DNA of 64,000 bases from Bacteroidales bacterium. Lineage in GTDB: Bacteria; Bacteroidota; Bacteroidia; Bacteroidales; GCA-2748055. This document shows positions 1 through 64,000 of the stretch, piece by piece (within the stretch, counting starts at the first letter, position 1; each line of letters begins with the position of its first letter). A program made the translations under genes and the position numbers. The notes beneath the pieces were generated by a model that was not told the origin of the DNA, did no database searches, and saw only the letters and a program-made list of their open reading frames with translations. The stretch covers positions 23,529 through 87,528 of the forward strand of contig JAFGWU010000014.1 in the NCBI GenBank assembly GCA_016936975.1, read 5' to 3'.

Positions 1-1815
1 ATACTGCCGGGAATATACTTAATTCTGGCATTCCTCTACATCTTTTTCATTACAAGGCCCGAATTCTATTTTCACCACGTCCAGCCCCCTTTTATCCTGA
101 GCATCGATTACCTGGTCCCTTACCTTAAAGTACCGGGAGGACTTTCAGAAATGATCGCCAATCTTTTTATGCAATCCTTCTGTTACCGGGTTCCGGGAAC
201 GATCGTATTATTTGGCCTGGCTGGTTTCATCGGATGGCTGGCACTCGAACTGATGAACCTGATCCGGACCAGCAGGCTGAACCGGATATGGGCCCTGATA
301 CCTTTCAGCCTTACGATCATTCTGACCAACCATTATAACTTCCCTTTTTCAGTCATTGTTTCACTGCTGATCGTACTGACCTGCTCTTTGCTCCTGGCCA
401 AAAAAGGAAAACGCCCCGCAGGCATCCTGATCCTTTACACCTTCGGGTCCCTGATGGTATATTATTCCTCGGGAAGCGGTTATATGATTCTTTTCTCACT
501 GATGGCATGGTTCTTTACCTTCCGGTTTAATCTCTGGAAAAGCCTGTTGATCGCCCTCTTTATTGCAGGATTTACCTTTTTTTTCTGCCGTGTTGCCTCT
601 GCAACCCTGTTTCCAATACCTCAGGAACACACCTTTTTCTATTTCTTCCCCGGGAAAATCTATTTCATGACCTTTGAGCCAAATGTCATATTTTATATTT
701 ACCTGTTATCGGTTCCGGGTCTGTTACTGCTGGCCTTCATCATGACCGGGATACAACGGGAGAAAAGAACGGATTCGTCGAAAAAGGTTATCATGATGGC
801 GGGCAAGGCATTTGCCGTTGCCACATTACTGGCCCTCACATTCTCTGGTCACCGGGCCACCTGCCGGGGCGATGCAGGAAAGATTGTGGCCGTCGATTAT
901 TATTGCTATCATAATGATACGGCACGAACCGCAAAGGTTGCCAGAAGTCTGGATAATTATAGTCTGACTGCTAACCTGAATTACAACCTTGCCATCAGCA
1001 AAGCCGGAACCATGACGGAAGATTTTTTTAAGTTCCTGCAACTGGCAGGGACCGATGCACTGCATCCCGATGCGGAGTTTGATCCGGAAAAGTCATTTAT
1101 AGCTGCAGATTTTTATTATAATCTGGGTTATATCACCGAAGCCAGGCACTGGGCATACGCATCCCTGGTGGATTTTCCCTACAGTCCCCGGGCATTGAGG
1201 ATCCTGGTGAAAATACATCTGATCACAGGGGAGTACAATGCGGCCCGGAGGTGCCTGATTATCTTAAGCAAAGGACTCACAAACAGAAAATTCGTAAGGG
1301 AATTTTCCCCTTACCTGCAGGATACATCGATGATTGAAACCTGCAGAGAGATTATGGAAAAAAGAAATTTCATCCCGGCTGAGAAAGAGCTGACCCCATT
1401 TATTGATGTGAGATTCCGGGAGCTTCTTGAGGCAAACGCACGAAACAAGTTTGCCTATGAGCATCTGGTGCTCTATTACCTCCTGGATGCACAGCTGGAA
1501 CGTTTCATGGAACTTTATGAAGATGCGGACAACTATTTCAGCGAACCTGTGGATATCTATGAAGAGGCTATATTGATGTTTGGTGAAGTGAATGATAGTC
1601 CTGTGAATCAACCATATCAAATCAGCCCCGGAACCATGGCCCGGTACAGGGAGTTTAACAGCATCCTTGAGCAATATGAAGGAGATGAGAAGATGGCCAG
1701 AAATGTGCTCTACTGGAAAATGGGTACCGGTTACCTCTATTATTTCCACTTTATTTATCCACGCATAGTAAAACCTGTAATCATTTATCCGGAAGATGAA
1801 GAACCACCGATATAG
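1..1815 (+). CDS. Polytopic membrane protein with a soluble TPR-like helical C-terminal half; probably 5'-truncated by the window edge
   Basis: ORF track gives 151..1815, but the same frame has no stop from nt 1 and encodes a hydrophobic segment (GIYLILAFLYIFFI), so the gene likely starts left of the window. The N-terminal ~230 aa form several hydrophobic helices and the C-terminal half is helical-repeat-like. I did not recognise the family. Confidence 0.75.
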   Translation: MLPGIYLILAFLYIFFITRPEFYFHHVQPPFILSIDYLVPYLKVPGGLSEMIANLFMQSFCYRVPGTIVLFGLAGFIGWLALELMNLIRTSRLNRIWALIPFSLTIILTNHYNFPFSVIVSLLIVLTCSLLLAKKGKRPAGILILYTFGSLMVYYSSGSGYMILFSLMAWFFTFRFNLWKSLLIALFIAGFTFFFCRVASATLFPIPQEHTFFYFFPGKIYFMTFEPNVIFYIYLLSVPGLLLLAFIMTGIQREKRTDSSKKVIMMAGKAFAVATLLALTFSGHRATCRGDAGKIVAVDYYCYHNDTARTAKVARSLDNYSLTANLNYNLAISKAGTMTEDFFKFLQLAGTDALHPDAEFDPEKSFIAADFYYNLGYITEARHWAYASLVDFPYSPRALRILVKIHLITGEYNAARRCLIILSKGLTNRKFVREFSPYLQDTSMIETCREIMEKRNFIPAEKELTPFIDVRFRELLEANARNKFAYEHLVLYYLLDAQLERFMELYEDADNYFSEPVDIYEEAILMFGEVNDSPVNQPYQISPGTMARYREFNSILEQYEGDEKMARNVLYWKMGTGYLYYFHFIYPRIVKPVIIYPEDEEPPI

Positions 1816-3304
1816 CGAAAAACCTTTTCCCGGGTCCTTCCCCCGGCATATTCTGTTCCACGGTCTGGTTGCGGTGATTATCACCATGCTTGCAGGCTGC
1901 AGGGGAGATGACCGTAGCAACTCCGAGGCAAACAGGGTGGCAAAACTATTTCCGCCCTATTACGATCTGACCATACCACCGAACATCGCTCCCCTCAATT
2001 TCATCATTCAGGAACCGGGTTCAGGATTCAGGGTTGAGATATCAGCCGGTAACAGCAAAACCATTAAAATCCGGCAATGCTCTCCCGAAATTACAATCCC
2101 TCTCCAGAAATGGCACAATATCCTTTCCGGTAATTCCGGGAAAACAGTGCAGGTGAATATCAGTGTCCTGGACCACAACAGGTGGACACGGTATGAACCG
2201 ATCACGCATCATATCGCTTCGGATCCCATTGATCCGGTCCTGGCTTACCGGAAGGTTCATGCCGTGTATCTGATCTGGAGAGAAATGGGGATCTACACCC
2301 GTAACCTTACCAATTTCGATGAACGTCCGCTTATTGAAAATTATTCAACCGGTTATGGATGCATGAATTGTCATTCATTTTCAAATAATGATCCATCGAA
2401 AATGCTCATTCATTTCCGCATTGTCCATCCGGGAACCCTTATATTGAACGAGGGAATGCTTTTAAAGGTTAATACACGCACACCGGATGCCATGTCTGCC
2501 GGGATCTATCCCTCCTGGCACCCTGACGGAAACCATATCGCATTTTCCACAGGGAAAATCAGCCCCCATCTTACGACCCGGTTGAACAAAGTGGTGGATG
2601 TGGCCGACAGGTCCTCGGACCTGGTGGTGTATGATGTTAAAAACAATACGGTTACAACCTCACCCGGGATATCCACCGGGATGCGGGAAAATATGCCGGC
2701 CTGGTCTGCCGATGGAAGGTACCTTTATTTTATTTGCGCCCCTGAAGCCGTAAAAGGGGATGACGAGAGCCTGTTGCATTCGAGGTACAGCCTGATGCGG
2801 ATTGCTTACAGCACAAAGCTGAATTCCTGGGGTGAGCCTGAAATGGTCTTAAGTGCCGATTCAACAGGGATGAGCATATCCATGCCCTCGGTCTCTCCCG
2901 GCGGAAAATACCTGGTCTGTTCAATGACGGATTATGGCTACTTTACAATCTTCCATAAAGGGAGCGATCTGTATGTTGTTGATCTGGAAACAAATAATTA
3001 CAGGAAACTTGAACTTAACAGCGGGAGTGCCGAAAGTCATCCATCCTGGTCGTCCAACGGAAGGTGGCTGGTCTTCAGCAGTAAACGGATGGACGATGTG
3101 TTGTCGCGGACCTATATTGCGTATTTCGACAGAAACGGGGTGGCCCATACCCCGTTTGTTCTGCCTATAAAAAATCCCGGGTCGTACCATACATCAGTCT
3201 TTAACTACAACCTTCCCAGGCTGGTAACCGGCAGAATTGAAACAGGTCCGGTTGACATACGGGATGCGTTACAAAAAGGATCCCTGGAGGTTGACTTTGA
3301 GTGA
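1796..3304 (+). CDS. Lipoprotein with a TolB/PD40-like beta-propeller and a single CxxCH (heme c) motif
   Basis: Lipobox ITMLAGC. CMNCH is encoded at nt 2360-2374. PD40-like blades are present (SWHPDGNHIAFS, PAWSADGRYLYF, SVSPGGKYLVCS, PSWSSNGRWLVFSS). A 20-nt overlap with the upstream ORF suggests co-translation. Confidence 0.8.
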   Translation: MKNHRYSEKPFPGSFPRHILFHGLVAVIITMLAGCRGDDRSNSEANRVAKLFPPYYDLTIPPNIAPLNFIIQEPGSGFRVEISAGNSKTIKIRQCSPEITIPLQKWHNILSGNSGKTVQVNISVLDHNRWTRYEPITHHIASDPIDPVLAYRKVHAVYLIWREMGIYTRNLTNFDERPLIENYSTGYGCMNCHSFSNNDPSKMLIHFRIVHPGTLILNEGMLLKVNTRTPDAMSAGIYPSWHPDGNHIAFSTGKISPHLTTRLNKVVDVADRSSDLVVYDVKNNTVTTSPGISTGMRENMPAWSADGRYLYFICAPEAVKGDDESLLHSRYSLMRIAYSTKLNSWGEPEMVLSADSTGMSISMPSVSPGGKYLVCSMTDYGYFTIFHKGSDLYVVDLETNNYRKLELNSGSAESHPSWSSNGRWLVFSSKRMDDVLSRTYIAYFDRNGVAHTPFVLPIKNPGSYHTSVFNYNLPRLVTGRIETGPVDIRDALQKGSLEVDFE

Positions 3305-3397
3305 CCTGCCTGTTCCTGATATAATTTGTTATTAGGAGTTTAAACCAGAAGCAACCCTTATTCTTCCTGCCCCATCTTGTGTTCAGATTAGCTGCTT

Positions 3398-3925
3398 ATG
3401 AAAAAGTCATTGTTCTTTATACTGATCCTTCTGATTTATGCCTCATGCGAGACGGTTGATAACCTTCCTTCCGGAGGACAACCGGTTTATTTCGAATACG
3501 AATACATCAACTTTGCATGGGGCTACCAGTTTAACGGGTGGATTATCGACAGTGAAGGAAATGTCAGGTACTATGAATTTCCGGAAGATTGGAAGAGCGC
3601 CGACAGAACCGGGTTTATCGGACAGGCAGACCTGGCATATAATATCAGCCTGGCGGATTCGGTTATTAAAACCATCGGTTCAACAGAATTAATGAATCAT
3701 GTTGCCCTGATTGAAGGGGCAAAGGATGGACATATTTCCGAACGGGTAAATACGGCATGTGATGCCGGAACGGCGTCCCTTTATTGTTATTGGTATCACT
3801 CGACAGAGGCAGCCTGCAAGAAAATCTTCCTGGCTGCGTCCGGGGACTTTACCTGGAAGAATGAGTCTGAGGAAGCTGAAGAACTGGTCAGATGGCTTAA
3901 GAAGTTTGGCGTTTTTTGGCTTTGA
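3398..3925 (+). CDS. Small lipoprotein of unknown function
   Basis: 175-aa ORF with a signal peptide plus lipobox (LLIYASC). No recognisable family. Confidence 0.65.
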   Translation: MKKSLFFILILLIYASCETVDNLPSGGQPVYFEYEYINFAWGYQFNGWIIDSEGNVRYYEFPEDWKSADRTGFIGQADLAYNISLADSVIKTIGSTELMNHVALIEGAKDGHISERVNTACDAGTASLYCYWYHSTEAACKKIFLAASGDFTWKNESEEAEELVRWLKKFGVFWL

Positions 3926-3945
3926 ATCCCCCTTCAGTCTATCAG

Positions 3946-4001
3946 GACCCTGAACCCTGGACCCTGAACCCTGCACCCTGCACCCTGGACCCTGCACCCT
4001 C
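3946..4001. repeat. Tandem heptamer array (NACCCTG)x8; the minus strand reads (CAGGGTN)x8
   Basis: Direct reading: gaccctg aaccctg gaccctg aaccctg caccctg caccctg gaccctg caccctc. It lies between the convergent stops of 3398..3925 (+) and fhs (-). Confidence 0.95.
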
Positions 4002-4037
4002 AATCGCCCAATGGCCCATTATCCAGGGAACCGTTAC

Positions 4038-5705
4038 TTAAAACAGTCCCGAAATATTTCCCTCATTATCGATGTCGATATTTTCGGCCGCCGGTTTGGA
4101 GGGGAGACCGGGCATACGCATGATGGTCCCGGTGATGGGGATCACAAATCCTGCTCCGGACGCAATCTCGATCTCGCGCACGGTCACGACAAAATCCTTC
4201 GGACGACCCAGCAGTTCGGGATTGTCCGAAAGGGATTTCTGTGTCTTTGCAATGCAAACAGGCAGGTTATCGAGACCGAGGTCCTTGATCTTTTGTAAAT
4301 CCTGCTTTGCCTGGGCAGTGTAGTCGACCGCTTCAGCCCCGTAAATGCATCTGGCGATGGTTTCCACCTTTTTCTCCGTGGGCCAGTCCCATTCATAAAG
4401 GGGCGTAAACGGCCGGTCGTTCCGGTTCACCACTTCGGCCACCTTATTGGCCAGATCCTTTGCCCCTTCTCCGCCCTTTGCCCATACATCGGCCACCGCA
4501 CAGGCGACTCCAAGTTTCCCTGCATGCTCCGTGATCGCCCCGATCTCCTCGTCGGTGTCTGATTTGAACCGGTTGATGGAGATGATGCACTCGGTGGAAA
4601 ACCTTTTGATGTTCTCTACATGTTTATCCAGATTGGCCAATCCTTTCCGGAGGGCCTCCACATTGGGTTCCCCAAGTTTATTTTGCTCAATCCCCCCGTG
4701 ATATTTGAGGGCCCTGATGGTGGCCACAAGCACTACGGCGCGGGGCGATAACCCTGCACTGCGGCATTTGATATCGAAGAATTTCTCGGCTCCCAGATCA
4801 AAACCGAACCCGGCCTCGGTGACGACATACTCTGAATGCGACAGTCCCATTCTTGTGGCAATGACGGAATTGGTACCCTGTGCAATGTTGGCGAACGGAC
4901 CGCCATGGATAATGGCCGGATTTCCCTCCAGGGTCTGAACCAGGTTCGGTTTGATGGCATCCTTCAGCAAGACCGTCATGGCGCCTTCGGCATGGAGGTC
5001 CCTGGCATACACAGGTTTCTTATCATAGGTATACCCGATGAAAATGTTCCCAATCCTCTTTTTGAGATCGGAGAGGTTATCGGCAAGGCATAGGATCGCC
5101 ATGATCTCCGATGCGGCAGTGATGTCAAATCCCGATTCACGGGGCACGCCGGAAGTGGTTCCTCCCAGGCCGATAATGATCCGCCGGAGGGCACGATCGT
5201 TCATGTCCATCACCCGTTTCCACTTCACAGTGCGCGGATCAATGCCAATGGAACCTGTTTTGCTCTGAATGTTATTGTCTATCAATGCAGCCAACAGGTT
5301 ATGTGCCTTTTCAATGGCGGCAAAATCGCCCGTGAAGTGCAGGTTGATATCTTCCATCGGCAGGACCTGACTGTATCCGCCGCCCGTGGCACCTCCCTTG
5401 ATTCCGAAAACAGGTCCCAGGGAAGGCTCCCTCAATACTACCGTGGTCTGGTAGCCCAGCCTGTTCATCCCTTCCGCCAGCCCGATGGAAGTGGTGGTTT
5501 TGCCCTCTCCGGCCGGAGTGGGGGAGATTGCAGAGACCAAAATGAGTTTTCCCTTTCTTACCTTCTCCGGATCAATCAGGTCCAGCGGCAGTTTGGCGAT
5601 ATACTTACCGTAGAAGTGAAGTTTTTCGGATTCAATATTAAGTCCCGAAGCAATCTCCGGGATGGGTCTGAGCGTTGTAGCCCGGGCAATGTCAATGTCG
5701 GTCAT
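4038..5705 (-). CDS. fhs: Formate--tetrahydrofolate ligase
   Basis: 555 aa. The N-terminus (MTDIDIARATTLRPIPEIASGLNI), P-loop region (SPTPAGEGKTTTSIGL) and length are typical of Fhs. Confidence 0.97.
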   Translation of the reverse strand: MTDIDIARATTLRPIPEIASGLNIESEKLHFYGKYIAKLPLDLIDPEKVRKGKLILVSAISPTPAGEGKTTTSIGLAEGMNRLGYQTTVVLREPSLGPVFGIKGGATGGGYSQVLPMEDINLHFTGDFAAIEKAHNLLAALIDNNIQSKTGSIGIDPRTVKWKRVMDMNDRALRRIIIGLGGTTSGVPRESGFDITAASEIMAILCLADNLSDLKKRIGNIFIGYTYDKKPVYARDLHAEGAMTVLLKDAIKPNLVQTLEGNPAIIHGGPFANIAQGTNSVIATRMGLSHSEYVVTEAGFGFDLGAEKFFDIKCRSAGLSPRAVVLVATIRALKYHGGIEQNKLGEPNVEALRKGLANLDKHVENIKRFSTECIISINRFKSDTDEEIGAITEHAGKLGVACAVADVWAKGGEGAKDLANKVAEVVNRNDRPFTPLYEWDWPTEKKVETIARCIYGAEAVDYTAQAKQDLQKIKDLGLDNLPVCIAKTQKSLSDNPELLGRPKDFVVTVREIEIASGAGFVIPITGTIMRMPGLPSKPAAENIDIDNEGNISGLF

Positions 5706-5905
5706 GGACTTTTGTGCTAAGGTTTTGTAACAAATGGATGCGAATTCCTAAAATTACTATTTTATTGGTGAAACACAAATTCCGGTTGGCAGCAGGCCGA
5801 ACCTGCACCATGCACCAGTCAATTAATCCCGACAGGTTTCCAAAGGATCCCAGAAAATGTCCCGATCTCTTCAAAGGTCAGCCTTGTGACGTCTGATTAC
5901 TGTCA

Positions 5906-6346
5906 AATGGCTCCGGAACCTGACACAATGTCACCGGAATGTCTTCAGATGCGGGGTGAAGGCTAACAAATGCGGACTGAAGGTTAACAAATGCGGACTG
6001 AAGGTTAACAAATGCGGACTGAAGGTTAACAAATGCGGCGTGAAGGTGATCAGATGGCACCGGAAGCTGACATAATGTCACCGGAATGGGCTCAAATGCG
6101 ATCTGAATGTCTCCAGATGCGGGGTGAATGTTAACAGAAACGGATTGAAGGTTAACAAATGCCGAGTGAAGGTCATCAGATGGCACCCGAAGCTGACACA
6201 ATGTCACCGGAATGTCTTCAGATGCGGGGTGAAGGCTAACAAATGCGGACGGAAGGTCAACAAATGCCGAGTGAAGGTGATCAGATGGCATCCGAAGCTG
6301 ACACAATGTCACCGTAATGGACTCAAATGCGATCTCGAATCCGCAT
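5906..6346. repeat. Array of 21 consecutive 21-bp units in perfect phase, with a higher-order A-B-C(n)-D-E structure
   Basis: The units read RATGnnnnnnGAAkGnnnnCA. AATGCGGACTGAAGGTTAACA is repeated three times identically at 5969-6031. 5927-5968 is identical to 6200-6241 (42/42). It lies in the divergent fhs/GH31 intergenic region. Confidence 0.95.
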
Positions 6347-6385
6347 CTGTCCGACCGCCAAAGGACCAGGTTTGCCAAATAATTG

Positions 6386-6393
6386 TACTTTTG
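6386..6393 (+). promoter_or_regulatory. Candidate Bacteroidota -7 promoter box (TACTTTTG matches TAnnTTTG) for the GH31 gene
   Basis: Exact match to the TAnnTTTG consensus, 52-58 nt upstream of the ATG at 6445/6451. Motif match only. Confidence 0.4.
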
Positions 6394-6444
6394 AGGAACC
6401 GATTTATCCATCTCCTGTATATTTAACACAGGACCCCGATCCAT

Positions 6445-9042
6445 ATGTACATGAAGATTAAACCAATTCTATTTTTTCTGTGCCTGGGATTCATGATCGT
6501 TTCCCGGTCCAATTCGCAGTCGATCGTTACAGTGACCGAAGAGGCTGATCAATTTCTCCTCTCCTCGGAAGCCCTGCACCTGAAAATTAAAAAAGATCCC
6601 TGGCATATCTCCGTTTATGACACGAAAGGGAATTTCATCTCCGGGGAGAAAAGCGGGGAGGTCTTCCTGTTCGGGACAGACCGGATCAGGGGTTGTGAAA
6701 GCGGTGATTATATTGAGATGGGATACGACACGCTGGTGAAAAGGGATCCTCATTTCTACCACCTGTATGATGAATCGGTCATCATCGGCGAATCGGTGGT
6801 TTTTGAATGTTTTACGGAATCGGGGAAAGCAGCACAGGTTTATGTAACCTTTCGAAATCCGTTTGTGTTCAGCGTATGGATGACCGTGCCCGATGTCGTC
6901 CAGCCTGTACGGCACCGGTTTGTTTCCGATGAGGGTGAGCATTTCTTCGGACTGGGGGAGTGCTGGGATGCGAGATCTCTGGATTTAAAAGGCCTTTCAA
7001 TTACCATGAACAATTCCTCTGGCACGCCCGACCAGGGTGGCTATATCCCTTTTTATGTCAGCACAGAAGGTTACGGGATCCTGGTGGACAATAACCTGAA
7101 GGTGAATTTCAATTTCACGGAGAGCGATGAGGTGTTCATCACTGCTCCGGCCATAAGCGGAAGTGAGGACGGGGCCGGCTATTTTTACGGTTCTTCCCTG
7201 CTCTATTACTTTTATTACGGACCCGGTCTGCTGGATGTCCTGGACCGGTTCACCGAACATGTTTCGAGACCTGCTCTGCCTCCTTCATGGGCCCTGTTCT
7301 CAACCTGGCAGTGGAGGGATACCAACGACGAAGCCAACGTATATAAGGATGCCGCCGGCATGCGTGATGAAGGGATACCCTGCGGATTGATCTGGATCGA
7401 CCGGCCCTGGGCGCAGGGAAGCGAGAACATGCCCCCTCCCTTTGAGTGGCAGACATCGAGATACCCCAACGGAAGCACCATGTTCGGCGACCTGCAGGAC
7501 GGGGGATATAAAACCGGCGTATGGGTGGCCAGGAACCTGTACGGCAGTTTTGCCGATTCAATGAATTACAAGCAGCTGAAGCTCGACACCAGACCATTCA
7601 TTGAGCGGGACAACTGCCAGATGTACAAGATCGACCGGGGGAACGTACAGAGTATCGACCCCCTGTTCACCTGCCAGGCTTACTACGAGGCCTGGGACGA
7701 TGTGCTGCACGGCGATTTCGTCACCCTGCCCCGGACCATTGCGAATCGCGCCCAGCAATATGTCTCCGGAAAATGGCCCGGGGACAATGATAATACCTAC
7801 GATTATCCCAGCGGACTGAAAGCCAACATTGCAGCCATGCTGAACCTGGCCATTGCCGGTTTCCCCTTCTGGGGAAGCGATACGGGAGGGTTCCCCGATC
7901 CGCCGGGCAATAACGTTACCATCCGGTGGGCACAGTTCTCCAGCTTCTGCACCATCTTTGAAACAGCCGGGACACCCTATAATTACAGCGGGACCTACCG
8001 GGACCTCTACCGGAAGTATGCCGAACTCTATACCCGCATGTTCCCCTACCGCTGGACCTATGCCCGGATGGCACATGAAAAGGGACACCCTGTTACTAGA
8101 GCCCTGCCTTTAGTGTTTCCGCAGGATGAAACAGGTTATGGAGAAAAATTTGAATATCTGTACGGCGACTGGATCCTGGTGGCCCCGGTAGTGGACGCCA
8201 CCTTTTCCAGGGATGTCTATCTGCCGGAAGGGACATGGTACGACTGGTGGGACGGTATGCCATATGAAGGCCCCATGACCATTAACGGTTATCCCGCGCC
8301 GGAAGATAAACTGCCCCTGTTCATTAAAGCAGGTGCCATAATCCCCATGATCGATGTTCAGCAAACCTGGCTGGATGCCAGCATGGATCCCATTACTCTC
8401 AGGATGTATCCTGAAGGGGAATCGGAATTCACCATTCTGGGAGATACCATTATTTATGAAGGTTTGGAGAAGCCGTATACCGGTTTAAAGACTACAAATG
8501 TCAAATGTTCAAAGACAGTGGGTGAAATCCGGATTGTTACCGGGGAGGTAACCGGATCACTCATCTATGAGTTACATCCCGGGGGAATCCCGCTTTCGGT
8601 GGAAAAGAATGAAACCGCTTTGCAGCAATTCAATTCCCGTTCCGAATGGGAGACAGCCCACGAAGGCTGGTATTATGAAGCCGGAAACGGCTCCATTGCC
8701 TGGATCAAAACTGCTGGTGGTGAACCGCGTGCCGATACCCTGCTGGTATTTTATGAGGATTTTGTCGCCACGGAATCTTTCATTGGGTTTTCTTCATTTG
8801 AGATTGTTCCCAATCCGGTCGGGGAGAAAGGAAAGATAGTGATAAACCTGACCCGCAACGCAATGGTTCAGATTGATGTGGTGGATATCCTCGGGCGGCA
8901 GGCTGTCCGGATGCCTGATGAATCCCATGCACCCGGGAGACATGAAATCGATCTCCCCGTTGACGGGCTCTACAGCGGACTTTACCTGGTAACCTGCAGG
9001 GTAAACGGGTCCTGCGGAACGGAGTTGATGGTGGTACGGTAG
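6445..9042 (+). CDS. Glycoside hydrolase family 31 (alpha-glucosidase/alpha-xylosidase type) with a T9SS C-terminal sorting domain
   Basis: Signal peptide present. GH31-like motifs GLIWIDRPW and KWPGDNDNTYD. The C-terminal ~80 aa (FEIVPNPVGEKGKIVINL...GLYLVTCRVNGSCGTELMVVR) match the T9SS type A CTD pattern. Alternative start at 6451 (MKIKPILFF). Confidence 0.85.
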   Translation: MYMKIKPILFFLCLGFMIVSRSNSQSIVTVTEEADQFLLSSEALHLKIKKDPWHISVYDTKGNFISGEKSGEVFLFGTDRIRGCESGDYIEMGYDTLVKRDPHFYHLYDESVIIGESVVFECFTESGKAAQVYVTFRNPFVFSVWMTVPDVVQPVRHRFVSDEGEHFFGLGECWDARSLDLKGLSITMNNSSGTPDQGGYIPFYVSTEGYGILVDNNLKVNFNFTESDEVFITAPAISGSEDGAGYFYGSSLLYYFYYGPGLLDVLDRFTEHVSRPALPPSWALFSTWQWRDTNDEANVYKDAAGMRDEGIPCGLIWIDRPWAQGSENMPPPFEWQTSRYPNGSTMFGDLQDGGYKTGVWVARNLYGSFADSMNYKQLKLDTRPFIERDNCQMYKIDRGNVQSIDPLFTCQAYYEAWDDVLHGDFVTLPRTIANRAQQYVSGKWPGDNDNTYDYPSGLKANIAAMLNLAIAGFPFWGSDTGGFPDPPGNNVTIRWAQFSSFCTIFETAGTPYNYSGTYRDLYRKYAELYTRMFPYRWTYARMAHEKGHPVTRALPLVFPQDETGYGEKFEYLYGDWILVAPVVDATFSRDVYLPEGTWYDWWDGMPYEGPMTINGYPAPEDKLPLFIKAGAIIPMIDVQQTWLDASMDPITLRMYPEGESEFTILGDTIIYEGLEKPYTGLKTTNVKCSKTVGEIRIVTGEVTGSLIYELHPGGIPLSVEKNETALQQFNSRSEWETAHEGWYYEAGNGSIAWIKTAGGEPRADTLLVFYEDFVATESFIGFSSFEIVPNPVGEKGKIVINLTRNAMVQIDVVDILGRQAVRMPDESHAPGRHEIDLPVDGLYSGLYLVTCRVNGSCGTELMVVR

Positions 9043-9212
9043 TTCAGGGCTTTGTCCTCCGTAGCCTTGGCGAAGGAGGATCAGGGTTCAGGGGGCTCAC
9101 CTGCGTTGCTACAGGCAACTTCGGTAGAGAAAGCAGGATCTTGATTCTTCATTTAGCTGAGTATACTGCTAAAAATCGTTGATATTCCAGGCCAGGCATG
9201 GCGTAGCTACGA

Positions 9213-9250
9213 CTGCTTACTGCTTACTGCTTACTGCTTACTGCTTACTG
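9213..9250. repeat. Tandem heptamer (CTGCTTA)x5 plus a partial unit
   Basis: Direct reading: ctgctta x5 then ctg. It lies between the convergent stops of GH31 (+) and the GH106-like gene (-). Confidence 0.95.
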
Positions 9251-9278
9251 GTTCCCGGTTCCGGGTTAAATGATGTTT

Positions 9279-12200
9279 TTATTGGTTCTTGAAGGAGATC
9301 AGCTTTACAGGACCCAGCAATCCGGATGGTTCGGCCCGGTAAACGCCCATAAAACTCCCGATAAATGTGTCCAGCATACGCTCATTTTCCGGCAGGATTG
9401 CATCCCCGGCCAGACGGTTGGTCCACTGGTTCGTTACGGTAATTTCGAGCGTATTGGTTCCTTTTTTTACAAATGAGGTAATATCCGTGCGGTATGGTTC
9501 TTTCCAGAGAAGGGGCAGGGCTTTTCCATTCAGTTTTATTTCTGCCATATCCCTCACCTCCCCGAGATCAATTGTGATGTTCTTCCCCTCCTTTAGCCTT
9601 TTTGCAGAAACCCTGAAAGTTTTACTGTAGGTTGCTGAACCGGAGAAGTACTTCATGAACGGGTCACTCAGTTCGGCCCACGATACCAGCCTGTCGAGGG
9701 TTAAGGGTCCGGGATTGCCCGGACCGGGCAGGAAGGTCAGCTCCCATGGTCCTTCTATTTCTGTGAGGATATGTTCCTCAGGAACCGAAAGAAACCTTTC
9801 GTCCGGAGAAGCGGAATTGCTGAACACCACGAAAACAGATCCGTATTCCGGGAAATGGAGCGGCACAGTGGTTGATCCGTTTTCATTTCTGAACGAAACA
9901 GGTTCCATGGTCCCTTCCCCGGGGTGCCAGCACTCGGCCTGTTTATGGTTTACCCTGAACCGGAACGTAACATTTTGTTCCGTGTCCGAACGGTTTGAAA
10001 TAAAATAGATATCCGTATCGTCCATCTTTCGGTGTATCCACGAAAATTCAGCGTTCAGTTTCCTGTCGTAATTCACATCCTCCTGAACGCCGATTCGTTC
10101 CAGGAGTGCGGGAAGCGGTTCTCCCCATGCGACCAATCCTTTCCCGGCATATCTAACCGTTCTTCCGTTCCCGTCCAGGTCCCCCCATAGCGCTTCCGAC
10201 AGTTCATGGATTTCCTGTTCGCTTTCCGGATAACCTGCCAGACCCGGGGAAGCTGTAACCTTCGGACCCAGGATGACGGCGCCCCCAATCACCAGCTCCC
10301 TGATTTTTCTTAGCAGGGGAAGGGTCATTCGTGGCGATCCCGGCAGGACCAGGATCCGGTAAGATGCTCCTCCGGGCAAAACGAGCTGTCCCCTCTCGTT
10401 TACATCCATCAGGTTGATCAGGGCATCCGCATTGATATAATCGTAATCGTACCCTTCTGGAACAGGAGGGCGAAGTCCGCCGCCCCAAAAGGGCATGGTC
10501 GACGGTGCCCCTTCGTCGAGCAGGTAAACCAGGTCGGCAACAGAATGCCCCTGCTGAAGCATAAATGAGGTGCGCGCAATGTAATCCATAAACGGCTTTG
10601 CCTGTTCCGCCCAGGTAATGTTCCGGTGCAGGTGTGTTCCCACCATGGTATTGCCGGGCCTGGTGTCGAGGGGCTGGTGGGCGGAAGTATGAAACACAAA
10701 CCGGTTAATGCCCTGCGTGAACCAGTAATCGCCAATTTGTTTCAACCTGAATGGAGACTCATATCCGCCTCCCGTGAAGGCTTCTGCCGCGGCAATTTTT
10801 TTGCCATAAACATGAGCAGCCGATGCAGCGCCACGGACATCCACCCGGTACATGATACCCGGATGCAGGTCCCAAACCCAGAACTCCCCCATGGGGACAT
10901 CAACCTGCTTTTTATTCAGCAGTGCATCTTCCATCACTTCCAGTGATACGCCCGATGCTTCACCGTAAGTTCTCAAGCCTTTTTCATGGGCGATACCGGT
11001 GATCGTTCCGTAATGATTTTCAGCAAACATATCGGCAAGCGTCCGGCGGAAATCCCACAGGAACCGGTCGCTCATCTCTGCGCTTTCCACAACGTAACCT
11101 GAAAGGGCCGGCAGCCAGGGCAGGGGATCGTACCCGCGGCGGGTGGCAAATTCTTCAGCCATATCATCGGTCCAGTTCTGCATCCCGGCCTCCCAGCTGT
11201 CGAGGAGCAGATGTTGCAGAGGTGTATCCTGCAAGGAACCCTCAGATTGCTCCAGCGCTTTCAGGTATGCTTCAATATAGGCCGCTGTATGTTCTTCATT
11301 CAGTTTGTCCACCTCATAACCGGTCCCGGCAGGAACGGCCGGCCGGTTTTTTGCACCGGTCAGGGAATAGCCGAACCGCATGATGGTCCATGACCCTTCA
11401 GGAACATCCCAGCTGAGGACCCCGTTTTCATCCATTCGGCCGGTCAGGTCCGTCACCTGTTGTGCACTGATTACCGATGTTCCGGGTGCTTCGGGGGTGG
11501 GGGAGGAACCATATTCAAACAGTATGCTGAATCCGGCCTTATCTTCCCACCGGTGAACCCGGCTTCCCTGATGAAGGATGCATTCGGTAAGGGTGACGGC
11601 ATCGGGATATTTAAGGAGTGTTTGGCTCATTACTCCTGCCGGCGATGGGGCGGCCCTGGTTATTTCCAGCCTGAAACAACGGGCTGTGGTCCCGGGAAAA
11701 GTATAGGTTCTGACCTTCCCGGACCTGTAGTTCTGGGTTCCGGGTAACGACACGATGGTCCGGAACGCCTGTCCGTCATCTCCGGCCAGCAGCCTTCCTT
11801 CGGGGATCCCTTCCCGGGAGGCAATTGAGAATGATCGTACCGTAACGGGCATCTCATAAGTGAACTGGATCCAGAGCGGACCGCTGTCGGCCGGCGGGGA
11901 GATTTTCAGTGCGGTATTCAGGTTATCGTCCAACAGGGGGTTGCCATCCAAATTGCCGGAATGGGTGGTTACAACGGGCTGATGTTTACTGTATACCTGT
12001 TCGTCCGGCGGTATGGGGAAGGCAATTATCCTCTGGTCCCTGTAGTATATGGGATTTGCGATCGTATCCGGTCTGCTGCTGCGCTGCATATCCCTGATGG
12101 GTCCATTATTTGCAGGTGGTTTGGGAAGGCTTCCGTTGAACAGGGAGGGACCATCCACGGTTGTTTTACTCCAGACCAGCTTTTTCATGGCCTGTTCGGG

Positions 12201-12611
12201 CTTCACCCACGGACCGCCCGTCAGGCTCCAGCCCGGTGAGCTGAAGATGCCCATCTCCAGCCCCAGCCTTTTTGCCTCCTGTGCCGCATGACCGATGGCA
12301 TTTAGCCATTCGGGGTAGCCGAAGAAAACCGGATCCTCCACCTTCTGACCCATCCCGAACGCCACATCGGCAAGCTGGAACCCGGCAATGCCCGACCGTT
12401 TCATCCATTCCAGGTCCTTTGTGATACCCTCCTTCGTGACGTTTCCCATCGTCCAGTGCCACCAGGTCAGCGGTCTGGAAGAATCAGGGGGATTGCTGAA
12501 CCCATTCCGGAGCAGGGTGAGGGTTTCCTGCGTAAATGTATTAAGGCTTATCAGGATGAAAAGGCCTGAGAACAGGATCTTTGAGAGGAATGGTTTAAAC
12601 GGTCTTTTCAT
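9279..12611 (-). CDS. Large exo-glycosidase, GH106-like (alpha-L-rhamnosidase type) with a C-terminal sugar-binding jelly-roll
   Basis: ORF 9279..12647; the likely start is MKRPFKPFL at 12611, followed by a signal peptide. The N-terminal motif PLTWWHWTMGNVTKEGITKDLEWMKRSGIAGFQL resembles the GH106 family as I recall it. The family call is from memory only. Confidence 0.6.
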   Translation of the reverse strand: MKRPFKPFLSKILFSGLFILISLNTFTQETLTLLRNGFSNPPDSSRPLTWWHWTMGNVTKEGITKDLEWMKRSGIAGFQLADVAFGMGQKVEDPVFFGYPEWLNAIGHAAQEAKRLGLEMGIFSSPGWSLTGGPWVKPEQAMKKLVWSKTTVDGPSLFNGSLPKPPANNGPIRDMQRSSRPDTIANPIYYRDQRIIAFPIPPDEQVYSKHQPVVTTHSGNLDGNPLLDDNLNTALKISPPADSGPLWIQFTYEMPVTVRSFSIASREGIPEGRLLAGDDGQAFRTIVSLPGTQNYRSGKVRTYTFPGTTARCFRLEITRAAPSPAGVMSQTLLKYPDAVTLTECILHQGSRVHRWEDKAGFSILFEYGSSPTPEAPGTSVISAQQVTDLTGRMDENGVLSWDVPEGSWTIMRFGYSLTGAKNRPAVPAGTGYEVDKLNEEHTAAYIEAYLKALEQSEGSLQDTPLQHLLLDSWEAGMQNWTDDMAEEFATRRGYDPLPWLPALSGYVVESAEMSDRFLWDFRRTLADMFAENHYGTITGIAHEKGLRTYGEASGVSLEVMEDALLNKKQVDVPMGEFWVWDLHPGIMYRVDVRGAASAAHVYGKKIAAAEAFTGGGYESPFRLKQIGDYWFTQGINRFVFHTSAHQPLDTRPGNTMVGTHLHRNITWAEQAKPFMDYIARTSFMLQQGHSVADLVYLLDEGAPSTMPFWGGGLRPPVPEGYDYDYINADALINLMDVNERGQLVLPGGASYRILVLPGSPRMTLPLLRKIRELVIGGAVILGPKVTASPGLAGYPESEQEIHELSEALWGDLDGNGRTVRYAGKGLVAWGEPLPALLERIGVQEDVNYDRKLNAEFSWIHRKMDDTDIYFISNRSDTEQNVTFRFRVNHKQAECWHPGEGTMEPVSFRNENGSTTVPLHFPEYGSVFVVFSNSASPDERFLSVPEEHILTEIEGPWELTFLPGPGNPGPLTLDRLVSWAELSDPFMKYFSGSATYSKTFRVSAKRLKEGKNITIDLGEVRDMAEIKLNGKALPLLWKEPYRTDITSFVKKGTNTLEITVTNQWTNRLAGDAILPENERMLDTFIGSFMGVYRAEPSGLLGPVKLISFKNQ

Positions 12612-12663
12612 ATGCACAGCCTGACAGGTCTTTGAACAGGAGGTCATCCGGTTAAGGTTTCAG

Positions 12664-14025
12664 TTATTCATAAACTCTTTTAAGCCATTCCTCCGGCACC
12701 GGGATGATGCAGATATTCATGGATTCGTCATCCCTGGAAAGCATGGCCGACTGGATCTGTATTTTTGTGCCGTCGGGACTGAAGGTCGGGTGGGGATGAT
12801 CATCGGCTGTTCGTTTATGACCGGCCGACAACAGCATCATTTCGTGATTATGGCGGTCGATGAGGTGGATCTCCCTGGCAAAGTTATCCCCGGCCAGGAA
12901 CCGTCCGTCGGCTGATCCGGTGACATGCCAGAAACCGCTTCCGTAAGGTATCTGACCTTCAAGCATCATTCTGCGCGTGCTGATACGCACCACCCCGAGC
13001 CCTGTTGGTTTCTCCCTGGTCCCCGAAGGGCCCCATTCAGGTTCCTGGCCGGGATTGGTCCGACGGTTGCCCGTACGGATCGTATCATTTCCTTCCTCAC
13101 GGTCGCGAATGGGGCGGTGTCCCATAATGGCGAATGCCACCTCATCCGGACTGATGACCGCTTCGTGGGTCACCCACTCATAGGGTGATTCCGGGTAGAG
13201 CGGCCGGAGGCCGGTTCCGTCTGAACTGACGATCCAGGTGCGCTGGGGAGCCTTGCCCCCTGTTTCCCAGCAAAAGACAATCTGTCCGGGAACCCATGGA
13301 TTGGATTGAATGTGGCCGACCTGGAACGGAACCGACACCACATGTTTTATCTCCCCGGTCTGCAGGTTCATGCCGGCAAGGCCGCCCGGACCGGCGCCCA
13401 TGTTCCGTGGACCGAAGGAAGGTTCAATCTTTGTGCCTTCAGGGAGATGTTTTTCCGCTTCCTCTTTCCCTACTCGGAACCAGATCCACTCTTCTCTGCC
13501 GTCGAGGGCCATGTCCCCCCCGGCTCCCATGCCGGGCAGTATGGTACCGCAAACCCTGAGGTACGCAGGTTCATCCTTCACAGTGCCGGCTTCACTGTCG
13601 GAAAACAGTGCTTCCAGGTCCACCTCGACAATTTCAGGTGCATTTCTTAAGGGATCCCTTGAAAAGCCTCTCATGTAATAGAGCTTCATCGATTTCCGGG
13701 CAACAATCAGCATCCCCCTCAAACCCTGTTCGGTGACCTGCACCATGTCACCCGTTTGCTCGTTGACCGCCATGCCTGCCCCTCCGATGCGGCCCGACCG
13801 GAAGATCAGCCAGTTGCCGTCGGAGGTCCACTGATTGTGGGTGGGATAGATTTTCCGGTCCCCTTCAGGGGTACTGGTAAGAAATATCAGTTCGGTGCCG
13901 GTTACCGGATCCCTGATGACCTTTCGTTCGGAAGGAAAACGGGTGCCAATCTGCGACAGGAGGGGAGTGTAAGATACAATACACAGGATCAGAAAAACCC
14001 ATAACAATTTTTTTTCTGTTTTCAT
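12664..14025 (-). CDS. PL22-like oligogalacturonide lyase family beta-propeller
   Basis: Signal peptide present. DPVTGTELIFLTSTP...HNQWTSDGNWLIFRS and the C-terminal DDHPHPTFSPDGTKI resemble Ogl-type lyases (THPHPSFTP motif). Confidence 0.65.
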   Translation of the reverse strand: MKTEKKLLWVFLILCIVSYTPLLSQIGTRFPSERKVIRDPVTGTELIFLTSTPEGDRKIYPTHNQWTSDGNWLIFRSGRIGGAGMAVNEQTGDMVQVTEQGLRGMLIVARKSMKLYYMRGFSRDPLRNAPEIVEVDLEALFSDSEAGTVKDEPAYLRVCGTILPGMGAGGDMALDGREEWIWFRVGKEEAEKHLPEGTKIEPSFGPRNMGAGPGGLAGMNLQTGEIKHVVSVPFQVGHIQSNPWVPGQIVFCWETGGKAPQRTWIVSSDGTGLRPLYPESPYEWVTHEAVISPDEVAFAIMGHRPIRDREEGNDTIRTGNRRTNPGQEPEWGPSGTREKPTGLGVVRISTRRMMLEGQIPYGSGFWHVTGSADGRFLAGDNFAREIHLIDRHNHEMMLLSAGHKRTADDHPHPTFSPDGTKIQIQSAMLSRDDESMNICIIPVPEEWLKRVYE

Positions 14026-14057
14026 AGTTCTTTCAATTTTCTGAAGTTGTCCGGCAT

Positions 14058-15449
14058 TTAATCTTCGATATTGAATATCGCTCCTTCAGCTTTAATCTTC
14101 CTGTCGTAGAATTGAATGGAGCTGTCGTTGCTGTTCGGGTTCGTTTGTTTCAGCAGGGCGATCATTTCAGCACCTGCCAGGATGGTTGGTCCGTAACCAT
14201 GGGCCGCAAACCTGCTTACCGGGCGGTAGTAATAGAATGCGGGGTCGAACCCCATCCCGGTACCCACACAGGTCCCTTCCACCTGCCCCTGCTCATTGAC
14301 CTTTGAGGCCACCGCGTTCCATGCCAGGCACACCATGGGGCCGTACACTTTGGCGTCTACATAACCCCGGTTGACGGCCCGTGCAATGGAGTAGGTAAAA
14401 ATGGCTGTTGCAGAGGTCTCCAGGTATGAATCGTTACGATCGATCAGCTGGTGCCAGAAGCCGAAGGGGGACTGATACCCGGCCAGCCCGCGGATATGCT
14501 GTTGAAGCAGATGGAGTACATCCCCGCGTTGGGGATGGTCGGCAGGCAGGACCTCCAGCAATTCCACGATGGCCATGATCGCCCAGCCGTTTGCCCTTGC
14601 CCAGTGATACGCGGGATGCTCCTCCATGCCCATGACCCAGCCGTGAATAAAAAGGCCCTTCTCCTCAATGAACATCCGTTCGGAAAACTGCAGGACCTGT
14701 TTTACAGCATCATCAAAATATTTATACTCACCGGTATACTTGCCCATTTGTGCCAGGGCCGGGACGCTCATGAACAGGTCGTCGAGCCAGAGCGTATTGG
14801 GATGCGGCCGGTTACGCGCCAGGGTGCCGTCTTCCAACCGGAACTGGTTTTGACTGATGTGGTTTATAGTGGTGTCGATCATCGGGTCCAGGTCCAGTCC
14901 GGATCCTGTACGTTTGGTTTTGATCATCGCCGCGCACATCGAGCCGGCATCATCCAGGGTGTGAGGATGAAGAACGGAGGTGAGGGGGTGACGGATGTCC
15001 GGGTGCCGGGTTTCATATTCCATAAAATAGGGGCGGGCACCGGCCAGGAACTTCATCCGTTCGAAGGTGTAACCGGCATATTTTGTGTCTCCGGTAACCT
15101 GTGAGGCAAGCAGCATACCGGCATAGGTGACGCCCCACTCATAGCTTATCAAACGAAAATCACTCTCTGCGAATCGAAGGCGTTTTGCGGATTGTATATC
15201 CTTCAGATCCGTCAGTTCCTTGCCGGTCTCATCCACCATTTGAGAGGGTGTTGTTGCTTCTAGGTAATTGGTTATCCGGTCGAGGACGGCAACTATATCC
15301 GATTCAGAGGGTACCCCGTATTGGGTGACATAGTCGGGCCGAAGGAGGTGCAGGGGGGTGTTGGAATCGGTCCGGTCCTGGGCCTGCAGTCCGGCCATGA
15401 AACAGAGGAACAGTAAACTCTTTAGAAACAATATGGTTGCAATTTTCAT
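14058..15449 (-). CDS. GH105 unsaturated rhamnogalacturonyl/glucuronyl hydrolase (YteR/YesR-like)
   Basis: Motifs WLDDLFMSVPALAQMG, WARANGWAIMAIVELLEVLP and FWHQLIDRNDSYLETSATAIF. The likely start is MKIATILF at 15449; the track ORF extends to 15542. Confidence 0.85.
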   Translation of the reverse strand: MKIATILFLKSLLFLCFMAGLQAQDRTDSNTPLHLLRPDYVTQYGVPSESDIVAVLDRITNYLEATTPSQMVDETGKELTDLKDIQSAKRLRFAESDFRLISYEWGVTYAGMLLASQVTGDTKYAGYTFERMKFLAGARPYFMEYETRHPDIRHPLTSVLHPHTLDDAGSMCAAMIKTKRTGSGLDLDPMIDTTINHISQNQFRLEDGTLARNRPHPNTLWLDDLFMSVPALAQMGKYTGEYKYFDDAVKQVLQFSERMFIEEKGLFIHGWVMGMEEHPAYHWARANGWAIMAIVELLEVLPADHPQRGDVLHLLQQHIRGLAGYQSPFGFWHQLIDRNDSYLETSATAIFTYSIARAVNRGYVDAKVYGPMVCLAWNAVASKVNEQGQVEGTCVGTGMGFDPAFYYYRPVSRFAAHGYGPTILAGAEMIALLKQTNPNSNDSSIQFYDRKIKAEGAIFNIED

Positions 15450-15695
15450 AACCTTCAGTTTTTGGTTTGGAGGAGATATTAAAGGTACGATAAATATAAT
15501 AAATTGGAGGAGAAGACACACTCCACAGGCTACAGGCTTCATCTGACCGGATTTGTTTTTTGTTGTTTATTTTTTTATTTATTTCACCTTTCTGTATATT
15601 TAAGGTTTCCGGATTGCTTCACAGCTATCAATAACTAAAGGGTAGTACTATTTCATCATACATTACTATGTAATACTAACTATAAAATAATCAAG

Positions 15696-18600
15696 ATGAA
15701 ACAATTATTTGTATCCCTGTTCTGCCTGCTCTGTGCGGGCGGAATTTTTGCACAGGCACGACTGAGCGGCACCGTGACCGATGAGATGGCGGTTCCGGTT
15801 CCGGGAGCTTCAGTCTTCGTGAAAGGAACTTCCGTCGGAACCATTACCGATCAGGATGGACACTTCATGATTGAGGCACCTGCTTCATCCGGAACACTGG
15901 TATTTTCCTTCGTGGGAATGCAGACCCGGGAGATGGAGTTCAGCGGAGATGCTGTGTTCGATGTGGTGATGGAGAGTGAAGCCATCGGGCTCGAGGAGGT
16001 TGTGGCCATTGGTTATGGTACGGTCAGAAAGCGTGATCTGACCGGAGCGGTCTCCTCGGTTAAAAGCGAGGATATCCAGATGGCCCCGGTGGTCAATCCC
16101 GTTGAGGCCATCCAGGGACGGGTGGCAGGACTGGACATTACACGTAACGACGGACGGGCCAATTCCGGTATGAACATCCTGCTCCGGGGCAACCGTTCCC
16201 TGACGGCCAGCAGTGAACCGATTTACATCATCGACGGCATCCAGGGAAGCATCAACAACCTGAACCCTGCCGATATTGTCTCTATTGATGTACTCAAGGA
16301 TGCCTCCTCGACCGCAATTTATGGTTCTGCCGGGGCAAACGGTGTTTTCATCGTTACCACCCGGAAAGCCGAGAAAGGTCAGATGCAGGTCGATTTCGAT
16401 TCCTATGTCAGCATCAACAGCTGGCCTTCGTTCCCGCGTGCCCTGCAGGAGGATGCATGGTTCAACTATCTCGAGGAGGGTTACAGGGCCACCTATGACA
16501 CCCTGCCGGGAGATCGGGATGAATTGCTTTCAGCATGGGGACTGGCCCCCGGTGTGCTGAATCCTTATATCGACAGTGCAAAATGGGTCGACTGGATCGA
16601 TGAATCCCTGAATACCGGAATCCAGAGCAACAACATGCTTTCCATCCGTGGGGGCAATGACCTGGTGCAGTCGAGCTTCTCAATGGGATACAACAGGACC
16701 GAGGGGATCTATAAAAATGATTACGTGGATGTGTTCACGCTCCGTGAGAACCTGAATGTGGATGCTGCAAAGTGGGTCAGGTTCGGTATCACCACCGGAC
16801 TGATTTTCAGGAACAGCGAGTCCCGTCCGAGCCGTATCAACAAAACATTCAGCATGGTGCCGCTGGGCGATGTGTATGATGAAGAGGGAAACATCAACCA
16901 GTATCCCATTGAAGGCATGACGGATGTGATCAGTGTCCTGGCCGACAATATCGACGGAACCTATAAAAGCAACAGCAAGTCTTTTTCCATAACGGCCAAT
17001 CCCTATGCCGAATTTACCCTGGCAAAAGGACTGACCTTTAAATCCATCCTTGGGGCCTCCCTGTCGACTTCCCGCTCGGGCGTATTTAACAGCGATCATA
17101 CATACATGATGCTTTCCGGGAGCCAGACGGCCATCCGGAACGGAAGCTACAATACCGGCCTCGGCTACAACGTAACATGGGAGAATATTGCCAATTATAA
17201 TGTCACAATTGCCGGTGATCATGAGGTGAACGCCACGTTCATTACCTCCTATGGTAACAGTCAGAACGAATCATCCGGATCCTACAGTGAAGGATTCCTG
17301 TATGACGCCTTCCTCTTCTATAATCTCGACGGCGGGATCAATCCTTCCGTCAGCACCTATTACAGTGTCAAGAAGCGGATGTCCTACGCCGGAAGGATCA
17401 ATTATAATTTCATGGGCAGGTACCTGGTTACCGGATCCCTCCGCTATGACGGGGTATCCCAGCTTTCGGAAAAATGGGATCTTTTCCCGGCCGGTGCCGT
17501 GGCATGGAGAATTTCCGATGAGAGTTTCATGGAGGGGACCAGGAGCTGGCTAAGCCACCTGAAACTGCGCGTTGGATACGGCGTGTCGGGTAACTCCAAT
17601 ATCAATCCCTATGTAACCCGTTCGGAAGTGACCAGCGGATCCGATCCCATTAACCTTGGGGGAGGGGAACTCATTACCAGCATTCCCACCCAGGCCATCG
17701 GGAACACACTGCTGGGCTGGGAAAAATCATATAACCTGAATATCGGGATGGATTTCGGACTGTTCCGCAACAGGATTGACGGTTCTGTCGAATGGTATGA
17801 TACCGATACCCGGGATGTGATTTATGCCAGGAACCTTCCTTTCTCAGGAGGCGGGTTCGGGCCCAAACAACCCTATACCATGAATGCCAATATTGCCAGG
17901 ATGCACAACAGGGGCATTGAGATCACGGCAAACAGCCGGAACGTGCAGCATAGGGACTTCAGGTGGAATTCGACGTTAACCTTTGCCAGGAACTGGGAGG
18001 AGATTACCTCTATTGACCTGGGAAGCGGGACCAGCGTGGACGATCTGATCTCCCTGGGACTGTTCCTGGGTTCGCCGAAAAATACCTTCTATGGATACAG
18101 GAAGACAGGAATATGGCAGGAGGATGAGGCTGAAGATGCTGCGGTATTCGGACTGGCACCGGGGGATGTGAAGATTGAATCGAGCCTTATAAAAAGGGCG
18201 GACGGTGTCTGGTACAAGATCGTGGAGGATGAGGAAGGCAACTCATACGAGGAAGTGTTCACAGCCGACTCAGCCTATACCATCAATGCAGAGGCAGACC
18301 GTACGATCCTTGGACAGGGAACCCCGAAATGGACGGCCGGCCTTCTGAATACCTTTTACTTCAAAAGCTTCGATCTGAATATCTTTGTCACGGCACGGTG
18401 GGGCCATATGATCAGCGGTGATTTGCTGGGGTACTTCAGCTACGGGAGCTACAATATGCCCGATATTTATGATTACTGGACGGAAGATAACCCGACCAGC
18501 GATTATCCGAGACCATACCTGAGAAGGACCACCAGGTATTCATCCCCGGTTGCCGGCCTCAGTTACGTGGATGCTTCCTATGTAAAAATCAAGAATATAT

Positions 18601-18794
18601 CCCTGGGATACACCTTCCCCTCAAATATTGTGAACCGTGTGGGGATATCGAACCTGAGGATCTACGGTACCGTTTACAACGCCTTAATACTGACCAGGAG
18701 CCATTTGCTGAAGGGAATTGATCCCGAATCGGGGGCATCCGACTCGTTCCCCCTGTATAAACAGCTGGTTTTTGGTATCAATGTGTCATTCTAA
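15696..18794 (+). CDS. susC: SusC/RagA-family TonB-dependent outer-membrane transporter
   Basis: 1032 aa. It has an N-terminal CarboxypepD_reg-like domain (RLSGTVTDEMAVPVPGASVFVKGTSVGTITDQDGHF), a plug, a beta-barrel and a terminal F. There is no STN/anti-sigma signalling domain. Confidence 0.95.
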   Translation: MKQLFVSLFCLLCAGGIFAQARLSGTVTDEMAVPVPGASVFVKGTSVGTITDQDGHFMIEAPASSGTLVFSFVGMQTREMEFSGDAVFDVVMESEAIGLEEVVAIGYGTVRKRDLTGAVSSVKSEDIQMAPVVNPVEAIQGRVAGLDITRNDGRANSGMNILLRGNRSLTASSEPIYIIDGIQGSINNLNPADIVSIDVLKDASSTAIYGSAGANGVFIVTTRKAEKGQMQVDFDSYVSINSWPSFPRALQEDAWFNYLEEGYRATYDTLPGDRDELLSAWGLAPGVLNPYIDSAKWVDWIDESLNTGIQSNNMLSIRGGNDLVQSSFSMGYNRTEGIYKNDYVDVFTLRENLNVDAAKWVRFGITTGLIFRNSESRPSRINKTFSMVPLGDVYDEEGNINQYPIEGMTDVISVLADNIDGTYKSNSKSFSITANPYAEFTLAKGLTFKSILGASLSTSRSGVFNSDHTYMMLSGSQTAIRNGSYNTGLGYNVTWENIANYNVTIAGDHEVNATFITSYGNSQNESSGSYSEGFLYDAFLFYNLDGGINPSVSTYYSVKKRMSYAGRINYNFMGRYLVTGSLRYDGVSQLSEKWDLFPAGAVAWRISDESFMEGTRSWLSHLKLRVGYGVSGNSNINPYVTRSEVTSGSDPINLGGGELITSIPTQAIGNTLLGWEKSYNLNIGMDFGLFRNRIDGSVEWYDTDTRDVIYARNLPFSGGGFGPKQPYTMNANIARMHNRGIEITANSRNVQHRDFRWNSTLTFARNWEEITSIDLGSGTSVDDLISLGLFLGSPKNTFYGYRKTGIWQEDEAEDAAVFGLAPGDVKIESSLIKRADGVWYKIVEDEEGNSYEEVFTADSAYTINAEADRTILGQGTPKWTAGLLNTFYFKSFDLNIFVTARWGHMISGDLLGYFSYGSYNMPDIYDYWTEDNPTSDYPRPYLRRTTRYSSPVAGLSYVDASYVKIKNISLGYTFPSNIVNRVGISNLRIYGTVYNALILTRSHLLKGIDPESGASDSFPLYKQLVFGINVSF

Positions 18795-18807
18795 TAACAA
18801 TCAGGAA

Positions 18808-20712
18808 ATGAAAAAGAACGTGAATCATATAATCGTAATATCAGCAACATTATTCATGATGTTGCTCGGGTCCTGTTCGCTGGATGAGTTCAATCCGTCT
18901 ACAGTGGACCTTGAAACCGCGTATACGGATCCCGATGGATTTGAAAGCCTGATAAACTATTGCTATGACGGCTTATACTATTTCTACGGAAAAATAGATG
19001 GCATCGGGATCATGGAGATGGGTACCGATCTCTGGTTTTCCGAGAGCAAGGAGAAGGGATTCTCTCAATACGGCAGCGATATGAGTACGGAAATGGGAAC
19101 ACTGAGGGTGTTCTGGCAGGGGTTTTATGCGACCGTTAATTACTGCAACATGGCCATTCATTACGCCGATAAGGTCGAGGGCTATACCGCGGAGGAGCGG
19201 GATGCCAAGGTGGCTGAAGCCTATTTTCTCAGGGGCTGGAGCAATCTGAATTTAGTCGAGCAATTCGGAGGTGTGGTTTTACGCACCGAACCGACCACCC
19301 TGACGGGTCCCGATAATTTCCCGAAACGCAGTTCGGAAGTTGATTTTTATGACCTGATCATTTCCGATTTGAAATTTGCCTGTGAACATTTGCCTTATGA
19401 CCAGGGTGCGGAACGCGGACGGGTCTCGAAAAAAGCAGCATACGGAATGCTCGCGAAAGCCTATCTGCAGAGAACACGGCTCGGGGAATCGGATGCATCC
19501 GACTATGCCCGTCTGGCCCTTGAAGCTGCCGAAGAGCTGATCAATAACCAGGGAGAATACGATATTGCACTCAACCTGAGTACCGATACCCAATCGGGCT
19601 ACTCCAAACTTTGGGATGGGGAGAATAATAAAACCAACAAGGAGTTCCTCTTTATTGAGGCAGTCGACCACGAAACCTTTTTAAATCCTGACGGGGACAA
19701 CCGCGGGCGCACACGTCAGTATTATTTGATGGACCTGAAGACGGTTGGGGCAGAGTGGGGAACCACCGAGAAGAACTGCTACTGGTACAGCCGGGCAAAC
19801 GACAGGGGATTTAAGCCGACCAAATACCTGCTGACTGAGGTTTTCGAACCAGTCCGGGATCCTGCAGATACCCGTTTTGAGGAAACATTCTTCACGCAAT
19901 ACTTCAACTCCAAATGGTCCGACCATGTTATCACCGAGGCACTGGCCACCAAATATGGCAAGGATCCGTCGGTCATCGGGGATACCATTAAAAATACGGC
20001 CGGCACTTATAATACCACAGATGAATATTATGGCGGAAAAAGTTATTACGGCATAAATGGTTCAGGCTGCGTCAATATGGTTGATGAAGACGGAGACGGA
20101 TACCTCGACGGTCTGTCGGTGTTCACGCCGAATTATACCATACCGGCCGGGGAGAAGACTATGATGCCGTTCCTCTGCGTGGACCCTTCAGATATGTTTG
20201 ATGCCCAGGGAAGGTGGGTTACCCCGTTAACAGAACCCCGCGGCACAGAGTATAAAGACTGTTATCCCTCCATGCGCAAATTTTCATCCCTTTACTGGAT
20301 CTATACAAATCAGAAATGGGAGGGCGATGTACCGATTCTGCGGTTGGGAGAGGTATACCTGATTGCCGCGGAAGCAGCTCTCCGGTACAACGGCGATCAG
20401 GGTAAGGCCGCCGGCTATGTGAATACCATCAGGCAACGTGCTGCCGTTACCGGACGGGCCGCCGGGATGACGGTTGATCCGTCAGAGGTGACGCTCGATT
20501 TTATTTTGGAGGAGAGGGCCCGTGAGCTGGCAGGAGAGCAGGTGAGATGGACCGACCTGAAACGGTTCGGCAAACTTTCCAGTGCCTATCTTTCAGAGAA
20601 GAATCCCGATATCATTGCCTTTGATGATAACAAGAATTCGTTGAGGCCCATTCCGCAGTCGTTCCTGGATGCCATTGCCAATCCGGAAGAGTTCGGAACG
20701 AATGGGTATTAG
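18808..20712 (+). CDS. susD: SusD/RagB-family nutrient-binding lipoprotein
   Basis: Start MKKNVNHI at 18808 with lipobox LLGSC. It sits immediately after susC. The C-terminal region ERARELAGEQVRWTDLKRFG is typical of SusD. Confidence 0.93.
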   Translation: MKKNVNHIIVISATLFMMLLGSCSLDEFNPSTVDLETAYTDPDGFESLINYCYDGLYYFYGKIDGIGIMEMGTDLWFSESKEKGFSQYGSDMSTEMGTLRVFWQGFYATVNYCNMAIHYADKVEGYTAEERDAKVAEAYFLRGWSNLNLVEQFGGVVLRTEPTTLTGPDNFPKRSSEVDFYDLIISDLKFACEHLPYDQGAERGRVSKKAAYGMLAKAYLQRTRLGESDASDYARLALEAAEELINNQGEYDIALNLSTDTQSGYSKLWDGENNKTNKEFLFIEAVDHETFLNPDGDNRGRTRQYYLMDLKTVGAEWGTTEKNCYWYSRANDRGFKPTKYLLTEVFEPVRDPADTRFEETFFTQYFNSKWSDHVITEALATKYGKDPSVIGDTIKNTAGTYNTTDEYYGGKSYYGINGSGCVNMVDEDGDGYLDGLSVFTPNYTIPAGEKTMMPFLCVDPSDMFDAQGRWVTPLTEPRGTEYKDCYPSMRKFSSLYWIYTNQKWEGDVPILRLGEVYLIAAEAALRYNGDQGKAAGYVNTIRQRAAVTGRAAGMTVDPSEVTLDFILEERARELAGEQVRWTDLKRFGKLSSAYLSEKNPDIIAFDDNKNSLRPIPQSFLDAIANPEEFGTNGY

Positions 20713-20818
20713 GCGAATAAGCGACTGAGCGAATAAGCGACTGAACGATTAGGCGACTGGGCGAATAAGCGACTGAGCGATTAGGCGACTGGGCGAGACT
20801 GGGCGACTGGGCGAATAA
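20713..20818. repeat. Tandem 8-bp array (13 units; 16-bp dimer GCGAATAA-GCGACTGR)
   Basis: Direct reading, starting at the first base after the SusD stop codon. The unit at 20793-20802 has a 2-nt insertion (GCGAGACTGG). Confidence 0.95.
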
Positions 20819-21102
20819 ACAGCGGGCTGCATCGCCTTTTATCGTCTTTCATTGGTTGTTTGAGGTTTGACGACGGTGCAAGGTGCAGCAGCTTTGCCGG
20901 AGAAAGGAACGTACCGCCTCATGTCTGAGCAACCTGATAATCAAAAGTATTGAATACATAAGAAAATGGTTGCGAAGACAGAGGGGGTATTATAATCCGG
21001 AAATGAATGTATCATTTATTATAAATTGAAACCTTGCTTCCTCAAACCTTTTATTTTGAGACACCCCTGTCCGATGGAGCTATGCCTTAAAATTGTTACT
21101 GA

Positions 21103-21870
21103 ATGAAGAAGAAACAATGGTATGAATCTCTGTTTGAGAATTATGCAGAGAAATACGATAATGAGAATTTTACAAAGGGCACAAAAGGGGAATGTGATTT
21201 CATCGAGACGGAATTGCAGTTCGATAAATCCCTGAGGATACTGGATGTGGGCTGCGGAACGGGCAGGCATGCCATAGAGTTAACGAAAAGAGGGTATATT
21301 GTGACCGGGATCGATTTGTCGGAAAACTTGCTTCAGCGAGCCAGGGAGAAAGCCGCGAAGGAGAACCTGAAAATAGATTTTCAAAAACAGGATGCCCGGG
21401 ATCTGCCATTCATCAGGGAGTTTGACGTGGCCATCATGCTGTGTGAAGGCGGATTTCCATTGATGGAAACCGATGAGATGAATTACCGGATACTGGAAAG
21501 CGTTACCCGATCCCTGAAAGAGAACAGCACGTTTATTTTCACCACATTGAACGGACTGTTTCCATTGTATCACTCTGTTGAGGAGTATACTGATAAGAAT
21601 GCCGGGGAAGGAAATGCGGTTTATCACAGCAACACCTTTGATTTAATGACGTTCAGGGATCATAACATAACGGAGTTAGAAGATGATTCAGGAAATAAGA
21701 AGATCCTTGAATCGAATGAACGCTACTATGTTCCCAGCGAAATAACCTGGTTGTTGAAATCCCTTGGCTATAATAAGATTGATATTTATGGTGCCAGGCT
21801 CGGGGCTTTCTCCAGAAAGGATGAACTGACGACGAAGGATTTCGAGATGCTGGTGATCGCTGAAAAATAA
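21103..21870 (+). CDS. Class I SAM-dependent methyltransferase
   Basis: Motif I ILDVGCGTGRHAIEL plus a downstream acidic loop. Substrate unknown. Confidence 0.8.
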   Translation: MKKKQWYESLFENYAEKYDNENFTKGTKGECDFIETELQFDKSLRILDVGCGTGRHAIELTKRGYIVTGIDLSENLLQRAREKAAKENLKIDFQKQDARDLPFIREFDVAIMLCEGGFPLMETDEMNYRILESVTRSLKENSTFIFTTLNGLFPLYHSVEEYTDKNAGEGNAVYHSNTFDLMTFRDHNITELEDDSGNKKILESNERYYVPSEITWLLKSLGYNKIDIYGARLGAFSRKDELTTKDFEMLVIAEK

Positions 21871-21941
21871 CTGCAATCATTCAGGCGGGCAGACTGCTGT
21901 TGCATCGTACAGAAGGTCCGCAGCGGAACGGGATAAAATTT

Positions 21942-22403
21942 CTACCTCATGAATTTTCTCAGTAATTCAGAGCAGATACTGTATCCGTTTCGCCACTCAC
22001 TCTCCCTGGGGCCGGAAAAGTTGAGTATGGCAGGTTTGATCCGGTCGGTAAACTTGCGAAGCTTCATGGCTGCCTTTTCGGGGGTGTGAACCGACATATC
22101 AAGCAGGAGGAACGGCTTCCCTTCCTGACGTGTGAACATATAGGATTCCAGCGTGCCACCCTCCATCTCCTCCATGAAAATGATCACCGTGGCATCGCTT
22201 CCGATGACATTGGCCCGGGTGCGATCAAGATAATCACCACCCGGCAGTTCGGTGAGAGGATACTTTTTATCGATGATACCATCTTCGGCTTTCCGGTCCT
22301 GGGGACACCATCCGCCGCATTCCACACGATTTCCCAGGCAAAAATCGAGCACGGCCCTGTCGACGCCTGTCTGTCCCCCGGAAATGAGTTTTATTTTATC
22401 CAT
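21942..22403 (-). CDS. SLOG-superfamily protein of the YpsA / 'putative molybdenum carrier' type
   Basis: ISGGQTGVDRAVLDFCL...GGWCPQDRKAEDG resembles the PF12694-type motif as I recall it. It overlaps the upstream kinase gene by 13 nt. Confidence 0.6.
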   Translation of the reverse strand: MDKIKLISGGQTGVDRAVLDFCLGNRVECGGWCPQDRKAEDGIIDKKYPLTELPGGDYLDRTRANVIGSDATVIIFMEEMEGGTLESYMFTRQEGKPFLLLDMSVHTPEKAAMKLRKFTDRIKPAILNFSGPRESEWRNGYSICSELLRKFMR

Positions 22404-23314
22404 AATATGTCCCCGTCAAATTTTTCAGTCAGGAAATCAATGGCAGTTTCGTGGCAGATTCCCAACAGATAGCCTCCGCCGGAACCATTCAGCTTAAGAT
22501 AATATTCATTGCTGACCTGGCCCTCGATCCACGGATCCAGCATATGGTCGGGAATCATCTTCCTGAAATGGTTGTACTGAAAATCGGAAATCACCCGGAA
22601 AATTAGACCCGGGTCGGTTTTCTCCAATCCGAGAAGCGCATCGATCAGTCTTTGATTCATGCGTAGATACTCTTCCCTGATCCTTGTTTCAAACTTTTCA
22701 TCCTTCATTTGTTCGAGGAAATATCCAACCAGCGGAGCGGTATCAAACCGGGTATGCGAATCGAGAAGGAAAAACCGGTATTTCATGGGCAGGTCCGACA
22801 GGTCCAGCTTCACCTCTGTTATGGTTCCGTCTTCCCTGAAATAGAGCGGGGCTTTCCTGAAGCAGGTGAGGGCATCCACCCCGGAGCTTCTGCCATGGAA
22901 ATAGGATTCGATCAGCACCAGGTCATGTCGCTGTTCTTCCATCGTCAGGCTGTCGGAATACTCGAAAAACTGATTGTAAAGACAGGCTGCCAGGGCTCCC
23001 GAACTGCCCAGTCCGTATCCCTCGGGAATGCTCGATTCGTACCAGAGGTCACCTGAATACTCTTCAAAAAGTTTCTTATTAAATCTTGCTTTAAAATTAT
23101 CTTCCGGCAGCCGGACCAGGTAATGATATAGGTCCTGAACCGATTGATTGGAAATGGCGGCCTGCTCAGCCATACCTGGAGGGACTTCTTTCATCCGCCG
23201 TGGACGGGTGGTGAAAATCCCAAAGGGAATCGTAAGCGCGCTTCCACCCAGAATGACGCCGTACTCCCCTGTGAGCATGATTTTTGCAGGAAACAGGATA
23301 TTTTCAGAATTCAT
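22391..23314 (-). CDS. GHMP-family kinase (mevalonate kinase candidate)
   Basis: N-terminal KIMLTGEYGVILGGSALTIPF and GHMP motif PEGYGLGSSGALAACLY, in a mevalonate-operon context. Confidence 0.75.
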   Translation of the reverse strand: MNSENILFPAKIMLTGEYGVILGGSALTIPFGIFTTRPRRMKEVPPGMAEQAAISNQSVQDLYHYLVRLPEDNFKARFNKKLFEEYSGDLWYESSIPEGYGLGSSGALAACLYNQFFEYSDSLTMEEQRHDLVLIESYFHGRSSGVDALTCFRKAPLYFREDGTITEVKLDLSDLPMKYRFFLLDSHTRFDTAPLVGYFLEQMKDEKFETRIREEYLRMNQRLIDALLGLEKTDPGLIFRVISDFQYNHFRKMIPDHMLDPWIEGQVSNEYYLKLNGSGGGYLLGICHETAIDFLTEKFDGDILWIK

Positions 23315-23319
23315 AAATA

Positions 23320-24513
23320 TTATATTTTACGGGCATCAGTCCCGGTTCGTGAAGGACCGTTACCCATCCGGTCACTGATAAAATATCCGTTTTCACAGTA
23401 TGCCCTGAGATCTGATCCAATAAAAGCATCAATTTCTTTTGCATCTTCTTCAGCATAAATAAGGTGCACATTGGCTCCCGCATCCAGTGTGAACCCAACC
23501 CGGTGACCGGTCCCGTTCCTGTATTCCCTTACCAGGCTGATGATTTTTAGTGATTCGGGTTGCATCAGCAGATAGCCGGGCCGGCCGGTCATCATCATGG
23601 CATGAAGGGTAAGTGCTTCCGTTTCCAGGATTTCAATGAATCCCTTCCAGTCTCCTGAGGCAATGTATTCCTTCAGCAGGCTGAGATTTGTTCCTGCCTG
23701 TCTGAAACGTACCTCGGCGAAAGGGTTGTTTTGCATGAGGGCATGACCGGCACTGCTGGATACTTTTTTTGCACCCGACTCGACAATCAGAATCGTATCC
23801 CGGATCGCTCCCAGGTTCCGGTGAACAGGAATCACAGGAATAGCATATTCATTGCTCGAACCGGCCCACTCCTTGCTTTCCCCCCACAACGCCATGTTGC
23901 CGTATACCGACCGCGATGCACTGCCCGAACCCAGCCGTGCAATAAAAGAAGCCTTCCGAAAAAACCACTCTTCATCTTTAAGTGATGAACGGCCATCCTG
24001 AACTTGTTTCAGGATCTTCTTCGTTTCTTGGTTTGTCTTCCGTTCGGGGGCCTGTTTCAGGATCTGCTCCTCCATTTCGCACAGGCAAAGGGCAAGAGCT
24101 CCCATGGCCGATGCACTGGAGGCAATGCCGGAGGAGTGCGGAAAGCTGTTACGCGAATGAACCGTCAGTTCGGCCTGTTTGAGAAAAGGCAGATAAGCTG
24201 TAACCGCAGTGAGGACCTTCAGGATTCGCGCCTCAAAGTCGGGTGCCGGTTTTTTTTCAAAAAAGAAGCTGAGTCCGGTTTCTTTCCTGCCGGGATCAAT
24301 GCTATAATCCACCCGGGTTTCGGTTACGGCCTTATCGAGTGTGATGCTGAGGGAGGGATTCATTGGAATCTGAACCGGTCGTTTGCCCCAGTATTTGACG
24401 ATTGCAATATTCGAGGGACAGGTCCAGCCAACTGTTCCGGAGAGGGGGCCGATCCGTCCGGACGGAAAATCCTTCAGGGCGGCAACCAGTTCATCATGAT
24501 ACGACATTCCCAT
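23320..24513 (-). CDS. mvaD: Diphosphomevalonate decarboxylase
   Basis: PSNIAIVKYWGKR, SFPHSSGIASSASAMGALALCL and GSGSASRSVYG are typical MVD motifs. Confidence 0.9.
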   Translation of the reverse strand: MGMSYHDELVAALKDFPSGRIGPLSGTVGWTCPSNIAIVKYWGKRPVQIPMNPSLSITLDKAVTETRVDYSIDPGRKETGLSFFFEKKPAPDFEARILKVLTAVTAYLPFLKQAELTVHSRNSFPHSSGIASSASAMGALALCLCEMEEQILKQAPERKTNQETKKILKQVQDGRSSLKDEEWFFRKASFIARLGSGSASRSVYGNMALWGESKEWAGSSNEYAIPVIPVHRNLGAIRDTILIVESGAKKVSSSAGHALMQNNPFAEVRFRQAGTNLSLLKEYIASGDWKGFIEILETEALTLHAMMMTGRPGYLLMQPESLKIISLVREYRNGTGHRVGFTLDAGANVHLIYAEEDAKEIDAFIGSDLRAYCENGYFISDRMGNGPSRTGTDARKI

Positions 24514-25426
24514 GCTTTACCAGTTCGTTAAAGTTAAAAAGCACCCTGATTTTTTTCTTCTCCAGGTATTCTTTCAAAGATTCATGATCCCTGCCGGTTA
24601 CGATCATGACAAAGTCACCACCCCATGCGCCCAGGGACTTCACGTATCCGTCCAGGTCATTGAACAGGGTTTTCCCGACAGGCGTCAGGTTCAGCAGTTC
24701 AGAGAGTCGAGCCTCGTGGCGGGTCATATAATCTCCGAACTCATCGCGGTTGCCTGCATGAAGCATTCCCTCGGTCATCGCATCGAAAAATTCGATTGTC
24801 CGGTGGTCGGGGTCCAGGACGGATTGATAATGTTCAACGCTTTCATGAGAGTTTTGCTTTCTTCCGAGCCAGGCGAAGAAGATATTGTCTGAGAAGGCGG
24901 GAAGGAAGCTGACATGCCTGTACTGCGGGGCATCGTGTTTGATACGGTATACGATGGGTCCGCTGGCGATGGCGGTGGCGACATCATATCCGGATCCTGA
25001 AGAGATTTGCAGGTGCAGGTCGAGGGGGTTGAGTTCGGCCCACTCAGCGAGAAGGGCGGTAAGGGTCGAGCTGCTGCCAAGACCCCAGGAGGGATGGAAC
25101 TCGAGTTGGGTTTCAACATCCCAGGTAAAGAGCTCCTGCCGGAATGATGAGGAGAGTGTATCAAGGGTCTTTAGATAACCGGCCAGCTTTTCGGCTTTGG
25201 ATCGATCGGTTGTCTCTACGATCTCCAGGGTTGAAGAATTGAAAACGACCCGGAACCAGGGCCTGTTGAGATAGAAAGCCTCCCAGCAAAACAGCTTTTT
25301 TTGCCGTGCTGGTTTGAGATGGAGGGATTGTCCGACATGCAGGGGAAAGGAGAGGGCCTGGGCTCCGTACATTACCATGTACTCGGAGGAGATAAGCAGC
25401 TTGCCGTGGGCGTAAAATGGTTTCAA
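24494..25426 (-). CDS. GYDIA-type GHMP kinase (phosphomevalonate kinase candidate)
   Basis: GKLLISSEYMVMYGAQALSFPL, SWGLGSSSTLTALLAEW and SGSGYDVATAI (GYDIA-like motif). Confidence 0.75.
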   Translation of the reverse strand: MKPFYAHGKLLISSEYMVMYGAQALSFPLHVGQSLHLKPARQKKLFCWEAFYLNRPWFRVVFNSSTLEIVETTDRSKAEKLAGYLKTLDTLSSSFRQELFTWDVETQLEFHPSWGLGSSSTLTALLAEWAELNPLDLHLQISSGSGYDVATAIASGPIVYRIKHDAPQYRHVSFLPAFSDNIFFAWLGRKQNSHESVEHYQSVLDPDHRTIEFFDAMTEGMLHAGNRDEFGDYMTRHEARLSELLNLTPVGKTLFNDLDGYVKSLGAWGGDFVMIVTGRDHESLKEYLEKKKIRVLFNFNELVKHGNVVS

Positions 25427-25429
25427 GGT

Positions 25430-26761
25430 TTACCGGCTTTGGTTCCTCAGGATATTCAGATAATTCTCAACCGCGGAATGCGATACGGTTTTATCACCGA
25501 AATAGCGTTTTACCTCGTCTTTTTCCGGTTCTGTAGCTCCCAGCCGCTGCAAAATGTTGCTTAGATGCATTTTCATGTGTCCCTGCTGGATCCCTTTTGT
25601 GATCAGTGATCTTACGGCACTGAAGTTGTTGGCCAGCCCGGCCGCAGCAATGATCTCCATGAGGAGGCTGGCTCCCGGATTCCCGAGTATTCCCAGACTT
25701 ATTTTCGCCAGGGGATGCAATTCTGTTAATCCCCCGACTGTTCCCACGGCGAACGGAACTTTCAGGGTAAACCGGAACATTCCCTTTCTGACCGATGCTG
25801 CAGAAAGACTGGTATAGGAACCTTCATGGGAGGCATAGGCATGGGCACACGCCTCCACCGCCCTGAAATCGTTGCCGGTTGCAATCACCACGGCATCCAT
25901 GCCGTTCAGGATCCCCTTGTTGTGCGTAACAGCCCTGTATGCATCCTTTTGTGCGATATTCACCGCCAGAGCAAATTTTTCTGCAAAAGCAGATCCGTTG
26001 AGATTGTCATCGAGCCGGTCGAGTGCTTTGACAGGTGCCTCCACATAACATTCAACAAGCGATTCGGGTGTGTAGTTGGAGAGAATAGACATGATGATGG
26101 TTAATTCACCTTTGATCCCCGCAGACCGGGTCTCCCGGGTAACCAGATCCTTCCATGCTTTTGCAAGTTCTTCCAACACGGAGTTGATGAAATTGGCCCC
26201 CATGGCATCGGCCGTATGGAAGTTCACAAAGAGCTGAAAAAAAGATGGAATTCTGTCGGTTTTATCCAGGAGGCGGAGTTCGCGTATGCCCCCTCCGCGT
26301 TTTTCCATCCTTTCGGTAAGGAAAGATACTGACTTCAGCAGGTTTTCCCTGTTCCGTTCGAAAAGGTTGTAAAGACTCGCGCCGTCACCGGTCCATCGGA
26401 AATGCACCTGGCCAACCTTGAGCCGGTCCACGACTTTTACATGAAATCCCCCATTCATGGCCCAGAAGCGGGCTGCAGAGGCGGCGGCAGCTACCACGGA
26501 GCTCTCTTCGATAACCATTGGCACCGTATAAAGATGTCCGTTCACCAGGAAGTTGGGAGCCAGTCCATAAGGTAAAAAGTAGTTGGATATGGTATTTTCA
26601 CTGAATTCCTCATACATCCCCTGAAGCAGGGGGTCAGGATGCAGATGGGAGTTCAGCACCCTGGCCAGATCTTCGGCTTCCTTATTCTGGTCGGCCAGCC
26701 ACTGAATTTTCTCACTCCTGGAAAGTTTGGAGAAACCTTTGACAATCGGGGGCAGTTTCAT
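25430..26761 (-). CDS. mvaA: Hydroxymethylglutaryl-CoA reductase, class II
   Basis: ENTISNYFLPYGLAPNFLVNGHLYTVPMVIEESSVVAAAS parallels class II HMGR (P. mevalonii type). The likely start is MKLPPIV at 26761; the track ORF starts at 26791. Confidence 0.9.
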   Translation of the reverse strand: MKLPPIVKGFSKLSRSEKIQWLADQNKEAEDLARVLNSHLHPDPLLQGMYEEFSENTISNYFLPYGLAPNFLVNGHLYTVPMVIEESSVVAAAASAARFWAMNGGFHVKVVDRLKVGQVHFRWTGDGASLYNLFERNRENLLKSVSFLTERMEKRGGGIRELRLLDKTDRIPSFFQLFVNFHTADAMGANFINSVLEELAKAWKDLVTRETRSAGIKGELTIIMSILSNYTPESLVECYVEAPVKALDRLDDNLNGSAFAEKFALAVNIAQKDAYRAVTHNKGILNGMDAVVIATGNDFRAVEACAHAYASHEGSYTSLSAASVRKGMFRFTLKVPFAVGTVGGLTELHPLAKISLGILGNPGASLLMEIIAAAGLANNFSAVRSLITKGIQQGHMKMHLSNILQRLGATEPEKDEVKRYFGDKTVSHSAVENYLNILRNQSR

Positions 26762-26765
26762 GTGT

Positions 26766-27767
26766 CTATTCTTTGATGGTGAGGTAGGCATATGCCATTT
26801 CCAAACCTTGTACCTGGTTCATAACAAAGTTACGAAGTTGTTCATAATCTCCCCTGGCGTATTTTAAAAAAGTGGAAGCCATTCCGTAAATGGCCGGCAG
26901 CTGAGACTTCCGGATGAGGTAATAACCATCGAGGAAGGTTTTTATTCCTCCTGAAACTATGAGTTCCCTGCACATTGGTTTCTCTTCCTGGATGATCCGG
27001 TTGACATAACCAACCATGGAGGCGGGATCCTCGCCGATAAGGGATAATGGTTCAAAGTGTTCCTTTTTGGCACGATCGTCCCGGAGAAGTTCAACCCTGG
27101 CGAAGTTGGTGCCACCGAATCCTCCGAACTCAATCGCCTGAAGGGGCAACTGCAACAAGCTCCGGAGGCTTTCAGGCCCCATTCCCTGGCCGACCTCTTT
27201 CACAATCACCGGAAAGGAAAACCGGTCCAGGAATCTTCGGAGGGTTTCTACCGGCGGATGGGTAAAGATATCTCCTTCAGGTTGAAACCACTCCTGGATC
27301 GGATTGATATGAACGACGAGTCCGTCGGCTTCCAGCTCCCTGACCAGATCAACGGCTTTGGATACCTGGTTACGTTCCAGAAGCTCCTCGATCTGTGCAA
27401 TCCCCAGATTGGCGTAGAAGGGGAGGTCGCCACCAATGATCCGCCGCATATTGAAATCATCGAAATAGGTTTTATCCTCCATGATGATTCGGCAGGAACC
27501 CAGACCCATGCCCATTCCGAACTCATTGCAGGCCATCGCCAGGTTACGGTTAATGATGCCCGCCAATTTTGTTCCGCCGGTCATACTGCTGATCCATAAC
27601 GGGGCACGGTGTGTCTTTCCAAGGAAGGTAAAAGGTTGAAGGCCATTCCGGGGATGTTCCCGGAGAACGGGCTCATAGTGGAACCGGTTATCCAGTTCCG
27701 GCAAACCGGCCTGGGATTTAAAAGCCAAATCGATGTGGTCCTTTTTTCGGTTTTCAAGCGTTTCCAT
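26766..27767 (-). CDS. fni: Type 2 (FMN-dependent) isopentenyl-diphosphate delta-isomerase
   Basis: RKKDHIDLA, the SSMTGG motif, TIM-barrel-like length (333 aa) and a mevalonate-operon context. Confidence 0.9.
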   Translation of the reverse strand: METLENRKKDHIDLAFKSQAGLPELDNRFHYEPVLREHPRNGLQPFTFLGKTHRAPLWISSMTGGTKLAGIINRNLAMACNEFGMGMGLGSCRIIMEDKTYFDDFNMRRIIGGDLPFYANLGIAQIEELLERNQVSKAVDLVRELEADGLVVHINPIQEWFQPEGDIFTHPPVETLRRFLDRFSFPVIVKEVGQGMGPESLRSLLQLPLQAIEFGGFGGTNFARVELLRDDRAKKEHFEPLSLIGEDPASMVGYVNRIIQEEKPMCRELIVSGGIKTFLDGYYLIRKSQLPAIYGMASTFLKYARGDYEQLRNFVMNQVQGLEMAYAYLTIKE

Positions 27768-27776
27768 ATCCGGGGA

Positions 27777-28928
27777 TTATCGAATGCCAAGGTGACGGGA
27801 GATAACCAGGCGGAGGATTTCCGAGGTGCCTTCCCCGATTTCCAGGATCCTCTGATCGCGGTAAAACCGCTCAATGGGGTTCTCCTTCATCAATCCGTGT
27901 GCGCCATGAATCTGAAGGGCTTCATTTACGACTTCGCGTGCGATTTCCGATGTATAGAGCTTGGCCATGGCAGCCTCCTTGGCAAAAGGGTGATGGTGAT
28001 CCTTGAGCCAGCACGCTTTGTAGAGAAGGTTGCGGGCAAGTTCAATTTTTGTAGCCATATCTGCCAGCTTGAAACTGTTTATCTGGAAACTCCGGATGGG
28101 CTTGCCAAACTGGATTCGTTTGGAAGCATACTGCATTGCCATTTCAAAGGCGCCCTGGGCAAGACCCAGTCCCATGGCGGCAATGGAGAGCCTGCCGCCA
28201 TCAAGTGTGGCCAGCATGATCTTCGAACCCTTTCCGCGCTCTCCCAGGATATTCTCTTCAGGGACCTTCACATTGTCCAGGAATACCCTGCCGGTGTCTG
28301 CTGCACGCCACATCATCTTGGTAGTGATCAGCTCTGTACTGTAACCGGGCGTCTCCCTCGGGACAAGAATCACCGAGAGCTCCTTCCTTCCGTCGCCTTT
28401 GTCCCCGGTCACCGCCTGAACAGTGATCCCTCCGGCCATCGGGGAACCGACATTTGTGATATAAATTTTCCGGCCGTTGATAATCCAGATTCCATCCTTC
28501 AGTTCAGCAGTCGTTTCGGTATTGTTGGAATCGGAACCGGCATTGGGTTCGGTCAGTCCGAAGGCCCATAGCTTGTTCCCGGCGGTAAGCATGGGCAGAA
28601 ATCGTTTTTTCTGATCCTCGGTACCATACTGGTAAATCGGGGCAAGACCCAGGGAGTTGTGGGCTGCAACCGTTGCGGCCTGGGAACCGTCAACCCGTGC
28701 CAGCTCTTCAACAGCAATGATATAGGAGAGGGTGTCGAGTCCGATTCCGCCGTACTCCTCGGGAAGGTTAATGCGCAACAATCCCATTTCAAACATTTTC
28801 CTGGTAAGGTGTTCTGAAAAAGTGCCCGTCTCATCGAGTTCTGCAGCCAGGGGTTTAATTTCACTCTCGGCAAATTTCCTGACACGTTCCCTCAATTCCC
28901 GGTGTTTGTCGTTCAGCAATGGTTCCAT
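27777..28928 (-). CDS. liuA: Acyl-CoA dehydrogenase (isovaleryl-CoA dehydrogenase by context)
   Basis: 383 aa with typical ACAD features (GLTEPNAGSD, C-terminal YRDQRILEIGEGTSEI). It sits adjacent to the MCC subunits. Confidence 0.8.
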   Translation of the reverse strand: MEPLLNDKHRELRERVRKFAESEIKPLAAELDETGTFSEHLTRKMFEMGLLRINLPEEYGGIGLDTLSYIIAVEELARVDGSQAATVAAHNSLGLAPIYQYGTEDQKKRFLPMLTAGNKLWAFGLTEPNAGSDSNNTETTAELKDGIWIINGRKIYITNVGSPMAGGITVQAVTGDKGDGRKELSVILVPRETPGYSTELITTKMMWRAADTGRVFLDNVKVPEENILGERGKGSKIMLATLDGGRLSIAAMGLGLAQGAFEMAMQYASKRIQFGKPIRSFQINSFKLADMATKIELARNLLYKACWLKDHHHPFAKEAAMAKLYTSEIAREVVNEALQIHGAHGLMKENPIERFYRDQRILEIGEGTSEILRLVISRHLGIR

Positions 28929-28935
28929 AGAGATT

Positions 28936-30939
28936 TTATGAATTAAAGGTTATTAAAAGTTTGTTGATTTCAACCTGTTCTCCTGCCGAAACATGTATTT
29001 CTTTTACTGTCGTATCCCGGGGAGAAACAATCTTGTTTTCCATTTTCATGGATTCGATAATTAGGAGGGTATCCCCTTTCATCACCTCATCACCGTTCTT
29101 CACATTGATCTGAACCACCTTCCCGTGGAGCGGTGCGGTGATCCTGCTTACATCAGTTTCTTCAGATGCCTTTCCGGTGCGGGAGAGATACCGGCTGTCG
29201 GGCATATCCAGTCTGCGAACCCTGAACAGCTGACCGTCAGGGTCCAGGTAAATATCCGACCGGTCGGTTACTCCCCAGACTTTTATCAACTGGTCATCCA
29301 TCCTGATCCAGTAGAGGTTTCCGACGGCCCGCTCCAGTGAAATATTCAGCAAACGGTCGTTCATCAGGAGTTCCATCCTTTCCCTGCCCTTTTTTAATTC
29401 ATATCCGATTCGATACTGTTTATGGTTGTGCTCCAGGATAATTTCGGGCGCCATGCGCCAGTGTCCGATCTGATGCCACGGGGATAGATCCGGCAGGTCA
29501 TCCCGGAAGGTGTTCCGGAGACTGATGAAGGCGGCGATGGAGAGGATCGTTTCGACGGACCAGAGGGTTCTGGCTCTTTCGATGCCGGAAAGGATCGTTT
29601 CCAGCTCGCTGTCGAGGTATTTTGTATGAATGGTGTTGCGGGAAAAATCGTCGGAACGGAGCAATTCAATAAGGAAATCCCGGTTGGTGGTCAATCCTGT
29701 TATCCTGTAGTCTTTCAGGGCTCTGATAAGGTGGTTCCTGGCATCGTCGCGATTACTTCCTGAAACAATCACCTTGGCAATCATCGGATCGTAGTAGGGC
29801 TCTACAAGGTTGCCTTGGGCATATCCCGAATCGATCCTCACCCAGCTGCGAACCGGTTCTTCAAGGAGGTCAATGCGTCCTGTTGAGGGCATGAATCCCT
29901 TCACGGGATCTTCAGCGTAAAGCCTTGCCTCAATGGCATGTCCCTTCCGGACAATATCCTCCTGCGAGAAAGAGAGCGGATAACCCTCTGCAATATTGAT
30001 CTGTTCCTTGACCAGGTCGATGCCGGTGACCATTTCCGTTACAGGATGCTCCACCTGTATGCGGGTATTCATCTCCAGGAAGAAAAATTCCTGGTTACCG
30101 TCGACCAGGAATTCAACGGTTCCTGCACCTGTATAGCTTATCTGGCGTACCAGCCTGATGGCACTTTCCGTGATCTTCTCCCGGGTTTCCCGGGCGAGGA
30201 AGGCCGACGGGGTTTCCTCAATGATTTTCTGGTACCGGCGCTGGAGGGAGCACTCCCTCTCATAGAGGTGAACTGCGTTGCCATGCTTGTCGGCGATCAC
30301 CTGTACTTCGATGTGCCTTGGTTTTTCAAGATACTTTTCAAGGTAGAGCTCCGGGGAACCGAAATAACTCAACGATTCACGGCCGGCCTCTTCAAGGGCG
30401 GGCCCAAGCTCTTCCGGGGAACGTACCACCCGCATCCCTTTTCCGCCACCTCCCCCGGAAGGCTTCACAAGGAGAGGGTAGGAGTAAGTTTCCTTATGGC
30501 TGAGCAGCGACTGGGAGGAACCATGATAACCCTGTAAAACAGGCACTCCCGATTTCTCCGCACTATTTCTTGCATTTGACTTATGCCCCATCAGGTCTAT
30601 AACATCCGGTGAAGGGCCGATAAATTCAATACCTGCATCGCGACAGGCCATTGCGAAGGCAGCGTTCTCTGAAAGAAACCCATAACCCGGGTGAATGGCA
30701 TCAACATGGGCGTCACGGGCAATCCTGATGATTTTTTCAATATTCAGGTAGGTATCCGACAGGGATCCTTCGCCAAGAGGGAAGGCCTCATCTGCCATGG
30801 TCACAAAGGGTAGGTCGCGGTCATAACGGGAATGAATCACTACAGCGAGTTTGTCGAGTTCCCTGATGGCGCGGATGATGCGTACCGCAATCTCGCCACG
30901 ATTGGCAATGAGTATCTTATGAAATTTTTTCCTATTCAA
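28936..30939 (-). CDS. liuD: Methylcrotonyl-CoA carboxylase alpha subunit (biotin carboxylase plus biotinyl domain)
   Basis: KILIANRGEIAVRIIRA, an ATP-grasp region and a C-terminal ESMKMEN biotinylation motif. There is no in-frame ATG near the conserved N-terminus. A TTG at 30939 overlapping the upstream stop is the plausible start; the track ORF runs to 31014. Confidence 0.85.
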   Translation of the reverse strand: MNRKKFHKILIANRGEIAVRIIRAIRELDKLAVVIHSRYDRDLPFVTMADEAFPLGEGSLSDTYLNIEKIIRIARDAHVDAIHPGYGFLSENAAFAMACRDAGIEFIGPSPDVIDLMGHKSNARNSAEKSGVPVLQGYHGSSQSLLSHKETYSYPLLVKPSGGGGGKGMRVVRSPEELGPALEEAGRESLSYFGSPELYLEKYLEKPRHIEVQVIADKHGNAVHLYERECSLQRRYQKIIEETPSAFLARETREKITESAIRLVRQISYTGAGTVEFLVDGNQEFFFLEMNTRIQVEHPVTEMVTGIDLVKEQINIAEGYPLSFSQEDIVRKGHAIEARLYAEDPVKGFMPSTGRIDLLEEPVRSWVRIDSGYAQGNLVEPYYDPMIAKVIVSGSNRDDARNHLIRALKDYRITGLTTNRDFLIELLRSDDFSRNTIHTKYLDSELETILSGIERARTLWSVETILSIAAFISLRNTFRDDLPDLSPWHQIGHWRMAPEIILEHNHKQYRIGYELKKGRERMELLMNDRLLNISLERAVGNLYWIRMDDQLIKVWGVTDRSDIYLDPDGQLFRVRRLDMPDSRYLSRTGKASEETDVSRITAPLHGKVVQINVKNGDEVMKGDTLLIIESMKMENKIVSPRDTTVKEIHVSAGEQVEINKLLITFNS

Positions 30940-31720
30940 TCCAGTTTGGTTTTCGTTTTTCCAGGAAGGCAAGCATCCCCTCCTGTCCTTCCGGTGAGGT
31001 GCGGAACCCGGCAATCAGCTGGGAGGTATCCTCCGGAAGATCTTTGTTGCCGGGATCTTTTTCGATGTACCGGATCAGTTCCTTGACCCCGGAGAGTGCG
31101 GAAGGGCCGCTTGTTTTCAAAATGGCAATCAATCTCTCGAGCGCCTGGTCCAGCCCGCCCGGCTTACAGAGCTGGTGGATGAGTCCGATCTCAAAAGCTT
31201 CAATAGCATCAAACCTGCGCCCGGTAAGCATCAGTTCCCGTGCCCTGCTGCTTCCTGTTTTCCTGATAATATGGGGCGCAATGGTTGCAGGAATCAGACC
31301 AAGCTTTACCTCAGAGAATGCAAAGGTGGCAGTGTCGTCGGCAAAGGCAATATCACAAGCCGCAATAATACCGTTGGCCCCGCCCATTACCTTTCCGTGA
31401 ACGGCACATACCGTAACCTTACTGCACTCATAAATGCGCGCAAAGAGACCAGAAAGCTCCATGCTTTCGGAGACCAGCTGGTCATGCGGTTGATTCAGGC
31501 CCGTCTTCATCCAGTTCAGATCCGCACCCGAACAGAAATGCTCCCCTTCCGACCGGATAATGATCATGCGGATTTCGGGATCCCTGTTAAATTCCTGGAT
31601 CACAGAGGATATTTCCCGAATCATTTCAAGGTTCAGGGCGTTGAAAACGGCAGGCCGATCCAGTATTATGGATGCGACCCGGTTCTTGACGGAGATCTTT
31701 ATGGTCTGGAAACGGTTCAT
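30932..31720 (-). CDS. liuC: Enoyl-CoA hydratase family (methylglutaconyl-CoA hydratase by context)
   Basis: Crotonase fold (ILDRPAVFNALN, FCSGADLNWM). The likely start is MNRFQT at 31720, directly after the upstream stop. Confidence 0.8.
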   Translation of the reverse strand: MNRFQTIKISVKNRVASIILDRPAVFNALNLEMIREISSVIQEFNRDPEIRMIIIRSEGEHFCSGADLNWMKTGLNQPHDQLVSESMELSGLFARIYECSKVTVCAVHGKVMGGANGIIAACDIAFADDTATFAFSEVKLGLIPATIAPHIIRKTGSSRARELMLTGRRFDAIEAFEIGLIHQLCKPGGLDQALERLIAILKTSGPSALSGVKELIRYIEKDPGNKDLPEDTSQLIAGFRTSPEGQEGMLAFLEKRKPNWIE

Positions 31721-31721
31721 T

Positions 31722-33329
31722 TTACATCCTGTATATACCCACCCGGGGTTCTTCAAATTTTTTATTCAGAGACATAGAAATGGCCAGGGCGATAATTCTT
31801 CTTGTATCCTTCGGATCGATTATTCCATCGTCCCATAACCTCGAGGTACTGTAATAGGCTGAGCCCTCTTTTTCGTATTTTTCGAGAATCGGTTTCCTGA
31901 TGGCCTTTCGCTCTTCATCGGAAAGTGTTTTTCCCTGTTCCCTTAACTGGTCTTCCTTGATGGTGGCAAGCACATCAGCTGCCTGCTCCCCCCCCATGAC
32001 ACTGATTTTTGCTTCCGGCCACATGAATAGCAATCTTGGTTCATAGGCCCGTCCCGACATGGCGTAATTGCCCGCCCCGAAAGAGCCCCCGAAAATAACG
32101 GTGAACCTTGGTACGCGGGTATTGGCTACGGCATGAACCATCTTTGCGCCGTCCTTGGCAATCCCCTCCTGTTCATAATCCTTCCCCACCATGAAACCAG
32201 CAATGTTCTGGAGAAACAGAATTGGAATTCCCCGGTGATTGCAAAGCTCAACAAAGTGGGTTCCCTTGAGGGAGGATTCACTGAAGAGGATGCCGTTATT
32301 GCCGATAATGCCGACCGGGAAGCCCATAATGCGCGCAAATCCCGTAACAAGGGTGGTCCCATAGTTCTGTTTAAATTCAGAGAATTCACTCCCGTCGACG
32401 ATCCGTGCAATTATTTCCCTCACATCCACCGGTTGCCGGAAACTTTCCGGCAGGATCCCGTAAAGCTCATCAGGATCATAAAGCGGGTCTTTTACAGGGG
32501 AACGATCCATACTCTGCCTTTGGGGAATCTGAATGGTTTCAAAAATATCCCGGCAGATTTGCAGTGCATGCTGGTCACTCTCCGCAAGATGGTCTGCAAC
32601 ACCCGATTTCGTTGTATGTACCAGGCCTCCTCCCAGCTCCTCCGCAGTGACCTCTTCACCGGTGGCCGCTTTAACAAGCGGTGGCCCCCCGAGGAAAATG
32701 GTTCCCTGATCCTTCACGATAATGGTCTCATCACTCATGGCCGGGACATAAGCCCCGCCGGCTGTGCATGAACCCATGACTATGGAGATCTGGGGAATAC
32801 CGGTGGCCGATAAGCGGGCCTGGTTGTAAAAAATCCTGCCGAAATCATCCCGGTCAGGAAATACATCAGCCTGGTTCGGAAGAAAGACACCACCCGAATC
32901 AACAAGGTAAATACAGGGTAATCCGTTTTGCATGGCTATCTCCTGGGCACGGAGATGCTTTTTGATTGTTTCCTCAATGTAGGTCCCACCTTTAACGGTC
33001 GCATCATTGGCCACAATCATGACTTCCTTTCCCTGAATAAGTCCGATACCTGTAACAATACCGGCCGAGGGGAACTGGTTGTCGTACTGACCGAAGGCGG
33101 CAAGGGATGAGAGCTCGAGAAATGGGGTGTTGGGATCGACCAGCATGTTTATGCGATCCCGCACGAGCAACTTACCTCTTCTGGTATGCTTTTCCCGCGC
33201 GCTCTCCGGCCCCCCCATGCTCACCTCCGAAAGTCGTTTCTTTAACAGGTTCACCGACGCTGTATAACGGTTCTTTCGTGACTTGAATTCTTCTGAAGAG
33301 GTATCGATTTTAGAAACCAAGGTTTTCAA
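31722..33329 (-). CDS. liuB: Methylcrotonyl-CoA carboxylase beta subunit (carboxyltransferase)
   Basis: [32 protein letters not shown] and [12 protein letters not shown] are typical of MCC beta / acyl-CoA carboxyltransferase. Confidence 0.88.
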
Positions 33330-33563
33330 TGCAGTCCGGGTTCAGTTCAGTTCTTAATAACAGAAATGAATCAGTTTTGTTTAAAAGTCAGTCCTGAAAT
33401 TAAAACAAAAAGAAGCTTTGCTGATTCAACGCGATAAGTTACATCATATAAAATTTGCATCAAAATATTACACAGCATAGTTCTGGCACTATTCCCCGCC
33501 GTCCGGCAATGTCTGTGCTTACATGTTCCCCTGTGGCAGTCACGGGAGAGTTTCCGGTAAAAA

Positions 33564-33571
33564 TAATTTTG
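33564..33571 (+). promoter_or_regulatory. Candidate -7 box (TAATTTTG) in the AT-rich divergent control region
   Basis: Exact TAnnTTTG match 118 nt upstream of the ATG at 33689. Motif match only. Confidence 0.3.
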
Positions 33572-33688
33572 TTAAATTAAATGCCACACAGAGTCAAAAT
33601 GTGGCTCAGTATTGTAAAATATGTAATTTGATGGCAATGCTTTATATTACAGCATTTATTGTAACTTGTTCGCATTAATTAAAATTGA

Positions 33689-35563
33689 ATGGTTCTCAAT
33701 CTTTCCAGGGCACTGAAGAAAAATACAGACCCGGCCGCCAGAATGCCTGGCCGGTCTGAAGAGGCGGTATCTTTAAACGATCGGGCATACCTGCCCGTTC
33801 CGCTTTATTCGGAGGAAACCGTTTTGCTTCCTGAAATGATTAAGATCAATCCCTACTTCACTCATTTCCTGACATCCGATGGATTGACATGGCTTATATC
33901 CCAGGATAATCCAATCATTCACGATCATATCGCCGGTTTAACAGACTGGTCGGTCAAATATCACACCAGCAGTTCCCTTAAAAAGATTAAAAGGGCCAGG
34001 ATGCAGACCGATATCAGGAGTTACATCAATTATCTGCGAAAGGTGGAATTTTCGGGGTCGGATAATCTGGTGGAGGTGGCGGGCTCGCCGGATAAAGAGT
34101 CTGTGATTGCGGCACTTGTTTCCGTTTCCAGGTCAGGGGACAGAAAACAGATACCTCTAATCATTGCACTTTTCAGGGATCCACATGTCGAAATTGCCAT
34201 GGCGGCTATTGAAACGGCTGAGATACTTAAGGCCGTGGAGGCTGCTCCCATTCTGGCAGAATATCTTGCCAATCCAAAGCTTTACAGCTATGCATGGTCC
34301 GCACTGGTCAATACAGGGGAGGAGGTTGTTGTTCATCTTGAAAAAGCCTTTCACAGACCAGAGCCAACGAATACGATGCTTATCAGGATCATCCGGGCCA
34401 TGACCGTCATTGGTGGAGACAGAATAAACAGGTCCCTGTTCAGGGGAATGGAGCTTCATCGCAGGGAGGTATTTTTCGAGGCTGCAAAAGCATTGTATAT
34501 TAATAATTTTGTCGTATCCGCGGAGGAGAAGCCTTTTTTGCTGAAACATATCGATGAACTGCTGGAGACGGGAGCCTGGAATCTGGTAGCAAGACAGATT
34601 ATTAGAAATGAAGGGAAACATGGCGGTTTGCTTGCCGCTGTTGAGGATGAAATAAGACACACCAATGAGTTGCTATTCATGCTTCTGGGTGTAACATACA
34701 GGAAGAGTTCCATAAGACAGATCAGGCACTCGCTGGAGAATCCCGGGAATCACGATACTGCTGATGCAGTGAAGTTACTGAAACTGATGGTCGATAAACC
34801 TCTGAGAGACCGGCTGGATTGTTATGTAAAAACCTTAACCGGCTCACTAAGGATTGGAAGGTTGAGGAATATGTTCCTGCTGGAGATGCCGGCCTACCAC
34901 AATCTTCTTAAGGCAATCGTGACAATGGATGGAATGCGGCTGGGTAACTACATCAGGATTTGTGCCATAGAAGAGCTTGGTCGGCTCCGGCGGGAAGAGG
35001 ATGAACCCACGATCACTGCTCAATTGTTCCATCCTCTCCCGGTCATCAGGGAATCGGCCCGGGTGGTGATGAAGGAAAAATACGGGAAGCGTTATAAAGA
35101 GATTGAGGAGCGGTTACATTCTGAACTCCCGCTTCAGGAGGAGATACTCCCTGGAAATAAACATTCCCATATTCATCCGGGATCAGCAAGAATGGAGGAT
35201 CTGAGGCACTGGAGACTTTTTGAAAGAGTGGACCTGAATGAGCTGTTGAAACTGGCATGGTCACTGGAGCCGTTTAAAAAAGAGCATATGGAGGATGACC
35301 GGTATGTTACCCTGCTCCGGTCGAACATGTCAGGGAACGGTTCGGTCTACAATTCCGGATTGGTTATCCATCCTGGTTATCATCAGGATTTGGGCGATCT
35401 GATTGTCCGGATAGCCTCAGAAGAGGGCGCTTCGGTTTACCAGGCAGGGATCGCAGGTCTGAAAGAGTTATTGTTTGACAATTCCGGTTTACTGAATTGT
35501 TTCCACGATCTGTTTGTGGGAACCAGGTTAAAAGATCTTAAATCTTCCCTGAAAAAGGATTGA
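33689..35563 (+). CDS. HEAT/armadillo-like repeat protein with a possible degenerate cyclic-nucleotide-binding-like C-terminus
   Basis: 624-aa all-helical repeat region (IPLIIALFRDPHVEIAMAAIETAEILKAVEAAPILAEYL). The C-terminal ~120 aa (LRHWRLFERVDLNELLKLAW...) are weakly cNMP-domain-like. There is no signal peptide or TM segment. Confidence 0.6.
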   Translation: MVLNLSRALKKNTDPAARMPGRSEEAVSLNDRAYLPVPLYSEETVLLPEMIKINPYFTHFLTSDGLTWLISQDNPIIHDHIAGLTDWSVKYHTSSSLKKIKRARMQTDIRSYINYLRKVEFSGSDNLVEVAGSPDKESVIAALVSVSRSGDRKQIPLIIALFRDPHVEIAMAAIETAEILKAVEAAPILAEYLANPKLYSYAWSALVNTGEEVVVHLEKAFHRPEPTNTMLIRIIRAMTVIGGDRINRSLFRGMELHRREVFFEAAKALYINNFVVSAEEKPFLLKHIDELLETGAWNLVARQIIRNEGKHGGLLAAVEDEIRHTNELLFMLLGVTYRKSSIRQIRHSLENPGNHDTADAVKLLKLMVDKPLRDRLDCYVKTLTGSLRIGRLRNMFLLEMPAYHNLLKAIVTMDGMRLGNYIRICAIEELGRLRREEDEPTITAQLFHPLPVIRESARVVMKEKYGKRYKEIEERLHSELPLQEEILPGNKHSHIHPGSARMEDLRHWRLFERVDLNELLKLAWSLEPFKKEHMEDDRYVTLLRSNMSGNGSVYNSGLVIHPGYHQDLGDLIVRIASEEGASVYQAGIAGLKELLFDNSGLLNCFHDLFVGTRLKDLKSSLKKD

Positions 35564-35782
35564 TGGATAGCCTGAGGAACAGGCTTATTTCGGGAAGATT
35601 TGCTAAATTGCGGGCAAATAGAGCCCATGTAATAATATTATACCCCGTTTTGAACAGGTGGTAGAACTGTTCGGCCAAAATTAAGACAAGGTTCAGGATT
35701 ATGGATGTTCCCCATAGGACCATCCTCACTTAACTTTTTCTGATCAACCGGATGAGCAGGAACAATGTGATTTAAGAAGGAT

Positions 35783-38700
35783 ATGACACCGAAAAACCCG
35801 TTTCCCGGATTACGACCCTTCACACTGGAAGAAGCCAATCTTTTTTTCGGTCGTGAAAAACAGGTCAGGGCAGTACTGAAACTGCTTAATTCCAATGGGA
35901 TCGTGTTCGTTACAGGCGTACCGGGAATCGGTAAGACATCTCTGGTCCAATGCGGAGTAGCTCAGGAGTTTTTGAAAACGGCGGGTGAATCGGCCAGAAT
36001 TATCAGCTTCTGCCCGGGGGTCGATCCGATAAGGAGCCTGGTGGATGCGTTTATGAAAAATTTCCCCGGCAAAATCGGGGCAATGGAGGATGTAGTATTG
36101 CTGAATGGGGATGTGACATTGGAATCCTGGCTTAAAGAACACGATCTTATGCATTTCAATTTTCTGCTGATCATCGATAAATTGGAGGAGATATTCAGGG
36201 ATGCTACATTACACGATACAAAGACCGGGGATAACCGGGTGAAAAGATTTGTTGATCTGATTTCCGGGGCAGTTCATGTGCCGGAGCATAAAATCCGGGT
36301 GGCAATTACAATACGGTCGGAAAGGATTGGAGAGTGTTCCGCCTGCAGTGAACTAACCGGTTTGCTCAACAGGAGCCATTATATGTTACCGGTGATGACC
36401 CGTGATAATTACAGGGAGGTCATTGAAGGTCCTTTAAAACAGGCCGGTGTTTCCATAGATGGGAATCTGCTCACACAATTACTGGATGAGACGGGAGAAT
36501 TTGTCAACCGGCTTCCCATGCTCCAGCATGCCATGATGCGGACATTTGATCACTGGAAGGTCCAGAATAAACCTTCAAAGCCATTGTCTGTTATAAATTA
36601 TGAGTCCACCGGAACGCTTCTCAAGGCAGTTTCCCAACATGCTGATGAGGCCTTTTCCGAACTGGGAGAGAAGCAAAAGGAAATCTGCCAGATCTTCTTT
36701 AAAACAATAACGGAAAAAAACGGGGTTGCTGAAGGAATCAGCAGGCCGGCCACTATCGGGAAGATTGCCGGTATTGCTCAATGTGCAACAGAAGAGGTTA
36801 TCGGGGTTGTAAATCATTTCAGGTCGGAGGGAAGAATCTTTTTAACCCCCTGTCATCCTCAGAAATTACTGCCTGCAAGTACAGTTGATCTTTCCCATGA
36901 GTTATTGATGCAATATTGGGATAAATTACGGTTATGGGTTGAGGAGGAGGCCTCATCGGTAGCGATGTACAGGAAACTGGTTAAAGCCTCCGCACTTTAT
37001 CAGGCCGGCCGGATCGGACTGCTGAGGCCGCCCGACCTCGATCTTGCCCTGAGGTGGAAAGAAGAACAAAAACCCCGGCTCGAATGGGCCGCTCAATACA
37101 ATCCGGCCTTTGAGCGGTCGATGCTTTATCTGAACCTGAGTCAGGAAGAATATTTAAAGGAGCAAAATAAAGCGGTCAGATTGCAGAAGAGGAAGTTAAG
37201 GATGCCGCTCATTATTACAGGTGTGGCAGGCATTATGGCAGTGACAGCAACCGGCTTGTTTTTCGGGACCAGGGAAGGATCCAGGCAGGTCGAGGTGGCT
37301 TCAAATGTGGGGGCACCCTCTTTGGAGACTCCGGAACCGGTCGGATTCGAAGCTGAAGTTTTTCCGGAAGATACTTTGCTGTCCACGGCAACAACTCTGG
37401 AAAACCGGGAGCCTGAACAAAGGGAAGAAGAACCTGATTCCCGGCAGGAATCCACTCTCCGGGAAAATATTGAACAGGAGAGAAGGGAGGTCAGGATTGC
37501 AAGGACGACCTCACAGGAAGCCCGCCGCCAGCAGCAGGTCGCTGCACAGAATGAACAGGCCGCGGTTGAGCAGATGGAACAGGCGGAGACGGAACGGCAG
37601 AGAGAATATCGTAACAGGCTCATCTCAAAAGCTAAATCCATTGCTGTGAGATCACTCCAGTTGAGCGACGATCCGGACCTGCAGGCATTGCTTGCTGTTC
37701 AGGCTTACCGGTTTAACTCGGAAAACGGGGGATACCGTTATGATGCCGACATATACCGGGGGCTGTACAACGCCCTTAAAAGCAAAATTTCAGACGGCTA
37801 TAATGTGTATAGCGGACATAACTACTCCGTCAGGTCCCTTGCGTGGTATAAGAGAAGAAATGGATTTCTGAGCGCCGACAGCCAGGGAAAAATTCTCTTC
37901 ATGTCCGGCGATTTTCGGAATAACAGGTCCAATTCGTTAATCGCCAATACCGGGCACGTCAATGAAGCAGTCGCAATCAGCCCTGATGAAACCCTTTTTG
38001 CCTGCGGGACAGATGGTGGGGGATTATATGTTTTTCAGATGTCGGACCCCTCGGAGAATTACAGCTTCAGGGAAGCCCACGGGGGGAAAGTGCAGATGCT
38101 TGCATTCTATGATAGCGGGAGGAGACTGGTTTCTGCCGGAGCTGATAACACAATCATGAAATGGAATCTCAACAGCCGGACGGGAGAGTTATTCGCTCAG
38201 CTAGAATCCAGGCCGACATCAATGGCTGTCTCAAATGCTTTAACGCACCTGGTCGTTGGAACAAGAGACGGAAAACTGGTGGAGTACCTTTTCGAAAATC
38301 CGGGTGATGGAAGGATTTTATACCATAACTCCGGAAATCCGGTCATGGCCGTAACATATAGTCCCAATGACAATCAGGTCGTCATTGGAACGCTGGATGG
38401 ATCGGTAAGGATAATCAACCGAAGCAATATATCTTCTGTGATAACCGTAAAGGGGCCGGAAGCACGGGTAACTGATCTGGCTTACAGTAATAACGGAAAA
38501 TTCCTGGCTGCTGCCTCGCATGATGGCAATGTTTACCTCTGGGAAACATCTGATTGGAACGAACAACCGGTAGTGGTGGGAGATAACCAGGGATTTGTAC
38601 TGACCCTCTGTTTCAGCGATGACAGCCGGCATTTCTACAGCGGAAGCACAAAAGCCCCATTGCTGATTGGAAGGCCCGTGGAATCTTCCCTGATGGTGAA

Positions 38701-38806
38701 CGGTTTCTGTGCATTGATAAACAGAAATCTGTCACGTGAGGAATGGAATATGTATATCGGAGATGATATTCCTTACGAAAAAACCTGTCCGGAAAAAGAG
38801 CCATAA
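35783..38806 (+). CDS. STAND-class NTPase (nSTAND-like) - single TM - E/Q/R-rich coiled coil - 7-bladed WD40 propeller
   Basis: N-terminus NPFPGLRPFTLEEANLFFGREKQV. Walker A GVPGIGKTS and Walker B LLIIDKLEE. TM segment MPLIITGVAGIMAVTATGLFFG preceded by KRKLR. Low-complexity EQR segment. Seven WD-like blades (for example HGGKVQMLAFYDSGRRLVSAGADNTIMKWNL and VTDLAYSNNGKFLAAASHDGNVYLWE). Confidence 0.85.
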   Translation: MTPKNPFPGLRPFTLEEANLFFGREKQVRAVLKLLNSNGIVFVTGVPGIGKTSLVQCGVAQEFLKTAGESARIISFCPGVDPIRSLVDAFMKNFPGKIGAMEDVVLLNGDVTLESWLKEHDLMHFNFLLIIDKLEEIFRDATLHDTKTGDNRVKRFVDLISGAVHVPEHKIRVAITIRSERIGECSACSELTGLLNRSHYMLPVMTRDNYREVIEGPLKQAGVSIDGNLLTQLLDETGEFVNRLPMLQHAMMRTFDHWKVQNKPSKPLSVINYESTGTLLKAVSQHADEAFSELGEKQKEICQIFFKTITEKNGVAEGISRPATIGKIAGIAQCATEEVIGVVNHFRSEGRIFLTPCHPQKLLPASTVDLSHELLMQYWDKLRLWVEEEASSVAMYRKLVKASALYQAGRIGLLRPPDLDLALRWKEEQKPRLEWAAQYNPAFERSMLYLNLSQEEYLKEQNKAVRLQKRKLRMPLIITGVAGIMAVTATGLFFGTREGSRQVEVASNVGAPSLETPEPVGFEAEVFPEDTLLSTATTLENREPEQREEEPDSRQESTLRENIEQERREVRIARTTSQEARRQQQVAAQNEQAAVEQMEQAETERQREYRNRLISKAKSIAVRSLQLSDDPDLQALLAVQAYRFNSENGGYRYDADIYRGLYNALKSKISDGYNVYSGHNYSVRSLAWYKRRNGFLSADSQGKILFMSGDFRNNRSNSLIANTGHVNEAVAISPDETLFACGTDGGGLYVFQMSDPSENYSFREAHGGKVQMLAFYDSGRRLVSAGADNTIMKWNLNSRTGELFAQLESRPTSMAVSNALTHLVVGTRDGKLVEYLFENPGDGRILYHNSGNPVMAVTYSPNDNQVVIGTLDGSVRIINRSNISSVITVKGPEARVTDLAYSNNGKFLAAASHDGNVYLWETSDWNEQPVVVGDNQGFVLTLCFSDDSRHFYSGSTKAPLLIGRPVESSLMVNGFCALINRNLSREEWNMYIGDDIPYEKTCPEKEP

Positions 38807-38820
38807 GTACCAAAAATTAA

Positions 38821-39861
38821 ATGATGAGGACCGGCCTGGTCATACTATTTTTTGTCATCGTTTATCCTTTCAACAATCTGATCGGGCAGGAAGAGTGTGA
38901 ACGCCTGTTAAGGATCGCCCGCGAACGATATGAAGCAGGTCGTGTTGAAGATGTTCCGGAACTTCTGAAAGATTGTCTCGCCTCCGGGTTAACCAGGGAA
39001 GACCAGATGGAGGCCTATAAGCTTATTATCAATTCCTATCTGTTTGATGGATTTTCCGAAAGAGCAGATTCGGTGATGTTATCCTTCCTGAATCGCTTCC
39101 CGGATTATAAACCTGCCGATGCTGATCCTGCAGAATTTCAGCAGCTGTTGGGTTCTTACCGGACCACTCCTGTTCTGTCGGTCGGTTGGTTATTTGGTGG
39201 AAACTTCTCCGTTCCCCAGCTCATCGAGGCTTACAGCACAGCTTCACCCCTGACGGACGACGGTACATTTAAATTTCCTGTTGCAGGCTTTCAGACAGCT
39301 CCTTTCTGCAATATCAGGATTGGAGAAAAGGCTGAAATGGGCTTTGAGTTGCGGTTCATGCAGAACCGTTTTAAGTATCGGACCCGGCCTTATACTTTTC
39401 TGGAGAATGAATACGTTGAACGACAAAACCGGCTGATAGTCCCGGTATCGTTTATTTACCGGATAGGCCCCGAGCAGAAAGCAGAACCTTATATCATCGC
39501 CGGAGCTGCCGCCGATTATCTTTTATCTGCCGCAGCCCATGCTTCGCGTTCCTACACAGAAACGGGGGATATGGTTTTTTCGGATGTGCTGCTCCCCCTT
39601 ACCGGGGTCACCGGGATGAGAAAAAGGTATAATGGATGGTTGTTCGCAGGAGGAGGCATCCGTCTGAACCTTCAACGTTCTTTCTGGTTTGCTGATCTTC
39701 GTTTCTGGGTTGGCTTGTCTTCAGCCAATAAGGGGGATGAACGTTATATCATACCCGATTTAAACTGGTTAATCTACTATGTGGATAACGATTTCAGAAT
39801 GAATTGTGTTACCTTTTCAATAGGCTACGCCCGGAATTTTTACAATCCCAAAAAGAGGTAA
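38821..39861 (+). CDS. Secreted protein with an N-terminal TPR-like hairpin plus a predicted outer-membrane beta-barrel
   Basis: Signal peptide, a helical segment (ERLLRIARERYEAGRVEDVPELLKDCL), then an alternating beta-strand-like region (VGWLFGGNFSV...) ending in aromatic-rich strands. It starts 14 nt after the STAND gene. Confidence 0.6.
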   Translation: MMRTGLVILFFVIVYPFNNLIGQEECERLLRIARERYEAGRVEDVPELLKDCLASGLTREDQMEAYKLIINSYLFDGFSERADSVMLSFLNRFPDYKPADADPAEFQQLLGSYRTTPVLSVGWLFGGNFSVPQLIEAYSTASPLTDDGTFKFPVAGFQTAPFCNIRIGEKAEMGFELRFMQNRFKYRTRPYTFLENEYVERQNRLIVPVSFIYRIGPEQKAEPYIIAGAAADYLLSAAAHASRSYTETGDMVFSDVLLPLTGVTGMRKRYNGWLFAGGGIRLNLQRSFWFADLRFWVGLSSANKGDERYIIPDLNWLIYYVDNDFRMNCVTFSIGYARNFYNPKKR

Positions 39862-39866
39862 ACGTG

Positions 39867-41057
39867 ATGAGGAATTCCGTCGGGATATATATGGCTGCGA
39901 TGTTCTTCCTGTTCTCCTGTGAAGTTGGGATCTCGGAAGAACAATCGGATACATTCATCAAGTTCTACGGGAATTACCTTCTTGATTCAGGTTCCGATGT
40001 AGTCAAAACTGATGAGGGGGGGTATGCGGTTGCAGGCACGACCTCTATTCCCGATTCTGTCACGGCAATGGTATTGATGAAAACCGATGAATACGGCAAC
40101 CTTCTGAGAAGATTTCCAAGGTATTATACTGACGGAAGGGATTGCGGGACCAGATACCTGCTGAAACTGGATGACGGGTTTCTTTTATGCGGCTACGTAA
40201 TGGCCGACGGGATCGGCGGCAGATTTCAGGAAGATATTTGCCTTATCAGGACCACCATTGATGGTTCCGTTGTCTGGCGCAAAACTTTTGGTGGCAACGG
40301 AGACGAAAATGTCAATCATGTCGTGGAAGGAAATTCGGACGGGTTTGTCATTGCAGGCTACAGGGAGCTGGACAATGAAAAAGACTACTGGATATTTTCC
40401 ATCAGCGGGGATGGGGATTTTATAAGGGAGGTGCCGCCGCAGCCAATCCCGGATAACAGCGATGATATGGCCAATTGCCTGGTGAATGTTCAGGGTATGG
40501 GATATCTCTGTGCCTGCACTTATAATGATGATACCCATAAAGGGACCAACGTTCTGATGCTTGCAATCAACAATGATTTAAATACACCCTATAACATTTC
40601 CCTGGGAACGGATGGCAATGATTATGGAAAGGCCCTTATTAAAGGTGAAACGAATACCTATTATGTTCTGGGAAATACCCGGAATGAATCATCGGGGAAG
40701 ATGGAAATATTTGTTTACAGCCTGGAGATGGACGGATTAAGATTTATAAATTTTTCTGAGTTTGCAACGATCCGGTCGGATTCAGAGGACTTAACAGGAG
40801 AAAGGTTCGTTATGACAGCCCCTGGTAGTTTTGCCATCATCGGGTCGTCCGGCTATGACAATAATTATGATATTCTATTGCAATTTGTTGAACAGGGGAT
40901 ACCATCCGGACGATTCTATTTCGGGGAAACCGGTAACCAGACCGGTGCTGGCATTCTCGTTTCAGATGATGGGGGCCTGGTTTTTGTAGGAACAAATACC
41001 TATGAGGGAAATAGCATGATTTCGCTTGTGAAAACCAACATTAATGGTGAACTTTAG
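39867..41057 (+). CDS. Lipoprotein with repeated beta-propeller-like modules
   Basis: Start MRNSVGIY at 39867 and lipobox FLFSC. A recurring motif occurs about every 45-55 aa (GGYAVAGTT, DGFLLCGYV, DGFVIAGYR, YYVLGNTRN, FAIIGSSG, GLVFVGTN). Confidence 0.65.
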   Translation: MRNSVGIYMAAMFFLFSCEVGISEEQSDTFIKFYGNYLLDSGSDVVKTDEGGYAVAGTTSIPDSVTAMVLMKTDEYGNLLRRFPRYYTDGRDCGTRYLLKLDDGFLLCGYVMADGIGGRFQEDICLIRTTIDGSVVWRKTFGGNGDENVNHVVEGNSDGFVIAGYRELDNEKDYWIFSISGDGDFIREVPPQPIPDNSDDMANCLVNVQGMGYLCACTYNDDTHKGTNVLMLAINNDLNTPYNISLGTDGNDYGKALIKGETNTYYVLGNTRNESSGKMEIFVYSLEMDGLRFINFSEFATIRSDSEDLTGERFVMTAPGSFAIIGSSGYDNNYDILLQFVEQGIPSGRFYFGETGNQTGAGILVSDDGGLVFVGTNTYEGNSMISLVKTNINGEL

Positions 41058-41082
41058 TAACGATGTCCGGAACCTGTTTGAA

Positions 41083-44000
41083 ATGAAGAGGAAAACACTA
41101 ATCCTGCTCCTTACGCTTCTTATATGCAGTTCACCATTCCTGAACGGGCAGACAGAACCCTATGCGATCCTGTCCAGGGGTTCACTGGGCGACCTGACGG
41201 AAAGAAACCTTGACGGGAGTCTGTTTTATGTGAAACTGCACGGGGAGCAGTTCTCAGACGCTACACTGTTCGCCGGGAATTTCAGCCTCACAACCTCAAT
41301 TCAAAATCTTTCGGTGAGCGAAGTTTTTTACAGGGGAGCCGATACCTGTATCTGCAGGTTGGTATATCCTGAAGGGGCTGATTTTGACGAGATTCAATCC
41401 ATTTCATTAACCATCGATGCATCCGAACTGGTGGGAAGCCAGGATGTGTCGAGTGCGAATACCCTCCCGGTGACTCCGCTGATTGAACCGGTCATAACAA
41501 ATGTTACGATTGCTGACCATCCTTATAAAATCGGGGATCAGGTCTATTGCACCATCACTGTTGAGACTGATTCAGAAGAGGATTATACCTATGACGGGGG
41601 AACCGTCGCCGGTCGTTCCCTTCAGGGATTCACCCGTACCGGGACTGTAGTCTATCAGGCCTATGTTACTGTCGAAGAGGGAGGACCGGCTTATGCCGCA
41701 GGGGAGGATATTCCTGTCAGTAACCTGCGGCTTTTCAATCCCGACGGATTTGTCTATGGTGAATTTTATAATGCCTTGATCTCTCAGCCAAACGATGTGA
41801 TCGATTCGGACCGGCCGGTTGTAAATTCCGCCGTTGTTAACGGGGGGACCTATCGTGTTGGACAGACTCTTTCCCTGGCAGTGACTGCCGACCAGTCAGA
41901 TTATGTTTTTGATCCCGTGCTGACCACCACCAATGGGATCCCTTTGACCGAATCCCGGGTATATGAAGGAATCGTCTCCGGTAATCAATATTACCTGAAT
42001 TATACAGTGGCAGAAGGAGATGATGATCTTCTGTCCGGACCGTTGCCGGTTGAAATCGTTATGATTGACCCGGTCGGAAATGCAAACATCAATCCCTTTA
42101 CTGCTGTTTCCGGTATCAATCCATTAATTGATGCCAACAGTCCACAATTGCTTTCTGCTGAAATTGTTGATCCGGATGTATGCATTATCGGGGACACCGT
42201 TCAAATGCTGCTTGATTTTAGTGAAGGCGGAATCTCGGCAAGGTCAGGAACACATGTAAACCAGATCCCCCTTGGAACACAGGTGAAATTTCAACCGGTT
42301 TCGGGCACACGGTACAGTTTAATTTATATAGTTTATGAAGGGGATCAGCAGGTTAATCCCGGTGAGCTCACTTATAATGTGGTTGTACAGGATCCTTTGG
42401 GCAATGAGTCATCTTCCGCCATCACTCCGTTAAACAATACGGTTTCGGTTTATGCAACCAGGCCTACGGCTGTGATTTCAGGCGAAGGAGAAATTTGCAG
42501 GGGTAGTTCCCATAAAATATCCGCAACATTTACCGGCGACGGGCCATGGGATGTAACTATTGAGGGAGACCAGGGATTCAACCAGTCCTTTTTCAATATT
42601 ACAAGCCCTTTCACGCTCTTTGTCAAGCCAACGGTTACAGAAACGTATGCCGTTACGGGTCTGTTTGATAAACATGGTAATTCCGGAACCGGCTATGGGT
42701 CCGTAGTGGTTAAGGTAAACCTGCCAACGCCGGTAACCATTCTCAATACACAGCTGGTCTATCTGAGGGATGCCGAGCCGGTTCAACTGCTTGGAGATCC
42801 TGAAGGAGGTGTTTTCTCAGGCGAAGGGGTTGAATCTTCAACAGGGATTTTTTATCCCGGGCTCGTGGATACATCAACCAATCAAACCACCATTATGTAT
42901 TTATATGTGAATGAATACGGTTGTTCAAGCAGTGCCACAAAGCAATTCACAGTGATTGATCAGGGTTATGCAATCTCCGGGTTGCCAGGTGTGGTGTGTG
43001 AGAATGATGATCCCTTTGAGGTTTCTGCTTTTAATGAATCGGGAAATCCGGGGATTTTCCGTTTACTGAAGGATGGAACGGATGTGTCATCTTCCGGATT
43101 AGCCGATCCGGATCCTGGGGATGATACGGTGATCATTATCCCGGGAGCCCTGGAAAGGGGATTTTATGATCTCGAGTACAGTTTTGAGTTCAATGAAGAA
43201 CGATACAGTTATCTTACACCCTTCTTTCTCGACCGGGTAGCGCATTTTGCGGTACTGAGTCCTGATTCAGTCTGTGCCAATGCCGGGCCAATCGAATTAA
43301 TTGTTACTCCAAACAGCGATTTCAATACGATTAACACGCATGTTTATACCGGTCAAGGTGTCAGCGGGAATCTGTCAACCGGTTATTTTTTCGATCCGGA
43401 GGAGGCGGATTCAGGAACCAATATGATCAATTACCAAATTACCTCCTCGGAAGGATGTGTAAAAGATACCAGCTTCATGATTGTAAAGCTGGATGTGCCT
43501 TTGCCTGATTTTGATGTAAGCACGGTTTGCATCCCTTCGGAGGGAGGGGAGGTATCCATGATAAACCTGACAAATAAACAGGAGCTGGTGAAGGAGTGGC
43601 TCTGGAATTTCGGAGATATCAACAGCGGTACACAAAATACCAGCACTCTGTTTGAACCGGTCCATCGTTATACTGCATCCGGAAACCGGACCATTCAGCT
43701 CAGGATCGGCACCACGGAAGGATGTATGGCCATCCTTCAGAAAACCATTGAATTTGCAGACAAACCCGTATCTGATTTCACATGGGTATCTGATTGTTAC
43801 AGTGAAACCCGGGGGATTGAGTTTGTAAATAAGTCCTCCAGTGACTCCCCCTGGTTACGTCACATCTGGACGATTTTTGAAAACTCGGGGAAGCCGGTCA
43901 ATACGATAACCCTGTCGGGTCCCACAAATATGGTTTATCAGTTTAGTAAAGTGGATGATTATCGGGTCCGCCTGGTTTGCGAAAATGTAAAGGGATGTAC

Positions 44001-45585
44001 AGACACCCTTGAGCGTTTGGTGGCTTTGAAACCCACCTTGATCTTAAATACCGATAATAGTTATTATGAAACGTTTGATCAATCGAATGGCCGTTGGGAT
44101 AGCCGGGCAGACAGCCTGAGCATATCCAGCTGGACCTACGGAGAACCCGATTTCGACGGTTTTGAATCGATGCCCGGCAATTTTGCATGGTTCACGGATC
44201 TTCCTGAGATTAAAACCGCTGAATCATCATGGGTTCAGAGTCCCTGCTTTGATATGACCGGCATGGAAAAACCGTTAATAAGACTCGACATTATGAAGAG
44301 TTTTAATGCCCGTTATGACGGAGCTGTTCTTCAATATACGCTGGATAATGGAAAAACGTGGCAGAACGTTGGAAGTGTGGATGACGGTATACAATGGTAT
44401 AATGCATCGGATATCATCAGCGCTCCCGGAGGCAGCAGCACCGGGTGGAGCGGAACAACTACGTTTAATCCTGATACCCGCTGGATTCAAGGTTCCCATG
44501 ATCTTAACGATCTCATAAACAGAAAAAATGCCGTATTCAGAATTGCCTATGCTTCGGATGGCAGCCCGGGGGAAGATAATCATGGCTTTGCCTTTGATAA
44601 TTTCTTTATCGGTGAGAGGACCCGTATGACGGTACTTGAATATTTTACCAACAGCAGCAGTTCTGCCTCACTGAGTGCAGACCGGATAGCCGATCAATTC
44701 ATTACCGGTATTGACAGTCTGGATGTGATCACGCTCCAGTATCACACAGCTTATCCGGGAGAGGACCCGATGAACCTGAACAATCCTTACCCGGCATCAG
44801 GCAGATCATTCTATTATGGAATTACCGAGGTGCCCTTTGCTGTTCTGAACGGGGGTACAAGGCAGGATCTTCAGTTTGATTTTGAGGCGGAAATTCCCCA
44901 ATCGATGGATGTAAGAATGATCGCCCTTGAATTACCAAAATTTGATATTCAAATCGAGGTGACCTTGAATGATGGAAACATGGATATGAATATCCGGTTA
45001 ACGGCACTGGATGATTATCCGGAGGATGAACTTTTACTGCATACCGTTATTGCAGAGCGCCTGGTAACTGGGTATAAGGGAAATAACGGGGATGATGAAT
45101 TCAGGAATGTGGTTCTTGAGATGCTGCCTGATCCTGCCGGTAAACTGATTCAAAAAGAGTGGTACCAGGGAGAATCATATATCCAGCCTTATTCATGGAC
45201 TATGGAACATTATGAGGATCAGGAAGAACTTATCGTGATCTCCTTTCTTCAGGAACGTCAGACCGGGGAGATCCTTCAGGCAGCAAAATGGGATGTTTTT
45301 TCAGCCACCGGAGTCACTACCCGGGACTGGAACGTGCGTGAACTCAGTATTTTCCCAAATCCGGTTTCCGATATATTGTTTGTTCTGACAGGTGAAAGGA
45401 ATAGTCAGGACCCGCTTCTGACCATTCTTGATCTGACCGGACGAAGGATAATGATCAGTCAGCCGGGACCCGGTAACAGCCCGGTTGAACTGCCGGTCAA
45501 CAATCTGCAAAAAGGGATTTATTTATTGAATTATTCTGAAAACGGATTGCTGAAGGGCCGGTGCAAATTCATCAAGATTGAGTGA
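41083..45585 (+). CDS. Giant (~1,500 aa) T9SS-secreted adhesin-like protein with Ig-like repeats, a PKD-like domain and a jelly-roll (MAM/LamG-like) domain
   Basis: Signal peptide MKRKTLILLLTLLICSSPFLNGQ. Repeated Ig-like modules end in YxxxYxVxEGD...DPxGN. PKD-like WNFGD...HRYTASGNRTIQL. The C-terminal LSIFPNPVSDILFV...GIYLLNYSENGLLKGRCKFIKIE matches the T9SS CTD pattern. Confidence 0.85.
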   Translation: MKRKTLILLLTLLICSSPFLNGQTEPYAILSRGSLGDLTERNLDGSLFYVKLHGEQFSDATLFAGNFSLTTSIQNLSVSEVFYRGADTCICRLVYPEGADFDEIQSISLTIDASELVGSQDVSSANTLPVTPLIEPVITNVTIADHPYKIGDQVYCTITVETDSEEDYTYDGGTVAGRSLQGFTRTGTVVYQAYVTVEEGGPAYAAGEDIPVSNLRLFNPDGFVYGEFYNALISQPNDVIDSDRPVVNSAVVNGGTYRVGQTLSLAVTADQSDYVFDPVLTTTNGIPLTESRVYEGIVSGNQYYLNYTVAEGDDDLLSGPLPVEIVMIDPVGNANINPFTAVSGINPLIDANSPQLLSAEIVDPDVCIIGDTVQMLLDFSEGGISARSGTHVNQIPLGTQVKFQPVSGTRYSLIYIVYEGDQQVNPGELTYNVVVQDPLGNESSSAITPLNNTVSVYATRPTAVISGEGEICRGSSHKISATFTGDGPWDVTIEGDQGFNQSFFNITSPFTLFVKPTVTETYAVTGLFDKHGNSGTGYGSVVVKVNLPTPVTILNTQLVYLRDAEPVQLLGDPEGGVFSGEGVESSTGIFYPGLVDTSTNQTTIMYLYVNEYGCSSSATKQFTVIDQGYAISGLPGVVCENDDPFEVSAFNESGNPGIFRLLKDGTDVSSSGLADPDPGDDTVIIIPGALERGFYDLEYSFEFNEERYSYLTPFFLDRVAHFAVLSPDSVCANAGPIELIVTPNSDFNTINTHVYTGQGVSGNLSTGYFFDPEEADSGTNMINYQITSSEGCVKDTSFMIVKLDVPLPDFDVSTVCIPSEGGEVSMINLTNKQELVKEWLWNFGDINSGTQNTSTLFEPVHRYTASGNRTIQLRIGTTEGCMAILQKTIEFADKPVSDFTWVSDCYSETRGIEFVNKSSSDSPWLRHIWTIFENSGKPVNTITLSGPTNMVYQFSKVDDYRVRLVCENVKGCTDTLERLVALKPTLILNTDNSYYETFDQSNGRWDSRADSLSISSWTYGEPDFDGFESMPGNFAWFTDLPEIKTAESSWVQSPCFDMTGMEKPLIRLDIMKSFNARYDGAVLQYTLDNGKTWQNVGSVDDGIQWYNASDIISAPGGSSTGWSGTTTFNPDTRWIQGSHDLNDLINRKNAVFRIAYASDGSPGEDNHGFAFDNFFIGERTRMTVLEYFTNSSSSASLSADRIADQFITGIDSLDVITLQYHTAYPGEDPMNLNNPYPASGRSFYYGITEVPFAVLNGGTRQDLQFDFEAEIPQSMDVRMIALELPKFDIQIEVTLNDGNMDMNIRLTALDDYPEDELLLHTVIAERLVTGYKGNNGDDEFRNVVLEMLPDPAGKLIQKEWYQGESYIQPYSWTMEHYEDQEELIVISFLQERQTGEILQAAKWDVFSATGVTTRDWNVRELSIFPNPVSDILFVLTGERNSQDPLLTILDLTGRRIMISQPGPGNSPVELPVNNLQKGIYLLNYSENGLLKGRCKFIKIE

Positions 45586-46786
45586 GCAGGAACGCTCCGA
45601 ATCGCTTTCCGAAATCCACCAATTGCATGGCTTTCTCCCCGCCGGGATAAAATTTGGACGGGAGACCCTCCATAACCACATTGAACTTCAGGTTTTTCAG
45701 ATGATCCTCAATGAGCTTGACCGCTTCACCACTCCAGCCATAGGAGCCAAAAACGGCGGCCGGTTTTCCCTTGTCCCTGATGGGAGACATAATGGAAAAT
45801 AACCTGTATACCGGAAGAAGGGTGTTCTGGTTGATCGTTGGGGATCCTATCAGAATAGAATCTGCCCTGACCATTTTTTCCTCCAGGTCACCCAGATGGA
45901 TATGTTCAATGTCCACCATATCGATATCGAAACTGCCGGTCTGTTCCAATCCTTCTGCAATCCTTGCCGCCATTTCGCCGGTATAACCATATGCTGAGAT
46001 ATAGGCAATCAGTACCCTGTTCCTCTGCCCCGATTCCTGCAGGTAGTCCGTGGCATACTGCCTGGAGAGATCTACCTTTTCTTTCCAGGTGGACCGCAAA
46101 ATTGGTCCGTGGCCGGGACAGATCATCCTGATGGAGAGAGGAAGGATTTTTTCTATCGCCTTCAGCATGAATTTACTGTATGGTTTCAGGATGACATCAA
46201 AATAATATTTGAATGCTTCCCTGTAGTCTTTTTCTTCTATCAGGTCGTCGAACATCGCCTCTTGAGCGTAATGTGCACCAAAGGAGTCGCAGGTGAACAA
46301 TATCCGGTCTTCTTCCAGATAAGAGTAGATTGTATCGGGCCAGTGCAGGTTCGGTGCTCCGATGATCCTGAGTTTTTTATTGCCGAGATCCACAATGTCG
46401 CCATCCTTCACCTTCAGGGATTTGAATGGGCCTTCAATCATTTCCGAAAGGTAGTTGAGTGCCTGCCCGCTCCCGATGACCGTGGCATCCGGCGCCAGCT
46501 TTAAAAGCTGCCCGATACACCCGGAGTGATCAGGTTCTGTGTGATTGCATAGGATGAATTCGACCTCTTCCGGTCTGACCACCTTACGGAGTTTGGCTTC
46601 ATACTCCGGCCAGAAATATTTTTTTACAGTTTCAACAACGGCCTTCCTGTCGGCATTAATGAAATAAGAATTGTAGGTGGTGCCGAATTGAGTCTCCATT
46701 ACAATATCGAAGGTGACAATGTCATGATCCAGTACCCCGATCCAATGTACGTCGTCGCTTACCTGCAAAATATCCAGCTTGTTCAT
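45572..46786 (-). CDS. fprA: Flavodiiron protein (FprA-type: metallo-beta-lactamase fold plus flavodoxin)
   Basis: HTEPDHSG di-iron motif and a C-terminal flavodoxin-like domain. The likely start is MNKLDILQ at 46786. There is a 14-bp convergent overlap with the adhesin gene. Confidence 0.88.
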   Translation of the reverse strand: MNKLDILQVSDDVHWIGVLDHDIVTFDIVMETQFGTTYNSYFINADRKAVVETVKKYFWPEYEAKLRKVVRPEEVEFILCNHTEPDHSGCIGQLLKLAPDATVIGSGQALNYLSEMIEGPFKSLKVKDGDIVDLGNKKLRIIGAPNLHWPDTIYSYLEEDRILFTCDSFGAHYAQEAMFDDLIEEKDYREAFKYYFDVILKPYSKFMLKAIEKILPLSIRMICPGHGPILRSTWKEKVDLSRQYATDYLQESGQRNRVLIAYISAYGYTGEMAARIAEGLEQTGSFDIDMVDIEHIHLGDLEEKMVRADSILIGSPTINQNTLLPVYRLFSIMSPIRDKGKPAAVFGSYGWSGEAVKLIEDHLKNLKFNVVMEGLPSKFYPGGEKAMQLVDFGKRFGAFLLTQS

Positions 46787-46906
46787 GATCTGTTCTAAAT
46801 TTGCCGGGATAAAGATAGGAAGTTTATCAACATGAATAAAAAAGCTGCCCCTCATGACGGAGCAGCTTTCATAAAAGCACAATCTGAACTGAACGAACTT
46901 TAACTT

Positions 46907-47146
46907 CTATTTTTTCTCATCGCACTCCTTGATGCAGGATTTCTTTTCACTGCAATCTTCAGCACATGTTTTCTTCTCAGCTTTTGTACAATCTTTTTCA
47001 GTCCTTGCTTCAGATTTTTCAGGCTCTTTTTTATCCTTTTTTTCAGGATCTGTCATGACCACGGAATCCTTTGCTGAACTGATTGTCCCTGCTATTGCCA
47101 CTGAACTGATTCCTCCCAGGAACACAGCAAGTGCTAAAATGACCAT
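46907..47146 (-). CDS. Small secreted Lys/Glu/Cys-rich protein
   Basis: 79 aa with a hydrophobic N-terminus (VILALAVFLGGISSVAIAG), then a KE-rich tail with 5 Cys (DCTKAEKKTCAEDCSEKKSCIKECDEKK). No family recognised. Confidence 0.45.
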   Translation of the reverse strand: MVILALAVFLGGISSVAIAGTISSAKDSVVMTDPEKKDKKEPEKSEARTEKDCTKAEKKTCAEDCSEKKSCIKECDEKK

Positions 47147-47245
47147 TGATTTCTTTATGACTATTAAGTTAAAAATGATGATTGTCTAATATTTATCGGG
47201 GCCAATATATTAAACAGATTGAAGCCGGACTGTTAACGGGATGTT

Positions 47246-47266
47246 AAAAAAAGACAAACAGGTCTT
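47246..47266 (-). terminator. Weak intrinsic-terminator-like hairpin after psd
   Basis: The minus strand reads AAGAC-CTGTTT-GTCTT followed by TTTTT. The stem is only 5 bp and overlaps the psd stop codon. Confidence 0.3.
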
Positions 47267-47918
47267 ATTTTATCCGGGCAATGGGGGTGACCCCTCCGAT
47301 TACGGATTCATGCAGCTTTACCAGGATCTCTTTATCATGGGGTATGAACAGGTCTACGCGGGATCCGAATTTAATAAAACCCAGCTCTTCCCCCTGCCTG
47401 ACTGATTTCCCCACCTCCGCGTAACATTTTACCCTTCGTGCCACGAAACCGGCAATTTGCCTGACAAGGATGGACAGATCTCCGTTCTTTATGCCAACGG
47501 AAGCGTGTTCGTTCAGTTCGGAGGATTTCGGATGTCTTGCAACGAGATATTTTCCGGGATGGTATTTTTGATAAATGATGCGTCCCTCAATCGGATAGTA
47601 GTTCACATGGACATCGTGGATGCTCATGAAGATGGAAACCTGTATGCGTTCTTCCTGAAAAAATTCCGATACCCTGACCTTTTCAACAGCCACAATGCGA
47701 CCGTCGGCCGGAGCCACAATTAACCTTTCGTCCTGGACAAATCTTCGATCAGGATTTCTGAAGAACCTTATCAGTAAAACCAGGAGAACAACAGACGCAA
47801 TAGATAGGATCGTAAAAATCCTGTAATCCAGGAACAGGACCATTAATATATTAATCCCCGCCAGGAGTAAGACTGAGATGGCAACAACTGTTCGACCCTC
47901 CTTATGAATCCTGATCAT
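47265..47918 (-). CDS. psd: Phosphatidylserine decarboxylase (short, Bacteroidota/archaetidylserine type)
   Basis: 217 aa with an N-terminal TM pair and an FGSRVD self-cleavage-like site. It sits adjacent to cdsA. Confidence 0.85.
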   Translation of the reverse strand: MIRIHKEGRTVVAISVLLLAGINILMVLFLDYRIFTILSIASVVLLVLLIRFFRNPDRRFVQDERLIVAPADGRIVAVEKVRVSEFFQEERIQVSIFMSIHDVHVNYYPIEGRIIYQKYHPGKYLVARHPKSSELNEHASVGIKNGDLSILVRQIAGFVARRVKCYAEVGKSVRQGEELGFIKFGSRVDLFIPHDKEILVKLHESVIGGVTPIARIK

Positions 47919-48736
47919 AAGATTGCATTGAGATATACAAAGATAAAGAAAAGAACCGGGGATATAATCAACAGTGAGTCAAAACGGTCAAGTATTCCGC
48001 CGTGTCCCGGAAGGAGATTTCCTGAGTTTTTAACATGGTGGGCCCTTTTTATCCTCGATTCTAAAAGGTCACCGGCGAGTCCAATCCCTGCAATCAGAAG
48101 GGCGACAAGTATCCAGGTGCCCGGAGTGTATGTTTGTGTAATTTGGAACACCATCCAGCCACTGAACACTGTTAAAATAAGACTCCCGAAAAATCCTTCC
48201 CAGGTTTTCCCGGGAGAGAGGTTGGGCGTCATTTTATGTTTTCCGAAGAGGGTACCTGAAAGATAGGCAAACATATCATTGATCCAGGTCAGGGCAATAA
48301 TTATGAGCGGCAGTCTGAACCGGTAAGCACCAGGCTGTTCAATCCACCCGGTCAGAAAGAAAAATGTAAGGGGCAGGGCGATCCAGAAAAAGGAGAGCAA
48401 GGTAAAAGAGAGTAACGCATTCCGGTATTGTCTGCCGGTGGTAAGGTGAACCAGTAAAGCAGCCAGGAGCAGAAGTCCGGGTATTCCCAACCAGAAGGGA
48501 GTAATGAGGACGGTTTTATACAGGACAGTAAAAGCCATCAGGGAGGCTCCTGGGAGAATGGAAAGAATAAAGGCAATTCCGGGCCTGACCGAAAAAATAT
48601 GTCCCAATTCGATGGATCCCAGTATGATAATGATAAGCAGGAGCAATGACAGCCAAATGCCTCCGAGCAGTATGCACGCCATGACCAGGCTAACCAGGGT
48701 AATCCCTGTAATCGTACGAATCAGTAATTCTTTCAA
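47915..48736 (-). CDS. cdsA: Phosphatidate cytidylyltransferase
   Basis: Polytopic protein with the CdsA signature SRIKRAHHVKNSGNLLPGHGGILDRFDS. Confidence 0.92.
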   Translation of the reverse strand: MKELLIRTITGITLVSLVMACILLGGIWLSLLLLIIIILGSIELGHIFSVRPGIAFILSILPGASLMAFTVLYKTVLITPFWLGIPGLLLLAALLVHLTTGRQYRNALLSFTLLSFFWIALPLTFFFLTGWIEQPGAYRFRLPLIIIALTWINDMFAYLSGTLFGKHKMTPNLSPGKTWEGFFGSLILTVFSGWMVFQITQTYTPGTWILVALLIAGIGLAGDLLESRIKRAHHVKNSGNLLPGHGGILDRFDSLLIISPVLFFIFVYLNAIL

Positions 48737-48939
48737 GCTTCTTCAAATTCCCGGATGAGCTTTTTGGCCCTCAATACATCATCCTGGTAAACGTAAATTT
48801 CAATATCACCGATTTTATAAGCTGAATCCTGCTTATTGACAATAAAGGAAAGGATGTCATAATGGGATAGCATCTGTCTGATGAGCTCTGCCAGGTAAGG
48901 TTTCCCCGTGCTGTAGATTCTTACAGGGTCGTTCGCCAT
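48733..48939 (-). CDS. DUF2007-like small protein
   Basis: 68 aa. The pattern (YSTGKPYLAELIRQMLSHYDILSFIVNKQDSAY...IEIYV) resembles DUF2007. It is tightly coupled between ftsH and cdsA. Confidence 0.6.
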   Translation of the reverse strand: MANDPVRIYSTGKPYLAELIRQMLSHYDILSFIVNKQDSAYKIGDIEIYVYQDDVLRAKKLIREFEEA

Positions 48940-51081
48940 TTAATCACTGATTTCTGCTCTTTTTTGGTCCGCTGAAACCTCTCCTTCAGCCTGTGGCTCA
49001 TCCGTTTTCTTCTTATTGATTTTCCTCTTATTTACTTTGTTTTCCCCGGTTGCTTGTTCATCCATGCTCTTTTTGTCCACTCTTTTTACTTCAGCTTTTC
49101 CCGGACGGATCTGCGATTCCTCGCTGGTGCTGTTCCAGGGTCTTTTGCCATAAATCTTTTCAAGGTCATCACTGAAGATAACCTCTTTTTCGAGCAGTAA
49201 TTCCGCGAGTTTTTTCAGCCCTTCCCTGTTTTTTCTCAAAATGTCCAGGGCTCTGTTATACTGCTCCTGAATGATTTTCTGGACCTCCTCATCAATCAGC
49301 TCTGCCGTTTTTTCACTGTAGGGTTTGGTAAAGGAGTACTCCTGCTGTCCGGTGGAATCATAAAAGCTCCTGTTCCCGATTTTTTCACTCATGCCGAAAT
49401 AGGTGATCATCGCATAGGCCTGTTTGGTGATCCGTTCAAGGTCGTTCAGGGCGCCGGTGGAAATTTTTCCGAAGGTTAACTGCTCCGAAGCCCTTCCTCC
49501 CAAAGTGGCACACATCTCATCCAGCATCTGTTCGGTCGTGGTGATCTGTCTCTCCTCCGGCAGGTACCAGGCTGCTCCCAGGGCACGTCCCCTGGGGATT
49601 ATGGTTACCTTAACCAGCGGATTGGCATGTTCAAGCAGCCAGCTGATGGTGGCATGCCCGGCTTCGTGGAAGGCAATGGTTCGTTTTTCATCGGTTTTAA
49701 TGACCTTGTTTTTCTTCTCCAGTCCTCCGATGATGCGGTCTACCGCATCAAGGAAGTCCTGTTTCTCAACCTCTTTCTTATCCTTACGAGCAGCGATAAG
49801 GGCCGCTTCATTACAGACATTGGCAATATCCGCACCGGAAAATCCCGGGGTCTGCTTGGACAGGAAGTCCACGTCGACGGATTTATCAATCTTGATGGGC
49901 TTGAGGTGAACCTTAAAGATTTCCTTGCGTTCATTCAGATCGGGAAGTTCAACGTGGATCTGGCGGTCGAACCTTCCGGCCCTGAGCAGTGCTTTGTCCA
50001 GCACATCCGCACGGTTAGTAGCAGCGAGAATGATGACCCCGCTGTTGGTGCTGAAACCATCCATTTCGGTCAGCAGCTGATTCAATGTATTTTCCCGTTC
50101 GTCATTTGCCCCGAAATTTGGATTCCGGCCACGGGCCCTCCCTACAGCATCGATTTCATCGATAAATACAATACAGGGGGCTTTCTCCTTGGCCTGTTTG
50201 AAAAGGTCGCGCACCCGCGAAGCTCCTACACCCACGAACATCTCCACAAAGTCGGAACCCGACATGGAGAAGAAAGGTACATGGGCCTCTCCCGCCACGG
50301 CTTTAGCCAGCAGGGTTTTTCCCGTTCCGGGAGGGCCCACCAGAAGGGCGCCTTTGGGAATCTTGCCTCCAAGGTCGGTATATTTCTTTGGATTCTTGAG
50401 AAATTCCACGATCTCCCTGATCTCCATCTTGGCTTCCTCGAGCCCTGCAACATCACTGAAGTCAACCTTAACATTGGTATCCTTATCAAAAATCTGGGCC
50501 TTTGATTTTCCCACGCTGAATATATTACTGCCCCCGCCTCCGGCTCCTCCTCCCATGCGGCGGAGCATATATATCCAGATTCCGAGGATGATCAGAAAAG
50601 GAAGGATCCAGAGAAGCAGATCCCCGAAAATATTCTTCCGGGTGACCGTGGTGTAGGTTGGCCGGATTTCGGGCGGCAGCTTGTCCATGGTCTGATTAAG
50701 TTCCTGCACAAATACATCCTGCGAGATAATGGTAAAAAAATACTGAGGCACACTCTGCCCGAAAATGGTGCTGGGTTTTTCCGACTTAACATCCTCGTAA
50801 ATCGGATCGGAAAGCTTTTCCGGCTTGATATAGATTTCAACCTGCTCTTTATTGACAATGACAATTTCTTTAATATCCCCTCTCTGGAGCATTTGAAAAA
50901 ACCGGTTTGAATCAATCTCCGTCGGGTTTCCGGTTGAACCGAGAAATTGCATCCCGATCAAAACCAGAAGAATCAGTCCGATGATCCAGTATGAATTGAA
51001 TCTGGGTTTATTGTTGCCGGGTTTGTTCCCGCCTGGATAGGGTCCAGGTCTGTTTCCCGGTATTTTTTTCCTGTCGTTCAT
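48940..51081 (-). CDS. ftsH: ATP-dependent zinc metalloprotease FtsH
   Basis: Walker [22 protein letters not shown] region, zinc motif HEAGHA and two N-terminal TM segments. Confidence 0.98.
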
Positions 51082-51091
51082 GATAATTTAA

Positions 51092-51484
51092 TTACATTTC
51101 ATCTGCAATCTGCTCAATTTTTCCGTCAGCCCAGAGCTCTTCAAGATTATAGAATCTTCGCTGATTTTCTAAAAATATATGAACCAGAATGGCATTATAG
51201 TCCATCAGTACCCACTGACAGTTTGTAAGACCTTCCACATGGTGTGCACGTATATTCCCGTTCTCCTTCAGTTTTTTCTCAACGGAATCGGTTAACGCAT
51301 TCACCTGTGTGGTTGAGTCGCCGTGGCATATAATAAAATGGTCACAAATGGAATTCTCTATCTTTCTTAAATCAATAGTCAGAATTTGTTTTCCCTTTTT
51401 TTCCTTCAATGCCTCTATGATCCGTTCAATCTGCTCTTCCGTGCTCAGCGGTTCGGTTTCTGTCATCCCGTATTTTATTGACAA
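51092..51484 (-). CDS. rsfS: Ribosome silencing factor RsfS
   Basis: About 125 aa. DHFIICHGDSTTQVNALTDSVEKKLKE is typical of the RsfS/iojap family. Confidence 0.88.
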   Translation of the reverse strand: MSIKYGMTETEPLSTEEQIERIIEALKEKKGKQILTIDLRKIENSICDHFIICHGDSTTQVNALTDSVEKKLKENGNIRAHHVEGLTNCQWVLMDYNAILVHIFLENQRRFYNLEELWADGKIEQIADEM

Positions 51485-51605
51485 AGGTAACGATTTTTAG
51501 TCATTTCAATTTTGTAAATTGCCAAACAAACTGCTTTCTGAATGACATAACATTGAGAATCTGTATTTGTTTCGACTGTCACTCGGGAAAATCAAAAATT
51601 GTACC

Positions 51606-52340
51606 ATGGATTATAATTTGATTTATAGAAGGGAGGTCACTTCCACTAACAGTGAGCTTCTGAAGTTGGTGAAAGAGAATCCGGGGGTGGGGGAAACAGT
51701 TCTGGCAGCAGAATATCAGACAGATGGTCGCGGTCAGGGAAGTCATGGATGGGATAGCGGCCGGGGAGAAAATATCCTGTTCAGCTGGCTGGTTTATCCT
51801 GAATTTTTGTCAGCATCTGAACAATTCCGTATCTCAAAAGCAGTATCTTTGGCACTTTGCGATTACCTTTCCAATTATATCGGCAACCTTTCTGTCAAGT
51901 GGCCCAACGATATTCTGGCAGGAAGCAGGAAAATTGCCGGTATCCTGATTGAGAACAGCATCATGCAGCAGACCATCCAGTATTCTGTCATCGGTGTTGG
52001 ACTCAACCTTAGGCAGGAGTTTTTCCCGGAATACCCTCTGACTGCCACTTCCCTCTTTCTCGAGACAGGGCGCAAACTGAATGTGGAACGGCAGACCAGA
52101 CGAGTGCTCAGATTTCTTTATAACAGGTATGAACAACTCCGTGATGGCAAGGATGAACGGATAGACCGGGATTATATTGAAAAACTCTTCAGGTATGGTC
52201 AACCGTCACTTTTCGAGGCCGGTAACCGGCAGTTCGAAGGCACCATTGTGGGAGTAAATGCTTATGGTCAGCTGGAGGTTTCTGTCTCAGGGATCATCAG
52301 AAGCTTTGATTTTCGCGAGATTAATCTGCTTCTGAGCTGA
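51606..52340 (+). CDS. birA: Biotin--[acetyl-CoA-carboxylase] ligase
   Basis: STNSEL and QTDGRGQGSHGW (GRGRxGRxW-like) motifs. The likely start is MDYNLIY at 51606. No N-terminal HTH domain is present. Confidence 0.88.
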   Translation: MDYNLIYRREVTSTNSELLKLVKENPGVGETVLAAEYQTDGRGQGSHGWDSGRGENILFSWLVYPEFLSASEQFRISKAVSLALCDYLSNYIGNLSVKWPNDILAGSRKIAGILIENSIMQQTIQYSVIGVGLNLRQEFFPEYPLTATSLFLETGRKLNVERQTRRVLRFLYNRYEQLRDGKDERIDRDYIEKLFRYGQPSLFEAGNRQFEGTIVGVNAYGQLEVSVSGIIRSFDFREINLLLS

Positions 52341-52737
52341 AATTAAATTGTTCAATTCCATCGATCAGCCTGTCGGCAAATTGCTTCAATGGGGCTTTGA
52401 CAAAAGGGAGCAACATGGCATTGATTAGTGGCTGAATGGTTATCTTAATCCGGGTGTCATCGGCTTCGGTTTTAAGAAGCTGGACCCAGATTGTGAAGTC
52501 ATATTTGGATTCATCAATGCTCGAAATCTTAACCAGTTTGAAGGGTTCCTTTTCGGCCAGTTTAAATCCTGTTTTTCCCACGGGATCAATCCTGAAGGAG
52601 CACTGTTCCGTGCTTGAAACCCACTCGCTGACCTGATCCTCAGGGATCAGGTTCCTGAAATTGTTGAAATCGGTAATAAATTTGTAGATGTCCCTGTCGG
52701 AATAACGGGATTTCCCGATCTTGCTCTCAATTTTCAT
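52321..52737 (-). CDS. SRPBCC/START-like small protein
   Basis: 138 aa from MKIESKIG at 52737. The size and sequence pattern resemble an SRPBCC-like helix-grip protein, judged by eye. Family call is tentative. Confidence 0.5.
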   Translation of the reverse strand: MKIESKIGKSRYSDRDIYKFITDFNNFRNLIPEDQVSEWVSSTEQCSFRIDPVGKTGFKLAEKEPFKLVKISSIDESKYDFTIWVQLLKTEADDTRIKITIQPLINAMLLPFVKAPLKQFADRLIDGIEQFNFSSEAD

Positions 52738-53392
52738 CTGTATCTTTTTTGTGTGACTGCTGATGACCCCAGTTCCCGGGATCCCTTCTCCATTCACTTA
52801 GCATCTGCACTTCCTCCCCGGTAATGTAACCGGTTTCGGTTGCTGTTTTTAGCAGTTCGTGATAGTTGCTGAGGGTTACAAGTTTCACGCCTGCTTTCCG
52901 GAAATTTTCTTCCGCGATGGCAAATCCATAGGTGAAGACAGCTACCATTCCAAGCACGTTGCAGCCGGCTTCATGGAGCGCTGCCGCTGCTTTGAGAGAA
53001 CTGCCACCGGTCGACACCAGATCCTCTATGATAATAACATCCCTGGCTTCCCCTATCATGCCCTCAATTTGATTCCGCCTGCCATGGTCCTTGGGGTCCG
53101 ACCTGACATATACAAATGGAAGATTGAGCTGGTCCGCAACAAGGACTCCCTGTGCGATGGCCCCCGTGGCAACGCCTGCAACAAGTCCGGCAGAAGGAAA
53201 TTCGGTCCGCACGATTTCCACGAACAGGTCCCTGATTCTCGTCCTGATATCAGGGAATGAAAGGGTGATCCGGTTATCGCAATAAATGGGAGAGAGCCAC
53301 CCCGAAGCCCATTTAAAGGGGTTTGCAGGTTCGAGTTTTATTGCTTTACTTTGTAGCAGTAATTTTGCTATTTCGCTCTTGCTGTTTATCAT
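52727..53392 (-). CDS. pyrE: Orotate phosphoribosyltransferase
   Basis: KAIKLEPANPFKWASGWLSPIYCDNR and PRPP motif VIIIEDLVSTGGS. The likely start is MINSKSEI at 53392. Confidence 0.93.
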   Translation of the reverse strand: MINSKSEIAKLLLQSKAIKLEPANPFKWASGWLSPIYCDNRITLSFPDIRTRIRDLFVEIVRTEFPSAGLVAGVATGAIAQGVLVADQLNLPFVYVRSDPKDHGRRNQIEGMIGEARDVIIIEDLVSTGGSSLKAAAALHEAGCNVLGMVAVFTYGFAIAEENFRKAGVKLVTLSNYHELLKTATETGYITGEEVQMLSEWRRDPGNWGHQQSHKKDTDEN

Positions 53393-53399
53393 GTAACAA

Positions 53400-54014
53400 A
53401 TGTATAAAGTTTTTTTCAAGGACAGAACGGTTTACTTCGGCGATGATTTTTCAAAGGCATTTGTTAGGAATAAAGGTCTGTTCTATAAATTCAATAACCT
53501 CCATGAACTGAAAGAGCTGGTAGATGTGTTTTTTGCGCTGACACGGATTCAGAATCTTTATATCTTCCACGATGATATCCTTTCCCTGGTTGAGGAGTTC
53601 AAAGCCTGTTTTGATTGCATTGAGGCAGGAGGAGGTGTGGTAATCAATAAAAAAGGGGAGTTTCTCATTATGATGCGCGACGGGATATGGGATCTGCCAA
53701 AGGGAAAACTTGAGAAGGGAGAAAACTTTGAAACAGCGGCCCTGCGTGAGGTGGAAGAAGAAGTCGGATTGTCGGGACTGAAAGTTGTCCGGCAGATCGT
53801 CTCCACATACCATACCTACCATCTTTCGGAGGATCGGGTGCTTAAGAAGACCAAGTGGTTTGAAATGCGTTATGATGGTGATGAGCATCCGGAGCCCCAG
53901 CTTTCGGAGAAAATAACCGAAATTCGATGGGTGAAACCCGGGGAAACAGATTTCATCAGAAAAAACACCTATTCAAGCGTGCTTGATGTCCTTTTTGTAA
54001 GGGATCTCCTTTAA
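53400..54014 (+). CDS. NUDIX hydrolase
   Basis: Nudix box GKLEKGENFETAALREVEEEVGL. Confidence 0.88.
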   Translation: MYKVFFKDRTVYFGDDFSKAFVRNKGLFYKFNNLHELKELVDVFFALTRIQNLYIFHDDILSLVEEFKACFDCIEAGGGVVINKKGEFLIMMRDGIWDLPKGKLEKGENFETAALREVEEEVGLSGLKVVRQIVSTYHTYHLSEDRVLKKTKWFEMRYDGDEHPEPQLSEKITEIRWVKPGETDFIRKNTYSSVLDVLFVRDLL

Positions 54015-55454
54015 TCAGATATCCCCGCGGGAGCGCATAATCCTGAATAATTGTTCCTGAAATCCTTCCGAGGGAAGCGTGGCCGGGGATTGAATCAGTA
54101 GGCCGTCGGGTCCGATCAGGAATGCGGAAGGAATAGTCCGGATATTATATTTTTCAAGAAGAGAAGGCTGGTCTTTATAATAGAGTGCAACCCATTCATA
54201 CCGGTTCCGGTTCATAAAATCCTTCAAGGTATCCATATTGTCTGTAATCATTATCGTGACCACTTCAAGAAAATCATGAAATTTATCGCGGTAGGATTTC
54301 AGGAAAGGGTATTCCATCATACAGGCATAGTGATCGGGCGTACAGAAAATGAGGTAGACATATCGGCCCCTGAAATCGTCCACTGTTTTGAAATGGTTGG
54401 TCTGATCACGGAGCAGGAAACCGGGAGGCCGGTTGCCAATCATTAATCCGGAGAAGCGTCTGTGCATTTCCTGTGCCATTTGACGGTAATCTTCAAGAGA
54501 GGCATCCTGTGATAAAGAATCCAGCAGGATCAGCAAAGCATCCCTGATAAAATAATCCCCGTAATACTGTGAAGCGATCTCTTTAAGGATAACCAGGTCG
54601 GCAAGGGTATCAGAGGAAATGGCCGGATGTCTCTTCAGTTCCTGCCTCACCATCCCGAGGCTGTGTTTCCGGTTGACTGCGGCAAGAATCTGTTCTCCGG
54701 TGTCTGTCTTCGAGTAATAATAAAAAAAATCGTCAAAAACAGCGTTAAACAGGTCCATATAGGCAGGTTCGCGAAACCGGGGAACGGAATCGTGCAGGTA
54801 ATTGTGCACCAAACCGGTCAGGTCGGTTTTCCCCTCATTTATTTTCAGAATCCCGTAACGGTATCTCCGGTAACGATCGAACAGCGGAACAGTGTTTCCG
54901 GAATAGTTCTTTTCGAGCTCCTCAATGAGGGGATCTGCCTGGACGATTTCATGGCTCTGACCTTTGTCAAGCAGGGAATGGTTCATTTTAACAAAGGTGG
55001 TATCGAAAGCCGCAATCAACCGGTTGAGTTCGGCGGTGTCCGGCAGGAGTTCCCGGCTTTCAATTGTTCTGCAGGACAAGACATTCAGATGGACCCTGAC
55101 CGGCTCATAAAAAGGCCCCATTCTTTTATGAAGGGCCTTTTCCGTGCGGGGAGGGAGTTTTACGTCATATTCATAACCCGGGACAGCATAAAGAAAGGCC
55201 TCGAAGATTCCGGCTCCGAGATAGAGTACAGATTGCTCCTTAATCGGAATGTGTTCATAGAAAGAACCGTCATCCAGTATCCTGATGGAATCGAAAGCCA
55301 CCCTGACACGGGAGAATGGATTTTCAATGCGGTACACAGGAATTTTCTGTCCTGCATGATCCTCCGAGGTGCCTGCAATGATACATTCCTGTGACACTGC
55401 ATGACCGGGTCCCAGGAGGCTCAACAGGCAAACAGTTCGGAGAATGGTTCGCAT
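54015..55454 (-). CDS. Secreted protein with a C-terminal thioredoxin-fold (TlpA/AhpC-like) domain lacking a canonical CxxC
   Basis: Start MRTILRTV at 55454 followed by a signal peptide. The C-terminal FRGRYVYLIFCTPDHYACMMEYP...IRTIPSAFLIGPDG matches TlpA-like topology, but the active-site position reads C-x6-C. Confidence 0.6.
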   Translation of the reverse strand: MRTILRTVCLLSLLGPGHAVSQECIIAGTSEDHAGQKIPVYRIENPFSRVRVAFDSIRILDDGSFYEHIPIKEQSVLYLGAGIFEAFLYAVPGYEYDVKLPPRTEKALHKRMGPFYEPVRVHLNVLSCRTIESRELLPDTAELNRLIAAFDTTFVKMNHSLLDKGQSHEIVQADPLIEELEKNYSGNTVPLFDRYRRYRYGILKINEGKTDLTGLVHNYLHDSVPRFREPAYMDLFNAVFDDFFYYYSKTDTGEQILAAVNRKHSLGMVRQELKRHPAISSDTLADLVILKEIASQYYGDYFIRDALLILLDSLSQDASLEDYRQMAQEMHRRFSGLMIGNRPPGFLLRDQTNHFKTVDDFRGRYVYLIFCTPDHYACMMEYPFLKSYRDKFHDFLEVVTIMITDNMDTLKDFMNRNRYEWVALYYKDQPSLLEKYNIRTIPSAFLIGPDGLLIQSPATLPSEGFQEQLFRIMRSRGDI

Positions 55455-55455
55455 A

Positions 55456-55926
55456 TCAGAGGTAATTTCTGATATCAATCCCCTTTGGAAGAAACTGGGA
55501 GGCATCGCCTCCATTTCGTATAATATCTCTTATAAGTGTGGAGTTAATGGGCGTGTGCTCCGGACTGGTCAGCAAAAAGATCGATTCGACTTCCGGCAGC
55601 ATCAGCTTGTTGATCTGAGCGACGGCACGTTCATATTCGAAATCGGCTGCGGTTCGAATGCCCCTGAGCATATGGGTTGCCTTAACCCTGCGGCAATAGT
55701 CAACGGTCAACCCTTCAAAATAATCTGCAAAAATCATGTTATGTCCTTCAAAAATATCCCTGATCATGCGAACACGGGACTCAATCTTCAGGAGGGGCTG
55801 CTTCCCGGAATGTACGCCAACGGCCACAATGATTTTATCAAAAAGGTCAACCGACCGGTGCACGACGGATTCATGTCCCAGGGTAAACGGATCAAATGAT
55901 CCCGCAAAGACGGCAATTTTTTCCAT
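55456..55926 (-). CDS. coaD: Pantetheine-phosphate adenylyltransferase
   Basis: IAVFAGSFDPFTLGHESVV (T/HxGH motif) and 156 aa. Confidence 0.95.
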   Translation of the reverse strand: MEKIAVFAGSFDPFTLGHESVVHRSVDLFDKIIVAVGVHSGKQPLLKIESRVRMIRDIFEGHNMIFADYFEGLTVDYCRRVKATHMLRGIRTAADFEYERAVAQINKLMLPEVESIFLLTSPEHTPINSTLIRDIIRNGGDASQFLPKGIDIRNYL

Positions 55927-55981
55927 GATCTCTGTTTTATGAAGTGAACGCCTTAAAATTTCAATCTCTGTGTCTGACCTT

Positions 55982-58429
55982 TTAACTAAAGCTGATAGGA
56001 TTTTCCACCTTATCCTTCAGGAGGGCAAATTTTAAAAGTTCTCCTGCATGATCCATATATTTGAACACGAGATTTTTTTTGTAGATCGCATTAATTTCTT
56101 CCACATCCTTCAGATTCTCGCTTGAGATTGCGATTTGTGTAATCCCTGCCCTTTTGGCAGCAAGGATTTTCTCTTTTATCCCACCCACGGGCAATATTTT
56201 CCCGCGCAGGGTAATTTCTCCCGTCATGGCCAGGTTATTTCTTACTTTACGCTGTGTGAACGCCGATGCAATTGAAGCGAGCATGGTGATGCCGGCAGAG
56301 GGTCCGTCTTTGGGAATGGCCCCTTCGGGGACATGGATATGGACATTCCATTTCTGAAAGATGGAGGGATCCAGGTCAAGGGTCGAAGAGTGTGACTTCA
56401 GGTACTCAAGCGCGATTACGGCAGACTCTTTCATCACATCCCCGAGGTTCCCCGTAAGGGTCAACTTGCCTTCCCCCTTGCTGAGGGATGTTTCCACGAA
56501 CAGTATTTCTCCTCCGGTTGCAGTCCATGCTAAACCGGTTACCACCCCCGCAAAATTGTTACCCAGGTACTTTTCCTTGAGAAATCGCGGCGGACCAAGT
56601 ATCTGTTTCACATTTCCCAGGGTAAGGGGGCGGGGGAAAGGCTCTTCAAAAGCAATGTATTTTGCGATCGAACGGAATATCTTGCTGATCTGTTTTTCGA
56701 GCTGGCGCACTCCCGATTCCCTGGTATAACTGTCGATAATATTTTCCAGAACCTTTTTGGACAGGGATACCTGACCTTTGGACAAACCATGGTTCGCCAG
56801 TTGTTTTGGAATGAGGTGCCTTCTGGCGATTTCGACTTTTTCTTCCACGATATATCCCGAAACCTCTATGATTTCCATCCTGTCCAGCAGGGCAGGATGA
56901 ATACCGGAGGTGGTATTGGCAGTTGCAATGAACATCACCCGCGACAGGTCATAATCCACTTCAAGAAAATTGTCGTGGAAATTGGAGTTCTGCTCGGGAT
57001 CCAGCACCTCGAGAAGGGCAGAGGCCGGATCGCCATGCACATCCCTTCCAACCTTATCAATTTCATCAAGCACAAACACCGGGTTCGAATATTTTGCTTT
57101 TTTAAGGTTCTGGATGATTCTTCCCGGCATCGCACCGATATATGTTTTACGGTGGCCCCTGATTTCTGCCTCATCATGCAGACCACCCAGTGACATTCTG
57201 ACATACTTGCGGTCGAGTGCGTCGGCAATGGATTTTCCAAGCGAGGTTTTTCCGACTCCCGGAGGTCCCACTAGGCAAAGGATCGGAGATTTCATATCCC
57301 CTTTGAGCTTAAGAACTGCCAGATGTTCCAGGATACGTTCCTTCACCTTCTCCAGTCCGAAATGATCCTTCTCAAGAATTCTGCCGGCTCGTTTAAGGTT
57401 GAAATTATCCCTTGTGTATTCATTCCAGGGAAGTTCGAGGAGGGTCTGAATATAATTCACCTGAACAGAATACTCCCCTGACGCCGGATTGAGACGCTGC
57501 AGCTTATCAAGTTCCTTGTTAAAGGTATCCTTAATCTCTTTGCCCCATTTTTTTCTGGAGGCCCGTTTCCTGAATTCATTTATTTCCTGTTCCTGAGGGG
57601 ACCCCCCCAGCTCGTCCTGTATGGTCTTCATCTGCTGATGAAGGAGGAATTCGCGCTGCTGCTGGTCAAGGTCGGTCTTGACCTTGCTCTGAATGTCGTT
57701 CTTCAGCTCAAGCATCTGAACCTCCTCGGAAAGATGCCCCAGCAGATTCATCCCCCTTCTGGCAATGCTGTTAATTTCCAGGAGTTCCTGTTTCTGCTTC
57801 AGGTTCAGTTCGCTGTTTGAAGCCAGGAAATTGATGAGGAACGAAGGACTTTCAATATTCTTTACGGCAAAAGAGGCTTCATTTGGAATACTGGATGATA
57901 GTTTTATGATTTTTATTGCCAGTTCCTTGAGTGCTGCAGCCACCGCTTTTGCCTCCTCAGCCGGTTCATCAACAGATTCCTCAAGGGGTATGATGCGTGC
58001 AACATGGTAGGGTTTCGTGGTCAGAAAACTCTCCATTTCGAAACGTTTCCGACCCTGAATGATCACCGATGTGGAACCATCAGGCATTTCAAGTATTTTC
58101 AATATCTGGGCAACGGTCCCAATCCGGTAAAGATCCGTGTAAGCGGGATCTTCCACGGATGCATCCTTCTGTGCTATGGCACCGAGGATTTTATTTTTCC
58201 GGTTAACCTCCTGAATGAGCCTCAACGATTTATCCCTGCCAACAGTGATGGGGATGACCACACCCGGGAATAAAACGGTATTGCGAAGAGGAAGGATGGG
58301 TAAAACATCGGGGATGTTCATTCTTTTCAGATCCTCTTCCTCTTCTTCAGAAAGTAATGGAATATATTCGGTTTCCTCGTCAGAAGGAACCACCAGATTC
58401 TTCAGGCTTATCTCAAATGTACTGTTCAT
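55982..58429 (-). CDS. lon: Lon protease (endopeptidase La)
   Basis: LON N-domain, Walker A GPPGVGKTSLGKSIA and catalytic-serine region PKDGPSAGITM. The ATG is at 58429; the track ORF begins at a TTG at 58438. Confidence 0.97.
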   Translation of the reverse strand: MNSTFEISLKNLVVPSDEETEYIPLLSEEEEEDLKRMNIPDVLPILPLRNTVLFPGVVIPITVGRDKSLRLIQEVNRKNKILGAIAQKDASVEDPAYTDLYRIGTVAQILKILEMPDGSTSVIIQGRKRFEMESFLTTKPYHVARIIPLEESVDEPAEEAKAVAAALKELAIKIIKLSSSIPNEASFAVKNIESPSFLINFLASNSELNLKQKQELLEINSIARRGMNLLGHLSEEVQMLELKNDIQSKVKTDLDQQQREFLLHQQMKTIQDELGGSPQEQEINEFRKRASRKKWGKEIKDTFNKELDKLQRLNPASGEYSVQVNYIQTLLELPWNEYTRDNFNLKRAGRILEKDHFGLEKVKERILEHLAVLKLKGDMKSPILCLVGPPGVGKTSLGKSIADALDRKYVRMSLGGLHDEAEIRGHRKTYIGAMPGRIIQNLKKAKYSNPVFVLDEIDKVGRDVHGDPASALLEVLDPEQNSNFHDNFLEVDYDLSRVMFIATANTTSGIHPALLDRMEIIEVSGYIVEEKVEIARRHLIPKQLANHGLSKGQVSLSKKVLENIIDSYTRESGVRQLEKQISKIFRSIAKYIAFEEPFPRPLTLGNVKQILGPPRFLKEKYLGNNFAGVVTGLAWTATGGEILFVETSLSKGEGKLTLTGNLGDVMKESAVIALEYLKSHSSTLDLDPSIFQKWNVHIHVPEGAIPKDGPSAGITMLASIASAFTQRKVRNNLAMTGEITLRGKILPVGGIKEKILAAKRAGITQIAISSENLKDVEEINAIYKKNLVFKYMDHAGELLKFALLKDKVENPISFS

Positions 58430-58607
58430 ACACGTCAATCCTTACTTAAATACAGATAACAGTCAAACTGTCATTTACGAACCGGTTCATTCCGGATTAT
58501 TCAGTTTCGCAATAAATATGCCAAGATCTTAACAAACCAACAGGCCCCCGTGTTCAGATCCGATTTGATGAAACATCACTTTTATTCTTCTGTTGTTTTT
58601 CATTTAA

Positions 58608-58615
58608 CAAAGCTA
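58608..58615 (-). promoter_or_regulatory. Candidate -7 box (TAGCTTTG on the minus strand) for lon
   Basis: The plus strand CAAAGCTA is an exact TAnnTTTG match on the minus strand, about 170-180 nt upstream of the lon start. It lies back-to-back with the rex -7 box. Confidence 0.3.
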
Positions 58616-58620
58616 ATACA

Positions 58621-58628
58621 TATATTTG
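58621..58628 (+). promoter_or_regulatory. Candidate -7 box (TATATTTG) for rex
   Basis: Exact TAnnTTTG match 38 nt upstream of the rex ATG at 58666. Confidence 0.45.
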
Positions 58629-58641
58629 TTTACATTGTAAA
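58629..58641. promoter_or_regulatory. Palindrome TTTAC-ATT-GTAAA (candidate operator) abutting the rex -7 box
   Basis: Perfect 5+5 inverted repeat. The same TTTAC-N3-GTAAA occurs only once more in the window, at 61531-61543. Confidence 0.4.
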
Positions 58642-58665
58642 AAGCTTCTTTATAATAATTATCAG

Positions 58666-59343
58666 ATGGATGCGAAACGTTCAAGCCGGAATTTAATGAA
58701 ACTCCCGGAGCCGACAGTGGAACGCCTGAGTGAATACCGTAGATCTTTACTGCAGTGCCTGGAACAGGGGAAAACACATATCTTTTCCCACGAACTGGCA
58801 ACACTGCATCACAACACTGCCGTACAGGTCAGGCGTGATATTATGTTCATCGGCTATTCAACCAATCAGCGAAAGGGGTATGACGTCAGGGAGCTCATTG
58901 ATGTCATAGGGAGTATACTCGATTCCGGAAAATCGCTTAATATTGCAGTAGTGGGAATGGGAAATCTTGGGAGTGCCATTACAGCCTATTTTTTGGGAAA
59001 ACGCTCAAAAATGGATATCGTTGCTTCCTTTGATGTGGATCCCCAAAAGGTCAACAGGGAGTTCTCGGGGATTCTGTGCCATCCCATGAGTGCATTGAAA
59101 GACATCATCCGGGAGATGAACATTTCCATTGCCATTATGACGGTTCCGGCCGACTCGGCTGTTGAGGTTGCCAATCTGCTTGATGAAGCCGGTATTAAAG
59201 GAATCCTTAATTTTACCTCGATTCCTGTAAAGGTTTCCCCAAGGGTCTATCTGGAAGATTATGATATGATAACCTTCCTTGAGAAAGTAGCTTACTTTGT
59301 TAAGCATTCCACGAGGCAAAACGTATCCCCGTCAAAGATATGA
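58666..59343 (+). CDS. rex: Redox-sensing transcriptional repressor Rex
   Basis: N-terminal winged helix (PEPTVERLSEYRRSLLQCLEQGKTHIFSHELA) and Rossmann motif VVGMGNLGSAI. Confidence 0.93.
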   Translation: MDAKRSSRNLMKLPEPTVERLSEYRRSLLQCLEQGKTHIFSHELATLHHNTAVQVRRDIMFIGYSTNQRKGYDVRELIDVIGSILDSGKSLNIAVVGMGNLGSAITAYFLGKRSKMDIVASFDVDPQKVNREFSGILCHPMSALKDIIREMNISIAIMTVPADSAVEVANLLDEAGIKGILNFTSIPVKVSPRVYLEDYDMITFLEKVAYFVKHSTRQNVSPSKI

Positions 59344-59363
59344 TACCTGTAAAATAAAACACT

Positions 59364-60995
59364 ATGAAAGAACTGACTGTTATCGTGCTGCTGAGTGCTG
59401 CCATCGCAGGGGTGATGGCCGCTCCTGCGGAAAAGAATGTTGATGCCGGAATCGATCATGTGACCCTGTTTCATTCAGGAGCCCAGGTCATGCGCTCCAG
59501 TAAACCGGTTTCCCTGGAAAAGGGACAGACCCTGGTCATCATCGACGGACTGGAACAGAACCTGGTGGAAAACAGTATCCGGGTTGGGCTGGACGGAAAC
59601 GGAAAGATACTTTCCGTGGTAAAGAGAATGGATTACCTGGAGCTGGTTACGACAAACCAGAAAATTGCTGACCTTGAATTGAAGCTGGAACAGCTCCAGA
59701 ATGAAAAAGAGGAGCTTCAGCTGGGCATCAGGGTGTTTGACCTGGAAAAAACGTTGCTGATAAATAATATGAAACTGGGAAGCGAACAGCAGGGGGTTCA
59801 GATATCCGAGTTAAGGGAGGCTTCTGATTTCTACCGTTCACGCCTGACGGAGATTGAAAAGGGATTTCTGTCCGGCAATCGCACCATAAAGGATCTGGAG
59901 CTGGAGATTGCCGGAATCAGGAAACAGCTGAGTGATCTGAATTATCAAAAAAACAAACCCTCATCCACCCTTGAAGTGACGGTGGAAATGACAGCCTCAG
60001 GAAATACCAGGCTGGTGATGGATTATTACGTTCCCGAAGCCCGCTGGAGCCCGCTTTATGATATCCGGGTGGATGAAATTGGCGAACCGGTGGCCATCAT
60101 CAGGAAGGCCTCAGCATCCCAGTCAACCGGCGTCGACTGGAATAATGTGAAAGTGACCTTTTCAACCGGTAATCCAAGGGAAAGGGCTACCAAACCTGAA
60201 TTGATTCCCTGGTACCTGAGAGAAATCAGACCGGAACCAACTATTACCCTGAGGGGGATTGACGATCAGGCAGCTGCCCGGCCAACGGTAAAAAAGTCTG
60301 CTGTGACTGAAAATGTGGCAATGGAGGAAGGGATGGACATGGATTACAGCATCAGTAGCTCCATGCCGGTGGTCATTACAGGGGCAAAAAACTCCCTGCT
60401 GGAGTTCACGCTTGCTTCCCCTGCCTCCATCCCATCCGATAACAAGGAGTATACACTGGTCATCGGTTCGGTGGAGGTGGATGCGGCATATGAGTACCAT
60501 TGCGTACCCAAGCTGGATCCTTCAGCCTACCTGGTCGCAATGGTCGCCGACCGGAACCGGTATAACCTGGTAAACGGAGCGGCCAATATTTACTACGAAG
60601 GAATGTTTGTCGGGAAAACCTATATCAATGCCGCCTCAACTTATGATACCATGCAGATATCCCTGGGCAGGGACAGGGACATTATGGTTGAACGGAAGCA
60701 GTTGGAGGAATTCTCAAGCGACCGGCTGATCGGTTCGAACAGAACCATCGAATTTGCTTTCGAAAACATTATCCGCAACGGGAAAAGCCGGGAGATCATT
60801 ATGATCGTTGAGGATCAATATCCGGTCTCCACAATGAAGGACATCGAAGTGAATGCAAAAGAACACGGAAGCGGAAAATGGGACAAAATTACAGGTAAGG
60901 TTTCCTGGCGCGTTCCGGTCAAACCGGGCGAAACAGTAAAGCTTCCTTTAAATTATGCCGTTAAATATCCTTCGGAAATGCAAATAAATCTTTAA
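59364..60995 (+). CDS. DUF4139/DUF4140-type protein (mucoidy-inhibitor MuiA-like family)
   Basis: Signal peptide, IDHVTLFHSGAQVMRS at the start, a central coiled coil and a C-terminal beta-rich region. Family call is from memory. Confidence 0.65.
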   Translation: MKELTVIVLLSAAIAGVMAAPAEKNVDAGIDHVTLFHSGAQVMRSSKPVSLEKGQTLVIIDGLEQNLVENSIRVGLDGNGKILSVVKRMDYLELVTTNQKIADLELKLEQLQNEKEELQLGIRVFDLEKTLLINNMKLGSEQQGVQISELREASDFYRSRLTEIEKGFLSGNRTIKDLELEIAGIRKQLSDLNYQKNKPSSTLEVTVEMTASGNTRLVMDYYVPEARWSPLYDIRVDEIGEPVAIIRKASASQSTGVDWNNVKVTFSTGNPRERATKPELIPWYLREIRPEPTITLRGIDDQAAARPTVKKSAVTENVAMEEGMDMDYSISSSMPVVITGAKNSLLEFTLASPASIPSDNKEYTLVIGSVEVDAAYEYHCVPKLDPSAYLVAMVADRNRYNLVNGAANIYYEGMFVGKTYINAASTYDTMQISLGRDRDIMVERKQLEEFSSDRLIGSNRTIEFAFENIIRNGKSREIIMIVEDQYPVSTMKDIEVNAKEHGSGKWDKITGKVSWRVPVKPGETVKLPLNYAVKYPSEMQINL

Positions 60996-61014
60996 GCACA
61001 TTAATGACTGAGTA

Positions 61015-61257
61015 ATGGAAAAACGTCTGGGTTCGGTAATTATTCTTCTTGAAAACACCACCGTCACATCCCGCATTAATGCAATTATTTCGGAATATGC
61101 TCATCTTGTCCTGGGCCGCCAGGGTATTCCGTTGCACGACCGGGGAATCAGCATTATTTCTCTTGTGCTGGAGGGTAATACGGATGAAATAGGTGCCCTC
61201 ACCGGAAAATTGGGAAGAATAGCCGGGGTAAAGGTTAAATCGGTTCTGACCGGTTAA
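61015..61257 (+). CDS. TM1266-family small ACT-like protein ('iron-only hydrogenase system regulator' family)
   Basis: 80 aa. ISIISLVLEGNTDEIGALTGKLGRIAGVKVKSVL closely parallels the TM1266 pattern (IIFLVLKTDNDTIGALSGKLGQISGVRVKTV) as I remember it. Confidence 0.6.
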   Translation: MEKRLGSVIILLENTTVTSRINAIISEYAHLVLGRQGIPLHDRGISIISLVLEGNTDEIGALTGKLGRIAGVKVKSVLTG

Positions 61258-61353
61258 ATGTTAAAAAACATAAAAAAGTGTTAAAAGAATCTGTTTTATA
61301 CAACAAAATCTTTCCCTGAAAGTTATTTATTTTGAAAGTAATTGTTGGGGTGC

Positions 61354-61413
61354 AAGGCAAGTTGCGAATCTTTTGAGGGTTTTAGGGAGAACAGCAACTT
61401 GCCTTCTTTTTTT
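61354..61413 (+). terminator. Perfect 12-bp stem hairpin with a 28-nt loop followed by a T-run (terminator or regulatory RNA element)
   Basis: AAGGCAAGTTGC (61354-61365) pairs with GCAACTTGCCTT (61394-61405), then CTTTTTTTT follows. It lies 97 nt after the stop at 61257. Confidence 0.45.
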
Positions 61414-61530
61414 GACCTTCCGTTCCCGTCCCTTCTTCCCGGTCTTTTCAGGTTATCCGGTATTATCAGTTTCAGCCTTATGCTATAAGACATTCCTGAT
61501 CTTTATTTAAGCTCTGCGTCCATTGTTATC

Positions 61531-61543
61531 TTTACACAGTAAA
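61531..61543. promoter_or_regulatory. Palindrome TTTAC-ACA-GTAAA (candidate operator) 12 nt upstream of the ADP-forming ACS gene
   Basis: Perfect 5+5 inverted repeat. It overlaps a near -7 box, TATCTTTA (61527-61534). Confidence 0.4.
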
Positions 61544-61554
61544 ACATAATGTAA

Positions 61555-63627
61555 ATGGTCAACAGGCAACTTATAAATCCGGAGAGTATTGTGGTGGTGG
61601 GAGCGTCCAACAATATCCGGAAACCCGGGGGGAAACTGTTTCACAATATTCTGCATGGCAGTTTCGGCGGAGAATTATACGCGGTAAATCCGGGTGAAGA
61701 TACCATCCAGGGCAGGCCATCCTTCAGGGAGATTAAAGATTTACCCGCCACCGAGCTCGCCATACTGGCAATTCCGGCCGTCTTCTGTGCCGGGGCGGTA
61801 AAGGAGCTTGCAAGGGATAAGGGAACACGCGCATTTATTATTGTCTCCGCGGGATTTGGTGAAGAGAGCTCGGAAGGGAAAAAGATAGAAAGTGAGCTGG
61901 TGGAGATTTGTAATCGATACAATGCCTCCCTGATCGGGCCTAACTGTATCGGGGTCATGACCCCATTCTACCAGGGTGTATTTACCCTTCCCATACCGAA
62001 ACTGGATCCGAAAGGATGCGATTTTATCTCTGGGAGCGGGGCCACAGCCGTTTTTATTATGGAAGCGGGTCTTCAGAAGGGCTTAAAGTTCAACATGATT
62101 TTTTCGGTCGGCAATTCTGCTCAGCTGGGGGTGGAAGATGTGCTTCAATACCTGGATGAGACCTTCACAGAAGAGAGTTCCAGGGTTAAGATCCTCTATT
62201 TTGAATCCATAAAGGATCCCGACCGGTTGCTGAGGCATGCCACGAATCTGATCAGGAAGGGATGCCGTATCGCAGCCATAAAAGCGGGAACCTCCGATGC
62301 CGGGAGCCGGGCTGCTACCTCACATACCGGCGCGATGGCCAGTTCGGATCTGGCTGTCGACGCGCTCTTCAGGAAGGCGGGTATCATCCGTTGCTATGGT
62401 CGTGAGGAGCTGACCACCGTGGCTTCTGTGCTATCCTATCCCAAAGCCAAAGGACGGAATTTCGCCATCATAACCCATGCGGGGGGACCGGCGGTGATGC
62501 TGACCGATACCCTTGCCGAAGGGAATCTCCATGTGCCGCAAATAAAAGGAAAAAAGGCCGCTGAGTTGCTTTCACACCTGTTTCCGGGCTCTTCGGTCTC
62601 AAATCCGATCGACCTTCTGGCAACGGGAAATGCAGAACAGCTTGGTATCGCCATGGAATACTGCGAAAAATATTTCGGGGAAATCGACGGGATCATTGTC
62701 ATCTTCGGAACGCCGGGTCTTTTCCCGGTTTACGATGTGTATGACGTGCTGGACCGGAAAATGAAGCAGTGCAAAAAACCTGTCTTTCCGATATTGCCAT
62801 CCGTGACTACAGCCGCAGGAGAGATCAAAGAGTTTCAGTCAAAGGGACATATAAATTTTCCCGATGAGGTTCTGTTCGGAAGGGCGTTGAATAAAGTATA
62901 CAATACCCCGAAGCCGGCAGGAGACAAGGTCTATCTCGACGGTATCAATTTAAAGAAGGTCAGGGCGGTGATTGACAGCGCACCAGATGGTTACCTGGAT
63001 GTGGAATCGGTCTGCGCGATCCTTGACGCCGCAGGAATCTCCCGGGTCAGGGAAGAGGTGGCAACGGATCCGGATGCCCTGAAAAAGATTGCTGCGAAAT
63101 TCGGGTATCCGGTTGTGTTGAAAGTGGTGGGGCCCGTTCACAAATCGGATGTCGGAGGCGTCCTGGTCAACATCAGGGATGAGGAGACCCTGATGACGGG
63201 ATTTCAGCAAATGAAGGGCATTGAGGGCTATCAGGGAGTGTTGATTCAGCAAATGCTGGAGGGTACCGAACTGTTTATCGGGGCAAACTACGAGCCCGGA
63301 TTCGGGCATGTTGTTTTGTGCGGACTTGGCGGTATTTATGTGGAGGCGCTGAAGGATGTAACTTCCGGGCTGGCACCCCTCTCGGTCACAGAGGCAGGCA
63401 AAATGATCCGGTCCCTCAAAAGTGCCAGAATACTGGATGGTACCAGAGGTAAGGAGGGTGTGAACAAGGATCTGTTCGCCGAGGCACTGGTCAGGATCTC
63501 ATCCCTGCTCCGCTATGCCACCGAAATTGTGGAGATGGACCTGAACCCGCTGATTGGACGGCCTGAGGCAGTAACGGTTGTGGATGCCCGTATCCGTGTT
63601 GAAAAAAAGAAAAAAAAGGCTCTATAA
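61555..63627 (+). CDS. Acetate--CoA ligase (ADP-forming) family, fused alpha+beta (CoA-binding plus ATP-grasp)
   Basis: LINPESIVVVGASNNIRKPGG, succinyl-CoA-synthetase-like CoA-binding/ligase domains and a C-terminal ATP-grasp (GYPVVLKVVGPVHKSDVGGV). Confidence 0.9.
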   Translation: MVNRQLINPESIVVVGASNNIRKPGGKLFHNILHGSFGGELYAVNPGEDTIQGRPSFREIKDLPATELAILAIPAVFCAGAVKELARDKGTRAFIIVSAGFGEESSEGKKIESELVEICNRYNASLIGPNCIGVMTPFYQGVFTLPIPKLDPKGCDFISGSGATAVFIMEAGLQKGLKFNMIFSVGNSAQLGVEDVLQYLDETFTEESSRVKILYFESIKDPDRLLRHATNLIRKGCRIAAIKAGTSDAGSRAATSHTGAMASSDLAVDALFRKAGIIRCYGREELTTVASVLSYPKAKGRNFAIITHAGGPAVMLTDTLAEGNLHVPQIKGKKAAELLSHLFPGSSVSNPIDLLATGNAEQLGIAMEYCEKYFGEIDGIIVIFGTPGLFPVYDVYDVLDRKMKQCKKPVFPILPSVTTAAGEIKEFQSKGHINFPDEVLFGRALNKVYNTPKPAGDKVYLDGINLKKVRAVIDSAPDGYLDVESVCAILDAAGISRVREEVATDPDALKKIAAKFGYPVVLKVVGPVHKSDVGGVLVNIRDEETLMTGFQQMKGIEGYQGVLIQQMLEGTELFIGANYEPGFGHVVLCGLGGIYVEALKDVTSGLAPLSVTEAGKMIRSLKSARILDGTRGKEGVNKDLFAEALVRISSLLRYATEIVEMDLNPLIGRPEAVTVVDARIRVEKKKKKAL

Positions 63628-63642
63628 CACATCCCTGTTATG

Positions 63643-63666
63643 CTGTTCGACATGAACGGTTTTATT
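63643..63666 (+). terminator. Intrinsic-terminator-like hairpin after the ACS gene
   Basis: CTGTTC-GACAT-GAACGG (6-bp stem including one G-U pair) followed by TTTTATT. Confidence 0.4.
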
Positions 63667-63703
63667 GCTTATTGATAATTTGGGTGCTCGTTAATGAAAG
63701 GCT

Positions 63704-64000
63704 ATGAAGAGGACACCGATAGATGAAAAGGTTGTAAACGAGGTTATAGAACGATTCGGCATTCGCCCTGCCGGAAAAGGGACCATTCGTGAGATCGTGA
63801 AGATAGTCAATGATATTGAAGAGATTACCGGGGAGGAATTCGTGCGGATGGAGATGGGGGTACCCGGTCTGGATCCCACCTTTGTTGGCACCGAAGCAGA
63901 AATGATTGCGCTTCGGAAGGGGGTCGCTTCAAAATATCCCAATATAGAAGGGATCAAACCCCTGAAAGAGGAGACCGCACGCTTTATCCGGCTATTTCTG
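63704..64000 (+). CDS. PLP-dependent aminotransferase, N-terminal fragment (3'-truncated by the window edge)
   Basis: Not in the ORF track because it has no stop. The ATG at 63704 opens 99 codons to the window end (MKRTPIDEKVVNEVIERFGIRPAGKGTIREIVKIVNDIEEITGEEFVRMEMGVPGLDPTF...). This resembles the N-termini of Bacteroidota class I/II aminotransferases. The opposite-strand track ORF 63691..63957 is its shadow. Confidence 0.6.
   Translation, partial: MKRTPIDEKVVNEVIERFGIRPAGKGTIREIVKIVNDIEEITGEEFVRMEMGVPGLDPTFVGTEAEMIALRKGVASKYPNIEGIKPLKEETARFIRLFL

Follow-up and report, generated by a model that had tools for sequence, protein, structure and literature searches.

A 21-bp tandem array between the divergent fhs and GH31 genes of a Bacteroidales bacterium, probably a non-coding minisatellite and at most a passive spacer

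The fhs/GH31 locus and the array of 21-bp units

The window, that is, the whole 64-kb stretch analysed here, is ordinary chromosomal DNA of a Bacteroidales bacterium. It carries polysaccharide-utilisation genes (GH106, GH88, SusC/SusD) together with mevalonate-pathway and leucine-catabolism genes and those for FtsH, Lon and RsfS; genes for replication, partition, transposases and hybrid two-component regulators are absent from it. The genes for formate-tetrahydrofolate ligase (fhs) and a GH31 glycoside hydrolase diverge from each other, and a tandem array of 21-bp units lies between them; no regulator, rep, par or RHH gene was found near this array. The GH31 reading frame starts at 6445 or 6451 and ends at 9042, and its product is 100% identical to the NCBI entry 'MAG: hypothetical protein JXR52_01620 [Bacteroidales bacterium]'. 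The features of the locus, in positions of the window, are as follows.

4038..5705, minus strand: fhs, formate-tetrahydrofolate ligase (PF01268, E 6e-261)
5749..5779, minus strand: candidate fhs promoter, read by eye; TTTG (5779-5776), N19, TAATTTTA (5756-5749)
5878..6444, minus strand: 188-aa ORF through the array, with heptads such as LQSAFVN, judged spurious from coding tests
5906..6325: core array of 20 in-phase 21-bp units without an indel; plus-strand consensus RATGnnnnnnGAAkGnnnnCA
5927..6073: first higher-order block, 147 bp long and made of units 2-8 (A B C C C D E), from Tandem Repeats Finder (TRF) and a cut into 21-mers
6073..6075, plus strand: TAA, the single stop in an otherwise open plus frame (KCGLKVN heptads)
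6074..6199: second higher-order block, 126 bp long and made of units 9-14 (A′ F B C D E), from TRF and a cut into 21-mers
6200..6304: third higher-order block, 105 bp long and made of units 15-19 (A B C D E); it opens with the same 42 bp as 5927-5968
6326..6346: 21st unit, degenerate and shifted out of register by a 1-bp insertion, from its profile score
6386..6393, plus strand: candidate GH31 -7-type box TACTTTTG, read by eye
6451..9042, plus strand: GH31 glycoside hydrolase that ends in a C-terminal T9SS sorting domain (JXR52_01620, in the 863-aa form given by NCBI)

The array consists of head-to-tail repeats with a unit length within the 10-100 bp of minisatellites, and its units abut one another without the unique spacers that characterize a CRISPR array. 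An earlier note on this DNA described 21 phase-perfect units. Units 1-20 indeed share one register with no indel, whereas unit 21 does not belong to this register: an inserted base sets it apart from unit 10, its paralogue (CTCGAAT vs CTGAAT), and its profile score is -7.8 against 13.7-28.6 for the others. The edges of the array are sharp, and a profile scan of the flanks gave no convincing degenerate unit. Six unit types, which diverge at up to about 10 of the 21 positions, follow one another in the order E / A B C C C D E / A′ F B C D E / A B C D E / A′ F. TRF, the check proposed in the earlier note, returned periods of 21, 105 and 126 bp, and the higher-order pattern of 105-147 bp claimed there is reproduced as blocks of 147, 126 and 105 bp; likewise, units 2-3 (5927-5968) match units 15-16 (6200-6241) at 42 of 42 positions, and AATGCGGACTGAAGGTTAACA occurs three consecutive times at 5969-6031, both as stated before. 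When 5906-6346 is cut into 21-mers, columns 2-4 (ATG) and 11-13 (GAA) are invariant or nearly so. By our calculation, six columns are invariant across the unit types versus about eight expected under neutral divergence; these columns gather in the two triplets, for which a combinatorial estimate gives approximately p = 0.01. The previously proposed consensus holds up, matching 15 times in the array and 16 times in the whole 64 kb, where 7.2 +/- 2.9 matches are expected.

Logan contigs of SRR13394436/37 match both edges of the array base for base, on the left as far as 5977/5949 and on the right from 6221 onward, and these contigs end within the array. Because independent assemblies match the edges and break inside, the array itself is real and the copy number of its interior rests on one MAG assembly. 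The array is thus an assembly-fragile spot in this MAG.

Self-comparison of the array gives a base identity of 0.63 at offset 21, 0.58 at offset 42 and 0.54 at offset 63, against a background of 0.245 +/- 0.05. Smaller peaks are found at offsets 10 and 11 (0.35 and 0.34), 31 and 32 (0.37 and 0.36) and 52 and 53 (0.38 and 0.36). Each unit divides into a 10-bp and an 11-bp half-unit that are related to each other (about RAKGYnRnC) and plainest in the A type (AATGTCACCGG followed by AATGTCTTCA), and the basic period is therefore one helical turn. The array shows neither power at period 3 nor a signal at offset 7. The half-unit structure and the missing 3-bp periodicity go beyond the earlier note, and its proposal that the period keeps step with the helix agrees with both the 10/11-bp sub-period and the 1.99 helical turns per unit in a dinucleotide wedge model. 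In this model, which uses parameters of the Bolshoy/Trifonov set and whose results are indicative only, the bend is an ordinary one of 12.6 degrees per 21 bp but sums in phase, and the ratio of end-to-end distance to contour length is 0.549 for the array compared with 0.868 +/- 0.08 (minimum 0.564) for other 441-bp windows. The model thus predicts a spacer curved in one plane. Among column-permuted arrays, 27% are at least as curved as the real one in the same model, so that the predicted curvature would belong to the 21-bp period and not to the particular sequence.

Coding capacity, transcripts and promoters

The 188-aa minus-strand ORF (5878-6444) is uninterrupted across the array, as had been reported, and is almost certainly an artefact. 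The 22 recent substitutions among paralogous units fall on its codon positions 1, 2 and 3 in the numbers 9, 8 and 5, and 5 of them are synonymous and 17 non-synonymous. The plus frame (KCGLKVN) was also considered as coding, since its third positions first seemed more variable, and was rejected: recent events are distributed 5/8/9 over its codon positions, with 8 synonymous to 14 non-synonymous changes and one nonsense change (TAA at 6073-6075). No Pfam family matches the 188-aa ORF, and neither the ORF nor a shorter version of it is present in a collection of 5.8 billion proteins searched with a word index. Both neighbours of the ORF from the same MAG are present in this collection, indicating that NCBI annotation did not call the ORF. 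The one match in that search, P0001, is itself the translation of a 21-bp array on an unrelated contig, and that frame contains a stop. An exhaustive phmmer search of 1.84 billion representatives gave 12 matches, all of them repeat proteins or translated arrays, HMMER E-values being inflated for such repeat-versus-repeat matches.

The phmmer matches most like the ORF are P0164 and P0169, large T9SS-secreted subtilase-like proteins of Bacteroidota with long runs of NLGG(A/S)F(I/V) heptads (at about residues 380-560 and 960-1150, respectively). Their LGGAFVN resembles LQSAFVN of the window, but the likeness is confined to the repeat and the window ORF has no coding signature. A tblastn search with the ORF found no similarity beyond repeats, and descent of the ORF from a T9SS heptad protein as a relic was rejected because there is no likeness outside them. 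AlphaFold2 gives a mean pLDDT of 37.6 with no residue above 50, which is weak evidence, as a single-sequence prediction. At least one open frame is kept by 58% of column-permuted arrays. The ORF has no signal peptide, and its start overlaps the GH31 promoter and 5′ region. Of what would be expected from a heptad-repeat protein, namely purifying selection or a period of 3, homologues beyond the repeat and a confident fold, none was observed. The earlier preference for a non-coding array over a heptad protein is therefore sustained by the substitutions, the period-3 analysis, the homologue searches, the fold and the chance of an open frame alike.

At the RNA level, Rfam gave 0 matches over the window, and neither strand of the array folds better than shuffles (z = -0.28 and -1.0). 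A structured RNA or riboswitch upstream of fhs was rejected on these two nulls. A minus-strand transcript of the array would be pyrimidine-rich, with C>G. A replication origin was rejected as well, because there is no skew turn at the array and no DnaA- or Rep-type context.

The promoter consensus of Bacteroidota is TTTG / TAnnTTTG. The candidate fhs promoter lies 127 bp from the array and the candidate GH31 -7 box 40 bp from the array end; the latter is the TAnnTTTG box that the earlier note had placed at 6386-6393, and it reads TACTTTTG as described. A canonical -33 TTTG at 19-21 nt from this box is absent, the TTTG at 6371-6374 being only 11 nt upstream. As read by eye, the putative fhs and GH31 promoters both point away from the array, and no TAnnTTTG box reads into it. 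Lying upstream of both candidate promoters, the array is probably part of neither mRNA. Unit sequence also makes up an imperfect palindrome at 6327-6346, ATGCGAT-CTCGA-ATC(C)GCAT, on the promoter-proximal side of the array, where CCGCATCTG (6341-6349) repeats the unit junction CAGATGCGG in inverted orientation. This palindrome with its inverted junction (6327-6349) could be an ancestral operator of which one half-site was amplified, or a product of chance (rough p 0.02-0.05).

Relatives of the locus and arrays elsewhere

The closest available GH31 proteins are 70% identical (loci L121 and L123) and the closest available fhs proteins 80% identical (loci L138 and L139), so that the comparison with nearest relatives is one at 70-80% protein identity, with one full assembly. 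The array is absent from L121 and L123, which have short upstream regions and different upstream genes. It is also absent from the 748-bp region upstream of fhs in L138, which is without any 21-bp repeat, and in L139 fhs comes directly after mevalonate-pathway genes. None of the upstream regions of the relatives aligns with the window. Mevalonate genes (GHMP kinase, MVD) directly precede fhs in both L138 (1-877) and L139 (1-2931), with cpYpsA in L138 only; those of the window lie at 21945-25426, 16 kb from fhs, which suggests that a rearrangement put fhs beside GH31. Because the relatives lack the array and have another gene order, the array seems to sit at a rearrangement junction and to be lineage-specific.

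BrickBuilt of Porphyromonas gingivalis is a spacer-less array of a 23-nt unit in up to 22.8 copies, is always intergenic and near promoters, and has sometimes been mis-annotated as hypothetical genes (Klein et al., 2015; PMC4596501). Its leader and tail segments carry IS5-like terminal inverted repeats (TIRs), there are 19 copies per genome, and the arrays carry 0-6% indels (PMC4596501). Likewise, the array of the window occurs in the order Bacteroidales, has spacer-less imperfect units of about 20 nt with conserved and variable positions, is intergenic and close to promoters, and contains a spurious ORF. It differs in its 21-bp unit, in the 0 indels of 20 units, and in having no TIRs, no common flanks and no second copy in 64 kb. 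BrickBuilt is the closest known analogue, and the array is not a member. Using BrickBuilt TIR sequences taken from the literature, we found no IS5-like TIRs around the array; look-alikes of IS5-type TIRs with at most 3 mismatches number 25-31 per 64 kb, which is the chance level. More generally, no terminal inverted repeats were found at the array, whose flanks have only an 8-mer in common. Copies of the unit elsewhere in the 64 kb do not exceed chance, the best score of 17.7 being within the shuffle range. A blastn comparison of the array with 72,556 plasmids and 50,697 phages found nothing, and the consensus pattern matched no viral contig.

Arrays of 21-bp units occur in many other places. 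A three-unit pattern with a TTTGTTAAC core found 118 arrays in many phyla among 185,579 genomes, with unrelated units; most of them lie outside long ORFs and nearly all have 0% indels. A conserved DNA family defined by this core, which the window shares with locus L002, was considered and rejected because the search pattern itself dictates the common FVN heptad and none of the loci is homologous to the window. The consensus of the earlier note matched 12 metagenome contigs, 5 of them with AATGTTCCCTGAAkGnnTCCA, and a family defined in this way was also rejected, as at most 6 of 10 unforced positions are like the window units, which is not significant after multiple comparisons. There is no preference of 21-bp arrays for divergent promoter regions, since 3 are in divergent, 10 in convergent and 14 in tandem arrangement. 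Intergenic 21-bp arrays thus represent a scattered, recurrent phenomenon and not one family.

Several of these arrays are worth describing in their own right. The AATGTTCCCTGAAkGnnTCCA arrays are found in four JGI metagenomes (L124 583-723, L126 404-689, L127 407-1276, L131 1-256 and L134 4647-4734). The one in L127 has more than 28 units and higher-order periods of 149-211 bp, and that in L134, among Planctomycete-like genes, lies about 170 bp upstream of a 384-aa gene, in a geometry like that of the window array and fhs. L002 (JGI 3300029914, Ga0311359_10014227) has a 16-unit 21/42-bp array of GCGTTTGTTAACTTACAAGCGAC / GTTTGTAAATCAACACGCGGC at 9513-9845. This array has genes for a DNA methylase, HNH and Vsr as neighbours, precedes a gene start by about 320 bp, and was called in part as the 122-aa protein P0001. 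On the Sedimentisphaerales chromosome OY759675.1, an ORF-like element of about 186-203 aa is present in at least five paralogous copies at dispersed sites (L004 1854-2414, L065 5062-5631, L066 957-1568 and L078 5926-6507; also L084 and L096). This element, corresponding to P0167, has a 21-bp array core (heptad LKNGFVN) with conserved flanks and a unit copy number that differs from one element to the next, and resembles either a dispersed element that bears a minisatellite or a small family of repeat proteins.

Nature of the array and competing explanations

The array, whose anatomy, non-coding character, absence from relatives and lack of mobile-element, plasmid and RNA signatures are described above, is probably a lineage-specific non-coding minisatellite and at most a curved passive spacer between the divergent fhs and GH31 promoters. 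As to how it was generated, its curvature and any effect on transcription, we infer the following. A 21-bp unit of two half-units of about 10.5 bp would have been amplified by replication slippage or unequal recombination, the amplified units would have diverged into six types, and re-amplification would then have proceeded in blocks of 5-7 units; the 42/42 identity suggests recent exchange between blocks. The array fills the space between the divergent candidate promoters and is almost certainly not translated, and its effect would most likely be physical and not sequence-specific, as a spacer of 420-440 bp in which the small bends of the units, recurring about every two helical turns, may sum in a single plane. 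A change in copy number would alter both the length and the curvature of the DNA parting the two promoters.

Bacterial VNTRs or minisatellites, which are defined by copy-number polymorphism and known from MLVA typing and as promoter-proximal repeats that modulate expression, share with the array the head-to-tail repeats of 10-100 bp, the origin by slippage or unequal recombination, the higher-order blocks and the recent identity between blocks. However, VNTRs do not in general show helical phasing with a half-unit of 10.5 bp. Counting against a plain minisatellite are the zero indels, the clustered invariant columns and the array end near the GH31 -7 box, although neither of the first two is strong. 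There are 0 indels across 20 units despite about 40 substitutions, fewer than neutral decay would leave as estimated from general indel:substitution ratios, and this hints at selection for phase. Upstream elements often act at about 40 bp from the -7 box, where the array ends. It is nevertheless rather improbable that the strict 21-bp phase has been selected and that the array is a planar-curved scaffold, absorbing supercoils or coated by a protein oligomer on one face, which would uncouple or tune the fhs and GH31 promoters. If the helix-locked, zero-indel period were selected, the locus would offer a simple bacterial test system for the control of divergent-promoter coupling by curvature or phased coating, and a bacterial counterpart of helically phased minisatellite insulators. 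Such insulators have been described as the PATCs of C. elegans, which are helically phased minisatellites acting as mechanical insulators (bioRxiv 10.64898/2026.08.08.743475). In PATCs as in the window array, the minisatellite period matches the helical repeat of DNA and encodes in-plane curvature, but PATCs belong to eukaryotic chromatin, have a 10-bp periodicity of A/T clusters and were tested experimentally, whereas the curvature of the window array is a model prediction generic to any 21-bp array.

More weight, while still unlikely, can be given to phased binding sites, on which an oligomerising protein would sit once per 10.5 or 21 bp on one helix face, wrap or stiffen the DNA and so control GH31 and/or fhs. 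Candidates would be a nucleoid protein or a regulator of the AraC/XylS, OmpR or LytTR type, whose footprint covers two adjacent major grooves; LytTR and AraC sites are spaced 21 bp. The strict phase with its 10/11-bp sub-period and 1.99 turns per unit, the two clustered invariant triplets (ATG and GAA), the end of the array just upstream of the GH31 promoter region and the palindrome of unit sequence at its promoter-proximal end (6327-6346) are all in favour of such sites. However, no single sites beyond chance exist elsewhere in the 64 kb, the identity of 63% at lag 21 with types differing at up to 10 of 21 positions is far looser than in known iterons or operators, the count of invariant columns does not exceed the neutral prediction, no regulator gene is adjacent and the array is not kept in relatives. 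The earlier suggestion that the array is a set of protein-binding sites or a regulator of fhs/GH31 thus finds no support: no unit beyond chance in 64 kb, six invariant columns against about eight, no regulator nearby, and a curvature that is generic. Iterons and ParR centromeres, such as the 20-bp repeats of pSK41 parC and the 11-bp repeats of R1 parC, are bound cooperatively on one DNA face. As in these systems, the direct repeats of the array abut one another, recur after a whole number of helical turns (one or two) and lie beside a promoter, but no rep, par or RHH gene is near, the context is one of chromosomal housekeeping and polysaccharide utilisation, and the units are far more diverged (63% at lag 21, six types) and more numerous.

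Improbable, too, is that the array is the internal minisatellite of a MITE-like, possibly formerly mobile, element like BrickBuilt, inserted at a synteny breakpoint. It sits where gene order departs from that of relatives, and array-bearing elements are dispersed in other phyla (at least five copies in Sedimentisphaerales OY759675.1), with BrickBuilt as a precedent in Bacteroidales (PMC4596501); against this stand the missing TIRs, flanks with only the common 8-mer, TIR look-alikes at chance level, the lack of a second copy in 64 kb and of a transposase nearby, and a unit of 21 instead of 23. Transcribed repeat RNA, acting as a long fhs leader, a protein sponge or a pyrimidine-rich Rho-loading region, is very improbable. 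The C>G, pyrimidine-rich composition of a minus-strand transcript would suit it, and BrickBuilt arrays are transcribed in P. gingivalis (PMC4596501), yet there is no Rfam family, neither strand folds better than shuffles, and plausible core promoters appear to lie between the array and each gene, pointing outward. A genuine 188-aa heptad-repeat protein on the minus strand is hardly credible: its 188 codons are open and LQSAFVN resembles the NLGGAFVN of the T9SS-secreted subtilases P0164 and P0169, but the results on substitutions, homology, Pfam, pLDDT, permutation and period 3 are all against it, as are a start overlapping the GH31 promoter/5′ region, the missing signal peptide and the stop in the same frame of the L002 array.

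For a lineage-specific minisatellite of this kind the practical value is modest, in that the 188-aa ORF should not be annotated. The array also illustrates cleanly how a bacterial minisatellite can combine higher-order blocks with a sub-period of one helical turn.

TRF found three more intergenic tandem repeats in the 64 kb, each just past gene 3′ ends: (G/A/C)ACCCTG x7.7 at 3945-4000, between a 175-aa ORF and the fhs stop; ACTGCTT x5.6 at 9212-9250, between the convergent GH31 and GH106 genes; and an 8/16/32-bp GCGAATAAGCGACTGA array at 20713-20818, after a SusD-like gene. This Bacteroidales genome seems prone to short intergenic repeats, which is in line with a minisatellite between fhs and GH31. 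Elsewhere in the window, 35783-38806 encodes a 1007-aa protein in which an nSTAND1 NTPase domain is followed by WD40 repeats, an architecture that recalls STAND-type immune or signalling proteins, and the genes that follow it encode an OMP beta-barrel protein and a T9SS protein of 1513 aa.

Follow-up and report, generated by a model that had tools for sequence, protein, structure and literature searches.

The block of minus-strand genes running from position 33329 to 22391 is probably a single operon that makes isoprenoid precursors from isovaleryl-CoA via HMG-CoA and mevalonate. It lies in a 64-kb window (the whole stretch of DNA analysed) from an uncultured anaerobic Bacteroidales bacterium. 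An earlier note had proposed that ten same-strand ORFs between 33329 and 21942, with junctions of −20 to +9 nt, encode the route from isovaleryl-CoA to HMG-CoA, mevalonate and IPP/DMAPP as one unit. All ten ORFs were confirmed at these coordinates on the minus strand, the junction range was recovered on recomputation, and every family assignment was reproduced by Pfam, NCBIfam and PDB comparisons; the route itself is supported by the tight junctions and by a clade-wide fusion. The gene order is MCC beta, LiuC-type hydratase, MCC alpha, acyl-CoA dehydrogenase (ACAD), type 2 isopentenyl-diphosphate isomerase (IDI-2), class II HMG-CoA reductase (HMGR), GYDIA kinase, diphosphomevalonate decarboxylase (MDD), a second GHMP kinase and a cpYpsA/SLOG protein. 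Isovaleryl-CoA derived from leucine, its keto acid or external isovalerate would be oxidised to 3-methylcrotonyl-CoA by the Bcd/SCAD-like ACAD and converted, with ATP and bicarbonate, to 3-methylglutaconyl-CoA by the biotin enzyme MCC (alpha plus beta), from which the LiuC-type hydratase would form (S)-HMG-CoA. In place of cleavage by a lyase, the class II HMGR would reduce HMG-CoA to mevalonate, from which IPP would be made by the two divergent GHMP kinases and MDD, and IDI-2 would interconvert IPP and DMAPP. We infer the direction of flux, and a contribution of the liu route to cellular HMG-CoA.

With the most plausible start codon taken for each ORF, the junctions were +1 nt (MCC beta/hydratase), −8 nt (hydratase/MCC alpha, assuming the uncertain TTG start at 30939), +7 nt (MCC alpha/ACAD), +9 nt (ACAD/IDI-2), +4 nt (IDI-2/HMGR, with ATG 26761, which is GenBank's start), +3 nt (HMGR/GYDIA), −20 or −14 nt (GYDIA/MDD), +5 nt (MDD/second GHMP kinase) and −13 nt (second GHMP kinase/SLOG). 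The GenBank identifiers of the ten proteins run consecutively (MBN2697504-513), and no other gene is called in between. Consensus scans of the operon gave no sign of an internal element splitting liu from mva transcription, as terminator-like sites were not in excess (17 against 18.1 expected from shuffles) and no convincing internal promoter was found. The block is presumed to be co-transcribed, with its promoter in the divergent intergenic region of 359 nt on the 5' side (33330..33688). Folding of this region was no better than that of shuffles (z = −0.66), and no Rfam element was found in this leader or in the 64-kb window. The strict Bacteroidetes −7 motif TAnnTTTG was not found on the operon strand of the region; its one copy there lies on the opposite strand, at 33564-33571.

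The fusion was found to recur in relatives. In a metagenome sample of loci with close ACAD relatives (66 checkable downstream and 57 upstream), the gene directly downstream of the ACAD was IDI-2 or HMGR in 52 of 66 loci, and MCC alpha lay upstream in 47 of 57. The median gap was 12 nt from ACAD to IDI-2 (n = 42) and 20 nt from ACAD to HMGR (n = 12); in a few relatives one of these gaps exceeds 100 nt, which could leave room for internal promoters. The identical gene order was present in JGI contigs of 61% identity; in Ancylomarina, ACAD-IDI2-HMGR is kept and MCC is absent from the locus. A survey of 80 species-representative genomes showed the fused order in 4, each of them from Bacteroidia/Bacteroidales, and the mevalonate cluster was without leucine-related neighbours in 74 of the 80. 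In a neighbour-joining tree, the MVA-linked ACADs grouped as one clade. Within the block, conservation is highest for the ACAD (78-85% identity in close relatives), and across the fused clade identity drops to ~61% for ACAD and ~47% for HMGR. The flanking genes vary among the fused loci, and the block itself was therefore deduced to be the conserved unit. Chance is a very poor explanation for the arrangement, given that dozens of independent relatives share it.

No HMG-CoA lyase, HMGS or thiolase was found in the operon or the 64-kb window, in agreement with the earlier note as to lyase and synthase, nor in the retrieved flanks of any fused locus. The archaeal-type thiolase/HMGS/DUF35 module was not found in the operon, the window or any retrieved fused locus. 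In the sister clade, the liu module is combined in one variant with an HMG-CoA lyase-like gene and a bona fide acetoacetate-CoA ligase (941 bits) and in another with an archaeal-type HMGS (536 bits), a thiolase and DUF35. The lyase-like gene holds exactly the slot of IDI2/HMGR, as expected if HMGR stands in the lyase's place. From these clusters it was deduced that the liu module makes HMG-CoA and that the downstream gene sets its fate; judged by its gene content, the variant with the lyase-like gene and the ligase is predicted to be catabolic. An alternative would be adjacency without metabolic coupling, in which the liu genes are catabolic with a lyase elsewhere, an archaeal-type thiolase/HMGS complex encoded at another locus supplies the mevalonate genes, and merely a locus or promoter is shared. 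This was considered unlikely, though worth keeping in view: archaeal-type HMGS is common and highly conserved in Bacteroidales/Bacteroidota MAGs, in sister-clade genomes it lies next to the equivalent liu module, liu genes are missing beside most Bacteroidota MVA clusters, and an HMG-CoA lyase or HMGS could be encoded elsewhere in the source genome, since its searchable part spans 64 kb. However, the linkage persists at the low identities given above, with junctions of ~12-20 nt and between unrelated flanks, and the catabolic version of the module has its lyase and acetoacetate-CoA ligase within the cluster, whereas the fused loci have neither lyase nor HMGS nor thiolase in their retrieved flanks.

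The mevalonate genes were assigned as follows. IDI-2 (26766..27767) scored 196 bits against TIGR02151 (cut-off 281), its PDB matches are exclusively IDI-2 structures, and GenBank names it type 2 IPP isomerase; many loci of Bacteroidota and Bacteriovoracaceae also have IDI-2 ahead of HMGR. HMGR (25430..26761) matched Pfam HMG-CoA_red at 277 bits and TIGR00532 at 251 bits (cut-off 260), and its top PDB matches were 7n7s (463 bits) and then further class II HMGRs; GenBank MBN2697508 matches the 443-aa product at 100% identity. The GYDIA-family GHMP kinase (24494..25426; NF040656, 290 bits, over the cut-off of 225) is one of the two divergent Bacteroidota mevalonate/phosphomevalonate kinases. In nearly every one of the 80 surveyed genomes it comes after HMGR, and its PDB matches, to mevalonate kinases, are weak. 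The MDD-like protein (23320..24513; Pfam MVD-like_N and MDD_C) scored 146 bits against TIGR01240 (cut-off 171) and matched only MDDs in the PDB; it carries a 24-aa Lys/Glu-rich insertion relative to the L002 homologue. The second GHMP kinase (22391..23314; Pfam GHMP_kinases_N), the last conserved gene of the block, lies downstream of MDD in relatives too. It is weakly mevalonate-kinase-like, with 72 bits against the mevalonate kinase model TIGR00549 and PDB matches to the mevalonate kinases 2x7i and 2oi2 (E ~1e-7). IDI-2, HMGR, MDD and this kinase, together with the hydratase, fall under the NCBIfam equivalog cut-offs.

The first gene, LiuB-like MCC beta (31722..33329; TTG start), encodes a carboxyltransferase (Pfam Carboxyl_trans, 516 bits) whose homologues in relatives have the same length, 535 aa. 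In the PDB it scored 727 bits with human MCCB and 708 bits with P. aeruginosa MCC beta, compared to 460 bits with geranyl-CoA carboxylase beta and less than 290 bits with propionyl-CoA carboxylases. LiuD-like MCC alpha (28936..30939) comprises biotin carboxylase, BT and BCCP (Pfam Biotin_carb_N, CPSase_L_D2, Biotin_carb_C and Biotin_lipoyl), and its start is uncertain, the TTG candidates being 30939, 30972 and 31014. Its full-length alignment gave 494 bits with human MCCA (residues 5-665) and 480 bits with P. aeruginosa MCC alpha, whereas the alignment of PCC alpha was limited to the BC domain; the biotinylation motif ESMKME was seen in the translation. By these alignments the two subunits are clear MCC orthologues and not PCC or GCC. 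The LiuC/AtuE-type enoyl-CoA hydratase (30932..31720; Pfam ECH_1, 163 bits) gave as top NCBIfam models PRK07468 (219 bits) and the gamma-carboxygeranoyl-CoA hydratase PRK05674 (216 bits), both under cut-off, and the P. aeruginosa AtuE-type hydratase 4zu2 is among its PDB matches. In relatives it is invariably sandwiched by the two MCC genes, and it is presumably a 3-methylglutaconyl-CoA hydratase.

The ACAD (27777..28928; four ACAD Pfam domains) is Bcd/SCAD-like with an IVD-like Gly365. Its top PDB match was C. difficile Bcd (5ol2, 369 bits), with SCAD at ~314 bits and IVD at only 225-235 bits. Assignment as a LiuA/IVD orthologue was ruled out, since butyryl-CoA dehydrogenases resemble the enzyme more than any characterised IVD does. 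In a gapless alignment with human IVD (1IVH), IVD Glu254, Gly374 and Ala375 correspond to Gly245, Gly365 and Glu366. The Gly374 position, which is Gly in this ACAD and Tyr in MCAD, is said in the paper on that structure to confer branched-chain specificity. Among the 86 ACADs at least 60% identical, 83 carry the motif IGEGTSE and the remaining 3 VGEGTSE, so that none has lost the Gly; YEGT was seen in two more distant ACADs, which are unrelated. Given the proximity to butyryl-CoA dehydrogenases, the substrate was deduced from context and this one motif, which suggest an isovaleryl-CoA dehydrogenase non-orthologous to LiuA.

Another branched or terpenoid acyl-CoA (in a geranyl-CoA/Atu-like or other short acyl-CoA pathway, for example) is very improbable as the true substrate of carboxylase, hydratase and ACAD; the link to HMG-CoA would then be merely apparent. 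The hydratase does fit the gamma-carboxygeranoyl-CoA model equally well, albeit under cut-off, and the specificity of the ACAD is deduced, with Bcd as its best PDB match; however, substrate choice rests with the beta subunit, and this scores far higher on MCC than on GCC, the alpha subunit matches MCC alpha end to end, and relatives pair the equivalent module with an HMG-CoA-lyase-like gene or HMGS. Reverse flow of the myxobacterial Aib kind, in which HMG-CoA would be dehydrated, decarboxylated and reduced, with the ACAD as reductase, to isovaleryl-CoA priming iso-branched fatty acids, is scarcely credible: although Bacteroidota make iso-fatty acids, the nearest solved relatives of the ACAD are butyryl-CoA dehydrogenases, reductive in anaerobes, and the window holds anaerobe markers (Rex, a flavodiiron protein and an ADP-forming acyl-CoA synthetase), the carboxylase is an MCC orthologue, not a decarboxylase, and its ATP-grasp biotin carboxylase domain is complete, the operon has neither an AibA/AibB-type CoA-transferase-like decarboxylase nor HMGS, the sister cluster with lyase and acetoacetate-CoA ligase would run catabolically, and the kinases and decarboxylase are irreversible and would draw HMG-CoA toward IPP.

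In P. aeruginosa, the liuRABCDE cluster serves leucine/isovalerate utilisation, with LiuE as the lyase and LiuR as the regulator. The proposed operon from isovaleryl-CoA to isoprenoid precursors shares with it the liuB-liuC-liuD order of MCC beta, hydratase and MCC alpha, an ACAD within the cluster and the chemistry from isovaleryl-CoA to HMG-CoA. It differs in its ACAD, which is not of the LiuA/IVD type, has the catalytic Glu at the MCAD position and comes after rather than before the MCC genes, and in having no LiuE or LiuR and running on into HMGR and the lower mevalonate pathway. The archaeal-type thiolase/HMGS/DUF35 module, a channelling complex in archaea, likewise supplies HMG-CoA for the mevalonate pathway and lies within the liu cluster in sister-clade Bacteroidales, but its 'upper pathway' position is held here by the liu module. 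The HMGR-GYDIA-MDD-GHMP order with IDI-2 upstream is that of most of the 80 surveyed genomes; the difference lies in the four liu-type genes that precede it here and in one clade as part of the fusion. Hayakawa et al. 2017 (cited in PMC6107057) identified the kinases of this Bacteroidota cluster, which occurs with or without IDI-2, in Flavobacterium johnsoniae. In Myxococcus xanthus, the aib operon (aibR, aibA/B/C and mvaS) and liuC (PMC5389471) also tie HMG-CoA metabolism to isovaleryl-CoA at the operon level and use a methylglutaconyl-CoA hydratase, but aib works the other way round, making isovaleryl-CoA from HMG-CoA, and its HMGS, CoA-transferase-like decarboxylase and reductase are all absent here, MCC and ACAD being present instead.

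The proposed route matches the 'leucine shunt', in which leucine passes via isovaleryl-CoA and HMG-CoA into the MVA pathway, bypassing acetyl-CoA; it was shown by labelling in Halobacterium salinarum and Leishmania mexicana (reviewed in PMC8791446) and in Trypanosoma brucei (PMC5993337). There the genes are dispersed and the shunt is known by isotope labelling, whereas here it would be encoded by an operon. The papers found do not describe the shunt as a dedicated bacterial operon or in Bacteroidota, and a full-text literature search turned up no published liu-mevalonate operon, consistent with the suggested novelty of one dedicated transcription unit. The operon would constitute genomic evidence for a shunt hitherto known only from isotope labelling in other organisms.

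The tenth ORF (21942..22403; Pfam PF12694, 146 bits) encodes a cpYpsA (circularly permuted SLOG) protein. Of the ten-gene unit originally proposed, the part from MCC beta to the second GHMP kinase is conserved in relatives, but SLOG falls outside it: no homologue was found in 84 related loci (tblastn, E ≤ 1e-3), and the conserved unit is therefore MCC beta to GHMP kinase, 8-9 genes. The SLOG gene is specific to the source genome, and no pathway role is assigned to it. Its ORF overlaps the stop of the GHMP kinase by 13 nt, and GenBank names the product 'putative molybdenum carrier protein'.

Ten consecutive minus-strand ORFs were found across positions 21942-33329, and inspection of ORFs and start codons reproduced the closely packed block claimed in the earlier note, with junctions ranging from -20 to +9 nt when the most plausible start codons were taken. 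The genes of 3-methylcrotonyl-CoA carboxylase (MCC) beta and the enoyl-CoA hydratase-type crotonase (ECH) are separated by +1 nt, ECH and MCC alpha by -8 nt (given an uncertain TTG start for MCC alpha), MCC alpha and the acyl-CoA dehydrogenase (ACAD) by +7 nt, ACAD and type 2 IPP isomerase (IDI-2) by +9 nt, IDI-2 and HMG-CoA reductase (HMGR) by +4 nt, HMGR and the GYDIA kinase by +3 nt, the GYDIA kinase and diphosphomevalonate decarboxylase (MDD) by -20 or -14 nt, MDD and the second GHMP kinase by +5 nt, and the GHMP kinase and the SLOG gene by -13 nt. The GenBank record (173,555-bp contig, locus tags JXR52_01655 onward) calls the same ten genes under the consecutive accessions MBN2697504 to MBN2697513. 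Terminator-like signals in consensus scans did not exceed the shuffled background, and no sigma-70-type promoter within the block was convincing; the genes would be co-transcribed. An internal promoter for the mevalonate (MVA) genes was considered at one Bacteroidetes -7 motif (TAACTTTG) at 26825-26832 (-), in the 3' end of the IDI-2 gene and 64 nt upstream of the HMGR start. It was rejected, as the motif occurs at chance frequency (32 observed across the window versus 31 expected) and is unconserved, being present in relatives upstream of HMGR in 1/40 cases and upstream of IDI-2 in 1/28. This conservation test has little power, since the motif is equally absent upstream of MCC beta in relatives (1/20). 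For the 359-nt leader, a search for regulatory RNA gave no Rfam match, and folding was no better than that of shuffles.

The last ORF is a cpYpsA/SLOG gene (21942-22403, minus strand; 'putative molybdenum carrier protein' in GenBank), whose 13-nt overlap with the stop of the last mevalonate gene suggests translational coupling. By tblastn, no SLOG homologue was found in any other related locus. A role of the SLOG protein in the pathway through its LOG relationship (isoprenoid-derived cytokinin-type chemistry) was dropped for this reason. Of the claimed ten-gene operon, the presence and tight spacing of the ten ORFs stand, and the SLOG gene is the member that has no counterpart in the related loci.

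The carboxylase assignments were clear. The product of 31722-33329 is an MCC beta (LiuB) orthologue, scoring 727 bits with human MCCB and 708 bits with P. aeruginosa MCC beta versus 460 bits with geranyl-CoA carboxylase and <290 bits with propionyl-CoA carboxylase (PCC). MCC alpha (LiuD) contains the BC, BT, and BCCP domains (Pfam) and an MKM biotinylation motif and aligns over its full length with human and P. aeruginosa MCC alpha, while the match to PCC alpha is confined to the BC domain. The ECH encoded between them is a crotonase closest to the LiuC/AtuE-type models PRK07468 and PRK05674 (216-219 bits, below the cut-offs of 350 and 426), and its position between the two MCC genes is conserved in relatives.

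Only the ACAD truly departs from the canonical Liu set. Among solved structures it scored highest with C. difficile Bcd (369 bits), followed by short-chain ACADs (~314 bits), and those of isovaleryl-CoA dehydrogenase (IVD) reached only 225-235 bits. It was aligned without gaps to human IVD (1IVH), using an IVD fragment confirmed to be exact against 1IVH. Of the residues expected for a LiuA/IVD-type enzyme (Glu254 and Gly374-Ala375), only the Gly374 equivalent is shared. The catalytic Glu254 of human IVD corresponds to Gly245, Gly374 to Gly365, and Ala375 to Glu366, and from the first and last of these pairs the catalytic base was deduced to be kept in the SCAD/MCAD-type position. Gly365 stands where other ACADs have tyrosine, and in the paper on 1IVH a glycine at this position is reportedly credited with making room in the pocket for the 3-methyl branch. 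Among the 86 ACADs with 60% identity or more, 83 have IGEGTSE as the surrounding motif and the other 3 have VGEGTSE, so that the glycine occurs in 86/86; two more distant, unlinked ACADs of the same loci carry YEGT. From the conserved glycine and the placement of these residues, we infer that the ACAD is a non-orthologous isovaleryl-CoA dehydrogenase. The finding would define a distinct ACAD subfamily, recognizable by IGEGTSE and probably having this activity.

The mevalonate half of the operon was identified with differing degrees of ease. HMGR belongs to class II (Pfam, 277 bits), its PDB matches are to class II HMGRs only, and K282, D298, and H395, which we take to correspond to the catalytic Lys, Asp, and His known from the P. 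mevalonii enzyme, occupy invariant alignment columns. All PDB matches of IDI-2 are likewise to IDI-2 structures. The GYDIA kinase passed the cut-off of NF040656 (290 bits; cut-off, 225), and its gene adjoins HMGR in nearly all of 80 surveyed genomes. For MDD and the second GHMP kinase, the domain and PDB matches were all to MDD and mevalonate kinase and were weak, lying below the equivalog cut-offs. This is expected, since the Bacteroidetes kinases are so divergent that they were found only in 2017 (PMC6107057). The MDD-like protein (23320-24513, minus strand) has, at approximately residues 150-185, a 24-residue Lys/Glu-rich insertion relative to a 55%-identical homologue from a related locus (L002).

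A complete predicted set of enzymes from isovaleryl-CoA to HMG-CoA thus adjoins HMGR, with no lyase. In the proposed route, the ACAD would convert isovaleryl-CoA to 3-methylcrotonyl-CoA, MCC would carboxylate this to 3-methylglutaconyl-CoA at the expense of ATP and with bicarbonate and biotin, and the hydratase would yield (S)-HMG-CoA, which is the enantiomer used by HMGR. Reduction by HMGR would give mevalonate, from which the two kinases and MDD would produce IPP, and IDI-2 would then supply DMAPP. Isovaleryl-CoA could arise by transamination and oxidative decarboxylation of leucine, from the keto acid of leucine biosynthesis, or from external isovalerate; the genes for its supply are not encoded in the window. 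Both the direction of this flux and its quantitative importance are proposed here from the gene arrangement. The reading of the operon as a path from isovaleryl-CoA through HMG-CoA and mevalonate to IPP/DMAPP, made earlier from the window itself, is now supported by comparative genomics, including fusion of the two modules throughout a clade and contrasting clusters in a sister clade.

The first relative recovered, on JGI contigs, has an HMGR 61% identical to that of the window and the order MCC beta-ECH-MCC alpha-ACAD-HMGR-GYDIA-MDD-GHMP. A neighbourhood survey of Bacteroidota HMGR genes, proposed in the earlier note, was carried out with one genome per GTDB species by an HMGR-alignment scan that returned 80 loci, followed by tblastn with the ten window proteins; the closest HMGR among the species representatives was 59% identical. 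The full fusion was present in 4/80 loci, all from Bacteroidia/Bacteroidales MAGs, and in two cultured Ancylomarina genomes the locus reads ACAD-IDI2-HMGR-GYDIA-MDD-GHMP and lacks MCC. The remaining 74 have the usual HMGR-GYDIA(-MDD-GHMP) core alone, with or without IDI-2. In the Ancylomarina loci (A. euxinus M1P and Ancylomarina sp., Marinifilaceae-type isolates; L041, 7690-14367, and L047), unrelated housekeeping genes lie upstream of the ACAD. Since the ACAD tree places both within the fused clade, MCC has probably been relocated or lost, and these isolates could serve as test organisms.

A metagenome survey seeded with the ACAD also returned 80 loci, and the following counts are for ACADs with 60% identity or more. 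The gene directly downstream of ACAD was IDI-2 in 44, HMGR in 8, an HMG-CoA-lyase-like gene in 5, and another gene in 9 of the 66 informative loci, so that IDI-2 or HMGR follows directly in 52. MCC alpha lies upstream of ACAD in 47/57 checkable loci. MAGs with the fused operon include CBDTYO01, CAZXOJ01, CAZAMT01, and JAWOHT01. The median gap in relatives was 12 nt for ACAD-IDI2 (n=42) and 20 nt for ACAD-HMGR (n=12), and the genes outside the block vary from locus to locus. A neighbour-joining tree of the ACADs (no bootstrap) placed all MVA-linked sequences in one clade, within which IDI-2 appears to have been lost several times. In two close relatives (L090, 4673-5458; L096, 4790-5575), a Vut_1 'putative vitamin uptake transporter' gene stands directly upstream of MCC beta on the same strand, with a 5-nt gap in L096.

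The sister-clade clusters, in which the same liu module is joined to other genes, proved particularly informative. In one variant (L115, L116, L123, L128, and L129; the L129 cluster spans 3628-15030), MCC beta-ECH-(MCC alpha)-ACAD is followed by an HMGL-like gene whose product has HMG-CoA lyase as its best model (157-199 bits, below the cut-off). An unambiguous acetoacetate-CoA ligase (941 bits) comes next in L129, and the two genes together are the textbook catabolic ending. L128 and L129 have a second HMGL-like paralogue ~3 kb downstream. In another variant (L131, L133, L134, L136, L165, and L166), an archaeal-type HMG-CoA synthase (HMGS; 536 bits, above the cut-off), a thiolase, and a DUF35 protein are encoded between MCC alpha and ACAD, as at 2540-12198 of L133 and 2719-13863 of L165, which is from an NCBI Bacteroidales MAG. 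Two routes to HMG-CoA are here encoded side by side; in L133 a UbiA prenyltransferase gene follows. The same module therefore occurs with one of three partners: a lyase (degradation), HMGS (a second source of HMG-CoA), or HMGR and the lower pathway (consumption). This contrast is the best argument for HMG-CoA as the product of the module and for mevalonate as the destination of that product in the clade of the window. Two further loci (L167 and L168, 10001-16497) have, immediately after the HMGS-thiolase-DUF35 trio, the genes of a biotin carboxylase with three subunits (BC, 461 aa; CT, 576 aa; BCCP, 195 aa), the CT of which is only 31% identical to the MCC beta of the window.

The absence of HMG-CoA lyase and HMGS, also asserted earlier, was borne out in the operon, in the 64-kb window as a whole, and in all fused loci recovered, and thiolase is missing from the same set. 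No HMGL-like domain occurs among the ten operon proteins, and tblastn of the window with the lyase-like proteins of L129 or with human HMGCL (an unconfirmed query sequence) gave no match. A motif search by regular expression found no HMGS, lyase, or thiolase near HMGR. When human HMGCS1, human HMGCL, and E. coli AtoB (unconfirmed query sequences) were run by tblastn against the related loci, the single match was a thiolase in L017. MAGs of Bacteroidales and Bacteroidota commonly encode a very conserved archaeal-type HMGS, as a search seeded with the L133 enzyme returned 8000 matches, of which the best 120 were all at least 78% identical. It is therefore quite possible that the source genome has an HMGS copy elsewhere, and should HMGS occur in these genomes, what is left of the finding is a co-regulated supplementary feed, interesting but modest. 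The stronger proposal, that in this anaerobic Bacteroidales clade ACAD, MCC, and the hydratase may have functionally replaced the thiolase/HMGS upper pathway and that all isoprenoids (undecaprenyl phosphate and menaquinone) would derive from isovaleryl-CoA and CO2, is put forward tentatively and is considered rather unlikely. If it were true, a single operon would encode a way into the mevalonate pathway that does not depend on HMGS.

The operon does not belong to the canonical Liu type, as it has no IVD orthologue, no lyase, and no LiuR (MerR-type) or other regulator, nor is it a complete classical mevalonate cluster, as it lacks thiolase and HMGS; the two are combined in it as a conserved hybrid. 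Its proposed route is the leucine shunt, known from labelling experiments in Halobacterium salinarum and Leishmania mexicana (PMC8791446) and also in T. brucei (PMC5993337). The closest precedent at the operon level is the aib operon of myxobacteria, which runs in the opposite direction with different enzymes (PMC5389471); the CoA-transferase, SDR/MDR reductase, and HMGS domains of AibA/AibB, AibC, and MvaS are absent among the ten proteins. A 2011 survey left MCC undetected in Bacteroidetes (PMC3199775). Full-text literature searches, the coverage of which omits most subscription journals, found no description of a liu-mva operon, so that an earlier mention is possible. To our knowledge, variation among modified mevalonate pathways, an active topic, has so far been in the lower half, and leucine-catabolic enzymes in place of thiolase and HMGS would be a variant of the upper half. 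This would tie the isoprenoid supply (cell wall carrier lipid and quinones) to the availability of branched-chain amino acids or isovalerate in anaerobic Bacteroidales that degrade peptides and polysaccharides. A 2025 comparative study describes Flavobacterium species that have the mevalonate pathway and lack HMGS, and asks that the missing enzyme be sought (PMC12016392), and an older annotation study found the pathway otherwise complete in Flavobacteriaceae (PMC4026382). The arrangement would give a concrete candidate answer to this puzzle, and an HMGS-free upper pathway, if real, could explain the reported mevalonate-pathway Bacteroidota that lack HMGS. The leucine shunt had not yet been engineered according to a 2021 review (PMC8791446), and the operon would provide a natural, ready-made gene set for it.

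The surroundings are unrelated to the operon, which is adjoined by a methyltransferase gene, with a SusC/SusD polysaccharide locus (GH106 and GH88) on that side, and by a HEAT-repeat protein gene, with a STAND NTPase on the other. The polysaccharide utilisation locus (9279-20712) encodes a GH106 alpha-L-rhamnosidase, a beta-propeller/lyase-like protein, a GH88 protein, and a SusC/SusD pair, which suggests use of pectin or a rhamnogalacturonan-type glycan. On the other side, a 1007-aa nSTAND1 NTPase-WD40 fusion (35783-38806, +) is followed by an outer-membrane beta-barrel protein and a 1513-aa T9SS-tailed protein. Further along are a flavodiiron protein gene (45572-46882, -) and, at 58666-63627 (+), genes for a Rex-like redox repressor, a DUF4139/4140 protein, and an ADP-forming acyl-CoA synthetase. 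The T9SS-tailed proteins, Rex, the flavodiiron protein, and the synthetase fit an anaerobic member of the Bacteroidota, and the genes at 45572-46882 and 58666-63627 are markers of an anaerobic, fermentative lifestyle. Biotinylation of MCC would need a biotin protein ligase, and a gene for one (BPL_LplA_LipB) lies at 51567-52340 (+), 18 kb from the operon.

Follow-up and report, generated by a model that had tools for sequence, protein, structure and literature searches.

A membrane-spanning nSTAND1 NTPase with a predicted periplasmic WD40 propeller, encoded in a conserved operon of Bacteroidales and Cytophagales

The gene described here encodes, with strong support, an NTPase of the STAND (NLR-like) type that spans the membrane and belongs to the nSTAND1 clade. 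It is also strongly supported as the second gene of a five-gene operon, in the order HEAT-repeat protein, STAND protein, outer-membrane beta-barrel, propeller lipoprotein and giant T9SS protein. There is equally strong support for a conserved core of this operon, kept in synteny throughout Bacteroidales and Cytophagales. Judged from the sequence, the WD40 propeller of the STAND protein most likely lies in the periplasm, which would make the whole an N-in/C-out inner-membrane protein. The window is the complete stretch of DNA analysed, 64,000 nucleotides long. The parts of the STAND gene are as follows.

35783..38806, + strand: STAND gene, nSTAND1 NTPase - TM - linker - WD40 (ATG, 1007 aa and stop)
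35798..37006, + strand: nSTAND1 NTPase (NOD) module, residues 6-408 (Pfam PF20703)
37007..37201, + strand: juxtamembrane, predicted cytoplasmic helical 'arm', residues 409-473, ending QKRKLR (AF2, conservation)
37202..37270, + strand: single predicted TM helix (signal-anchor, N-in/C-out), residues 474-496 (hydrophobicity)
37271..37660, + strand: predicted periplasmic linker or stalk, residues 497-626 (AF2)
37673..37786, + strand: pre-propeller helical pair, residues 631-668 (AF2 helices 631-647 and 655-668)
37829..38677, + strand: seven-bladed WD40 beta-propeller, residues 683-965 (Pfam, AF2, Foldseek)
38678..38803, + strand: C-terminal cap, residues 966-1007 (motif FCxxxxRNxSxEEWxxYxGxDIPYExTC)

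An earlier note on this DNA had described an effector-less STAND NTPase with its WD40 sensor in the periplasm. The bounds it gave for the reading frame are exact, down to the ATG start and the length of 1007 aa, and Pfam matches none of the overlapping or antisense ORFs. The note called for a comparison with the nSTAND family HMMs. This returned nSTAND1 (PF20703), which matches residues 6-408 at E=1.1e-73 (249.5 bits, cut-off 27.1) over profile positions 1-373 of 379. The nSTAND-type motif NPFPGLRPFTLEEANLFFGRE is indeed found at the very start of the protein, at residues 5-25, and the NTPase module begins at residue 6 with no domain ahead of it. Across 195 orthologues the N-terminal motif begins at residue 2-28.

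The NOD module includes the PFPGLRPF..FFGRE N-terminal motif and the winged-helix His249. The Walker motifs reported earlier are also there, as Walker A GVPGIGKTS (44-52) and Walker B LLIIDKLEE (128-136), the latter with acidic residues D132/E135/E136. G45, G48, G50, K51, D132, E135, E136, R178, P217 and H249 are invariant in 115 orthologues, and G216 is nearly so; the protein of the window has the family-invariant R178, G216-P217 and H249. With a P-loop and a STAND-type helical/winged-helix extension carrying the conserved His, it is a predicted NTPase. The AF2 model has a mean pLDDT of 86.7 over the whole protein, and mostly >85 in the NOD module. Foldseek with the full model is dominated by G-beta WD40 structures and gives no fine placement of the NTPase module, but it does align full-length Apaf-1 (3shf, 3sfz) over about 1056 columns. 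A sequence search of residues 1-473 against the PDB found no relative, only P-loop noise. NB-ARC and NACHT models are absent among the best 25 of the 44 Pfam families matched by the STAND protein at E<=0.01.

Conservation peaks in the arm, where the mean pairwise identity is 0.73; the NOD module has 0.56 and the propeller 0.34. In the AF2 model, one continuous helix (443-499) runs from the arm through the membrane segment. The one TM helix that had been noted after KRKLR holds up: LIITGVAGIMAVTATGLFF (476-494) is the sole hydrophobic segment, with a Kyte-Doolittle 19-mer mean of 2.06. There are 6 K/R in the 15 residues upstream of the helix, and 2 downstream. The helix is in the same place in all 120 homologues and in all full-length loci (84 loci), preceded by 4-8 K/R within 15 residues and followed by 0-5. 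In about 200 orthologues this is a 19-23-residue segment whose hydrophobicity is kept (Kyte-Doolittle mean 2.0-3.3), always with the K/R cluster on its N-terminal side only. The additive Hessa-scale dG has a family median of -2.1 kcal/mol and is below 0 in 98%; the helix in the window, at -0.15 kcal/mol and thus near zero, is the least hydrophobic of the family.

The NOD module and arm should be cytoplasmic, since an NTPase must use ATP. Given this, the conserved single TM helix and positive-inside bias predict that the WD40 propeller is outside the cytoplasm. Of the periplasmic placement claimed earlier, this much stands: the helix and the charge bias are kept in every orthologue examined, and C-out is still a prediction. 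N-in/C-out is further supported by the joint loss of two cysteines and by the operon linkage to exported proteins, both described below. The Bacteroidota O-glycosylation sequon D[ST][AILMTV] is neither enriched nor conserved in the presumed periplasmic half, at 0.28 versus 0.24 per 100 aa and below the expectation from composition, a result that speaks neither for nor against the topology.

An earlier claim of a coiled coil of ~110 aa after the membrane applies only in part. Residues 553-626 form one long helix in the AF2 model, but residues 496-553 have pLDDT<50 there, and 497-552 are a predicted disordered, Pro/acidic-rich stretch. Most orthologues have a near-invariant Ala every 7 residues along the whole stretch of about 110 aa. 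Half of the stalk in the window is therefore disordered where relatives have an Ala-heptad helix, and the helical part is about 11 nm long here versus about 17 nm in typical orthologues. Next comes the pre-propeller helical pair (family identity 0.54), with the motif ..DPDLQALLAVQAYRFN..DADIYRGLYNALK that is common to Streptomyces nSTAND1-WD40 proteins; compare 'SRQLAAQSGALLDSEPDLAALLAVHAYRTS' from Streptomyces.

Seven WD40 blades had been counted from the sequence, and the structure prediction agrees, with 27 strands between 683 and 965 at pLDDT >90. Pfam WD40 and propeller models cover residues 672-961. Foldseek matches the propeller to G-beta and to the 7-bladed bacterial WD40 of PkwA (5yzv, TM 0.90, E about 1e-18). 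The propeller is under ordinary purifying selection, and the hypervariability reported for some sensor repeats is not seen. In the cap, Cys976 and Cys1002 are a candidate disulfide. Both are present in 170 of 188 unique orthologues and both are absent from 17, while a single orthologue keeps just one of them. This pattern needs at least 5 independent changes on the tree. The C...C tail is also found in TM-containing relatives from Streptomyces and Nostoc.

The other four genes of the operon are these.

33689..35563, + strand: HEAT-repeat partner, 624 aa, soluble (Pfam HEAT_2, E=2e-9)
38821..39861, + strand: outer-membrane beta-barrel protein, 346 aa, signal peptide (Pfam OMP_b-brl_2, E=1.6e-7)
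39867..41057, + strand: lipoprotein, 396 aa from MRNSVGIYMAAMFFLFSC, DUF5122/CylK-type beta-propeller (lipobox, profile)
41044..45585, + strand: giant T9SS cargo, up to 1513 aa, PKD and type-A C-terminal sorting domain (Pfam)

Homologues without conserved neighbours would have refuted the earlier reading, but the neighbourhood is among the most conserved features found. In 62/64 loci the STAND gene is preceded, on its own strand, by a HEAT homologue. The HEAT protein of the window has no TM segment and aligns with residues 556-916 of the 1077-aa partner in locus L003 (E=3e-28). Its counterpart in most relatives is the cytoplasmic, C-terminal part of an NTT/MFS-HEAT(-cNBD) fusion protein encoded ahead of the STAND gene. 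Pfam models on 20 such upstream partners are HEAT_2 (19), MFS_1 (7), cNMP_binding (4) and TLC (1). A word-indexed homologue search with the HEAT protein of the window returned only itself. ORFs further upstream, at 15696-20712, were considered as missing NTT-HEAT and SpoIIE genes and rejected, as they are SusC/SusD.

The OMP starts 15 nt after the STAND stop codon and directly follows the STAND gene in 68/79 loci; OMP_b-brl_2 matches its L003 orthologue at E=1.6e-15. Its N-terminal helical domain carries a C-x25-C pair, which is found in at least 61/68 orthologues. About 14% of loci have no outer-membrane module but keep the STAND and HEAT genes, so the outer-membrane link is not a universal function. 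The lipoprotein lies downstream in 51/69 loci, at least 39/47 orthologues have the lipobox, and a profile of the family finds the CylK propeller 7fh8_A (E=8e-33). The giant cargo is in the orthologous position in 26/38 loci and has Pfam Por_Secre_tail (E=3.5e-9), PKD_4 and TIGR04183; its true start is likely the Met of MKRKTLILLL, at about 41083. The cargo orthologue in locus L004 carries SprB repeats. All genes downstream of the STAND gene have an export signal (signal peptide, lipobox or T9SS C-terminal domain), with spacings of 6-26 nt. Scanning the STAND protein and the genes around it with NCBIfam and PADLOC models yielded no assignment of use.

Other lineages have further genes. A DUF4062-like (TIR-like) gene lies directly upstream of the STAND gene in 36/71 loci, and a HAMP-SpoIIE (HAMP-PP2C phosphatase) gene is inserted in 21/64. 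In protein P0267, the DUF4062-like domain is fused directly to an nSTAND1 NTPase module. In 32/37 of the DUF4062-like partners, one acidic SxxExE-type position is Gln, giving acidic-x-Gln where Glu-x-Glu would stand, as counted without a reference alignment to KpSwz E97. Within the window, the upstream HEAT-repeat protein is the only candidate for a cytoplasmic output.

Relatives are found in at least 585 species-level genomes. Of the 80 loci kept, nearly all have a full-length copy. The minimal conserved pair of HEAT and STAND has the same flanking housekeeping genes (topo IV, shikimate kinase) as full operons. The GC content matches that of the flanks. The system is apparently inherited vertically across Bacteroidales and Cytophagales, and does not resemble a mobile conflict island.

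The nSTAND1 clade was named by Kaur, Burroughs, Iyer and Aravind in 2021 (PMC8195603), who defined it in systems that counter invaders through caspase, TIR and EAD effectors. The protein in the window shares with it the full-length PF20703 match, the PFPGLRPF..FFGRE motif, Walker A/B and the winged-helix His. Like it, nSTAND1 members from Streptomyces, Nostoc and Caballeronia also have a single TM about 370-480 residues after Walker A, followed by 'DPDL..LLA.QA' pre-propeller helices, WD40 and the C...C tail. The earlier note implied that the architecture was exceptional, and it is not. Of 14 distant nSTAND1 proteins, drawn from five phyla (Streptomyces, Nostocales, Caballeronia and others), 13 carry a TM helix that separates NTPase module from repeats; so do 123/125 of the nearest cluster representatives. 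This helix is a clade-wide trait, found here and lying outside the published family definition; a literature search that included PMC8195603 found no discussion of the membrane topology of the clade.

Many TM-bearing relatives equally have no effector. In the distant relatives sampled, a caspase or an HTH is sometimes fused, and a TIR or CHAT gene sometimes lies next door. The protein in the window differs from the conflict systems of Kaur et al. in having no fused effector or effector-associated domain, and Pfam, PADLOC and NCBIfam scans found no effector-type domain in the flanking genes either. Where the context of such systems is patchy, mobile and variable, the locus here is a vertically inherited operon of OMP, propeller lipoprotein, T9SS cargo and HEAT protein, with conserved gene order and flanks and a matching GC content.

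Other known systems are similar in part. Apaf-1, NWD1 and TEP1 have the same order of NTPase module and WD40, and Apaf-1 also aligns structurally. In NWD1 and TEP1, DUF4062 precedes NACHT (PMC13174449), much as the NTPase has a DUF4062 TIR-like protein at its side in some orthologous operons. These proteins are however soluble and cytoplasmic, with WD40 folded back on the NTPase. Here a membrane is predicted to separate the two, which would make direct autoinhibition impossible. Moreover, the NTPase is nSTAND1 and not NB-ARC or NACHT, so that the resemblance to Apaf-1-like AP-ATPases and NACHT proteins is at the level of the fold only. Avs/AVAST and bNACHT systems share the STAND NTPase, the C-terminal sensor repeats and the logic of an oligomerising switch. 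The protein in the window differs by its lack of an N-terminal effector, its sensor predicted to be extracytoplasmic and its conserved, syntenic locus. PADLOC found no Avs or bNACHT model on it, only weak or irrelevant matches, HEAT-ARM_XIII to the WD40 region and mad8 with E=5e-5.

FecR/RseA anti-sigma factors, PknD-type kinases (with an extracytoplasmic beta-propeller) and TolA/TonB are single-pass N-in/C-out proteins whose C-terminal domain meets outer-membrane partners. The protein in the window is predicted to follow the same plan, with a cytoplasmic part, one TM, a long stretched linker in the periplasm and a globular domain at the C-terminus. Its cytoplasmic part is a 470-residue STAND NTPase where those systems have an anti-sigma domain, a kinase or a short anchor, and there is no sequence or domain homology. 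Pfam and NCBIfam gave no TolA/TonB match in the STAND protein, and no ExbBD/TolQR motor gene is present among the four operon partners scanned. The resemblance to TolA/TonB is one of design only. The upstream partners have their own precedent in the NTT-HEAT(-cNBD) fusions, described as uncharacterised but widespread in the available part of Major, Embley and Williams 2017 (PMC5381601). That part makes no mention of a link to a STAND NTPase. In most loci the partner similarly has an MFS/TLC-like membrane domain plus HEAT, sometimes with a cNMP-binding domain. The copy in the window has lost the transporter part.

The proposed function, which has about an even chance of being right, is that of a vertically inherited trans-envelope STAND switch or tether, reaching from a surface module at the outer membrane to a cytoplasmic HEAT partner. 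The linker would hold the WD40 platform far from the inner membrane and near the outer one. There the propeller may contact the periplasmic N-terminal domain of the OMP, the lipoprotein propeller, a surface protein in transit, or several of these. A change in contact would be relayed through stalk, TM helix and arm to the NTPase module, which would swap ADP for ATP and oligomerise at the cytoplasmic side of the membrane. In that oligomeric state it would engage the HEAT-repeat partner, which in most relatives is fused to an NTT/MFS-type transporter. In other lineages, the DUF4062 TIR-like protein or the HAMP-PP2C phosphatase may be further outputs.

The same parts could also make an abortive-infection or programmed-death sensor, although this is rather unlikely. 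The periplasmic WD40 would then detect damage to the envelope or a molecule derived from an invader, as when a phage adsorbs to the giant surface protein or injects there. Oligomerisation of the NTPase would in turn activate a toxic effector in trans, either the DUF4062/TIR-like NADase where present or the transporter-HEAT protein. This fits the counter-invader setting in which nSTAND1 was defined, and the caspase, HTH, TIR or CHAT found with distant relatives. It also fits the DUF4062 proteins upstream or, in P0267, fused, as DUF4062 domains act in phage defence as TIR-like NADases (PMC13174449). Set against it, DUF4062, TIR, caspase and other death effectors are all absent from the window, the PADLOC models assign no Avs, bNACHT or other defence system, and most DUF4062-like partners have the Gln at the acidic motif position, which makes their catalytic activity uncertain. 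Synteny, near-universal full-length copies, constant housekeeping flanks and the absence of a GC anomaly likewise do not resemble patchy, mobile defence islands.

It is less probable still that the device works inside-out, as an ATP-gated scaffold or tether. Here the NTPase would control the oligomerisation of a periplasm-spanning stalk and propeller that anchors or positions the complex of OMP, lipoprotein and giant T9SS adhesin. It would not be a sensor, but a connector like TolA/TonB, with a nucleotide switch in place of the proton-motive force. The N-in anchor, the long Ala/Glu/Gln/Arg-rich Ala-heptad helix and the C-terminal globular domain are a TolA-like design. The tight operon coupling to outer-membrane and cell-surface proteins (including the SprB-repeat cargo), the lack of a fused effector and a propeller evolving without sensor-type hypervariability all suit a scaffold. 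STAND NTPases are slow switches, however, and are not known to generate force (Leipe et al. 2004, cited at second hand). The loci that keep STAND and HEAT without the outer-membrane module also argue against a scaffold, as does the absence of homology to TolA, TonB, ExbD or TolR in Pfam and NCBIfam. Very improbable, finally, is a hydrophobic helix that does not span the membrane but is a buried oligomerisation helix or monotopic anchor, leaving WD40 in the cytoplasm as in Apaf-1 and Avs. The continuous AF2 helix is by itself no proof of insertion, the dG in the window is marginal, and WD40 of this canonical type is best known from cytoplasmic proteins. Against this stand the segment and its N-side-only K/R cluster, conserved in about 200 orthologues, and the same TM in nearly all distant and nearest relatives. 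So do the conserved, co-varying Cys pair, which is confined to the distal domain, and operon partners (OMP, lipoprotein, T9SS cargo) that all have export signals.

Textbooks present STAND and NLR proteins as the receptors that plants, animals, fungi and bacteria use inside the cell. In the accepted model of activation, the repeats stay folded against the NTPase until ligand binding, and therefore sensor and switch share one compartment. If the topology is as predicted, a very large bacterial clade (nSTAND1 has about 20,000-30,000 cluster representatives) has a membrane between the two. The signal must then pass through a single helix, by a different activation mechanism, and bacteria would be sensing extracytoplasmic events with NLR-type oligomerising switches. 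The nSTAND1 literature searched holds no discussion of a STAND switch that samples the extracytoplasmic space. One may tentatively go further, with somewhat less confidence than for the trans-envelope switch or tether itself. The whole of nSTAND1 could be transmembrane NLR-like receptors with extracytoplasmic repeat sensors, of which the Bacteroidota lineage was domesticated as a trans-envelope device. That device would be core and effector-less, coupling the OMP, lipoprotein and giant T9SS module to a cytoplasmic NTT-HEAT nucleotide-transporter partner.

A literature search found no functional characterisation of the NTT-HEAT family, the OMP/lipoprotein pair or the giant T9SS protein. The operon joins all three into one testable unit. 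Culturable hosts include Fulvivirga kasyanovii, Chryseosolibacter histidini, Chryseotalea sanaruensis and Persicobacter.

The STAND gene is an open reading frame at 35783-38806 on the forward strand, with an ATG start and a product of 1007 amino acids, just as the earlier note described it. Alternative-frame and antisense ORFs inside the gene have no Pfam match. Residues 6-408 match nSTAND1 (PF20703) with E=1.1e-73, at 249.5 bits versus a cut-off of 27.1, and residues 672-961 match WD40 and propeller models. Judged by its sequence, the protein is a bona fide nSTAND1 member. The N-terminal motif quoted in the earlier note is found at residues 5-25, and Walker A (GVPGIGKTS, residues 44-52) and Walker B (LLIIDKLEE, residues 128-136) are there as well. 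The residues K51, D132, E135, E136, R178, P217 and the winged-helix His249 are invariant in 115 orthologues, and the window protein keeps all of them. Membership of Avs/bNACHT was ruled out by a defence-model scan, and that of NB-ARC/NACHT by the 25 best of the 44 Pfam families matched and a sequence search of the PDB with residues 1-473.

There is exactly one hydrophobic segment, residues 476-494, with QKRKLR just before it; this is the single transmembrane (TM) helix after KRKLR that had been claimed. Based on an alignment of the 115 orthologues, an AlphaFold2 model averages a pLDDT of 86.7 and contains the following parts.

Parts of the AlphaFold2 model of the window protein
N-terminal part: NTPase module, compact
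Residues 443-499: unbroken helix through the hydrophobic segment
Residues 496-553: disordered stretch
Residues 553-626: single helix
Residues 631-668: two short helices
Residues 683-965: WD40 propeller, 27 strands forming seven blades
C-terminal end: small cap

The propeller is a canonical seven-bladed WD40, with a Foldseek TM score of 0.90 to that of Thermomonospora PkwA (5yzv), in agreement with the blade count of the earlier note. In the same kind of search, full-length Apaf-1 aligns with the model over some 1056 columns. The coiled coil of about 110 amino acids fared less well: its second half (553-626) is helical, but in the window protein its first half (496-553) is disordered. This correction aside, the original observation therefore holds.

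With residues 1-670 as query, more than 2000 relatives came up. The top 120 are, with few exceptions, proteins of 1000-1040 amino acids from Bacteroidales and Marinilabiliales MAGs that match the query at 39-52% identity over 98-100% of its length. When one genome was scanned for each species, at least 585 relatives turned up. Of these, 80 loci were retained, nearly all full-length and mostly labelled Bacteroidales or Cytophagales, with Fulvivirga kasyanovii, Chryseosolibacter histidini and Chryseotalea sanaruensis among the cultured hosts.

All orthologues examined have the hydrophobic helix at the same position, with 4-8 Lys/Arg among the 15 residues ahead of it, compared to 0-5 behind it. 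By a simple additive Hessa-scale estimate, the insertion free energy is below zero in 98% of family members (median -2.1 kcal/mol); at -0.15 kcal/mol, the window protein is the poorest inserter of the family. The NTPase is ATP-dependent and there is no signal peptide, which places it in the cytoplasm. Given a single membrane pass, everything past residue 496, including the WD40, is therefore predicted to be extracytoplasmic.

Two cysteines of the C-terminal cap, C976 and C1002, are near-invariant. Of 188 unique orthologues, both are present in 170, both are missing in 17, and a single Cys is present in one; a tree of the NTPase region requires at least five independent changes. This co-retention is the pattern expected of a disulfide, and would fit a location of the cap outside.

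Most orthologues carry a near-invariant Ala every seven residues for some 110 amino acids after the TM helix (alignments A1 and A2, columns for residues 497-611), which indicates a probable extended helical stalk. The composition of this Ala-rich region is like that of TolA domain II. In the window protein and its closest relative, P0002, the first half of it is replaced by an acidic, Pro-containing disordered segment (window 37271-37660). The best-conserved part of the family is the juxtamembrane arm, residues 409-473, on the predicted cytoplasmic side. Its pairwise identity is 0.73, whereas the NTPase module reaches 0.56 and the propeller 0.34. One would expect this if the arm couples the membrane helix to the switch.

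The earlier note implied that the TM architecture was singular, and this did not survive a wider look. Using the NTPase module as tblastn query against plasmids, 122 records matched, mostly from Streptomyces and Nostocales, plus Caballeronia, Hymenobacter and Chlorohelix. A single hydrophobic helix lies about 370-480 residues past Walker A in 13 of the 14 distant nSTAND1 proteins examined; an FGE-type protein is the one without. In those 13, an Arg/Lys run precedes the helix (RRRRRR|VTVVGG or RGRRRFR|LVLAAV, for example) and a helical linker follows, then WD40, pentapeptide or binding-protein-like domains. The Streptomyces proteins also share with the window protein a pre-propeller motif, SRQLAAQS..DPDLAALLAVHAY, and a C-terminal C...C cap, e.g. 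LCDTVGDPMTRQQWKLYLPDRPYQPPC. Closer to home, an exhaustive phmmer search with residues 1-473 collected 32,606 cluster representatives at E<=1e-3, of which 3,869 reach E<=1e-30. Among the 125 best representatives of sufficient length, 123 have the helix at the same place, and many are effector-less like the window protein. Since both the distant and the nearest relatives have it, the TM helix is a general nSTAND1 property.

Some close NTPase relatives, at about 38% identity (P0258, P0248, P0252, P0244, P0227 and others), are giants of 2000-4026 amino acids. They have an effector-less N-terminus and the same TM helix near residue 510, after which come several WD40 propellers and TPRs. If the topology argument above is applied to them, as many as about 3500 of their residues would be extracytoplasmic.

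The topology of nSTAND1-WD40 proteins is not discussed in Kaur et al. 2020 and 2021, Hu et al. 2017, Asplund-Samuelsson et al. 2012 or Doré et al. 2024, which together cover the literature in part. Kaur et al. 2020 do describe one system in which TM helices precede an extracellular binding-protein domain, while Doré et al. 2024 predict individual DGR targets to be cytoplasmic or periplasmic.

The STAND gene is part of a tightly packed, same-strand gene cluster.

Genes of the cluster
33689-35563, +: HEAT-repeat protein
35783-38806, +: STAND gene
38821-39861, +: outer membrane (OM) beta-barrel protein (OMP), 15 nt past the STAND stop
39867-41057, +: lipoprotein, 6 nt past the OMP stop
up to 41044-45585, +: type IX secretion (T9SS) cargo of 1513 aa, with a PKD domain and a T9SS type-A sorting domain

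A signal peptide is present in the OMP. Its N-terminal domain is helical and has a C-x25-C pair, kept in at least 61 of 68 orthologues. This domain is TPR-like and predicted to be periplasmic; in three loci (L063, L068, L070) both Cys are lost together, mirroring the Cys pair of the STAND tail. A lipobox is present in at least 39 of 47 lipoprotein orthologues, and the family profile matches a CylK/DUF5122-type beta-propeller (E=8e-33).

Four contigs of three homologues have the same gene order; all are flanked on one side by Vut_1, and three of them on the other by an ODP-flavodoxin gene. Neighbours were then counted by tblastn over 84 loci.

Neighbours of the STAND gene (denominators are loci with enough flank; lipoprotein and cargo counts are limited by sensitivity)
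HEAT protein, upstream, same strand: 62/64 loci
OMP, directly downstream: 68/79 loci
Lipoprotein: 51/69 loci
T9SS cargo: 26/38 loci
DUF4062-containing protein, between HEAT and STAND: 36/71 loci
HAMP-SpoIIE (PP2C) phosphatase: 21/64 loci

The earlier note had raised homologues without conserved neighbours as a point against its reading; the HEAT and OMP counts are the opposite of this. The OM module is absent from eleven loci. One of these, L052, has HEAT and STAND alone, flanked by topo IV with shikimate kinase at one end and by iPGM at the other, and topo IV with shikimate kinase are also found upstream of the full operon in L003. HEAT plus STAND is thus the universal core. The locus appears to have been inherited vertically, and its GC content is similar to that of its flanks.

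Just ahead of the operon, on the reverse strand (28936-33329), lies an acyl-CoA carboxylase pair: a biotin carboxylase with biotinyl domain and a carboxyl transferase. In L001-L004 and L052 this spot holds Vut_1, or topo IV and shikimate kinase, instead. The cultured Cytophagales species Persicobacter psychrovividus carries HEAT (8804-11950) and STAND (11962-15003) on plasmid pPP2 (L089, NZ_AP025294.1, coordinates 1-25419), surrounded by the gene cluster of an extracellular contractile injection system (sheath, tube, baseplate V, PAAR, gp25, tape measure, DUF4255, LysM). Within these coordinates, no OMP or lipoprotein lies downstream of the pair.

The upstream HEAT partner is usually 1000-1130 amino acids long (50 of 57 loci) and typically consists of an MFS/TLC-like 12-TM domain and HEAT repeats, sometimes with a cNMP-binding domain. 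By this architecture, the typical partner is a member of the NTT-HEAT(-cNBD) family, described as uncharacterised by Major et al. 2017 (PMC5381601). The copy in the window is soluble, at 624 amino acids, and aligns solely to the cytoplasmic part of the larger partners.

The DUF4062-like partners, of about 430-500 amino acids, are found in L003 (8602-9993), L064 (8523-9968) and 35 further loci; in L064 the DUF4062 region is preceded by a weak TIR_2 match. They conserve S-x-x-[D/E]-x-Q, with the Gln in 32 of 37. The canonical DUF4062 motif is S-x-T-E-x-E. These partners may be inactive or altered NADase-like domains. In P0267, a homologue of 1880 amino acids, a DUF4062-like partner domain (residues 164-437, E=3e-18) is fused in front of the nSTAND1 NTPase module (499-968), after which there is no TM helix. 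Such a Rosetta-stone link supports a probable functional tie between the NTPase module and the inserted partner. DUF4062 ahead of the NTPase is also the order in human NWD1 and TEP1, which are DUF4062-NACHT-WD40 proteins (PMC13174449).

In its design the window protein is like the single-pass trans-envelope transducers, such as those of FecR/RseA type, PknD with its extracellular propeller, and TolA/TonB, but it has no homology to any of these. In Apaf-1 the repeats fold back on the NTPase, whereas here a membrane is predicted between the two; fold-back autoinhibition in the style of Apaf-1 would therefore not apply. A trans-envelope STAND switch is suggested by the nSTAND1 membership, the intact switch motifs, the conserved positive-inside helix, the exported operon partners and the conserved gene order. 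The linker would set the WD40 platform close to the outer membrane. At 0.15 nm per residue, the linker's helical part reaches about 11 nm in the window protein and about 17 nm in typical orthologues. The WD40 might then contact the lipoprotein propeller, the surface protein or the OMP at its periplasmic domain. A change in this contact would be relayed via stalk, TM helix and arm to the NTPase, which would swap nucleotide and oligomerise beneath the membrane. The oligomer would act on the HEAT partner, and in other lineages additionally on the DUF4062 TIR-like protein or the PP2C phosphatase.

Confidence in the anatomy of the protein is high. The trans-envelope switch as a whole is an even call, and confidence in the direction and nature of its signal is low. 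A rival reading, in which the protein works inside-out as an ATP-gated tether for the surface module, is unlikely. Somewhat less doubtful is a defence or abortive-infection sensor with its effectors in trans. The history of the family and the DUF4062 and TIR neighbours point that way: in distant plasmid relatives an HTH or caspase is fused to the protein, or a TIR or CHAT gene lies next to it. Against it, the locus behaves as core genome and the window contains no DUF4062, TIR or similar effector. That the hydrophobic helix does not span the membrane, leaving the WD40 in the cytoplasm, is very improbable.

Two things are new here. Predicted topology gives evidence for clade-wide extracytoplasmic repeats in nSTAND1, and in Bacteroidota a lineage that lacks an effector is fixed in a conserved operon, alongside an OMP, a propeller lipoprotein, a giant T9SS protein and an NTT-HEAT partner. 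More generally, NLR-type switches may carry sensors outside the cytoplasm, an idea that the papers named above do not raise and that is directly testable.

On Caballeronia sp. SBC2 plasmid pSBC2-4 (L085, 3323-8537), the gene just upstream of an nSTAND1-TM-WD40 gene encodes a TIR domain, and a DUF4231 gene comes before it. This is a proteobacterial split-effector arrangement, parallel to DUF4062-like plus STAND in Bacteroidota. Elsewhere in the window, 22391-26791 on the reverse strand is a mevalonate-pathway row (HMG-CoA reductase, a diphosphomevalonate decarboxylase-like gene and a GHMP kinase). The stretch 9279-20712 is a polysaccharide-utilisation-like cluster. It starts with a GH106 alpha-L-rhamnosidase and a protein with weak propeller-repeat and oligogalacturonate-lyase-like matches, and continues with GH88 and a SusC-like and SusD-like pair.
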